This document shows positions 1-26,500 of a stretch of 26,500 nt of DNA, piece after piece (position 1 is the first letter of the stretch; each line of letters opens with the position of its first letter). Source of the DNA: Candidatus Zixiibacteriota bacterium. Its GTDB lineage: Bacteria > Zixibacteria > MSB-5A5 > JAABVY01 > JAHJOQ01. The translations under genes were made by a program, and so were the position numbers. The stretch is taken from NCBI GenBank assembly GCA_024275215.1, contig JAJRZO010000053.1:1-26500 (forward strand). Direction: 5' to 3'. The notes below the pieces were generated by a model. The model saw only the letters and a program-made list of their open reading frames with translations. It ran no database searches and was not told where the DNA came from.

Positions 1-1
1 A

Positions 2-160
2 GGTAAAATCGCGGAAGCCTGTCTCAGGATCATCAACGATCCGGTACTGAAAGCAAACATCGAAAGCGGAGCTGTAACCCGTGTTGCAAAGGAATTCTCG
101 ATCACAACACAGTGCGAAAGAATCATCAACCTCTACACAGAATTGCTAACAGAACTATGA
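2..160 (+). CDS. C-terminal fragment of a probable GT4 (GT-B fold) glycosyltransferase, truncated by the window start
   Basis: Frame 2 is open from the edge: GKIAEACLRIINDPVLKANIESGAVTRVAKEFSITTQCERIINLYTELLTEL*. This resembles the C-terminal helices of GT4 enzymes. Its TGA overlaps the next ATG (ATGA, 157-160). Confidence 0.7.
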   Translation, partial: GKIAEACLRIINDPVLKANIESGAVTRVAKEFSITTQCERIINLYTELLTEL

Positions 161-1383
161 GGATTCTCCACATTTCACATCTCCTGCCGTATCCACCGAA
201 GGGTGGCAGCTCGCTTCGTAATTTCAATCTCCTGCGCGAAGCATCGGAGAGACATGAGATTCACATGCTGACATTCTATCAGAAGGCTCATCTTGACAAG
301 CAATCCGATCTCCGGAACAGCATTGAAAAGATGAAAGATTACTGTGAAGTTCTTGAGGTGTTCGAGATTCCTACGGATGGTCATCCCCTTGCATGGTATT
401 CGTTGCTTGGAATGAATTTTTTCTCAGCCTGGCCATATTCAGCATGGAAATTTCATTCAAAGAAGATGGTTGACGCCATCAGAAAATACACATCTGCAAA
501 CAAATACGATGTTCTCGAAATAGCGACTATTGCACTTGCCGGGTACCGGGAACTTGCGCCGGAACTGCCAAGCCTGATGGTTCACCAGAATGTCGAATCC
601 GAACTTCTGCTCATGCGCGCCAAGACACTCGGCAACCCTCTGGCAAGGGCTTACATGACATATCAGGGAAGAAAACTGCAAAGATATGAGCAGATCGCTT
701 GTGAGAGATTTGATTTTCACACTACCGTATCTGATCGCGACGGAGATATGCTGAGAGCCATGAAGCCGGACATAAATGTCGTAACTGTACCGAATGGCGT
801 TGATACCGAGTATTTTGCGCCCGGTGATGATCCGGCAGAAGACAACAGCATGGTTTTTGTTGGGGGTATGAGCTGGTATCCGAATCTCGATGCAATGCTC
901 TATTTCATCCGCGAAATATGGCATATGATCAAAGCTGAAATACATGATGTCACCATGACGCATGTCGGAAAGCAATCATCAAAAGAAATCCTTGATTTTT
1001 GCAAAGTAAATTCCGGTTTTTATACGGCAGGATTTGTCGATGATGTAAGACCCTATATATCCAAAGCGGCGGTCTATGTCGTGCCGATCAGGGTTGGCGG
1101 TGGAACAAGACTCAAGATTCTTGATGCTATGGCTATGGGCAAAGCGATTGTCAGCACAACAATCGGATGTGAGGGCATTGATGTAACCGATGGCAAAGAT
1201 ATTGTAATAGCCGATACGCCGGAAGAAATCGCTTCGAGGACTATCGAGTTATTTCGAGATAAAAATCGTCGGGATGAACTTGGAAAAAACGCCAGAAAGA
1301 CCGCCGTAAATTTATACTCGTGGAAAAAGATATACCCACGTCTCGAAAGTGTCTATCAGCGTCTCGCAGGGATGAGGAAATAG
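157..1383 (+). CDS. GT4 family glycosyltransferase (GT-B fold), polysaccharide biosynthesis
   Basis: N-terminal MRILHISHLLPYPPKGG, VPNGVD, FVGGMSWYPNLDA and VVPIRVGGGTRLKILDAMAMGKAIVST motifs. Start placed at ATG 157 rather than 112 because of the ATGA coupling with the upstream gene. Confidence 0.9.
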   Translation: MRILHISHLLPYPPKGGSSLRNFNLLREASERHEIHMLTFYQKAHLDKQSDLRNSIEKMKDYCEVLEVFEIPTDGHPLAWYSLLGMNFFSAWPYSAWKFHSKKMVDAIRKYTSANKYDVLEIATIALAGYRELAPELPSLMVHQNVESELLLMRAKTLGNPLARAYMTYQGRKLQRYEQIACERFDFHTTVSDRDGDMLRAMKPDINVVTVPNGVDTEYFAPGDDPAEDNSMVFVGGMSWYPNLDAMLYFIREIWHMIKAEIHDVTMTHVGKQSSKEILDFCKVNSGFYTAGFVDDVRPYISKAAVYVVPIRVGGGTRLKILDAMAMGKAIVSTTIGCEGIDVTDGKDIVIADTPEEIASRTIELFRDKNRRDELGKNARKTAVNLYSWKKIYPRLESVYQRLAGMRK

Positions 1384-1385
1384 CA

Positions 1386-2753
1386 ATGCTTCCATGGATA
1401 ACCAGAAATCTTGTATATCTTCCGATCCAGGCGATCAGAGGTGAACGAGTATTGGAATACATGGATGACATAAAAAGATTCCATGAGTTGCCATTTTCTC
1501 AAAAGCGCGAGATCCAGTGGCAACGGCTGATAAGACTTCTGAAATATACGTACGACAATAACAAATACTATCGAAATCTGTTCGATGATAACGGGATTGA
1601 TGTTTGGAGTATTTCCAGCCCGGAGGATTTCAGGCGTCTGCCATTTCTTGAAAAAGATACTATCCGAACAAGAGCTTCCGAAATGCGTTCGGATTATCCG
1701 GGCAGAGTATCAGCACGCAAAACATCAGGATCAACCGGAATTCCACTACACTTTGTAAAAGACAGGGATGCCACTGCAAATATGGATGCACTCATGTACG
1801 AAGTATATGGCTGGCATGGTATCGGTATCGGAGACCGGCAGGCACGGCTCTGGGGAGTACCGCTCAGTCGCAGGGGTGCAATCGTCACAACAATCAAAGA
1901 CATGCTTCTCAATCGTATCCGGCTTAATGCGTTCATGTTGACAGAAGAGTCTTGCGTGGATTTCTATTCTCGGCTGAAGAGTTTCAAACCGAAGTTTATG
2001 TATGGACTTCCGAGCACAATTGTAGCATTTATCCGACATCTTGCAAGGAGGAATATCGATCTGGCATCACTCAACCTGCAAACTGTCATTTCAACTGGAG
2101 AAATACTGTCAGATTCTGACAGAAAAATAATAGCATCAGCGTTCGGATGCAGTGTCGCCAACGAGTATGGCAGCACTGAAAACGGCATTATCGCATTCGA
2201 GTCGCCGGATGGCATGATGCGTCAGATGATGCACAATTTATATATTGAAATACTCGATCCTGACAGCATGACGCCTGTCGAACCGGGAGAGACCGGAGAG
2301 ATCGTCATCACTGAACTCAATTCGTACGCAATGCCATTCATACGATACCGCGTTGGTGACAGAGCTGTGCAGGGCGAACCGGAGCCTGATAATTCAAGGC
2401 AACTGCCGTCAATCCAACGGATCACAGGCAGAATGTCGGAATTGATCGAGACACCGGAAGGGAACCGAGTGGCGGCAGCGATTCTCGACTACACTCTTGT
2501 CGATGGTATAAGGCGCTTTAAGGCATTCCAGGACAATGTCGATTCTATAGATGTTATGATTGAAACTGACAATGACTTTGACGAATCATCACTCGACAGG
2601 ATTGAGACGAAATGGAGAGAATATCTGGGTGACAGGATAAAAATCATCTTCCGCATTGTCGATAGAATCCCCCCCGATCCAAGCGGGAAGCTGACAGTCC
2701 TTGAATCCAGTTTGAACAGATCGACTCACTCGCAAAACAACCTGAGAGAATAG
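1386..2753 (+). CDS. Phenylacetate-CoA ligase-like (PaaK/CapK family) adenylate-forming enzyme
   Basis: ANL-superfamily motifs KTSGSTGIP (P-loop), NEYGSTE, RYRVGD, ITGR and C-terminal PSGKL. Start placed at ATG 1386, after GAGG at 1374-1377 and 2 nt after the upstream stop. Confidence 0.85.
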   Translation: MLPWITRNLVYLPIQAIRGERVLEYMDDIKRFHELPFSQKREIQWQRLIRLLKYTYDNNKYYRNLFDDNGIDVWSISSPEDFRRLPFLEKDTIRTRASEMRSDYPGRVSARKTSGSTGIPLHFVKDRDATANMDALMYEVYGWHGIGIGDRQARLWGVPLSRRGAIVTTIKDMLLNRIRLNAFMLTEESCVDFYSRLKSFKPKFMYGLPSTIVAFIRHLARRNIDLASLNLQTVISTGEILSDSDRKIIASAFGCSVANEYGSTENGIIAFESPDGMMRQMMHNLYIEILDPDSMTPVEPGETGEIVITELNSYAMPFIRYRVGDRAVQGEPEPDNSRQLPSIQRITGRMSELIETPEGNRVAAAILDYTLVDGIRRFKAFQDNVDSIDVMIETDNDFDESSLDRIETKWREYLGDRIKIIFRIVDRIPPDPSGKLTVLESSLNRSTHSQNNLRE

Positions 2754-2836
2754 GCAGCCGGGATGAGTTTTGAAAAACGAACGATAATAACTGTTTGCTG
2801 TAAGGTTGTGATGCAGAGCATCGAAAGCCGATTATA

Positions 2837-3550
2837 ATGAAACCACGTATTCTGATAATCATACCAGCGTACAATGAATCCGAGAATATCGGCAGAGTCA
2901 TTGATGATATTCGTGAGCACCTGCCCGATACAGAACTTATCGTGGTAAATGATTGCTCATCAGATGACACCGAAGCGGCGGTTATTCGCGCGGGCGAAAA
3001 AGTACTGTCGCTGCCGTTCAATCTTGGAATCGGGGGCGCGGTTCAAACCGGACTCAGATATGCCCGCGATCGGAGATTCGACATCGCTTTGCAGGTTGAC
3101 GGTGACGGTCAGCATCCCGCAAGCGAAATAGACAAGATCATAGCTCCGATACTCGACAGTAAAGCTGATGTAGTGATAGGGTCGCGATTCCTTGGTGAGG
3201 GCAAGTTCAAATCATCGTTCAGCAGGAGAATCGGCATAAGGATAATTTCGTTGTTTAATTCGATCCTGACAGGCAGGAAAATCACGGATAACACTTCCGG
3301 ATTTCGCGCATACAACAAGGCGGCAATCGCATTTCTGGCGGACTATTACCCGCAGGATTATCCCGAACCGGTAGCTATCATCGACTTGTTCAAAAATGGG
3401 TTCCGGATAATAGAAGTCCCTGTGGTGATGCGCGAACGTGAAGCAGGGATCTCATCGATCGGAGCTTTTGGTTCGATGTACTATATGATCAAAGTCGTTG
3501 TCGCTAACCTGATAGCATTTACGAGAAAATCAATCAGCAGGGAGAAATGA
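2837..3550 (+). CDS. GT2 family glycosyltransferase, polyprenol-phosphate sugar synthase-like (DPM1/GtrB-like)
   Basis: IIIPAYNE, VVNDCSSDDT, NLGIGGAVQTG, QVDGDGQH (DxD), VIGSRF and DNTSGFRAY motifs. Confidence 0.9.
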   Translation: MKPRILIIIPAYNESENIGRVIDDIREHLPDTELIVVNDCSSDDTEAAVIRAGEKVLSLPFNLGIGGAVQTGLRYARDRRFDIALQVDGDGQHPASEIDKIIAPILDSKADVVIGSRFLGEGKFKSSFSRRIGIRIISLFNSILTGRKITDNTSGFRAYNKAAIAFLADYYPQDYPEPVAIIDLFKNGFRIIEVPVVMREREAGISSIGAFGSMYYMIKVVVANLIAFTRKSISREK

Positions 3551-3909
3551 TTATGGTAAGCCCGTTTCAGGTGGTAGCTATCGTATCGAGTCTGCTGATC
3601 ATCCTCTTCGTGATTTCTCTGATAAGAAAGCGTAAATTGCGCGAGGAATACTCGATTCTCTGGATAATCGGCGGGCTGGTGCTGATAGTATTTTCGATTT
3701 GGCGCGATCTTGTAGACATTATAGCAAGAATGGCAGGGGTTGCGTATCCTCCGGCAGTACTGCTGCTGATCGGGATTTTCTTTGCAGTGCTCATGTTCCT
3801 GCATTTCACTGTTGTCATATCGAGACAGGAAGATCGGAATAAAGCACTCGCACAGGAAATTGCGCTGCTCAAGAATCGAATCAAGGAACTCGAAAAGAAG
3901 TCCGAATAA
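3547..3909 (+). CDS. DUF2304-like small membrane protein (three TM helices plus C-terminal coiled coil)
   Basis: 120 aa with the typical pattern IRKRKLREEYSILW...GVAYPPAVLL...LAQEIALL. ATGA overlap with the GT2 stop. Confidence 0.85.
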   Translation: MIMVSPFQVVAIVSSLLIILFVISLIRKRKLREEYSILWIIGGLVLIVFSIWRDLVDIIARMAGVAYPPAVLLLIGIFFAVLMFLHFTVVISRQEDRNKALAQEIALLKNRIKELEKKSE

Positions 3910-3964
3910 CTGCGGCGCAGCAGCTTCGAGCCTTTACACTGCAATCTTGTACGGAGCAGACAGA

Positions 3965-5623
3965 TTGAAACAAGCAAGAAAACTATCCACGCAGTCGAAC
4001 AGACATCTGCTGATTTCACTGCTGCTTTTTGGGATCACTCTCGCAGTCTATCTGCTCATTCGATCTAACATATTCAATGGCGATGGCCTCGGATATGCAA
4101 GGATAGTAGAGTCTGCCGATATGAACAAACTTTTCTCAATATCGGCACGATTGCTTTATTGCCCTCTCGGAAGATTGATTCTGAACATAACACAGTTCCT
4201 GGGTATAGACATCAGATCCGTTTACCTGCTCCAGTATATGAACTCAGTATTCGGTGCGCTCGGAGTCGCGGTGATATTTCTTGCGGCATATCGTCTGTTC
4301 GGGAGTGTCGGTCGAGGACTTCTCGCGGCAACAGGACTTGCATCATCGCTGGCCTACTGGTTCTGGTGTACAAATGCGACATCTTATCCGGGAAATGTAT
4401 TTTTCCTGATCGTAACAATCTACCTCCTGATAAGGCTGACAGAGGCTGATAAGACCAGAGAATATATAGCAATATCAATCTTCATAGGATTAAGTCATGC
4501 TCTGGCGGGGCTTTTCTGGCTGACTGCGATTCTGCTTGTGCCTGCCGTATTTCTGAGTGTCATATTTGCCGGATCAGGATTGACCGTGAGAACACGAATC
4601 ACCGCTGTTGCTGCTTACCTGTTATCAATGGGGCTGTTCATGTTCCTGCCCCTGTTGATCGCTGCTTTTGCCACGGGCGGAATCACATCGATATTCGATT
4701 TCCCGCGATGGCTGACCGCTGCATCTTATGGTATTCCGCCTAAGCTGAGCCTGATCAACTTCTTTCGTGGAATAATCGGATTCTCGTCGAGCGTCGTGAG
4801 TTTAATCTACATTGGTCCGGTTGTGAAACAGGCAATCTGGGGAACACCCTTCATCGTAGAGAATACAACAAGACTCTATCTTGAAATAGCGATGTTCGCA
4901 GTCTTATGGCTATTCATAGCCGTTATGTCTTTTCGACTCATCAGACACAGGAAAGCAGTATATACCGCAAATGGCAAACAACTTCTGATATTTATTGCAT
5001 GGGCGTTGATACCTGCCGTCTTCGGACTAATCTGGCTCGGATCCGATACGGAACGATGGTTGGCAATCCTGCCAGTGTTCTGGCTGGTAGTGTCACAGCC
5101 GATTTCAGGTCCTGACAGACAAACAGGGAAGGGAATATTTATCTGGTCGTTTGTCGGGATTGTCCTGATATTCAATCTTGCTTTCTTTGCCATTCCTGAT
5201 CACAATCCGAAGAACAATCACTACATGGAGACCGCACGCGCTCTCGACAAACATATGCAACCGGGTGATCTGGTTCTGATCTGGGGGCATGACAATGTAT
5301 TCACTTCCGACCATCTGATTTATTTTTTCAAGCATGATGCAATCCCTGTCGGTCAGGTCGGACGAGAGAACCCCAAACAGGCTTTCACATTTATTCGCGA
5401 TGAGATAGAAAAACACTTGAATAACAATCAGCAGGTGTTTGTCAGCGGTCGGCTCTTTCTCGAAGAAGATCTTCCCGAATCACACATCTCGGAAAGCGAA
5501 GTAAATATCAGCCGGGAGCAGTACGGCGCGTTTCTCTCGGCGTGGTATCGCACCAAGGCATTCAATCTTGGCAAGGATACTTACTGGCTGCTGCATCAAC
5601 CAGATACGAGCGCTCATGATTAG
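3965..5623 (+). CDS. Polytopic membrane protein, putative GT-C fold glycosyltransferase (ArnT/PMT-like)
   Basis: About 10-11 hydrophobic segments, an acidic first external loop (NGDGLGY), a late ERW motif and a soluble C-terminal domain. Start reassigned to the in-frame TTG at 3965 with GGAG at 3953-3956; the listed 3782 start overlaps DUF2304. Function is inferred from topology and context. Confidence 0.55.
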   Translation: MKQARKLSTQSNRHLLISLLLFGITLAVYLLIRSNIFNGDGLGYARIVESADMNKLFSISARLLYCPLGRLILNITQFLGIDIRSVYLLQYMNSVFGALGVAVIFLAAYRLFGSVGRGLLAATGLASSLAYWFWCTNATSYPGNVFFLIVTIYLLIRLTEADKTREYIAISIFIGLSHALAGLFWLTAILLVPAVFLSVIFAGSGLTVRTRITAVAAYLLSMGLFMFLPLLIAAFATGGITSIFDFPRWLTAASYGIPPKLSLINFFRGIIGFSSSVVSLIYIGPVVKQAIWGTPFIVENTTRLYLEIAMFAVLWLFIAVMSFRLIRHRKAVYTANGKQLLIFIAWALIPAVFGLIWLGSDTERWLAILPVFWLVVSQPISGPDRQTGKGIFIWSFVGIVLIFNLAFFAIPDHNPKNNHYMETARALDKHMQPGDLVLIWGHDNVFTSDHLIYFFKHDAIPVGQVGRENPKQAFTFIRDEIEKHLNNNQQVFVSGRLFLEEDLPESHISESEVNISREQYGAFLSAWYRTKAFNLGKDTYWLLHQPDTSAHD

Positions 5624-7155
5624 CGACTTGGATCACTGTCATGTCTGTTATAGATGGTCCTGCTCAAATCAATCACAGTACAAATTGAATCGCTATAAAC
5701 AAACCCATCCGACATAGCCATGAAAGGTTTCGGGAGTCCCTCTCCGTAAGTGGTAACAACAAGATAATCGTAATATGGCAGCACTTGCATGAATTGTGAT
5801 GTGTCTGATGGTAACCATGCTTCATGAAGTCGGGGCAATTTCAGGCTCGGTTTGACACCAGCCACCTGCGGTTGATCAGTAAACAGGAACGGGCTGAATC
5901 CACCGTATTCGAGGTGATAGTAAGATATCGCATGCATCATATACGGCACATTACTCTCAAGAAAAGCATTGCTGACAGGGAAAATCCTGCTGCCTGAAGG
6001 TATTGTGGCAGATAATGTATTGACATAGCCGGCAGTAAGCCGGTTGATCAATCTCGTATGAATCGTGCGCTGACCGATGGAAATCACTGACAACACCACG
6101 GCTATGATAATTACCAGTTTTCTGGATATTTCCTTCCTGATAACAAATGACCCGACCACAGAGACAGCTCCAAAAACAGCCAGCCTCGAACTCAATTCCC
6201 ATCCCCCAATGAACAAGCTTCTTGGCACTATGACAGATGCAGCCCATACGGCGATTCCGAAATATAAAAGAAATCCTCTATTGATGATCTTCTCTTTGAA
6301 GATCACGAGCACTATGAAAAACATTCCAAGCAACCCGAATCTGACGGCATCGAAAACTGCTATTTTTGTAATGAAGAACCGTATTGCTCCGGTAAACTGA
6401 TGGAAAAGAGTGCTGTAAACTGCCAGAGTATTCGACGAGGCAACAAGATCACCGCTATTCAACATTCGCATTGTATAGAATGCAAGCAAGACAAGGGAGG
6501 GTGCAAGAATGAGTGTCAAGTATGCCATTTGTGACAGCAGGGGAACCTCAGATCGCTTTGGATCATCATGCGTGTACCGATTCGACCAGATCAGAGCAAG
6601 TATCCCGATTCCGTATGCGGCAAAGTTCATAAAGTGGCTCAGGTAGATTAGCAAACTTACTGCAGAAGAAAGCAACACCAGCCTCAATGGAAAGCCGCGC
6701 CTCATGACGCGCTTGAGGACTGCAAGGCCACAGAATACCAGAGGAATCCCAATTACATAAGGTATAAACCCAAAATCGAAGAAATACGTGTAGATAAATG
6801 CGAACGAAAAAAGCGAAAGAAACCTGTTGTCCGGATTGAACTCATTATAAAACCAGCGAACACTCAGGGGAAGACCTGTCACATACAGCCCAAGAACTAA
6901 TTTGGTGGCAACCAGGTAGCCAAGAAGTCTCACTAACGGATACATTACGAGGTAAAAAAGTATATATGGTGACACCACCCAATCCGCCGACAGGAATTGC
7001 GTGTTCAATACATCGGCATGCAGAGCTGCCAGCAAAATATGATTTGGCAAATCGACAGATGGAATATACTTAAACGCAAGCAGGGGGAAAAGGCTGGCAA
7101 CACACAGGACAGCGAATAGTAAATCTTCTAATTTATTTTTCAAGTCTCCCCACAC
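5620..7155 (-). CDS. Polytopic membrane protein of unknown function, GT-C-like topology
   Basis: 511-aa ORF with a GTG start, many TM segments, first-loop motif PSVDLPNH, GFIPY and a soluble C-terminal region. The CDS is solid; the function is inferred. Confidence 0.55.
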   Translation of the reverse strand: MWGDLKNKLEDLLFAVLCVASLFPLLAFKYIPSVDLPNHILLAALHADVLNTQFLSADWVVSPYILFYLVMYPLVRLLGYLVATKLVLGLYVTGLPLSVRWFYNEFNPDNRFLSLFSFAFIYTYFFDFGFIPYVIGIPLVFCGLAVLKRVMRRGFPLRLVLLSSAVSLLIYLSHFMNFAAYGIGILALIWSNRYTHDDPKRSEVPLLSQMAYLTLILAPSLVLLAFYTMRMLNSGDLVASSNTLAVYSTLFHQFTGAIRFFITKIAVFDAVRFGLLGMFFIVLVIFKEKIINRGFLLYFGIAVWAASVIVPRSLFIGGWELSSRLAVFGAVSVVGSFVIRKEISRKLVIIIAVVLSVISIGQRTIHTRLINRLTAGYVNTLSATIPSGSRIFPVSNAFLESNVPYMMHAISYYHLEYGGFSPFLFTDQPQVAGVKPSLKLPRLHEAWLPSDTSQFMQVLPYYDYLVVTTYGEGLPKPFMAMSDGFVYSDSICTVIDLSRTIYNRHDSDPSR

Positions 7156-7594
7156 ATCAAACAGTGATCTTGCCGACTGAACAAGACATACGAAGGAACT
7201 AACATACTGTAGTATCTCGAAATATGCAAGCTACAGATGCACAACTGCCGGACCCACATCCTCGCCGGGATCATACTATATTATTAGACAATAAGTTATA
7301 AATAACTGCCGCCAGCCGGCAGATATGGGAATGTATTTTCTACATTACAGGTAGACATTTAGTTCAGTTTCTGATCAATTTCCATAGGATGAACAGGCTA
7401 CATTGGATTTTTGTTGCAAAGTGAAATTATCATTCGTAGATATCCTGTTGACATTACACGCCATAGGGCACCGTTGATAAACATCGTGGACTGGTACGTA
7501 TTCTGCGGTGAAGTATGGCTGAGTCTTCGCCGATTCTAAGGTGTAGAGTTTATATATTTGTAACAACGTTCCTGGACATACAGAGGCATAAGCT

Positions 7595-10500
7595 ATGATT
7601 AAAAGAGTGTTCCTATCGCTTATAATATTCAGTATCTGCGTAATTCCGGCAGACGCGGGTACGGTTTATTATGTAACCAAGTCAGGCAGTGATTCCTACA
7701 ACGGTCGCTCATGGTCTGCGGCGTGGGAGACTCTGGACAAAGTCAACAACATGGTTCAGCCCGGTGACACAGTTTTCTTCGGGACAGGTATATGGTACAA
7801 CTCCATGATTAATCCACCTCCTGGCGGAGATGCCAACAATGTCACGGTCTATGCCTGCTCCACATTTTCAGAAGCAAGCCGGGGACTTGCGAAGATTTAC
7901 GGGGGCGATCTCTTAACAGGGTGGTCTGTCTATAGCGGTAACATCTATAAGAAGATTTGGGATGGGCCAAGGACCTATGTTTTAGGGCAAAACAATCGAC
8001 TTCTGATACCGGTTTCATCAGCCGGGAGCATTACTCAGCCGGGGCAATTTCACTTTGATGAAGGCTCACAGACTGTCTATGCCTGGCTTTATGGTTCTGC
8101 GAATCCCAATAATGAAACAATGATCATCGCCCGCAAACAGGCGGTAGTGTTTAATCAGGAGAATACCGACTACATCAGGATATGGGGATTGGCGCTGGGT
8201 TATGGCAAGCCCGAAGTCATCTCTTATGCAGCAAAATGTAAATACACTTCAATTGAGCATTGCGACATATACTGCGGAGGATATGAAACCGACGGAAATG
8301 GTGGAGGAATACTGTATTATGCTTATGATGGAGGAAAGAATGCGGCAGACAGCTCGACATACGGCAGATACAACAAAGTCATAGCATGTACGATCGGCAA
8401 CCTGATGGAGGAACGTGGATCAGCATACAGTCATGGCATCGCAACATATTGTGAACAATATGTTTTGATCGAATCGTGTTATGTTTACCCCCCGATAGGG
8501 AACGGAATCTACTTCAAAGACAGGCTCGAATCTCAAACGCATATTGGAAATGTCGCTAAGTTTAACACGATTTATGGCACACAGCAATCTGCGATAATGT
8601 GGACGGCTCATGCCTACCAAGACAGTGCGTATGGCAACTTCATCTATGATTGCCACATTGGAATCATGAACTGGGGAAGTGCAACACCGCCCTTTGAAGG
8701 CCATATGTTCATTGCTAACAATACAATATATAATGTGGAATGCAAGGGGATCGCGCTCATTGAGAATGAATCCGGAGACTGTGGAGACAACAACATAGTG
8801 AAATACAACATCGTGGCTGGTACCGATCTGAGCGGTTGCGATGAGGATCAAGAGATCGTCGGTTTTGAGTATGTAAGTCCCCCATGCTATGAATCTTATA
8901 CGATTGATTCCAATATGTATTATGATGTCACAGACAATTTCCCCTGTGCCAGTGGAAACGAGTTCAGTATATGGCAGGGTTCATGCGGATACGATGAACA
9001 TGGGTTTTTTGGTACCAATCCCGGATTCGTTGATCCCGGATCGGGTGATTTCTCCAGACCCGGAGCCTCACCTGAGATGAACAGAGCAGACTACGGTGAT
9101 CGACAATGGACTCTGTGGGGTGCATGGCAGCCTTCTGGTGATTGTCCGACACCGAATGCCCCATCTCTTGTAAGCCCGTCAAATGGTGCGACCGGCCTTA
9201 GTCAGCCCGTCAATCTGGACTGGAGCAATGTAAGTGGTGCAACACTCTATCAGGTACAAGTCGATGACAATGCGAGCTTTGGTAGTCCGGAAATAAACGC
9301 CCAGCCAGTTTCTTCGAGTTATGGCGCTTCGGGACTGGATGAGCAAACTACCTACTACTGGCGCGCGCGGGCATATAACAGTTGCGGATGGGGAACCTGG
9401 AGTCTGATACGAATTTTTACCGTTGAGGAGGGGGGGTGTCCTCTTCCACCACCACCAACTCTTGCTTCGCCTGCCAATGGCGCATCAGATCTTGTTCAAC
9501 CGATCAATCTCGACTGGTATGATGTAAGTGGCGTTACCCTCTATCAGGTTCAGGTGGATAACAATCCTGATTTCAGCAATCCGGAGATTGATATTCAGCC
9601 ATCATCTTCGGGTTACACTGCCTCAGGTCTTGCAGAAGGGACAACCTACTACTGGCGTGCGCGGGCATATAACAGTTGCGGCTGGGGAAACTGGAGCGAT
9701 ACGAGGAATCTAACCACTGAAGAAGGCGGCTGTCCGCCACCATCCTCGCCAATACTGGATATACCTGCTGACGGAGCATCGAACCTCAGTGTACCGGTAC
9801 TTCTTGACTGGTATGATGTCAGCGGCGCTTCGCTTTATCAGGTTCAGGTAGATGACAATTCAGATTTCAGCAGCCCCCGTATCAGCGTACAGCCATCATC
9901 ATCATCCTACAGCGCCTATGGTCTGGATTCCGGGATGATGTTCTACTGGCGTGTTAGAGCTTACAATGAATGCGGCTGGGGAAGCTGGGGACCTGTGCGA
10001 AGTTTCACTATTGAGGGAGATTGCAACCCGCCACAACCGCCGGCATATCAGAGTCCTCCAAATGGCCTCTCGAACGTAGCCCAGCCGGTACCATTGAATT
10101 GGAGTGATGCCACAGGTGCTACTAAATACCAGTTGCAGGTCGATGAAAACTCAGGATTCATGAATCCGGAAGTCGATGTCGAACCGGTAGAGTCACAGTA
10201 CAGCGTGGATGGCCTGATGCCTTTGACCTACTACTACTGGCGGGTCAGATCATATAACTCCTGCGGTTGGGGAAGCTGGACATCTATCAGGTATTTTGTC
10301 ACTGATTCTCATGGCGGTTCCGATAATACGCCTCCTGTCATCTCAAATGTTTACGCAGATGATACTACATCTACTACAGCTACTGTCCATTGGACTACCG
10401 ACGAACTTGCCACATCGAGAGTATTTTATGCTGGCGGACTCTCCTCAGGTGACACCACAGATATTAACGAAAACTATGTCTATACTCACACTGTAATAGT

Positions 10501-11158
10501 CACAGGTTTGCTGCCGGACACTTACTATGATTACCGTGTGATAAGCCATGATCCGGCAGGCAATGAATCGATAAGTGGATACTATATGTTCAAGACAGGT
10601 GGATTTGGCCTGGATGCTGACGGAGATGGCCTTGTTTCAATTCCAGAGCCTGTCTATCATACATCGCAGCCGGTGCTTGTTATCCGTAATCTGGACACAA
10701 AGCCCGACAACATGTACTACTTCGAGGTTGCGACTGATTCGAACTTTATCAACACAGTAGCCTCATCAATGCCTGTGCAGCAGCAGTTTGGCGAGACGAC
10801 AGCGTGGAAAGTCTCCCAACGGCTCGCACAGGGTAGTACATACTACTGGAGAGCAAGTGCTAACCTTAAAGAGTATTCCAGGATGTTAACATTTGAGGTA
10901 ATCGCCTCTCCGCACCCATACCCGAACCCATTCGATGCAAATGTAACGCCGTATGTTACATTTACTGAGATTCCGCCCGGTTCCAATCTGATTATAACGA
11001 CGATTAATGGCGAAATAGTCAAAGGCTGGTCCGATGTCGGGCAAGAGGACATCATCTGGGATGGGTTCAACGATCATGGCGAGGCAGTCAGTCCCGGCGT
11101 TTATCTCTGGTATGTTGAGTCGACTGACTTCAAAGGAAAACTGACTGTCATTAGATAA
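7595..11158 (+). CDS. Large secreted multidomain protein: signal peptide, right-handed beta-helix-like domain, four tandem Fn3-like repeats, further Fn3/Ig-like domains, T9SS-type-A/FlgD-like C-terminal domain
   Basis: Sec signal MIKRVFLSLIIFSICVIPADA. Beta-helix-type start YYVTKSGSDSYNG...PGDTV and end NPGFVDPGSGDF. Four 97-98-aa repeats with YYWRxRxYN. C-terminus YPNPF...WDGFNDHGEAVSPGVYLW...KLTVIR. Confidence 0.8.
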   Translation: MIKRVFLSLIIFSICVIPADAGTVYYVTKSGSDSYNGRSWSAAWETLDKVNNMVQPGDTVFFGTGIWYNSMINPPPGGDANNVTVYACSTFSEASRGLAKIYGGDLLTGWSVYSGNIYKKIWDGPRTYVLGQNNRLLIPVSSAGSITQPGQFHFDEGSQTVYAWLYGSANPNNETMIIARKQAVVFNQENTDYIRIWGLALGYGKPEVISYAAKCKYTSIEHCDIYCGGYETDGNGGGILYYAYDGGKNAADSSTYGRYNKVIACTIGNLMEERGSAYSHGIATYCEQYVLIESCYVYPPIGNGIYFKDRLESQTHIGNVAKFNTIYGTQQSAIMWTAHAYQDSAYGNFIYDCHIGIMNWGSATPPFEGHMFIANNTIYNVECKGIALIENESGDCGDNNIVKYNIVAGTDLSGCDEDQEIVGFEYVSPPCYESYTIDSNMYYDVTDNFPCASGNEFSIWQGSCGYDEHGFFGTNPGFVDPGSGDFSRPGASPEMNRADYGDRQWTLWGAWQPSGDCPTPNAPSLVSPSNGATGLSQPVNLDWSNVSGATLYQVQVDDNASFGSPEINAQPVSSSYGASGLDEQTTYYWRARAYNSCGWGTWSLIRIFTVEEGGCPLPPPPTLASPANGASDLVQPINLDWYDVSGVTLYQVQVDNNPDFSNPEIDIQPSSSGYTASGLAEGTTYYWRARAYNSCGWGNWSDTRNLTTEEGGCPPPSSPILDIPADGASNLSVPVLLDWYDVSGASLYQVQVDDNSDFSSPRISVQPSSSSYSAYGLDSGMMFYWRVRAYNECGWGSWGPVRSFTIEGDCNPPQPPAYQSPPNGLSNVAQPVPLNWSDATGATKYQLQVDENSGFMNPEVDVEPVESQYSVDGLMPLTYYYWRVRSYNSCGWGSWTSIRYFVTDSHGGSDNTPPVISNVYADDTTSTTATVHWTTDELATSRVFYAGGLSSGDTTDINENYVYTHTVIVTGLLPDTYYDYRVISHDPAGNESISGYYMFKTGGFGLDADGDGLVSIPEPVYHTSQPVLVIRNLDTKPDNMYYFEVATDSNFINTVASSMPVQQQFGETTAWKVSQRLAQGSTYYWRASANLKEYSRMLTFEVIASPHPYPNPFDANVTPYVTFTEIPPGSNLIITTINGEIVKGWSDVGQEDIIWDGFNDHGEAVSPGVYLWYVESTDFKGKLTVIR
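9143..10315 (+). repeat. Four intragenic tandem repeats (period 294, 294, 291 bp) encoding Fn3-like domains
   Basis: Units start at Cys codons 9143, 9437, 9731 and 10022. Shared pattern C-x-P...(N/D)G...P(V/I)xL(D/N)W...YQ(V/L)QVD...F...GL...YWRxRxYNxCGWGxW. Units 1 and 2 are also similar at DNA level (tactactggcgYgcgcgggcatataacagttgcggNtgggga). Confidence 0.92.
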
Positions 11159-11208
11159 ACAGCATGTAGCCCATACCTGCTTATTGCCTGAATCTCCTCC
11201 GAAAGATA

Positions 11209-11238
11209 GAGAAGGCCGCCGGTACCGGTGGCCTTCTC
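11209..11238 (+). terminator. GC-rich stem-loop downstream of the large secreted-protein gene, probable terminator
   Basis: GAGAAGGCCGCCGG-TA-CCGGTGGCCTTCTC gives about 14 bp of pairing with one G-U pair, about 50 nt after the stop. There is no clear U-tract, so intrinsic termination is uncertain. Confidence 0.5.
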
Positions 11239-11322
11239 ATCCTGTGCACCACGAATACACAGCATAGCAACAACTTGGAAGCATATCCCTCTGTGGTCTT
11301 ATATAAGAACCCCAAATAGTAA

Positions 11323-11351
11323 TTGACATCCAATCTGCGCTCAGGTAAGTT
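11323..11351 (+). promoter_or_regulatory. Candidate sigma70 promoter for trkA-trkH
   Basis: Perfect TTGACA (11323-11328), 17-nt spacer and TAAGTT (11346-11351, TAnnnT), 100 nt upstream of the trkA start. Confidence 0.6.
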
Positions 11352-11451
11352 CCCGCTTGCTGAAAAGCGTATTCGGGAAGCTGCTGACAGACGAGAGTTG
11401 CAACTTCCGAATATGTAAACACCTCGATGCTCTCTGAGCAAGGAAACTGAA

Positions 11452-12804
11452 ATGAATATCATCGTGATCGGGATGGGTGAAGTCGGTAAGCATATAGCTG
11501 GCTTTCTCGCTTCCGAGGATCACAATGTAACGATCATCGACACTGATCAGCACGCTGTTGCGAAAGCCGAGGAACAGATGGATGTGATGGCATTAGTTGG
11601 TCAGGGTGGCAGCACCAAATGCTTGAAAAAAGCCGAGGCGCACAAAGCTGATCTTGTAATCGCCGTAACCGATGACGATGAAGCAAATCTTCTCGCTGCC
11701 TACAACGCAAAGAGTCTTGGTGCAAAGAAGACAATAGCGAGAGTATCATCTCGTGAGTACCTCGAGGGCGAGTCGGGAGTTTATCACAATGTTGTAGGCG
11801 CCGATCTCGTGATATGCCCGCCAATCCTTTCTGCGATCGAGATTTCCAAACTGGTCAAGGCAGTCGGAGCAGTTTTTGTGGAAACTTTCGCACACAATCA
11901 AGTGGAACTCATTCAGCTTCCCATGAACGAACAATTAAAAGCTGTTGGAATGAGACTGAAAGATATTTCCATGCCGGAAAACACGCTCATTGCCGCAATA
12001 TCCCGCGATGACCGACTTATCATCCCTTCCGGAGACGACGAGATTCTTTTCAACGATGAAGTATTGGTAATAGGCAAAACTGATTACATCCCGAAGGTCG
12101 AGGATTTCTTCGGCAAGAAACTGCGTGGTTCAGCCCACAAGGTGATAATCGTTGGTGGCGGCGAGATCGGGTTCTCGGTTGCGCGCTCGCTCAGCGGCGG
12201 GGACCTCGAAGTTACTGTTATCGACAAAAGTCCGGAGCGGTGTAGATTTCTCTCCGAAGAGCTTCGCAATGTTCTCGTGATTCAGGGTGACGGCACCGAT
12301 ATGGCGATACTCGAAGAAGTCAAGATTGGCGACTGCGATGTATTCATTTCAGCAGTATCCGAAGGCGAAGAGGTCAACCTGCTGGCGGGACTGCTCGCAA
12401 AGCGGCTCGGCGCTCGAAAAAGTGTTGTTCTGGCGGATAAACCCGACTACAAGGAACTGTACGAACAGATCGGTATCGATGCAGTTGTATCTCCCCGTCT
12501 CGTTGCTGCAAATCAGATTATGAAATATGTTCGGGCCGGGACGGTAATCTCTGTAACCATTCTCGAAGAGGGTAAAGGTGAAATTTTGGAGATAATCGCT
12601 CCGCCTTCCGCGAGGATTGTAAAAAAACCGTTAATGGAGCTCGGATTCCCGAAGGGAGCAATTATAGGCGCGATCGCAGGACCTGATGGTATCGTCGTTC
12701 CAAAAGGGAGCGACACGGTGCCACCGAATTCCACAGCCATAGTGTTCACGATGCCCCATTCTCGTAAAAAAGTCGAACGGCTGTTCAAAGTCAAGAAATC
12801 ATGA
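11452..12804 (+). CDS. trkA: Trk potassium uptake system regulatory subunit TrkA
   Basis: 450 aa with two RCK_N/RCK_C units and Rossmann motifs GMGEVG and GGGEIG. Coupled to trkH by an ATGA overlap. Confidence 0.95.
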   Translation: MNIIVIGMGEVGKHIAGFLASEDHNVTIIDTDQHAVAKAEEQMDVMALVGQGGSTKCLKKAEAHKADLVIAVTDDDEANLLAAYNAKSLGAKKTIARVSSREYLEGESGVYHNVVGADLVICPPILSAIEISKLVKAVGAVFVETFAHNQVELIQLPMNEQLKAVGMRLKDISMPENTLIAAISRDDRLIIPSGDDEILFNDEVLVIGKTDYIPKVEDFFGKKLRGSAHKVIIVGGGEIGFSVARSLSGGDLEVTVIDKSPERCRFLSEELRNVLVIQGDGTDMAILEEVKIGDCDVFISAVSEGEEVNLLAGLLAKRLGARKSVVLADKPDYKELYEQIGIDAVVSPRLVAANQIMKYVRAGTVISVTILEEGKGEILEIIAPPSARIVKKPLMELGFPKGAIIGAIAGPDGIVVPKGSDTVPPNSTAIVFTMPHSRKKVERLFKVKKS

Positions 12805-14246
12805 ACTACAGGACTATCGCCAAACTGCTCGGCCTGCTGCTGATCGGCACTGCCATATTCATGGCTACTTCGATCATTCCAGCCGTAATCCTGGAGGACT
12901 CGAGAAGCCTGATTTCGTTTATCCTGTCAGTTGCTGTCACAGGTATCGCGGGAGGCGCGCTCTACTTCGCAGGCAGAAATGAAACAGGCCCCATACATGC
13001 GCGAGAGGCTGTTGCTGTAGTAACGCTCGGCTGGCTGACTGTATCGCTGTTCGGTGGCATTCCATATATGATCGACGGCACATTCTCGAATCCGGCAGAC
13101 GCATTTTTTGAATCAGCATCGGGATTTACAACCACCGGCTCATCAGTGATAACAAATATAGAAGCATCATCCAAGTCGATTCTTTACTGGCGATCACTTA
13201 CTCAATGGCTCGGTGGAATGGGAATCATCGTGCTGTTCATCGCGATTCTTCCACAGTTGGGCGTTGGGGCAAGACATTTATTCAAGTCGGAGGTGCCGGG
13301 ACCTATCACCGAAGGACTCAAACCCAAACTAAAACATACTTCAGCAGCGCTCTGGAAAATTTACATCGGCATCACAGCCGCACTCTTTGTCAGTCTGATG
13401 CTCGCAGGTATGGACTTTTTCGATTCGGTTTGCCATTCTCTGACATGTATGGCGACTGGTGGATTCTCAACAATGAATATGTCCATCGCATACTATGACT
13501 CAGTGGCGATCGACATCATTTTTACGATCTTTATGCTGTTCGCAGGAGTCAATTTCGGACTGTATTATGTTCTGACAAAAGGGCGATTCCGAGAATTCTT
13601 CACTAATGTCGAATTCAAAGTATACTGTGCGATTAACATAGTCAGCATTCTATTGATTACAATTGCAATCCTCGAACGCCATTCGAGTTTCTTAACAGCT
13701 CTCAGATACGCATCGTTTCAGACTCTTTCTGTATCTACTACTACCGGATTCGCTACTGACAATTTTGATCTTTACCCGTCGTTCGCTAAAATCCTGATGG
13801 TCGTCCTGATGTTCATAGGTGGATCGGCAGGGTCAACAGCAGGCGGTATTAAAGTATCGAGGATTATCATCGTTCTGAAGGCAGCATATAACGAAATCTA
13901 CAAAGCCTTTCATCCACATGCAGTTTTTGCCGTAAAAGTCGGGAGGCAGGTGATCGAGGAGAGTGTGATACGATCGGTACTGGTCTTTTTCGGCGTGTTC
14001 ATTATCTCATTCGTTGTCGGAACTCTCGCGATGGCTGCGATGGGACTCGACATGGCGACTGCAGCAACATCAGTTGTTGCAACTCTGGCAAATATCGGTC
14101 CCGGACTTGCGAAAGTCGGCGCAATCGAAAACTATGCGTTTGTTCCGTGGAGCGGGAAAATTCTGCTGTCATTCCTGATGATCCTCGGTCGTCTCGAACT
14201 GTTCACAGTTCTGGTTTTATTTATCCCCGATTTCTGGAAACGCTGA
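12801..14246 (+). CDS. trkH: Trk potassium uptake membrane subunit TrkH
   Basis: Pore-loop motifs FFESASGFTTTG, ATGGFS, TTTGF and LANIGPG, plus WLGGMGII, GGSAGSTAGGIK and MILGRLELF. Confidence 0.95.
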   Translation: MNYRTIAKLLGLLLIGTAIFMATSIIPAVILEDSRSLISFILSVAVTGIAGGALYFAGRNETGPIHAREAVAVVTLGWLTVSLFGGIPYMIDGTFSNPADAFFESASGFTTTGSSVITNIEASSKSILYWRSLTQWLGGMGIIVLFIAILPQLGVGARHLFKSEVPGPITEGLKPKLKHTSAALWKIYIGITAALFVSLMLAGMDFFDSVCHSLTCMATGGFSTMNMSIAYYDSVAIDIIFTIFMLFAGVNFGLYYVLTKGRFREFFTNVEFKVYCAINIVSILLITIAILERHSSFLTALRYASFQTLSVSTTTGFATDNFDLYPSFAKILMVVLMFIGGSAGSTAGGIKVSRIIIVLKAAYNEIYKAFHPHAVFAVKVGRQVIEESVIRSVLVFFGVFIISFVVGTLAMAAMGLDMATAATSVVATLANIGPGLAKVGAIENYAFVPWSGKILLSFLMILGRLELFTVLVLFIPDFWKR

Positions 14247-14495
14247 CCCGTCAGTTTTCACGAGCAGATGGAAGAACGGAAGTCGTTTAGAAATGCTATG
14301 GCGTTGCAACATAACAACTAAAGACGGATAATGGTCATGTATCGATCCTAAACCAGAGAGTCTCAACTGATATTCTTGAGGACATTATTGTATTCTCGAT
14401 GTACAATGAAACCTGGTGATATGATCGAATTCTCGCAATCCTGATCTAAAGGTCGATTCTGTTTATGCCATATATAAAAGGAACAAAGTCGGATT

Positions 14496-16391
14496 ATGGA
14501 CAGAGTAACTGACACAAACAGCACACACAAACAACACTCCCTTGCCGCGCTGTCGCTGGCGGCGCTCGGCGTTGTTTTTGGGGATATTGGCACAAGTCCG
14601 CTATATGCGATCCGGGAATGTTTCCACGGAGAATTTGGCATTGCAGCTTCCCGCGACAATGTTCTCGGCGTCCTGTCGCTGATGTTCTGGGCTTTGATGA
14701 TAATTGTTTCAATCAAATACCTTACATTCATATTCAGAGCTGACAACAGAGGCGAAGGCGGGGTTCTGGCGCTCACAGCCCTTATCAGAGGCATCGCGGG
14801 TTCAAGCACCGGTCGGCGTCGGTTTCTGATAGGAATGGGAGTCTTCGCAGCATGCCTGCTTTATGGTGATGGTATGATCACACCGGCTATTTCCGTTATG
14901 AGCGCAGTTGAAGGACTGAAAGTTATCACTCCGGACTTTAAGCAGTTCGTAATACCTCTGACACTTGTTATCCTTGCCGGATTGTTCTTTCTTCAACATC
15001 GGGGCACTGCAAAAGTAGGATCGATTTTCGGACCTGTGATTTTAGTCTGGTTCGTTACGCTTGCTATCCTCGGCGTCAGGCAGATCATACACCATCCAGA
15101 CGTGTTTGCGGCACTTCTGCCAACTTATGGAATCAATTTTCTTATGAAAACCGGCCTTCACGGTTTTACAGTACTCGGTGCGGTTTTTCTTGTCGTAACA
15201 GGTGCTGAAGCCTTGTATGCGGATCTCGGGCATTTCGGTAAAAAACCGATTCGGACAGTCTGGTTTTATCTCGTGTTACCGGCTTTGCTGCTCAACTATT
15301 TCGGTCAGGGGGCATCGCTTCTGTCCAATCCGGAGAACTCATACCACCCATTTTATGCGACTGTGCCTTCATGGGCGGTGATACCGATGGTGTTCCTCGC
15401 AACCTGCGCAACTATCATTGCATCGCAGGCTGTCATAACCGGCGTATTTTCACTCACACGGCAGGCAATGCAGATGGGCTACCTTCCACGACTTAGAGTC
15501 GTACACACATCATCGAAGCATTTCGGACAAATCTATGTTCCACAGGTTAACTGGCTCGTGATGATCGCAACGCTGGCTCTTGTCCTCATATTTCAATCGT
15601 CAAGCAAGCTGGCTGCTGCCTATGGTGTCGCAGTAACTTCGACTATGCTCATTTCAAGCATACTGCTATATGTTGTGGCGAGAGAAAAATGGAAATGGAA
15701 CATGATTATAACGGGAGCCCTGGTTGCCGTATTTCTCATTGTGGATATTGGTTTCTTCTCCGCAAATATTACCAAGATATTTCATGGCGCATGGTTCCCG
15801 CTCGTACTCGGTGGAATCACAATGCTGATAATGACAACATGGAAACGCGGTAGAGAAATCCTGTCCGAGCAGTTGCGTTCACTGGCAATTCCATTCGCTG
15901 ACCTGAGAAGAAGACTCGCGGACGAAAAAATCACGCGAGTTAAAGGACACGCTGTTTTTCTTACCGGTCAGCCCCAGACAGTACCGATAGCGTTGACTCA
16001 CAATCTTGATCATAATAAGATTGTTCATTCGAGAGTTGTGCTGCTCAATTTCTCATGGCTCGAAATCCCGCGCGTAAGGAACAGAGACAAGCTGCAGATC
16101 GAGGATCTCGGCTCCGGGTTCCACCAGATCACAGCCTCCTATGGATTCATGGAATCTCCGAGTGTTCCGAATGTACTCTCGCTCGCTGTCGGACAGGGGC
16201 TGGAACTGCCGATCGATCAGGCAAGTTTCTTTCTTGGTCGCGAGAAGCTTGTTGTCAATCCGGAGATGCATATGAGCCGATGGCGCGCAAACCTTTTCGC
16301 ATTCCTGTCAAGAAACGCGTATGACGCTTCGTCATTCTTCGAGATTCCCGAGGACAGGGTTATCGAGGTAGGGGTACGTCTCAGCATATAG
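14496..16391 (+). CDS. kup: KUP/HAK/KT family potassium transporter Kup
   Basis: GVVFGDIGTSPLYA, GEGG, YGDGMITPAISV, GAEALYADLGHFG and SQAVITG motifs, with a cytoplasmic C-terminal domain ending VIEVG. Confidence 0.95.
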   Translation: MDRVTDTNSTHKQHSLAALSLAALGVVFGDIGTSPLYAIRECFHGEFGIAASRDNVLGVLSLMFWALMIIVSIKYLTFIFRADNRGEGGVLALTALIRGIAGSSTGRRRFLIGMGVFAACLLYGDGMITPAISVMSAVEGLKVITPDFKQFVIPLTLVILAGLFFLQHRGTAKVGSIFGPVILVWFVTLAILGVRQIIHHPDVFAALLPTYGINFLMKTGLHGFTVLGAVFLVVTGAEALYADLGHFGKKPIRTVWFYLVLPALLLNYFGQGASLLSNPENSYHPFYATVPSWAVIPMVFLATCATIIASQAVITGVFSLTRQAMQMGYLPRLRVVHTSSKHFGQIYVPQVNWLVMIATLALVLIFQSSSKLAAAYGVAVTSTMLISSILLYVVAREKWKWNMIITGALVAVFLIVDIGFFSANITKIFHGAWFPLVLGGITMLIMTTWKRGREILSEQLRSLAIPFADLRRRLADEKITRVKGHAVFLTGQPQTVPIALTHNLDHNKIVHSRVVLLNFSWLEIPRVRNRDKLQIEDLGSGFHQITASYGFMESPSVPNVLSLAVGQGLELPIDQASFFLGREKLVVNPEMHMSRWRANLFAFLSRNAYDASSFFEIPEDRVIEVGVRLSI

Positions 16392-16651
16392 GATTGACGG
16401 ATGTCACACTGACAACATCGGACAATCCAATGACAATGTCTGTGCTGTTTTTTCATGAAACTGGGTGATATGACGCATGGATTGGGGAATATAACCTAAA
16501 GAGTCCCCATACTTTGAGTCATCTCAACGATTTTTTTCCATCTTATCAATATAATTATGACCTTGATGATCGGGTTTTCAATCCTGTCTGACAGTTAATT
16601 CCCCGAAGTATCGGAGCTGACAGTATGCTACCCTGAATTGGTGAGTTCAGT

Positions 16652-16668
16652 TGGGCACTATGTTTGCT
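16652..16668 (+). promoter_or_regulatory. Candidate sigma54 (-24/-12) promoter
   Basis: TGGGCACTATGTTTGCT: GG at 16654-55 and GC at 16666-67 with exactly 10 nt between, matching GGCAC-N5-TTGCW. It lies about 38 nt before ATG 16706, which has AGGTGA at 16694-16699. Confidence 0.55.
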
Positions 16669-16705
16669 TAACAAGATATATATCCACGATTGCAGGTGAT
16701 GCAGT

Positions 16706-17098
16706 ATGAATAATAATGTACCGGGTATTGTAGTACTGGACGACAATGCCACATATTTGGCTTCAATATCGGGAATTCTTGGGTCGCGATATAGATTGAA
16801 ATCTTTTAGCTCCAGTAAAATGCTCATTGATTATCTATCGCTGAACCCCGCAGACCTCCTTGTCATGTCTGCTAACCTGAAGGAAGACTATAGCTTCCTT
16901 GTCATGCTTGAAGTCAGTGAGCGTTGGCCCAAACTACCAATTGTGATAACAACCGATTGTAGCATGCAGTATCTCCGCATCACTATGAATTATCGCGAAA
17001 TAACAGAAGGTGTAGTGTGGATGCCAGTCTCGGCGGATCATCTTCTCGAAGTTATAGATCAGGCTCTTAGCGATCCTGTCGCCACCAGTGATTCGTAA
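16706..17098 (+). CDS. Single-domain CheY-like receiver protein, degenerate (pseudo-receiver)
   Basis: Receiver-like pattern IVVLDD...DLLVMS...LPIVITT...WMP...LLEVIDQAL. The expected phospho-Asp position is Ser and the conserved Lys of KP is Met. Confidence 0.7.
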   Translation: MNNNVPGIVVLDDNATYLASISGILGSRYRLKSFSSSKMLIDYLSLNPADLLVMSANLKEDYSFLVMLEVSERWPKLPIVITTDCSMQYLRITMNYREITEGVVWMPVSADHLLEVIDQALSDPVATSDS

Positions 17099-17283
17099 CG
17101 ATTCTCGTATTGCCGGATGATGAACGAAACATCAATACTGCAAGATTCTCTTGCGCGACACTTTGTCCCAATGCTAACAGCAGCCACTCACCGATTAAAT
17201 TGGTATGCACTACAATGCTATGTTCCAGAGTATCCGACTTTCCTCGACATACAACATAGCGACAAAACAGGCATCTGCGAATA

Positions 17284-19881
17284 ATGTACTCAATATCCAC
17301 TGCTAACCGCAAGCCGTCGCTATCAAAGACGTATTATCTAATATCAGTTTTCCTGCTAATCATTACATTGGTTTTGTGTAATGTTGCGAGTGGGGAAAAT
17401 GATGAAACCTGCCTTGATTGCCACAGCGACAGAACTCTCGAGTCCGAGTCCGGCAAAAATGTCTTTGCAGATACCTCCGTGCTAAGCAATTCTGTCCACG
17501 GCGGACTTGCATGTCTTGATTGTCATAATCAGGATGGCGCTGATTTCGAGGATTTTCCTCACTTCAAAACATATAAGCCTGTCAACTGCGAGGATTGTCA
17601 TGCCAAGCAGGGATTTGTCTATATGGAGTATTTCAACAAAATGCTCCGGAAGAAAGGGACAAAAAACATCCCGGACTGCAAGGAATGTCATGGCACACAT
17701 GATGCCCACAAGCAACCCGGAATGGAATTGGTCTGTGATCGATGTCACAAGGAAATAGCGAAAGATTACAGGCAGAGCTACCATTTCAAGAAATATCCTG
17801 AGGATCCCCGCAAATACCCGATCTGCACTACCTGCCACGACGCTCACTTCAAGTCGAAGCGAGAGGTCATGTCGGAAATAGAATACAAACAGGAAATCGT
17901 GGATATTTGCTCAAAATGTCACATGCGGGACATTGAAACTTATGTTCACTCTCGTCATTTCCATGAATTGGAAGCAGGAAACACGAAAGCGCCCGTATGT
18001 ACGAGTTGCCATGAGAAACACGCAATACGTAAGCCTTCGGATCCGAAATCGAAAGTGCACTCATCCAACATCACTGACGTCTGCAATAGCTGCCATCCCG
18101 GACACAAGGAAAGTCTCCATGTCGATCCCACCATGAACGCATCTGCGATCACATGCGCGTCATGTCACACCGGCCACCAGACTGATATGGCCTCAATCGA
18201 CCAGCAGGTATTCAAAGAAGGAGGGGTTTACAACCAGTGCAATGTTTGCCATAGAAACGAACGACACAGGAAAGAGAACCTTGCTCATGGGAAACTGATG
18301 CTGATTGACCAAAACGGCGACCAGGCCAACTGCACCAAATGCCATGTATACCACTGGAATCTGCCCGGTTTGGACAATGACCTCATAAAACACCGAGGGA
18401 TCAAATGCGTGAACTGTCATGCTGAACAGCAGAGACAGTACCGGGGATCGATTCATGCCAAAGCCAGAGCACAGGGCATTATGGAAGCGCCGAGTTGTGT
18501 TGATTGTCACGGAGAAACATATGTAAAGAAAACTTCTGAACAGTTCACTCCGGAAGGAATAGTAAAGCTCTGTTCATCATGTCACTCAGACAAAGACAGG
18601 ATGCTTAAATTCGGAATAAATACCCATGTTGTCGAGGGATATAAAGAGACATATCACGGTAAACTCTTTGAGACAGGCACTCGCGAAGTCAAATTTGCCG
18701 TTTGCACAAATTGTCATGGTTCCCACACGATTCGCGCTCCGGATGAGCCGGAGTCAAGTGTAAACAGATCTCATATTGTAAAGACATGCCAACAGTGTCA
18801 TCCTAAAGCAAATGACCGGTTTGTATCATACCTCGTACATCCTGTCGCAGCTACCGACGAGGAGCTTGAGCAATCGCAGGAATTTAACGGGACAGGCCGT
18901 GTTGATACTACCGAAACTGGTCAAAACAGCGGTGGCGGGAACTGGCAAAAATTCAATTCGATCATTACGCATCTTATGACAATCCTGCTTGTGGCAGTTC
19001 TCGGCGTTTTTGGAATTCACACTGCGATGTGGTTTCAGCGCGGGATTAGAGGGCGGGTGAAACAAAGACAAAAGTGCTACAGACGAGTCGACGGTTTTCA
19101 CCGATTCCTGCATGTTCTTGTCAATATCAGCTTTCTCACTCTTGCTTTCACAGGTCTGCCACAGTCTTATGCGCATACCGACCTGGCAAAATGGTTGTTT
19201 AATAATGTCATGTCCATACAAACAGCACAGAGACTTCATCTTATCGCCGCATTTATTACATTTACATATTTCATTGCTCATGTTATATATCTTATTGTTC
19301 GAATAAGGAAAAGCGGATTTAAGTCTTTGATGAGTGGTCCAAATACTATGGTATTCCGCAAGAAGGATTTTCACGATGCTGTTGATCACGTGAAGTGGTT
19401 TTTCGGCAAAGGTCCGGAACCCAGGTTTGATCGCTGGACATATTGGGAGAAATTCGACTACTCGGCTGTATTCTGGGGCGTATTTGTGATTGGACTGTCG
19501 GGACTAATACGATGGCAGGATGAATTCTTTGGCGGCCTTCTGGGTGGAGGGATTGTCAGCCTTGCGGACACTATTCACAAGGAAGAAGCGCTTCTGGCTA
19601 CCGCCTTCATATTCATCGTTCACTTTTTCAACACTCACTTGCGTGCAAGTAAATTCCCAATGGATGTATCGATTTACACAGGAAGAATCTCCGAGAAAGA
19701 ATTCAGGGAAGAACGATCAACTGAATATGAACGAGCAGTGAAAAATGGAACTCTTCAATCACTGGAAGTAAAACCACCGGGTGTTTTTCAAACAGTGTTA
19801 GCTTACTTATGGGGGACTATTGCACTTGTAGTAGGATTCTTCCTGCTGGCGCTGATCATAATAGGCCAGTTTACAGCATAA
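17284..19881 (+). CDS. Multiheme cytochrome c (17 CxxCH) fused to a membrane cytochrome b domain, CbcL-like quinol:cytochrome c oxidoreductase
   Basis: N-terminal signal or anchor, 17 CxxCH motifs (CLDCH ... CQQCH), then about 6 TM segments carrying His residues (HRFLH, RLH...AH, IHKEE...VHFFNTH) and RFDRWTYWEKFDYSAVFWG. Confidence 0.85.
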   Translation: MYSISTANRKPSLSKTYYLISVFLLIITLVLCNVASGENDETCLDCHSDRTLESESGKNVFADTSVLSNSVHGGLACLDCHNQDGADFEDFPHFKTYKPVNCEDCHAKQGFVYMEYFNKMLRKKGTKNIPDCKECHGTHDAHKQPGMELVCDRCHKEIAKDYRQSYHFKKYPEDPRKYPICTTCHDAHFKSKREVMSEIEYKQEIVDICSKCHMRDIETYVHSRHFHELEAGNTKAPVCTSCHEKHAIRKPSDPKSKVHSSNITDVCNSCHPGHKESLHVDPTMNASAITCASCHTGHQTDMASIDQQVFKEGGVYNQCNVCHRNERHRKENLAHGKLMLIDQNGDQANCTKCHVYHWNLPGLDNDLIKHRGIKCVNCHAEQQRQYRGSIHAKARAQGIMEAPSCVDCHGETYVKKTSEQFTPEGIVKLCSSCHSDKDRMLKFGINTHVVEGYKETYHGKLFETGTREVKFAVCTNCHGSHTIRAPDEPESSVNRSHIVKTCQQCHPKANDRFVSYLVHPVAATDEELEQSQEFNGTGRVDTTETGQNSGGGNWQKFNSIITHLMTILLVAVLGVFGIHTAMWFQRGIRGRVKQRQKCYRRVDGFHRFLHVLVNISFLTLAFTGLPQSYAHTDLAKWLFNNVMSIQTAQRLHLIAAFITFTYFIAHVIYLIVRIRKSGFKSLMSGPNTMVFRKKDFHDAVDHVKWFFGKGPEPRFDRWTYWEKFDYSAVFWGVFVIGLSGLIRWQDEFFGGLLGGGIVSLADTIHKEEALLATAFIFIVHFFNTHLRASKFPMDVSIYTGRISEKEFREERSTEYERAVKNGTLQSLEVKPPGVFQTVLAYLWGTIALVVGFFLLALIIIGQFTA

Positions 19882-19929
19882 GGATTTCAAAATGATAGTA
19901 ATATCCATGAAAATTGTGAGGACAAAAAA

Positions 19930-20676
19930 TTGAATAAACTCGGAATCCCGGGACAGATAGTACCGCTGGCAATTATTGGTGTTGTGGTCATTGCGGCATT
20001 CATTGCGGCACGAATGCTGTTTGTTCCTGATACTTTTGGAGAATACGGGCACTACCGTGCCAGCGCTGTTGAGGAAATCGCCTCGCAGGAAATAGTCTAT
20101 GCCGGTCACGAGGCTTGCAACGATTGCCACGACGATATCTTTGAAACAAAGCAGGAATCGAAGCACAGAGATGTCTCGTGTGAAGCATGCCATGGTCCGG
20201 CTGCAGACCACATTGAAGCTCCGGATGAATTCACCCCTACAGCTCCGCGCGGGCGAGGATACTGCCCTTTATGTCACGGCTATAACCCGTCTCGACCATC
20301 CGGCTTTCCACAAATCTTACCCAAGACCCACAATCCCGGTAAAGCATGTATGACATGTCATGATCCACACAGCCCTGTACTCCCGCACGCGCCGGAGGAT
20401 TGTTCTGCCTGTCACCGGGACATTGCCAATGTAAAACAGGTATCACACCATGCCACTCTGTCGTGCAGAACATGCCACGACGTTCCTGATGAACACCTCA
20501 TTCAGCCCAAGTTCGTAAGGGCTGAAAAACCGGCCAATAGGGAACGGTGTGGACAATGTCACGACCGTGATTCAGATAGCCCCAGAGAGATACCGAGAAT
20601 CAATATCGAAACACACGGAGAACGAAATCTATGCTGGGAATGTCATTATCCTCACTATCCGGAGGTTGGTAAATGA
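19930..20676 (+). CDS. Membrane-anchored octaheme cytochrome c
   Basis: TTG start after a GAGGA site, one N-terminal TM helix, VPDTFGEYGHYR and 8 CxxCH motifs (CNDCH, CEACH, CPLCH, CMTCH, CSACH, CRTCH, CGQCH, CWECH). Confidence 0.9.
   Translation: MNKLGIPGQIVPLAIIGVVVIAAFIAARMLFVPDTFGEYGHYRASAVEEIASQEIVYAGHEACNDCHDDIFETKQESKHRDVSCEACHGPAADHIEAPDEFTPTAPRGRGYCPLCHGYNPSRPSGFPQILPKTHNPGKACMTCHDPHSPVLPHAPEDCSACHRDIANVKQVSHHATLSCRTCHDVPDEHLIQPKFVRAEKPANRERCGQCHDRDSDSPREIPRINIETHGERNLCWECHYPHYPEVGK
20116..20660 (+). repeat. Internal duplication of a tetraheme unit (period 285 bp, 95 aa)
   Basis: Both units read CxxCH-x11-H-x4-CxxCH-x5-H-x17-CxxCH-x17-H-x5-CxxCH-xPH with identical spacing. They start at 20116 and 20401. 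Confidence 0.9.
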
Positions 20677-21449
20677 TTGATAACAATAATAAGCCTGTGA
20701 ATCGCCGGGGTTTTCTCGGATCATGCTCCAGATTCATCGCTGCGGGACTGGGAGCAATAAGTGTCTTCAAATTCGGTGGTTCCCTGTGGGGACAGGAAAA
20801 CGGTCAGTATAACCCGGCGGAACACAACTACGCTATGGGTATTGATGTCCACAAGTGTATCGGCTGTGGAAGATGCGCCGACGCATGCAAGCGAGAAAAC
20901 GATGTTACGAGAGAACCATACTATTTCAGAACATGGGTAGAAAGATATGTCATACCATCAGAGGGTGAGACAGTTGTCGACAGCCCGAACGGCGGGATTG
21001 ATGGTTTCCCGGAAACAGTCGACAAAAATGATGTTTTGCGGACATTCTTCGTTCCCAAACTGTGTAATCACTGTTCTAATCCACCATGCGTTCAGGTCTG
21101 CCCGGTTGGAGCAACATTCGCCAGCCGTGATGGTGTGGTTCTTGTCGATGAAAAATACTGTGTCGGTTGTCGTTACTGTATTCAGGCATGTCCCTATGGT
21201 GCTCGGTATTTTCATCCTGAAAGCAAGACGGCTGACAAGTGCACGTTTTGCTACCACCGGATTACAAAAGGTCTTCCTCCTGCATGTGTGGAGGTCTGTC
21301 CAACACATGCACGGGTTTTCGGTGAAATCGGTCAGTTGAGTAGTCCGCTCAGGAGATTCGTTCGCTTCAACGACCTGACAGTGTTGAAGCCGTGGTTGAA
21401 TACGAAACCAAAAGTTTATTATGCTGGCGCAGACGGAGAGGTTCGGTAG
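20673..21449 (+). CDS. TAT-exported 4Fe-4S protein, NrfC/DsrO/PsrB/HmcB family
   Basis: Twin-arginine signal NRRGFLG. Cys clusters CIGCGRCADAC, CNHCSNPPCVQVCP, CVGCRYCIQACP and CTFC...CVEVCP fit four [4Fe-4S] clusters. Confidence 0.92.
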   Translation: MIDNNNKPVNRRGFLGSCSRFIAAGLGAISVFKFGGSLWGQENGQYNPAEHNYAMGIDVHKCIGCGRCADACKRENDVTREPYYFRTWVERYVIPSEGETVVDSPNGGIDGFPETVDKNDVLRTFFVPKLCNHCSNPPCVQVCPVGATFASRDGVVLVDEKYCVGCRYCIQACPYGARYFHPESKTADKCTFCYHRITKGLPPACVEVCPTHARVFGEIGQLSSPLRRFVRFNDLTVLKPWLNTKPKVYYAGADGEVR

Positions 21450-21452
21450 TCC

Positions 21453-22673
21453 ATGGAAAACCTGGTAACAACAATGGCAGGCAATTTCGGGGGGATCACT
21501 GGTTATATCTACCCGAATGAATATGAACTACACTGGCAACTTCTTATCGTCATCTATCCTTATTTGACAGGGTTGGTTGCCGGTGCTTTTATCCTCGCTT
21601 CACTGGAAAGATTATTCAGGGTGAATGAGCTGCAGCCAGTGTACAGACTATCGCTGTTGACTGCACTCTCGTTTATGATAGTTGCACCACTGCCGCTGCT
21701 TGCACATCTGGGGCATCCTGAACGATCCTTTGAGATGTTCCTTACTCCACATGTCCAGTCAGCGATGGCAATGTTCGGATTTGTATATGGCTGGTATCTC
21801 ATGGTAGTCCTGCTTCTGGAGATATGGCTGGATTACCGCAGAGATATAGTCTTGTTCGGACGGGAGAAGAAGGGTATAAGCAAGTATTTCTATAAGTTTC
21901 TTTCTCTCGGGTTCTCAGACATCTCGGATAAATCGTTGCTATTCGATGACAAGCTCGGAAGATTCATCACAATAATAGGTATCCCATCCGCTTTCCTGCT
22001 ACACGGCTATGTCGGGTTCATATTCGGTTCAGTTAAGGCAAACCCATGGTGGGGCAGCGTTCTTATGCCTATCGTGTTTCTTTTCTCAGCGATTGTGTCA
22101 GGAATCGCTCTAATGATACTTGTCTATATGGTATCTTCTCTTTTCCGTTGGAAACAGATGAAGATGGCGTGCCTTAACAAGCTGGCAGAATTTCTGATAT
22201 ACGCAATGATTGTTGATTTTTCGCTGGAGTTGCTTGATTTCATCCACAGATTGTATCAATCCGAAGAATCGATTAGTATTCTGTCGGACATGATTTCAAG
22301 CCGGTTGTTCGTCAGTTTGATCGTGACCCAGATTCTTCTCGGCACGATTTTACCGCTTGTTTCGCTGATTTCGGCCAGATTCGGCAAATTCCCTGATGAA
22401 TTGAAACGAATGCTCTACTTCATTGCGGCAATCCTTGTACAGGTCGGAATATTCAGCACTCGCTGGAATGTCGTGATCGGGGGACAACTGTTTTCGAAAA
22501 GCTTGAGAGGTTTGACCTTCTACAAAATTGAGCTTTTTGGATTAGAAGGCTTGCTAATTACGATCGCACTGCTCATATTGCCGCTGGTTATCTTGTATGT
22601 TCTGGTCAAAGTGCTGCCACCATGGTCTGATGTGGTAGCCGATCAGACACAATCGCAAACGCAACCAAATTGA
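21453..22673 (+). CDS. NrfD/PsrC/DsrP family integral membrane quinol-interacting subunit
   Basis: W..LIVIYPYLTGLVAGAF, LLAHLGHPER, SAMA and RWNVVIGGQ motifs, about 10 hydrophobic segments. Lies 3 nt after the Fe-S gene. Confidence 0.9.
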   Translation: MENLVTTMAGNFGGITGYIYPNEYELHWQLLIVIYPYLTGLVAGAFILASLERLFRVNELQPVYRLSLLTALSFMIVAPLPLLAHLGHPERSFEMFLTPHVQSAMAMFGFVYGWYLMVVLLLEIWLDYRRDIVLFGREKKGISKYFYKFLSLGFSDISDKSLLFDDKLGRFITIIGIPSAFLLHGYVGFIFGSVKANPWWGSVLMPIVFLFSAIVSGIALMILVYMVSSLFRWKQMKMACLNKLAEFLIYAMIVDFSLELLDFIHRLYQSEESISILSDMISSRLFVSLIVTQILLGTILPLVSLISARFGKFPDELKRMLYFIAAILVQVGIFSTRWNVVIGGQLFSKSLRGLTFYKIELFGLEGLLITIALLILPLVILYVLVKVLPPWSDVVADQTQSQTQPN

Positions 22674-22712
22674 TAACCGTAGTGTTGTACATGTGAACTC
22701 AAGCTGAGGACT

Positions 22713-24227
22713 ATGATCGTGCAGTTGAAATTTCCCCGTTTGACCCACAATAGAATCAGTTACATAGGAGCAATCGGCGCTATTTTCGTTGGTATATCTA
22801 TCCTGCTGATGTTCATCACCAACAGCATTCTGGAAGATACCAACCCATATTTCGGAATCCTCCTGTATGTGATCATGCCGACAGCTCTTATTTTTTCGTT
22901 GATACTGATTCCCATCGGTATGATTCGCGAGTGGCACAGATGGCGCCACAGTGACAAACCTGTCCCTGTCAAATGGCCGATTATCGATCTTAACCGCGGC
23001 GGACATAGAAACGCGATGATGGTTTTTGTCTTCGGGACAATTGGATTCGTGCTCGTGAGTTCCTTTGGAGTATATCAAGCGTATCATTTCAGCGAATCGG
23101 TAGAATTTTGCGGCACGACATGCCACACAGTGATGAATCCCCAATATACGGCTTACCAGGAATCTCCGCATGCCAAAGTACCCTGCGCATCGTGTCATGT
23201 AGGTTACGGTGCCGGCTGGTACGCCAAGTCAAAGCTGTCGGGAGCATATCAGGTGTACGCAGCTATTGCGAATCGATTTCCTCGTCCCATACCGACTCCG
23301 ATCAAAAATCTCCGACCGGCGCAGGAAACATGCGAACAATGCCACTGGCCGGAAAAAACATACGGCGCCCAGCAGAGACAGTTCAACCACTATATGTATG
23401 ACAAAGAAAACACCCTGTGGAAAATCAATATGCTAATCAAAACCGGCGGTGGTGATCCGCAATCCGAGCACGCATCAGGGATTCATTGGCACATGAATAT
23501 CGGTGTTGAGATCGAGTACATTCCAAGAGATGAGAAACGGCAGGATATTCCATGGGTTAGGGTCACTGATAAGCTTACCAATCGCGTGACAATTTATCAG
23601 GATACTGATAATCCGATGGATCCGGCGAAGATAGAGACTGCCAAAAAGCGTAAGATGGATTGTCTCGACTGCCATAACCGTCCCAGCCACGTATTCAGAA
23701 CCGCCGACTATGCCATTGACAAGATGATTAGCGCCAGGAAGATTGATCGACGGATACCGGAAATAAAACGTATCGCGGTAGAGGCAATGTCGGCTGAATA
23801 TCCGGACAAGAAAACTGCGCTCATGGATATTGCAAATTACATCTCAACGCATTACAGAAACCAAAATGACTCCCTGTACCGCGCGATGCGCACATCGATT
23901 GACAAATCTATCGTGGCTGTTCAGGAGGCATATTCTAAAAACATCTTCCCTGAAATGAAAGTACGATGGACTGAATATCCCAACAATATAGGTCACTTCA
24001 CAAATGTCGGTTGTATGCGCTGTCATGCCGGCAATCACGAAAGTGAAGATGGACTCAAGATCACCCATGACTGTAACGCCTGCCATACTATTCTGGCGGA
24101 AGGCACCGGTGAAGATTACGAGGCCACAACGTCACCTGATGGATTAGAGTTTCGCCACCCTGAAGATATCGATGAGGCGTGGCGCGAAATGGGATGCTAT
24201 GAATGCCATGACGGCACTCAGCCGTAG
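22713..24227 (+). CDS. NapC/NirT-like heptaheme membrane cytochrome c, ImcH-like
   Basis: Three N-terminal TM helices (NPYFGI motif). One CxxxCH (CGTTCH) plus six CxxCH (CASCH, CEQCH, CLDCH, CMRCH, CNACH, CYECH). RPIPTPIKNLRPA, GIHWH and FPEMKV.W..YPNNIGH motifs. 504 aa. Confidence 0.85.
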   Translation: MIVQLKFPRLTHNRISYIGAIGAIFVGISILLMFITNSILEDTNPYFGILLYVIMPTALIFSLILIPIGMIREWHRWRHSDKPVPVKWPIIDLNRGGHRNAMMVFVFGTIGFVLVSSFGVYQAYHFSESVEFCGTTCHTVMNPQYTAYQESPHAKVPCASCHVGYGAGWYAKSKLSGAYQVYAAIANRFPRPIPTPIKNLRPAQETCEQCHWPEKTYGAQQRQFNHYMYDKENTLWKINMLIKTGGGDPQSEHASGIHWHMNIGVEIEYIPRDEKRQDIPWVRVTDKLTNRVTIYQDTDNPMDPAKIETAKKRKMDCLDCHNRPSHVFRTADYAIDKMISARKIDRRIPEIKRIAVEAMSAEYPDKKTALMDIANYISTHYRNQNDSLYRAMRTSIDKSIVAVQEAYSKNIFPEMKVRWTEYPNNIGHFTNVGCMRCHAGNHESEDGLKITHDCNACHTILAEGTGEDYEATTSPDGLEFRHPEDIDEAWREMGCYECHDGTQP

Positions 24228-24277
24228 TATTACTATTGTTTAGAAACTAACTTGAGAAAATAAGAGCGATGTTAATC

Positions 24278-24313
24278 ATCGGCCCCACCATCTGTGGTGA
24301 GGCCGATTTTTTT
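24278..24313 (+). terminator. Rho-independent terminator between the two convergent cytochrome operons
   Basis: ATCGGCCCCACCA-TCTG-TGGTGAGGCCGAT, a 13-bp stem with one mismatch, followed by a T run on the + strand. Confidence 0.8.
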
Positions 24314-24325
24314 ATATGGCAGAAG

Positions 24326-24847
24326 TTAGCCCTTTTTTGCAGGCTTCTTCGAAGCAATCTTGTGAACGCCTTTTGCTTTCATCTTTTCAAAGTCGAATTT
24401 CTCTTTTGCCTGAAATTCTTTAGGCACATTCTCATTGTGACATTTCATACAAGTTTTTTCATCGGGAATGATAAGCCCGTTTTCTATAGCCAGCTTCCTG
24501 TCCTGCATGATTTTCTTCTTCTTATAATCATTTCCCGGACCATGACATGCTTCGCACTGAACCCCTTGCAGAAGTTCGCCTTTTGCTGTTGTTCCGGTTG
24601 AATGACAAGCAACGCATTTTTTGTCCTTCTGATTCTCAGGCTTCAAAACATCCCAAGCCTTGGCATGTTTGGTCTCAAGCCAGGAAGGATGTATGCCATC
24701 CTTTTTGTGGCACATTCTGCACTTCTTGACACCAACATAACTGTGTGTGGTTTTGGTTGAATCAGCCTTCTTTGCTTCTCCAGCAAAGGCAGGCATACCA
24801 CACGCTACGGCTAGGTAGATAATTCCCAGCATCAAACAGGTTTTCAT
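24326..24847 (-). CDS. Periplasmic tetraheme cytochrome c, cytochrome c554-like, very Lys-rich
   Basis: Signal peptide, YVGVKKCRMCH, W..TKHA, CVACH, GVQCEACHGPG and CMKCH. Strong AGGAGG RBS. Confidence 0.88.
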   Translation of the reverse strand: MKTCLMLGIIYLAVACGMPAFAGEAKKADSTKTTHSYVGVKKCRMCHKKDGIHPSWLETKHAKAWDVLKPENQKDKKCVACHSTGTTAKGELLQGVQCEACHGPGNDYKKKKIMQDRKLAIENGLIIPDEKTCMKCHNENVPKEFQAKEKFDFEKMKAKGVHKIASKKPAKKG

Positions 24848-24968
24848 TACAGCTTTCCTCCTTGTTTTTTCAGTTGATTTCCATTGTTTATTATCTACTA
24901 CATATCAATTTCTAAGTTGTACTTATATTGTGATGATTGGTTCGATCAAAGAGAGTAAACTACAATCC

Positions 24969-26231
24969 TCACTGCTTCTGCTGACGCATATCCGCCTGCC
25001 GAGCCTTCATCCACAGCAATCCTGCAAGCAGGCAAAGAAGTACTACCGAAACAACCAATCCTTTTCGCCTGAAAACATAGCTGTCGAGCAAATCATCGGT
25101 GACGCCATCAGTTTTGAGAACAAGTTCGATTCCTTCTCTTGATATCTTGGTTACCTTTTCGAGATTGAAAGTATGAACCGCAGTTCTTGCCGTGTACTCC
25201 TTCTGTCGGGCATCACGCATGCTGAAAAGCATATTGTCGACATAGAGACCTTTACGATCCGCCTCGTCGATCTTGTTATTGACTTGTGTCATCAGCATAT
25301 TAAGACTATCAAGAGCATTCCGCATCGATTCTGCCGTTTCGATTCCACCAGTACCGTCATCGAGATCATGACACTGTTTACAGACCGACTTCTCACCCTG
25401 CAACATTTCAGTCGTGGGGCGTTCAATACGGTGGTTCGAATGGCAGGTTTCGCAGGCAGGCATCTTCAACATCTCGAAATACTCGAAATGAGTCGAGGCC
25501 TCAAAGTCATCCATATTATTCGCGTGGCAAATACCGCAAACATGATCGATTGAACTGACTTCGGGGGGCACAGCACCATGATTGCCATGACAATCATTGC
25601 ATGCCGGAGCACCCATATCACCATTTTCAAGCAATGCAATCCCATGCACTGAGCGCGAAAAATCTGCAAACTGATCAGTAGGAATCTCATAGTCAGCCAT
25701 ATAGTCCTTATCAGAATGACATCCGGCACAGGTATTTGGTACATTTTGAGCATAAATAGTCGATTTCGGATCATCGGCAGCACGAATTCCGTGAGCAGTA
25801 TGACATGATACGCATTGGGCAGTCTTGCGGTCATGGGCGGCATTTCGGATACCATGCACGGATGTCAGGTATTTGGAATACTGATAGGTCGATAATCCGG
25901 GATCGAACTGCTTCATGAAACTCGGATTGCTATGACACTTTGAGCAAAACTCGGGGATTTCAAGTTCATCAGGAGCGCCGATGAAACCTTTTTCCTCGCT
26001 CATCGCCACCTCTTCATCATCAGAAGTCGGGTCACCGCCGTGACATCCGGCGCATCCCAGCCCTTCCCTGTTGTGAACATCATTCTTGAACAGCGTTGTC
26101 GGTGTGTCAGGCTGGCCTTCATCAAGCTCCATGTGGCATTTCTCACAGGTACTGCCCGGCTCACTCGCAAGCAACTGCGCGGGAGCCGACACGCATAGAA
26201 AAAGCGTAAGGGTTGCAACAAACAGCTTCAT
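24969..26231 (-). CDS. Nonaheme cytochrome c with a helical stalk and C-terminal membrane anchor
   Basis: 9 CxxCH motifs (CEKCH, CAGCH, CSKCH, CVSCH, CAGCH, CNDCH, CGICH, CETCH, CKQCH), a heme-free helical stretch and a TM segment GLVVSVVLLCLLAGLLW. Start set at ATG 26231 (MKLFVATLTLFLCVSAPA signal); 26261 and 26267 are alternatives. Confidence 0.88.
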   Translation of the reverse strand: MKLFVATLTLFLCVSAPAQLLASEPGSTCEKCHMELDEGQPDTPTTLFKNDVHNREGLGCAGCHGGDPTSDDEEVAMSEEKGFIGAPDELEIPEFCSKCHSNPSFMKQFDPGLSTYQYSKYLTSVHGIRNAAHDRKTAQCVSCHTAHGIRAADDPKSTIYAQNVPNTCAGCHSDKDYMADYEIPTDQFADFSRSVHGIALLENGDMGAPACNDCHGNHGAVPPEVSSIDHVCGICHANNMDDFEASTHFEYFEMLKMPACETCHSNHRIERPTTEMLQGEKSVCKQCHDLDDGTGGIETAESMRNALDSLNMLMTQVNNKIDEADRKGLYVDNMLFSMRDARQKEYTARTAVHTFNLEKVTKISREGIELVLKTDGVTDDLLDSYVFRRKGLVVSVVLLCLLAGLLWMKARQADMRQQKQ

Positions 26232-26250
26232 CGCTGCACTAATAGTTCCG

Positions 26251-26499
26251 TCAGGAAACATAACCAAGAACCGTTAAGACAATAATGTAAACCAGAGCGA
26301 AGACGCCAAAATAAGTGACCAATTTGCTCCGCGCTTTATTTTTCTCATCAATATCAAAGAAAGGTATCAAAGTCCAAATAATAGCTCCCAGACCAAATCC
26401 CATAAGTCCGAAAAGTTCGCCTTCAATAAAAAGCACGTGTGCTGGTATATATTTTAATGTCTGGAACATGAACATGAAATACCATTCAGGCTTGATCCC
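26251..26499 (-). CDS. C-terminal part of cytochrome b / subunit IV of a Rieske/cytochrome b (bc-type) complex, truncated by the window end
   Basis: Extending the listed 74-aa ORF to the edge gives GIKPEWYFMFMFQTLKYIP...IPFFD. PEWY is the Qo-site motif; two TM helices follow. Confidence 0.88.
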   Translation of the reverse strand, partial: GIKPEWYFMFMFQTLKYIPAHVLFIEGELFGLMGFGLGAIIWTLIPFFDIDEKNKARSKLVTYFGVFALVYIIVLTVLGYVS

Positions 26500-26500
26500 G

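Follow-up and report, generated by a model that had tools for sequence, protein, structure and literature searches.

In Geobacter sulfurreducens, the quinone oxidoreductases that serve extracellular acceptors include ImcH, CbcL and the Cbc3-6 clusters (bioRxiv 10.1101/2021.04.15.440034; PMC13591261). CbcL (GSU0274) belongs to the CbcL/MtrH/MtoC family, in which a periplasmic multihaem domain is fused to an FdnI/HydC-like b-type membrane domain with six transmembrane (TM) segments; published members span 416-1034 aa and 3-23 haems and are known from Fe(III) reducers and Fe(II) oxidisers alike (PMC6295460). ImcH (GSU3259) and the ImcH family of Zhong & Shi (2018) share a signature of three N-terminal TM helices, an atypical CxxxCH right behind the TM domain, six CxxCH motifs and a NapC/NirT-like region (PMC6295460). 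Within Zixibacteria, iron-cycling and porin-cytochrome genes have been reported (PMC3903129, PMC7005843, PMC8478452), and the first genome of the group (RBG-1) already showed a cluster of MtrAB, multihaem cytochromes and PetAB comparable to the one described below (PMC3903129).

The window analysed here, a stretch of 26,500 nucleotides, is the whole of one contig (C520) in a Zixibacteria metagenome-assembled genome of 541 contigs. Its last 9 kb carry four self-contained modules of the inner membrane that would link periplasmic multihaem cytochromes to the (mena)quinone pool, and we consider this explanation as a whole, including a role in extracellular electron transfer, to be reasonably probable. 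The features of the block are as follows.

17284-19881, plus strand: gene A, CbcL/MtrH/MtoC-type fusion, 865 aa, 17 CxxCH
19930-20676, plus strand: gene B, octahaem cytochrome c, 248 aa, 8 CxxCH, N-terminal membrane anchor
20673-21449, plus strand: gene C, Tat-exported periplasmic ferredoxin with four [4Fe-4S] clusters, NrfC/DsrO/TtrB-like, 258 aa, Fer4_11 101 bits
21453-22673, plus strand: gene D, NrfD/PsrC-family integral membrane quinone-site subunit, 406 aa, PF03916 125.7 bits
22713-24227, plus strand: gene E, ImcH-family inner-membrane 7-haem cytochrome, 504 aa, 6 CxxCH and 1 CxxxCH
24277-24313, no strand: hairpin terminator shared by the convergent runs, TCGGCCCCACCA-TCTG-TGGTGAGGCCGA followed by T7
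24326-24847, minus strand: gene F, exported tetrahaem cytochrome of c554 type, 173 aa, 4 CxxCH, PF13435 40.8 bits
24969-26267, minus strand: gene G, nonahaem cytochrome c, 9 CxxCH, N-terminal signal, single C-terminal TM anchor at 404-422
26251-26500, minus strand: gene H, 3' part of a full-length cytochrome b, PEWY motif, subunit-IV-like C-terminus, Cytochrom_B_C PF00032 40.6 bits

A preliminary description had counted 45 c-type haem motifs in about 9 kb, in two convergent gene runs meeting at one terminator, and the recount (17+8+7+4+9) returned the same figure. Across the genome, 25 open reading frames with at least three motifs hold 187 CxxCH in total, 44 of them in this block. The terminator was overlooked by a simple consensus scan and was detected by folding against shuffled sequences: positions 24225-24330 fold with -29.3 kcal/mol (z = -3.5), and none of 200 shuffles was as good. 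Co-transcription of A, B, C, D and E is most likely, because the intergenic gaps are 48, -4, 3 and 39 nt and a single terminator follows E. A search for RNA runs containing this stretch returned none. The same description had named the four membrane modules, likened them to ImcH, CbcL and the Cbc complexes of Geobacter, and guessed at an FCB-like host outside the Deltaproteobacteria. Pfam and NCBIfam matches on A, C/D, E and H bear out the identities, the analogy holds at the level of family-defining features (PMC6295460), and Zixibacteria do belong to the FCB group.

Gene A begins with a signal anchor, continues as a periplasmic domain with 17 haems and ends in an FdnI-like dihaem cytochrome b membrane domain, the latter matching PF01292 (Ni_hydr_CYTB, 28.1 bits) and TIGR01583 (E 1.4e-3). 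With six hydrophobic segments, it falls within the published ranges of the CbcL/MtrH/MtoC family for length, haem number and TM segments. As in that family, the membrane-helix histidines are conserved, five being invariant over 25 homologues. The AlphaFold2 (AF2) model (pLDDT 88.7) finds FdnI as its best PDB match (1kqf_C, E 1.4e-5, TMt 0.75). Gene A differs from CbcL in having 17 rather than 9 haems and forms a distinct orthologue group, present in only 6 of 40 relatives and as a second copy in its own genome (76% identity); most neighbouring genomes carry 11-, 13- or 19-haem versions in its place. A would oxidise quinol at the dihaem b domain and pass the electrons into its own 17-haem domain.

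The second module, B-C-D, has the three-part architecture of Geobacter Cbc4 (CbcSTU, GSU0068-0070), Shewanella SirCD, DsrOP, Qrc and Nrf. With Cbc4-type modules it shares a c-type cytochrome, a periplasmic NrfC/DsrO-like ferredoxin and a membrane quinone subunit, without a catalytic subunit. The cytochrome is where it departs from Cbc4 and NrfCD modules: B is an anchored octahaem (one TM segment, 14-32) whose motif pattern marks it as two tetrahaem units, the CxxCH at 63, 84, 112 and 140 being repeated at 158, 179, 207 and 235 with the same 21/28/28 spacing and an offset of 95. Gene C, which shares its first 4 nt with the end of B, bears the twin-arginine motif RRGFLGS, and gene D has at least eight TM segments. 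The top NCBIfam matches of C are TtrB (203 bits), DsrO (182.4) and NrfC (150.7), each below its own cut-off; indeed, C and D together stay under every equivalog cut-off concerned (TtrB/C, DsrO/P, NrfC/D, QrcC/D, HmcB/C). An assignment of C as DsrO itself was rejected (182 bits against a cut-off of 200), the true DsrO being encoded on another contig (C287). No characterised member of its type comes close to the trio in distribution and conservation: it occurs in at least 578 species genomes from more than 10 phyla, with D orthologues at 61-78% identity, and in relatives B always lies 5' of C and D, the trio being invariant while its neighbours vary. In the proposed electron path, the cofactor-less NrfD subunit would handle the quinone, the four-cluster ferredoxin would relay the electrons and the anchored octahaem would pass them on.

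Gene E carries the full published ImcH signature, with three N-terminal TM helices followed by the CxxxCH and then six CxxCH, and its N-terminal region matches NapC/NirT (PF03264, 34.8 bits). It would act as a NapC/NirT-like quinol dehydrogenase of ImcH type with seven haems. More than 8000 homologues were found, the best named ones in Zixibacteria, Krumholzibacteria, Latescibacteria and Thermoanaerobaculia. Zixibacteria were absent from the phyla of the 2018 survey (PMC6295460). In addition, imcH of Geobacter is a separate locus, whereas gene E stands in an operon that also contains an NrfCD trio and a CbcL-type gene.

The fourth module extends beyond the contig, and gene H is cut by the assembly rather than by the choice of window. 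The end of C520 and the start of contig C232 have 17 identical bases in common and the frame reads through (...APIGIKPE|WYF...). C232 holds the rest of cytochrome b (PF00033, 180 bits, C232:203-769) and a Rieske gene (C232:860-1318) that precedes it in the operon. Gene G, whose true start is more likely ATG 26231 than TTG 26267, occupies the position of cytochrome c1, and gene F is the last gene of the operon; F-like genes also lie 3' of G-like genes in four other loci (L070, L074, L114, L117). A Rieske protein, a full-length PEWY cytochrome b and a downstream multihaem cytochrome c in the place of c1 are likewise found in Geobacter Cbc3 and in the PetAB-multihaem cluster of Zixibacteria RBG-1 (PMC3903129). 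The 'early anaerobic bc complexes' (Dibrova et al. 2013, as cited in PMC5317091) are a related multihaem-acceptor type alike in the same features. The present complex differs from all three in combining a nonahaem cytochrome with a c1-like C-terminal anchor and a c554-like tetrahaem, and in its repeated occurrence, across many phyla, beside the octahaem/FeS/NrfD trio: of 80 loci, 31 have a G-like gene no more than 10 kb from the trio, usually directly 3' of cytochrome b. [quoted passage not shown]

The tight plus-strand spacing and the single shared terminator might suggest one fixed multi-subunit assembly, encoded by all nine genes and functional only when complete. This is very improbable, given that each module is found elsewhere alone or reordered: the trio is solitary in 36 of the 80 loci, ImcH-like genes also stand alone (for example in L126), and the order A-BCD-E is absent from 40 relatives and from all 80 loci. 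The modules are independent cassettes that recombine, and in relatives they appear one at a time or differently arranged. Orthologues of A, D and E are each patchy across the 40 relatives; 41 of the 80 loci have a second quinone module no further than 10 kb from the trio, and 32 have a cytochrome b or G-like gene with it. Close counterparts of the entire set are found in Krumholzibacteria, Latescibacteria, Ignavibacteria, Bacteroidota and Dadabacteria. Of the multi-entry hub proposed in the preliminary description, the four quinone-linked modules therefore stand, while the picture of a single hub gives way to recombining cassettes. The rarity it implied is contradicted, since the same composition recurs in many phyla and the comparable RBG-1 cluster had already been described (PMC3903129); many uncultured phyla commonly carry a modular block of this kind.

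The preliminary description had also proposed looking beyond the window for an MtrB-like porin and ccm genes, and both are encoded in the genome. CcmC, CcmE and CcmF are present, and a different contig from that of the island (C320) carries, in order, a DmsE/MtrA-family decahaem, a 532-aa protein and an 8-haem protein. The PF11854 (MtrB_PioB) model itself had no match in a profile search of the genome, although it matched 13 of the 45 members of the mostly Zixibacteria-restricted family of the 532-aa protein. The AF2 model of this protein (pLDDT 88.6) is a 26-strand barrel whose top PDB match is MtrB (6r2q_B, E 1.7e-17, TMq 0.81), with runners-up at about 0.5. The pair thus resembles the MtrAB/MtoAB conduit, as in Shewanella Mtr (PDB 6R2Q), in having a decahaem followed by a 26-strand barrel; it differs in that the barrel is about 520 aa long, compared with 649 in the 6R2Q chain, and the cytochrome encoded after it, with 8 haems, is unlike MtrC. 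Synteny across genomes places a conduit right behind the trio in another member of the phylum, DeMMO3_3 (L066), where two CbcL-like genes, B, C, D and an F-like gene are followed by a decahaem, a barrel and a 5-haem protein (decahaem 50% and barrel 39% identical to those of C320).

Extracellular electron transfer is favoured because of this MtrA-like decahaem and MtrB-like barrel and because a conduit lies directly downstream of the trio in a related Zixibacteria genome. It is the best reading of the locus: the parts are real, mineral or metal respiration is probably their role, and the direction and acceptor are putative. The modules would feed a periplasmic cytochrome pool and, through it, the MtrA/MtrB-like conduit of the outer membrane, whose genes lie on the other contig; by analogy with Geobacter, they may serve as alternative gates for different acceptor potentials and energy yields. 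Beyond the observed gene content, family features, folds, conservation and synteny, we infer quinol oxidation as the direction, extracellular acceptors and this division of labour.

Since CbcL/MtoC-type families also occur in Fe(II) oxidisers (PMC6295460), the direction of electrons could be either. The modules may run mainly in reverse, as has been suggested for MtoC/CymA of iron oxidisers: electrons drawn from an external source (Fe(II), minerals or a partner cell) or a periplasmic donor would enter the quinone pool, or reach O2 by way of Rieske/cytochrome b and an oxidase. For the MtrAB/PetAB cluster of RBG-1, Fe(II) oxidation was the reading preferred by Castelle et al. (PMC3903129); a haem-copper oxidase is encoded here, and the frequent pairing of the trio with Rieske/cytochrome b would suit an uphill/downhill split. 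However, the ImcH family has so far been implicated in quinol oxidation only (PMC6295460), and the 8-haem gene behind the barrel occupies the position of an extracellular reductase-type cytochrome, so that we regard a mainly reversed flow as unlikely.

The outward route through the conduit must also be weighed against soluble acceptors. DsrA/DsrB, DsrJ and DsrO score above their cut-offs, with DsrMKJOP encoded, and the genome contains an AprA fragment and the haem-copper oxidase (COX1), so that electrons from the periplasmic cytochrome pool could go to soluble acceptors. HAO-like (C280) and Otr-like (C119) octahaem proteins, QrcA/QrcB-like genes (C24) and an HmcB/HmcC-like pair (C94) are in keeping with internal plumbing for sulfite/sulfate via Dsr, oxygen, or nitrogen oxides via octahaem enzymes, in which the multihaems would be a periplasmic wire to ordinary terminal enzymes, comparable to Qrc/Tmc/Hmc in sulfate reducers, and would have no extracellular role. 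Such an arrangement is distinctly improbable. No catalytic reductase recurs beside the trio in the 80 loci, and none of the enzymes listed is a recurrent neighbour of trio or island across many phyla; nor is the gene order tied to a soluble-acceptor pathway, as the preliminary description had allowed it might be. Furthermore, gene C falls short of DsrO, neither NrfA nor a NiFe hydrogenase was found in the genome, and the trio is contiguous with an MtrAB-like pair in DeMMO3_3.

Two further features lie upstream of gene A.

16653-16668, plus strand: sigma-54-like -24/-12 element, GGGCAC-N5-TTGCT, 38 nt 5' of the receiver-like gene
16706-17098, plus strand: receiver-like stand-alone protein, 130 aa, first gene of the plus-strand run

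The receiver-like protein matches Response_reg with 21.5 bits (E 2.7e-4), where Pfam sets its cut-off at 30.2, and a Pfam search found no output domain in it. The sigma-54-like element is the one match in the window, with one mismatch, where about 0.83 matches are expected by chance; on the motif alone it is non-significant, and it is a weak candidate promoter. Sigma-54 activators and histidine kinases occur repeatedly near the B-C-D trio in other phyla, and also on another contig (C315) of this genome.

Translation of the open reading frames at 17284-26500 reproduced the 45 haem-binding motifs of the preliminary description, with 17 in gene A (a multihaem-cytochrome b fusion), 8 in gene B, 6+1 in gene E (the single one being CxxxCH), 4 in gene F and 9 in gene G. 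Genome-wide, 25 open reading frames with at least three CxxCH motifs sum to 187 motifs, so that the window contains about one quarter of these. The source MAG comprises 2.72 Mb in 541 contigs (94% complete, 1.5% contamination), and the window represents the entire contig C520. The plus-strand genes A to E are tightly packed, with successive gaps of 48, -4, 3 and 39 nt. A hairpin at 24277-24313 is followed by T7, and the minus-strand run stops 13 nt away. Folding of the stretch around this hairpin gave z = -3.5, with none of 200 shuffles as good, which bears out the proposed arrangement of two convergent runs sharing one terminator; a simple terminator scan did not pick up the hairpin. A search of sequencing runs for this stretch returned no RNA data and one DNA run containing 13% of the sampled words. 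Shortly before the island, three consecutive potassium-uptake genes (11452-16391) were recognised from their translations only as TrkA-like, TrkH-like and Kup-like. They are followed by a stand-alone receiver-like protein (16706-17098), whose match to Response_reg is below threshold; it has no output domain, and no kinase is encoded close by.

Two of the inner-membrane modules can be assigned by family features. The ImcH family is characterized by a length of about 495-519 aa, three N-terminal transmembrane segments, one CX3CH and six CX2CH motifs, NapC/NirT homology and 31-49% identity to Geobacter ImcH (PMC6295460). Gene E encodes 504 aa, within that length range, and its three hydropathy-predicted transmembrane segments (18-36, 48-66 and 102-120) are all N-terminal. 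A CxxxCH at 133 adjoins the transmembrane domain, and CxxCH motifs follow at 158, 207, 317, 434, 454 and 495, the same haem pattern being found in the ImcH-like genes inspected at five other loci (L074, L088, L090, L117 and L120). The NapC/NirT region (residues 102-188) scored 34.8 bits against PF03264, above the cut-off of 24.1, and a PDB search matched NrfH (2j7a_C, E-value 2.4e-4). In its three helices, haem motifs and NapC/NirT region, gene E displays the full published ImcH signature, the assignment being by family features; an NCBIfam search found no models for ImcH, CbcL, CbcSTU or CbcVWX in that collection.

Gene A was assigned in the same way. Members of the CbcL/MtrH/MtoC family span 416-1034 aa and combine an N-terminal periplasmic domain carrying 3-23 CX2CH motifs with a HydC/FdnI-type dihaem cytochrome b domain at the C-terminus; they have about six transmembrane motifs and conserved histidines for the b haems (PMC6295460). 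The protein encoded by A, at 865 aa with an N-terminal anchor, 17 CxxCH motifs and a C-terminal membrane domain, lies inside the family ranges for length and haem count, and has six hydrophobic segments when the N-terminal anchor is counted. By length, haem number and transmembrane number, it has the CbcL/MtrH/MtoC architecture. Its membrane domain scored 28.1 bits against PF01292 (Ni_hydr_CYTB), slightly below the 30.1 cut-off. The AF2 model of this domain (pLDDT 88.7) gave a sole significant Foldseek match, to FdnI of E. coli formate dehydrogenase-N (1kqf_C, E-value 1.4e-5, TMt 0.75), and five histidines (H55, H97, H111, H210 and H225, domain numbering) are invariant across 25 homologues of A. 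PDB sequence searches with E and A returned weak matches to NrfH and NrfB. A second copy of A (76% identity), cut by the contig start, lies on contig C410 (L030:1-4214), followed by a 663-aa 8-haem protein where the trio would be; this copy could be a genuine paralogue or reflect strain heterogeneity within the bin. A survey without Zixibacteria had already found homologues of ImcH and CbcL to be widely distributed and to occur together (PMC6295460), and the explicit feature tests used here extend both families to that phylum.

Between A and E lies the trio B-C-D, whose genes overlap or adjoin. B is an anchored octahaem cytochrome in which a 21/28/28 haem spacing occurs twice, identically, C is a Tat-exported four-cluster ferredoxin and D is an NrfD-family membrane protein. 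A PDB sequence search with D gave no match, and C and D fell under every NCBIfam equivalog cut-off. An identity as DsrO and DsrP was rejected on these scores (C, 182.4 bits against a cut-off of 200; D, 46 against 350); genuine DsrJ (169 against 100) and DsrO (304 against 200) are encoded on contig C287. Geobacter Cbc4 (CbcSTU) likewise combines, in one operon, a c-type cytochrome with an iron-sulfur protein resembling NrfC/DsrO and a membrane subunit, and the operon lacks a catalytic subunit (PMC11434368). Compared by architecture alone, B-C-D resembles Cbc4, and this resemblance does not amount to membership. The trio was also weighed as an alternative complex III (ActABCDEF), and this was rejected because it has a single NrfD gene, a ferredoxin lacking a molybdopterin-like domain and an octahaem cytochrome. 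In alternative complex III, ActB carries a molybdopterin-like domain, and two NrfD-like subunits, a pentahaem ActA and a monohaem ActE are present. To our knowledge, the octahaem/4x[4Fe-4S]/NrfD trio has not been characterized experimentally.

The minus-strand run could be completed across a contig boundary. The last 17 bases of the window (26484-26500) are identical to positions 1-17 of contig C232, and the frame of the truncated cytochrome b gene H continues across the join. C232 supplies the N-terminal part of cytochrome b (PF00033, 180 bits) and a Rieske protein (860-1318) with the motifs CTHLGC...CACHNG, while the window supplies the C-terminal part (PF00032, 40.6 bits, with PEWY); the operon therefore reads Rieske, cytochrome b, G and F, its completeness resting on this 17-nt join. 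A monohaem cytochrome c1/f was not encountered as acceptor; instead, the nonahaem G, anchored at its C-terminus in the manner of c1, and the tetrahaem F lie downstream. The H-G-F module is accordingly a multihaem variant of the Rieske/cytochrome b complex. C232 also carries a 7-haem cytochrome running off the contig. Altogether, the island belongs to known families and reveals no new kind of system.

The distribution of the individual modules was examined in 40 genomes of the same class. ImcH-like genes were found in 31 of them and orthologues of E (50-60% identity) in 13; same-genus and same-family genomes hold only an ImcH-like clade at 33-36% identity. Full-length orthologues of A (63-69% identity) and orthologues of D (64-78% identity) each occur in six relatives, and all six with D keep B-C-D intact beside varying neighbours. 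Beyond the class, confirmed relatives of D were found in at least 578 genomes (one genome per species). The best 80 of these, at 61-78% identity, span more than ten phyla, including Zixibacteria, Ignavibacteria, Gemmatimonadota, Acidobacteriota, Bacteroidota, Calditrichota, Krumholzibacteria and Latescibacteria, together with Eisenbacteria, Dadabacteria, Binatia, Deltaproteobacteria-labelled MAGs and others. Near-copies of the window were recovered in other phyla, with the following orders:

L074, Krumholzibacteriia: C-D-E-A (19 haems), converging on F and G
L120, Latescibacterota: B-C-D-E-A
L117, Ignavibacteriae: A, A, E, B, C, D, Rieske, cytochrome b, G, F, F, further cytochromes
L090, Bacteroidetes: B-C-D-Rieske-cytochrome b-G-E
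L088, Dadabacteria CSP1-2: B-C-D-x-A-E

The exact order A-BCD-E was seen in none of the 40 relatives or the best 80 loci. Within 10 kb of the trio at these 80 loci, cytochrome b was found 25 times, a Rieske protein 22 times and a G-like nonahaem 31 times. A CbcL-like fusion, mostly with 11, 13 or 19 haems, occurs at 16 loci (five of the 21 CbcL-like matches near the trio being cytochrome b-only frames that lack haem motifs) and an ImcH-like gene at eight. At least one other quinone module lies within this distance at 41 of the 80. The evidence from relatives led us to reject a single fixed machine. The module identities, the host and the probable role given in the preliminary description stand, whereas the implied rarity and the single hub were too strong: relatives of D are numerous, and the cassettes around the trio are interchangeable. 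At 13 of the 80 loci, in several phyla (e.g. L047, L058, L061, L092, L097 and L116), the trio is adjoined by a free cytochrome of about 600-800 aa with a signal anchor and 17 to 18 haems. The 17-haem domain of A was considered as a fused version of this protein, and this was rejected, the similarity being weak and generic to multihaem proteins.

No terminal reductase recurs beside the trio at the best 80 loci, so a common gene order tied to a soluble-acceptor pathway, which would have spoken against the proposed role, is not what the neighbourhoods display. Leaving cytochromes aside, the recurrent neighbours are a molybdopterin protein at seven loci, histidine kinases at six and sigma-54 activators at five. 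The best lead is the trio itself, which ranks among the most broadly distributed and most strongly conserved of the quinone modules still lacking experimental characterization, together with its frequent pairing with the Rieske/cytochrome b-nonahaem complex. The trio may be more than one of several alternative quinol oxidases: it and that complex, neighbours at about 40% of loci, could be functional partners in a redox loop or supercomplex splitting electrons between uphill and downhill branches, a reading that we regard as improbable. If it were true, the island would work as a conserved bidirectional gearbox, and its modules would not be redundant exits. Sequence alone does not reveal which way electrons run through the island.

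An outer-membrane counterpart was found elsewhere in the genome. Contig C320 encodes a DmsE/MtrA-family decahaem cytochrome (TIGR03508, 159.5 bits against a cut-off of 192.2, the gene being cut by the contig), an unannotated protein of 532 aa and a cytochrome with eight haems. A PF11854 (MtrB_PioB) profile search of the genome gave no match, the 532-aa protein included, which was recognised solely via family and fold. Its family has about 106 members, mostly from Zixibacteria, with 13 of 45 matching PF11854. The model (pLDDT 88.6) forms a barrel of 26 strands. Among PDB structures it is closest to MtrB of the Mtr complex (6r2q_B, E-value 1.7e-17, TMq 0.81), far ahead of TonB-dependent receptors at about 0.5. 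With a decahaem beside a predicted MtrB-like barrel of 26 strands, the pair has the make-up of an MtrAB-type conduit. In the Zixibacteria MAG DeMMO3_3 (L066), orthologues of the decahaem (50%) and the barrel (39%) lie directly after B-C-D-F, followed by a GSU2203/GSU2204-like pair matching contig C170 of the present genome. This synteny ties the inner-membrane cassettes to a mostly Zixibacteria-restricted MtrB-like barrel, a linkage seen only in this relative, the present assembly being in 541 contigs. Cytochrome c maturation is represented by CcmC, CcmE and CcmF; a joint lack of conduit and maturation system, which would also have counted against the proposed role, is thus not the case.

Soluble-acceptor respiration is available to the same organism, as DsrA/B, DsrJ/O, an AprA fragment and a haem-copper oxidase are encoded elsewhere in the genome. 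An HAO-like octahaem and Qrc-like and Hmc-like parts were also found, and a genome search detected no NrfA and no NiFe hydrogenase. An MtrAB cluster accompanied by PetAB and multihaem cytochromes was reported for the first Zixibacteria genome (PMC3903129), and later surveys attribute genes of iron cycling to this phylum (PMC7005843, PMC8478452). Furthermore, ImcH, CbcL and CbcBA have been assigned to distinct potential windows (bioRxiv 10.1101/2021.04.15.440034; PMC13591261). In Geobacter, the equivalent cassettes occupy separate loci, whereas here they form one island, which illustrates cleanly and almost in full the way in which uncultured members of the FCB group put together a chain for electron export (or import) out of exchangeable cassettes.

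The FCB-like host proposed earlier is confirmed by the closest named homologues of E, which belong to Candidatus Zixiibacteriota, followed by Krumholzibacteria, Latescibacteria and Thermoanaerobaculia, and by the C320 barrel family, which is almost all Zixibacteria. In a 1187-aa secreted protein (7595-11158), a repeat of about 95 aa that terminates in CGWG occurs four times in tandem, and the C-terminus is a sorting domain of the T9SS type. Similar domains occur on C170 and on C232, there in a divergent NHL-repeat protein, and all three are consistent with an FCB-group host.

Further redox genes are scattered over other contigs. On the minus strand of C170 (L032:815-3506), a decahaem of the GSU2203 family (363 bits) adjoins a GSU2204-family CXXCH (seleno)protein (451 bits), both above cut-off. 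A 564-aa unannotated signal-peptide protein on C314 (L039), lying between 4-haem and 6-haem cytochromes and dissimilar to the C320 barrel, marks a possible second conduit. Contig C315 (L031) encodes 13-, 8- and 7-haem cytochromes and TPR-like proteins beside a histidine kinase and a sigma-54-dependent response regulator. In the window, a sigma-54 promoter candidate at 16653-16668 was discarded for want of statistical support. Together, the C315 regulator and this weak motif recall cbcBA of Geobacter, which is under sigma-54 regulation. Finally, C94 (L037:180-2812, minus strand) carries a further quinone module, in which an HmcB/HybA-like ferredoxin is followed by an unusual 624-aa fusion of an HmcC/HybB-type membrane domain (NF045714, 297 bits) with a C-terminal hexahaem domain.

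What the first reader, a model, noticed from the sequence alone, without database searches (positions are those of the whole stretch)
17284..24227. CbcL-like and ImcH-like genes appear to share one operon
Seen: gaps between the five + strand genes are 48, -4, 3 and 39 nt, with RBS-like GAGGA sites, no obvious hairpin between them and one terminator at 24278. Established: in Geobacter sulfurreducens ImcH serves high-potential acceptors, CbcL serves lower-potential ones, and they are encoded apart. Inference: co-transcription here suggests a pre-packaged, redox-potential-spanning cassette, or a physical supercomplex rather than separately regulated routes.
Basis: partly seen in the sequence, partly recalled or inferred. 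Interest (0 to 1): 0.75.

Follow-up and report, generated by a model that had tools for sequence, protein, structure and literature searches.

The report
Three quinol-oxidase modules in one operon
A sediment-type bacterium (Zixibacteria-like genome bin) packs a CbcL-family cytochrome, a cytochrome/iron-sulfur/NrfD trio and an ImcH-family cytochrome into one tight five-gene cluster; the cluster is real, but putting cbcL-like next to imcH-like turns out to be common across many phyla, including Geobacter's own relatives, so it is a variant of a known theme rather than a surprise.

Summary
Observation confirmed. Five + strand genes (17284-24227) have gaps of 48, -4, 3 and 39 nt, Shine-Dalgarno sites before genes 2-5, no hairpin in the gaps, and one strong terminator at 24278-24314.

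The family assignments hold at family level only.
- P0005 has the full ImcH signature: 3 TM helices, CX3CH, six CXXCH at the published spacing, and the conserved Lys/Gln.
- P0001 is a 17-heme cytochrome c fused to a dihaem cytochrome b. Its b domain groups with 9-heme CbcL proteins that carry the Geobacter fingerprint (42-43% identity).
- Neither protein lies inside the narrow Geobacter clade.

cbcL-like/imcH-like linkage is widespread:
- 26 of 49 full-flank loci from at least 10 phyla;
- at least 54 of 146 genomes with an imcH-family gene, among 201 sampled in the window's own phylum;
- two Geobacter-fingerprint genomes;
- published locus tags and a Desulfuromonas soudanensis figure.

G. sulfurreducens expresses both genes constitutively, so co-transcription does not contrast with its regulation. 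Each gene also occurs without the other, which argues against an obligate supercomplex. What is unusual here is the octaheme/NrfC/NrfD trio inserted between them, a set seen in other gene orders in three other phyla. No transcript data were available. Interest is moderate.

The parts
16654..16667 (+). Candidate sigma-54 promoter (GGCAC-N5-TTGC), 39 nt upstream of the receiver-like gene. It may be the start of the transcription unit.
Evidence: It is the only match in the window. Chance expectation is 0.21, and 18 of 100 shuffles give at least one match, so it is not significant on its own. rpoN is present in the genome.
16706..17098 (+). Small receiver-like protein (130 aa), 185 nt upstream of gene 1. 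Whether it belongs to the unit is uncertain.
   Evidence: Pfam Response_reg scores 21.5 bits, below the 30.2 cut-off. It was not found next to cbcL-like genes in relatives.
17284..19881 (+). P0001: 865-aa CbcL/MtrH/MtoC-family protein. It has an N-terminal anchor, 17 CXXCH haems in the periplasmic part, and a C-terminal dihaem cytochrome b domain.
   Evidence: 17 CXXCH motifs and TM segments. PF01292 matches residues 602-780 at 28 bits. H610, H652, H765 and H780 are invariant in 69 b domains. The b domain sits in a starred clade with Geobacter-fingerprint CbcL.
19930..20676 (+). P0002: membrane-anchored octaheme cytochrome c (248 aa, TTG start).
   Evidence: 8 CXXCH motifs and 1 TM segment. 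Cytochrome c7/c3 Pfam hits. Orthologues of 49-71% identity always precede NrfC-NrfD.
20673..21449 (+). P0003: periplasmic NrfC/DsrO/TtrB-like four-cluster ferredoxin with a twin-arginine signal (RRGFL).
   Evidence: Fer4_11 at 101 bits. NCBIfam hits are TtrB at 203 bits and DsrO at 182 bits, both below their cut-offs. The signal is seen in the translation.
21453..22673 (+). P0004: NrfD-family integral membrane quinone-interacting subunit (406 aa, about 8 TM segments).
   Evidence: PF03916 at 125.7 bits. Orthologues of 72-78% identity occur in 48 of 200 genomes of the phylum.
22713..24227 (+). P0005: ImcH-family heptahaem quinol dehydrogenase (504 aa).
   Evidence: 3 TM segments, CX3CH at 133 and CXXCH at 158, 207, 317, 434, 454, 495. 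Published G. sulfurreducens positions are 132, 156, 205, 311, 428, 448, 486. PF03264 scores 34.8 bits. K174 and Q180 are invariant.
24278..24314 (.). Intrinsic terminator shared with the converging - strand operon.
   Evidence: dG -26.2 kcal/mol, z -3.26.
24326..26500 (-). Converging operon: bc-type cytochrome b (C-terminus only, cut by the contig end), a 9-haem cytochrome (24969-26267) and a 4-haem cytochrome (24326-24847). These are conserved neighbours of imcH in relatives.
   Evidence: PF00032 matches 26251-26499. In L092, L098 and L099 the order is cytochrome b -> 9-haem (42-45% identity) -> imcH, with the 4-haem gene (59-64% identity) converging.

Best explanation
The five genes form one transcription unit. 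It co-expresses three autonomous inner-membrane menaquinol:periplasmic-cytochrome oxidoreductase modules:
1. a CbcL-family 17-haem cytochrome c fused to a dihaem cytochrome b;
2. an octahaem c / NrfC ferredoxin / NrfD membrane trio with no catalytic subunit;
3. an ImcH-family NapC/NirT-type heptahaem cytochrome.

Each module takes electrons from the quinol pool by a different membrane chemistry, so each should have a different proton/charge balance. All feed a shared pool of periplasmic multihaem cytochromes that leads to extracellular or high-molecular-weight acceptors. Which module carries the current would be set by thermodynamics at the protein level, as in G. sulfurreducens, and not by separate promoters.

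Shown here: gene anatomy, family membership, intact haem and cluster ligands, and recurrent genomic linkage in many lineages.
Inferred: co-transcription, direction of electron flow, the potential windows, and that the modules act independently.
For: - Operon anatomy.
- Family signatures: together with the published fingerprints.
- b-domain tree: P0001 lies in a starred 41-row clade with the two Geobacter-fingerprint 9-haem CbcL proteins. That clade is separate from a paralogous 26-row clade of 11-17-haem fusions.
- ImcH tree: P0005 lies in a starred 41-row clade of the same family as the Geobacter-fingerprint ImcH proteins.
- Linkage across phyla: of 49 imcH-like loci with at least 5 kb on both sides, 17 have a multihaem-c/cytochrome-b gene within 500 bp on the same strand and 26 have one within 8 kb. 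Chance would give about 1%.
- Linkage in the window's phylum: 146 of the 201 sampled genomes carry an imcH-family gene. In at least 54 of those 146, it lies within 12 kb of a CbcL-type gene (hand tally).
- The same five gene types form tight clusters in other orders in Latescibacterota (L013), Dadabacteria (L037) and Methylomirabilota (L071).
- Partial sets occur in the phylum: cbcL-like -> octahaem -> NrfC -> NrfD in G070 and G113, and imcH divergent from the trio in G080.
- Autonomy of the modules. CbcL-type genes occur in families with no imcH: f12 8/8 against 0/8, f17 10/10 against 0/10. imcH occurs in genomes with no CbcL-type match. The NrfD trio is unlinked to either in most of the 48 genomes that have it.
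Against: - There is no transcript evidence.
- Gene 1 has no Shine-Dalgarno site, and no convincing promoter was found directly upstream of it.
- Function is extrapolated from proteins only 38-43% identical.
- P0001 has 17 haems, not 9, and its lineage sits on a long branch. Its potential window may therefore differ from that of CbcL.
- No outer-membrane conduit is encoded in the window, so an extracellular acceptor is an assumption.
- The nearest relative genome (same genus, 99% complete) lacks the CbcL-type and NrfD orthologues. The island may therefore be acquired, or the contig may be mis-binned.
Confidence: 0.6

Rival explanations
1. The five proteins, or the first four, assemble into one Hmc/DsrMKJOP-like transmembrane megacomplex. 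Such a complex would hold both a cytochrome-b-type and an NrfD-type quinone site, forming a redox loop or an energy-coupled gearbox.
For: - Known Hmc and Dsr complexes combine a multihaem c, an NrfC-like ferredoxin, an NrfD-like subunit and a cytochrome b (established knowledge).
- P0003 scores 182 bits against DsrO and 108 bits against HmcB. P0001 and P0002 weakly hit HmcA.
- cbcL-like -> octahaem -> NrfC -> NrfD lie on one strand in G070 and G113 even without imcH.
- The five-gene set recurs in three other phyla.
Against: - Gene order is shuffled between lineages.
- The NrfD trio lies away from cbcL-like and imcH genes in most of the 48 genomes that hold it.
- Many genomes have one partner only.
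- All NCBIfam scores are far below the Hmc/Dsr cut-offs.
- The b domain is of the HydC/FdnI type (PF01292), not the NarI type of HmcE/DsrM.
- No multimer prediction could be run.
Confidence: 0.15
2. The cluster works in the opposite direction. Electrons taken up from extracellular Fe(II), reduced humics or a partner are delivered to the quinone pool, so the modules act as quinone reductases, as proposed for MtoC in iron oxidisers.
For: The CbcL/MtrH/MtoC family includes members from Fe(II) oxidisers, and no sequence feature separates the two directions. A bc-type cytochrome b operon converges on the cluster.
Against: ImcH homologues have so far been found only in organisms that reduce extracellular acceptors. 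P0001's b domain groups with the Geobacter CbcL type. MtoC/MtrH sequences themselves were not in the tree.
Confidence: 0.12
3. The genes are neighbours but not one transcript. Internal promoters give separately controlled expression, for example of imcH alone, as in monocistronic G. sulfurreducens imcH.
For: A weak sigma-70-like 9/12 match lies in the 48-nt gap. Promoter consensus for this phylum is unknown. imcH is monocistronic in G. sulfurreducens. imcH sits behind different upstream genes in relatives.
Against: The gaps are -4 to 48 nt, with no hairpins and a single terminator. Promoter-like sites are not enriched.
Confidence: 0.13

Closest known systems
ImcH (GSU3259) of Geobacter sulfurreducens and the ImcH family as delimited by Levar et al. 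2014 and Zhong & Shi 2018
   Same: About 500 aa, three N-terminal TM helices, and an atypical CX3CH first haem next to TM3. Six CXXCH motifs lie at nearly the same positions. There is a NapC/NirT-homologous region. The Lys and distal Gln of haem 1 are conserved at a +1 offset.
   Different: Only 38-41% identical to Geobacter-fingerprint ImcH, and in a different, starred clade made up mostly of Zixibacteria, Ignavibacteria, Latescibacteria and Acidobacteria sequences. It is the last gene of an operon, not monocistronic. The position matching Tyr188 of the G. sulfurreducens protein is not conserved.
CbcL (GSU0274) and the CbcL/MtrH/MtoC family (Zhong & Shi 2018)
   Same: One polypeptide with a periplasmic multihaem c domain and a C-terminal HydC/FdnI-like dihaem b domain. 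Four His residues are invariant. The b domain is 42-43% identical to Geobacter-fingerprint CbcL and shares a starred clade with it. Published family members have 3-23 haems and 416-1034 aa.
   Different: It has 17 haems, not 9, and 865 aa, not 619. It sits on a long branch with orthologues of about 70% identity from one family of the same phylum. A second copy of 76% identity lies on another contig of the same bin.
Multihaem c / NrfC / NrfD modules: E. coli NrfBCD, DsrJOP, HmcABC, NhcABC, and Geobacter Cbc4 (CbcSTU, recalled from memory, not tested)
   Same: The trio comprises a membrane-anchored multihaem c, a Tat-exported four-cluster ferredoxin and an NrfD membrane subunit. No catalytic molybdo- or sirohaem subunit lies nearby.
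   Different: All curated NCBIfam scores are below their cut-offs: DsrO 182 against 200, DsrP 46 against 350, NrfC 151 against 378. The cytochrome is an octahaem. The trio is embedded between cbcL-like and imcH-like genes.
Published cbcL-imcH proximity in Desulfuromonadales
   Same: D. soudanensis DSOUD_0207 (ImcH) and DSOUD_0214 (CbcL) are drawn in one figure. Locus tags are adjacent in three metagenome bins listed by Zhong & Shi. The unnamed Geobacter-fingerprint genomes L106 and L107 have cbcL directly upstream of imcH, with gaps of 362 and 183 nt.
   Different: Those pairs have the 9-haem CbcL and no NrfCD trio between the two genes. None of the papers read comments on the linkage as a pattern.

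Membership tests
ImcH family | Three N-terminal transmembrane helices, total length about 450-520 aa | tested here: met
   Hydropathy peaks at 18-36, 48-66 and 102-120; length 504 aa. The published G. sulfurreducens TM positions are 13-35, 45-67 and 100-122.
ImcH family | Atypical CX3CH first haem motif next to TM3, followed by 5-9 CXXCH motifs | tested here: met
   CGTTCH at 133-138, plus CXXCH at 158, 207, 317, 434, 454 and 495. The published G. sulfurreducens spacing is 156, 205, 311, 428, 448, 486.
ImcH family | NapC/NirT-homologous quinol-binding region with the conserved Glu, Lys and distal Gln of haem 1 (E127, K173, Q179 in GSU3259) | tested here: met
   PF03264 scores 34.8 bits against a cut-off of 24.1. 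NrfH structure 2J7A matches at E 2.4e-4. K174 and Q180 are invariant and E128 is 80% conserved in 79 homologues. The position matching Y188 is not conserved.
ImcH family | Placement inside the Geobacter/Desulfuromonadales ImcH clade | tested here: not met
   P0005 lies in a separate starred 41-row clade and is 38-41% identical to the Geobacter-fingerprint sequences.
ImcH family | Required for reduction of acceptors above about -0.1 V | not testable with these tools
   This needs genetics or electrochemistry.
CbcL/MtrH/MtoC family | N-terminal periplasmic multihaem c domain fused to a C-terminal HydC/FdnI-type cytochrome b domain with about six TM helices | tested here: met
   17 CXXCH motifs lie before residue 510. 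TM-like segments are at 560, 608, 654, 724 and 842, plus a sixth, less hydrophobic helix that carries H765 and H780. PF01292 matches residues 602-780 at 28.1 bits, just under the 30.1 cut-off.
CbcL/MtrH/MtoC family | Conserved His ligands for two b haems | tested here: met
   H610, H652, H765 and H780 are invariant in 69 b domains, including the Geobacter-fingerprint CbcL proteins.
CbcL/MtrH/MtoC family | Nine c haems, as in GSU0274 and its Desulfuromonadales orthologues | tested here: not met
   P0001 has 17 CXXCH motifs. The wider published family spans 3-23.
CbcL/MtrH/MtoC family | b domain groups with bona fide CbcL, not with other cytochrome b paralogues | tested here: met
   A starred (99) 41-row clade holds P0001, the 19-haem forms and the two 9-haem Geobacter-fingerprint CbcL proteins. 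A paralogous 26-row clade is separate. This was a quick tree, and P0001's lineage has a long stem (1.09).
NrfCD-type quinone module (Nrf/Dsr/Hmc-like) | Tat-exported four-cluster ferredoxin next to an NrfD-family membrane protein and a c-type cytochrome | tested here: met
   PF13247 at 101 bits, PF03916 at 126 bits, an RRGFL signal, and an octahaem gene overlapping by 4 nt.
NrfCD-type quinone module (Nrf/Dsr/Hmc-like) | Equivalog-level match to a named system (DsrOP, NrfCD, TtrBC, HmcBC) | tested here: not met
   All NCBIfam scores are below the curated cut-offs.
Operon | One transcript covering all five genes | not testable with these tools
   No RNA-holding run was listed. Only the anatomy supports it.

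The most novel reading that the evidence does not exclude
The cytochrome-b-type, NrfD-type and NapC/NirT-type quinol sites encoded here assemble into one membrane machine, an Hmc/Dsr-like megacomplex with ImcH docked. That machine would shift its proton/electron stoichiometry with acceptor potential. The repeated co-location of these genes across more than ten phyla would then reflect physical interaction rather than mere co-regulation.
Probability: 0.12. Interest if true: 0.8.

Novelty: new variant of a known kind. Interest (0 to 1): 0.42.

Why it matters
ImcH and CbcL are the main markers used to predict extracellular electron transfer and its redox range from metagenomes. This analysis adds two things.

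1. The two families, often together with an octahaem/NrfC/NrfD trio and a bc-type cytochrome b operon, form a recurrent but shuffled respiratory island in Zixibacteria-like, Latescibacteria, Acidobacteria, KSB1, Calditrichia, Dadabacteria, Methylomirabilota and Geobacter-clade genomes. The separated arrangement in G. sulfurreducens is therefore not the general rule.

2. It supplies natural operons in which to test whether these modules interact, and candidate proteins (17- and 19-haem CbcL forms) for biochemistry.

It does not by itself show a new mechanism.

Tried and rejected
**Named G. sulfurreducens sequences**
- I could not fetch them. No NCBIfam model exists for ImcH or CbcL, and no solved structures exist.
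- Geobacter is not among the control genomes.
- The top 120 of two protein searches held no Geobacter names.
- Fifty-percent-cluster representatives carry no names, and the ten I looked up were not Geobacter.
- Primer tables in the papers are images.
Their proteins reproduce the published haem-motif positions of Geobacter/Desulfuromonas CbcL and ImcH exactly, after start-codon offsets.

**Transcript evidence**
- No RNA holder was listed for the stretch. Only one DNA run held a small share of its words.

**Hypotheses checked and dropped**
- G155 and G034 do not have the same five-gene order. The 2.7-3.3 kb between cbcL-like and imcH there hold other cytochromes, not the NrfCD trio.
- The receiver-like gene and the sigma-54-like motif are not conserved upstream of cbcL-like genes in relatives. 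The motif alone is not significant.
- The promoter/terminator scan missed the real terminator and gave no enrichment of promoters.

**Not attempted**
Single-chain folds were not run because they would not bear on the question.

**Hand tally**
- The tally of linkage in the phylum uses only the roughly 150 best-scoring places printed in each. It is therefore a lower bound and was not scripted.

Full report
**What is in the sequence**

The window is the whole of contig C520 of a 2.7-Mb, 541-contig genome bin. Titles of the most similar public genomes read Zixiibacteriota or Ignavibacteria.

Five + strand ORFs lie at 17284-19881, 19930-20676, 20673-21449, 21453-22673 and 22713-24227. The gaps are 48, -4, 3 and 39 nt. 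Genes 2-5 have GAGGA/GGAGG-type ribosome-binding sites; gene 1 has none. The two longer gaps fold no better than shuffled sequence (z -0.32 and +1.20). The stretch after gene 5 holds a strong hairpin plus T7 at 24278-24314 (dG -26.2 kcal/mol, z -3.26). This terminator is shared with a converging - strand operon.

Genes upstream of 16400 are potassium transporters and are unrelated. A 130-aa degenerate receiver-like gene sits 185 nt upstream of gene 1. It is preceded by a single GGCAC-N5-TTGC motif, which is not significant on its own, although rpoN is present in the genome. Co-transcription remains an inference, because no RNA data could be found.

**What the proteins are**

- **P0005** (504 aa) has three N-terminal TM helices, a CX3CH motif at 133 and six CXXCH motifs at 158, 207, 317, 434, 454 and 495. 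Zhong & Shi (PMC6295460, Table S3) list G. sulfurreducens ImcH (507 aa) with motifs at 132, 156, 205, 311, 428, 448 and 486 and TM helices at 13-35, 45-67 and 100-122. Pfam finds the NapC/NirT region. The residues reported as conserved around haem 1 of ImcH (E127, K173, Q179; bioRxiv 10.1101/2023.05.03.539133) correspond at a +1 offset to E128, K174 and Q180. The last two are invariant in 79 homologues.
- **P0001** (865 aa) has 17 CXXCH motifs followed by a membrane domain. That domain matches PF01292 (HydC/FdnI-type cytochrome b) and carries four invariant histidines. This is the architecture of the published CbcL/MtrH/MtoC family, which spans 3-23 haems and 416-1034 aa.
- **P0002-P0004** are an anchored octahaem cytochrome, a Tat-exported NrfC/DsrO-like ferredoxin and an NrfD-family membrane protein. 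All are below the equivalog cut-offs of named systems.

**Phylogeny against Geobacter**

Named Geobacter sequences could not be fetched. A search of an unnamed phylum did yield two genomes whose proteins reproduce the published fingerprints exactly, after start-codon offsets.

- L107 carries a 9-haem CbcL with motifs at 34, 57, 82, 105, 129, 158, 186, 229 and 257, and an ImcH with motifs at 156, 205, 311, 428, 448 and 486.
- L106 carries a CbcL whose motifs are identical to the Desulfuromonas sp. C0614 row of Table S2.

P0001's b domain is 42-43% identical to these CbcL proteins, and P0005 is 38-41% identical to these ImcH proteins.

In a b-domain tree, P0001 falls in a starred 41-row clade. 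That clade also holds its second copy on contig C410 (76% identity) and three orthologues of about 70% identity. It further holds the Geobacter-fingerprint CbcL proteins and the 19-haem forms. A paralogous 26-row clade of 11-17-haem fusions is separate. In the ImcH tree, P0005 lies in a starred 41-row clade distinct from the five-row Geobacter clade. Both proteins are therefore family members but lie outside the narrow Geobacter clades.

**How unusual the linkage is**

It is not unusual.

- **Across phyla.** I examined 80 imcH-like loci from many phyla. Of these, 49 have at least 5 kb on both sides. Among those 49, 17 carry a multihaem-c/cytochrome-b gene within 500 bp on the same strand, and 26 carry one within 8 kb. 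Chance predicts roughly 1%.
- **In the window's phylum.** 146 of 201 sampled genomes have an imcH-family gene and 166 have a CbcL-type b domain. In at least 54 genomes the two lie within 12 kb on one contig (hand tally of the places printed).
- **In the Geobacter clade.** cbcL sits directly upstream of imcH in L106 and L107.
- **In published data.** The supplementary tables show adjacent locus tags for three Desulfuromonadales-type bins and near-adjacent tags for three more. Desulfuromonas soudanensis has the two genes 7 apart, drawn in one figure (PMC4914508).
- **In the text of the literature.** None of the papers I read comments on this as a pattern.

**What is particular to this window**

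The octahaem/NrfC/NrfD trio lies between the two genes. Orthologues of the NrfD subunit (72-78% identity) occur in 48 of 200 genomes of the phylum, mostly elsewhere in the genome. In some genomes the trio is linked to one partner:

- In G070 and G113 it follows a cbcL-like gene on the same strand.
- In G080 it is divergent from imcH.

All five gene types form tight clusters, in other orders, in a Latescibacterota genome (L013), a Dadabacteria genome (L037) and a Methylomirabilota genome (L071).

A further recurrent neighbour is a bc-type cytochrome b -> 9-haem cytochrome pair directly upstream of imcH, with a converging 4-haem gene (L092, L098, L099). In the window this same set converges on imcH from the - strand. 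The region is thus one arrangement of a shuffled respiratory island.

**Mechanism**

The best reading is co-expression of three autonomous quinol:periplasmic-cytochrome oxidoreductases that differ in membrane chemistry. The current would be partitioned by thermodynamics.

Autonomy is supported by genomes that have one module without the others.

An Hmc/Dsr-like megacomplex has precedent in its composition, and the G070/G113 arrangement fits it. However, shuffled gene order, frequent separation of the genes and low family scores argue against it.

Reverse electron flow (quinone reduction) cannot be excluded from sequence alone.

**Caveats**

- The trees are quick searches, and P0001's lineage has a long stem.
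- The Geobacter anchors are identified by fingerprint, not by name.
- The same-genus genome (99% complete) has no CbcL-type or NrfD orthologue and only a 36%-identical ImcH paralogue. The island may be horizontally acquired, or the contig mis-binned.

**Verdict**

This is a real, well-formed five-gene cluster of known families, and a new arrangement of a recurrent theme. The cbcL-imcH linkage itself is common and already visible in published data. The systematic pattern and the embedded NrfCD trio are modestly new. The supercomplex idea is untested and currently disfavoured.

Noticed in passing
window 24326-26500 (- strand); L092, L098, L099: A bc-type cytochrome b (only its C-terminus is on the contig), a 9-haem cytochrome and a 4-haem cytochrome converge on imcH. 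In three genomes of the phylum the order is cytochrome b -> 9-haem -> imcH on one strand, with the 4-haem gene converging. There, imcH is the tail of a bc-type operon.
   Followed up: partly
L003 (G000 contig C410) 1-3696: A second copy of the 17-haem CbcL-like gene (76% identical) lies on another contig of the same bin. It is followed 21 nt later by an MtrC/MtrF-like multihaem cytochrome gene that runs off the contig.
   Followed up: partly
metagenome contig holding P0278 (no DNA returned): An imcH-family gene lies directly downstream of an MtrA-like decahaem gene and an MtrB/PioB porin gene. Zhong & Shi state that no mtrAB is found next to imcH.
   Followed up: no
L103 (G269:C12) 1239-9426: In a genome whose ImcH falls in the Geobacter clade, two tandem tetrahaem/NrfC/NrfD trios are divergent from a 92-aa trihaem (c7-like) gene followed by imcH.
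   Followed up: no
L117 (G113:C98) 5858-7852: A 664-aa, 17-haem protein with weak ImcH similarity (26% over 231 aa) sits between a 19-haem cbcL-like gene and the octahaem/NrfC/NrfD trio.
   Followed up: no
whole genome G000 against G017 (same genus): The 99%-complete same-genus genome has no CbcL-type b domain, no close NrfD orthologue and only a 36%-identical ImcH paralogue. P0001's nearest relatives (about 70% identity) are in another family of the phylum. This suggests transfer within the phylum or mis-binning of contig C520.
   Followed up: partly
window 16654-16667 and 16706-17098: A sigma-54-type -24/-12 motif precedes a receiver-like gene that scores below the Pfam cut-off. In Geobacter, cbcBA is sigma-54 dependent, so this could be a parallel. 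The motif alone is not significant.
   Followed up: partly
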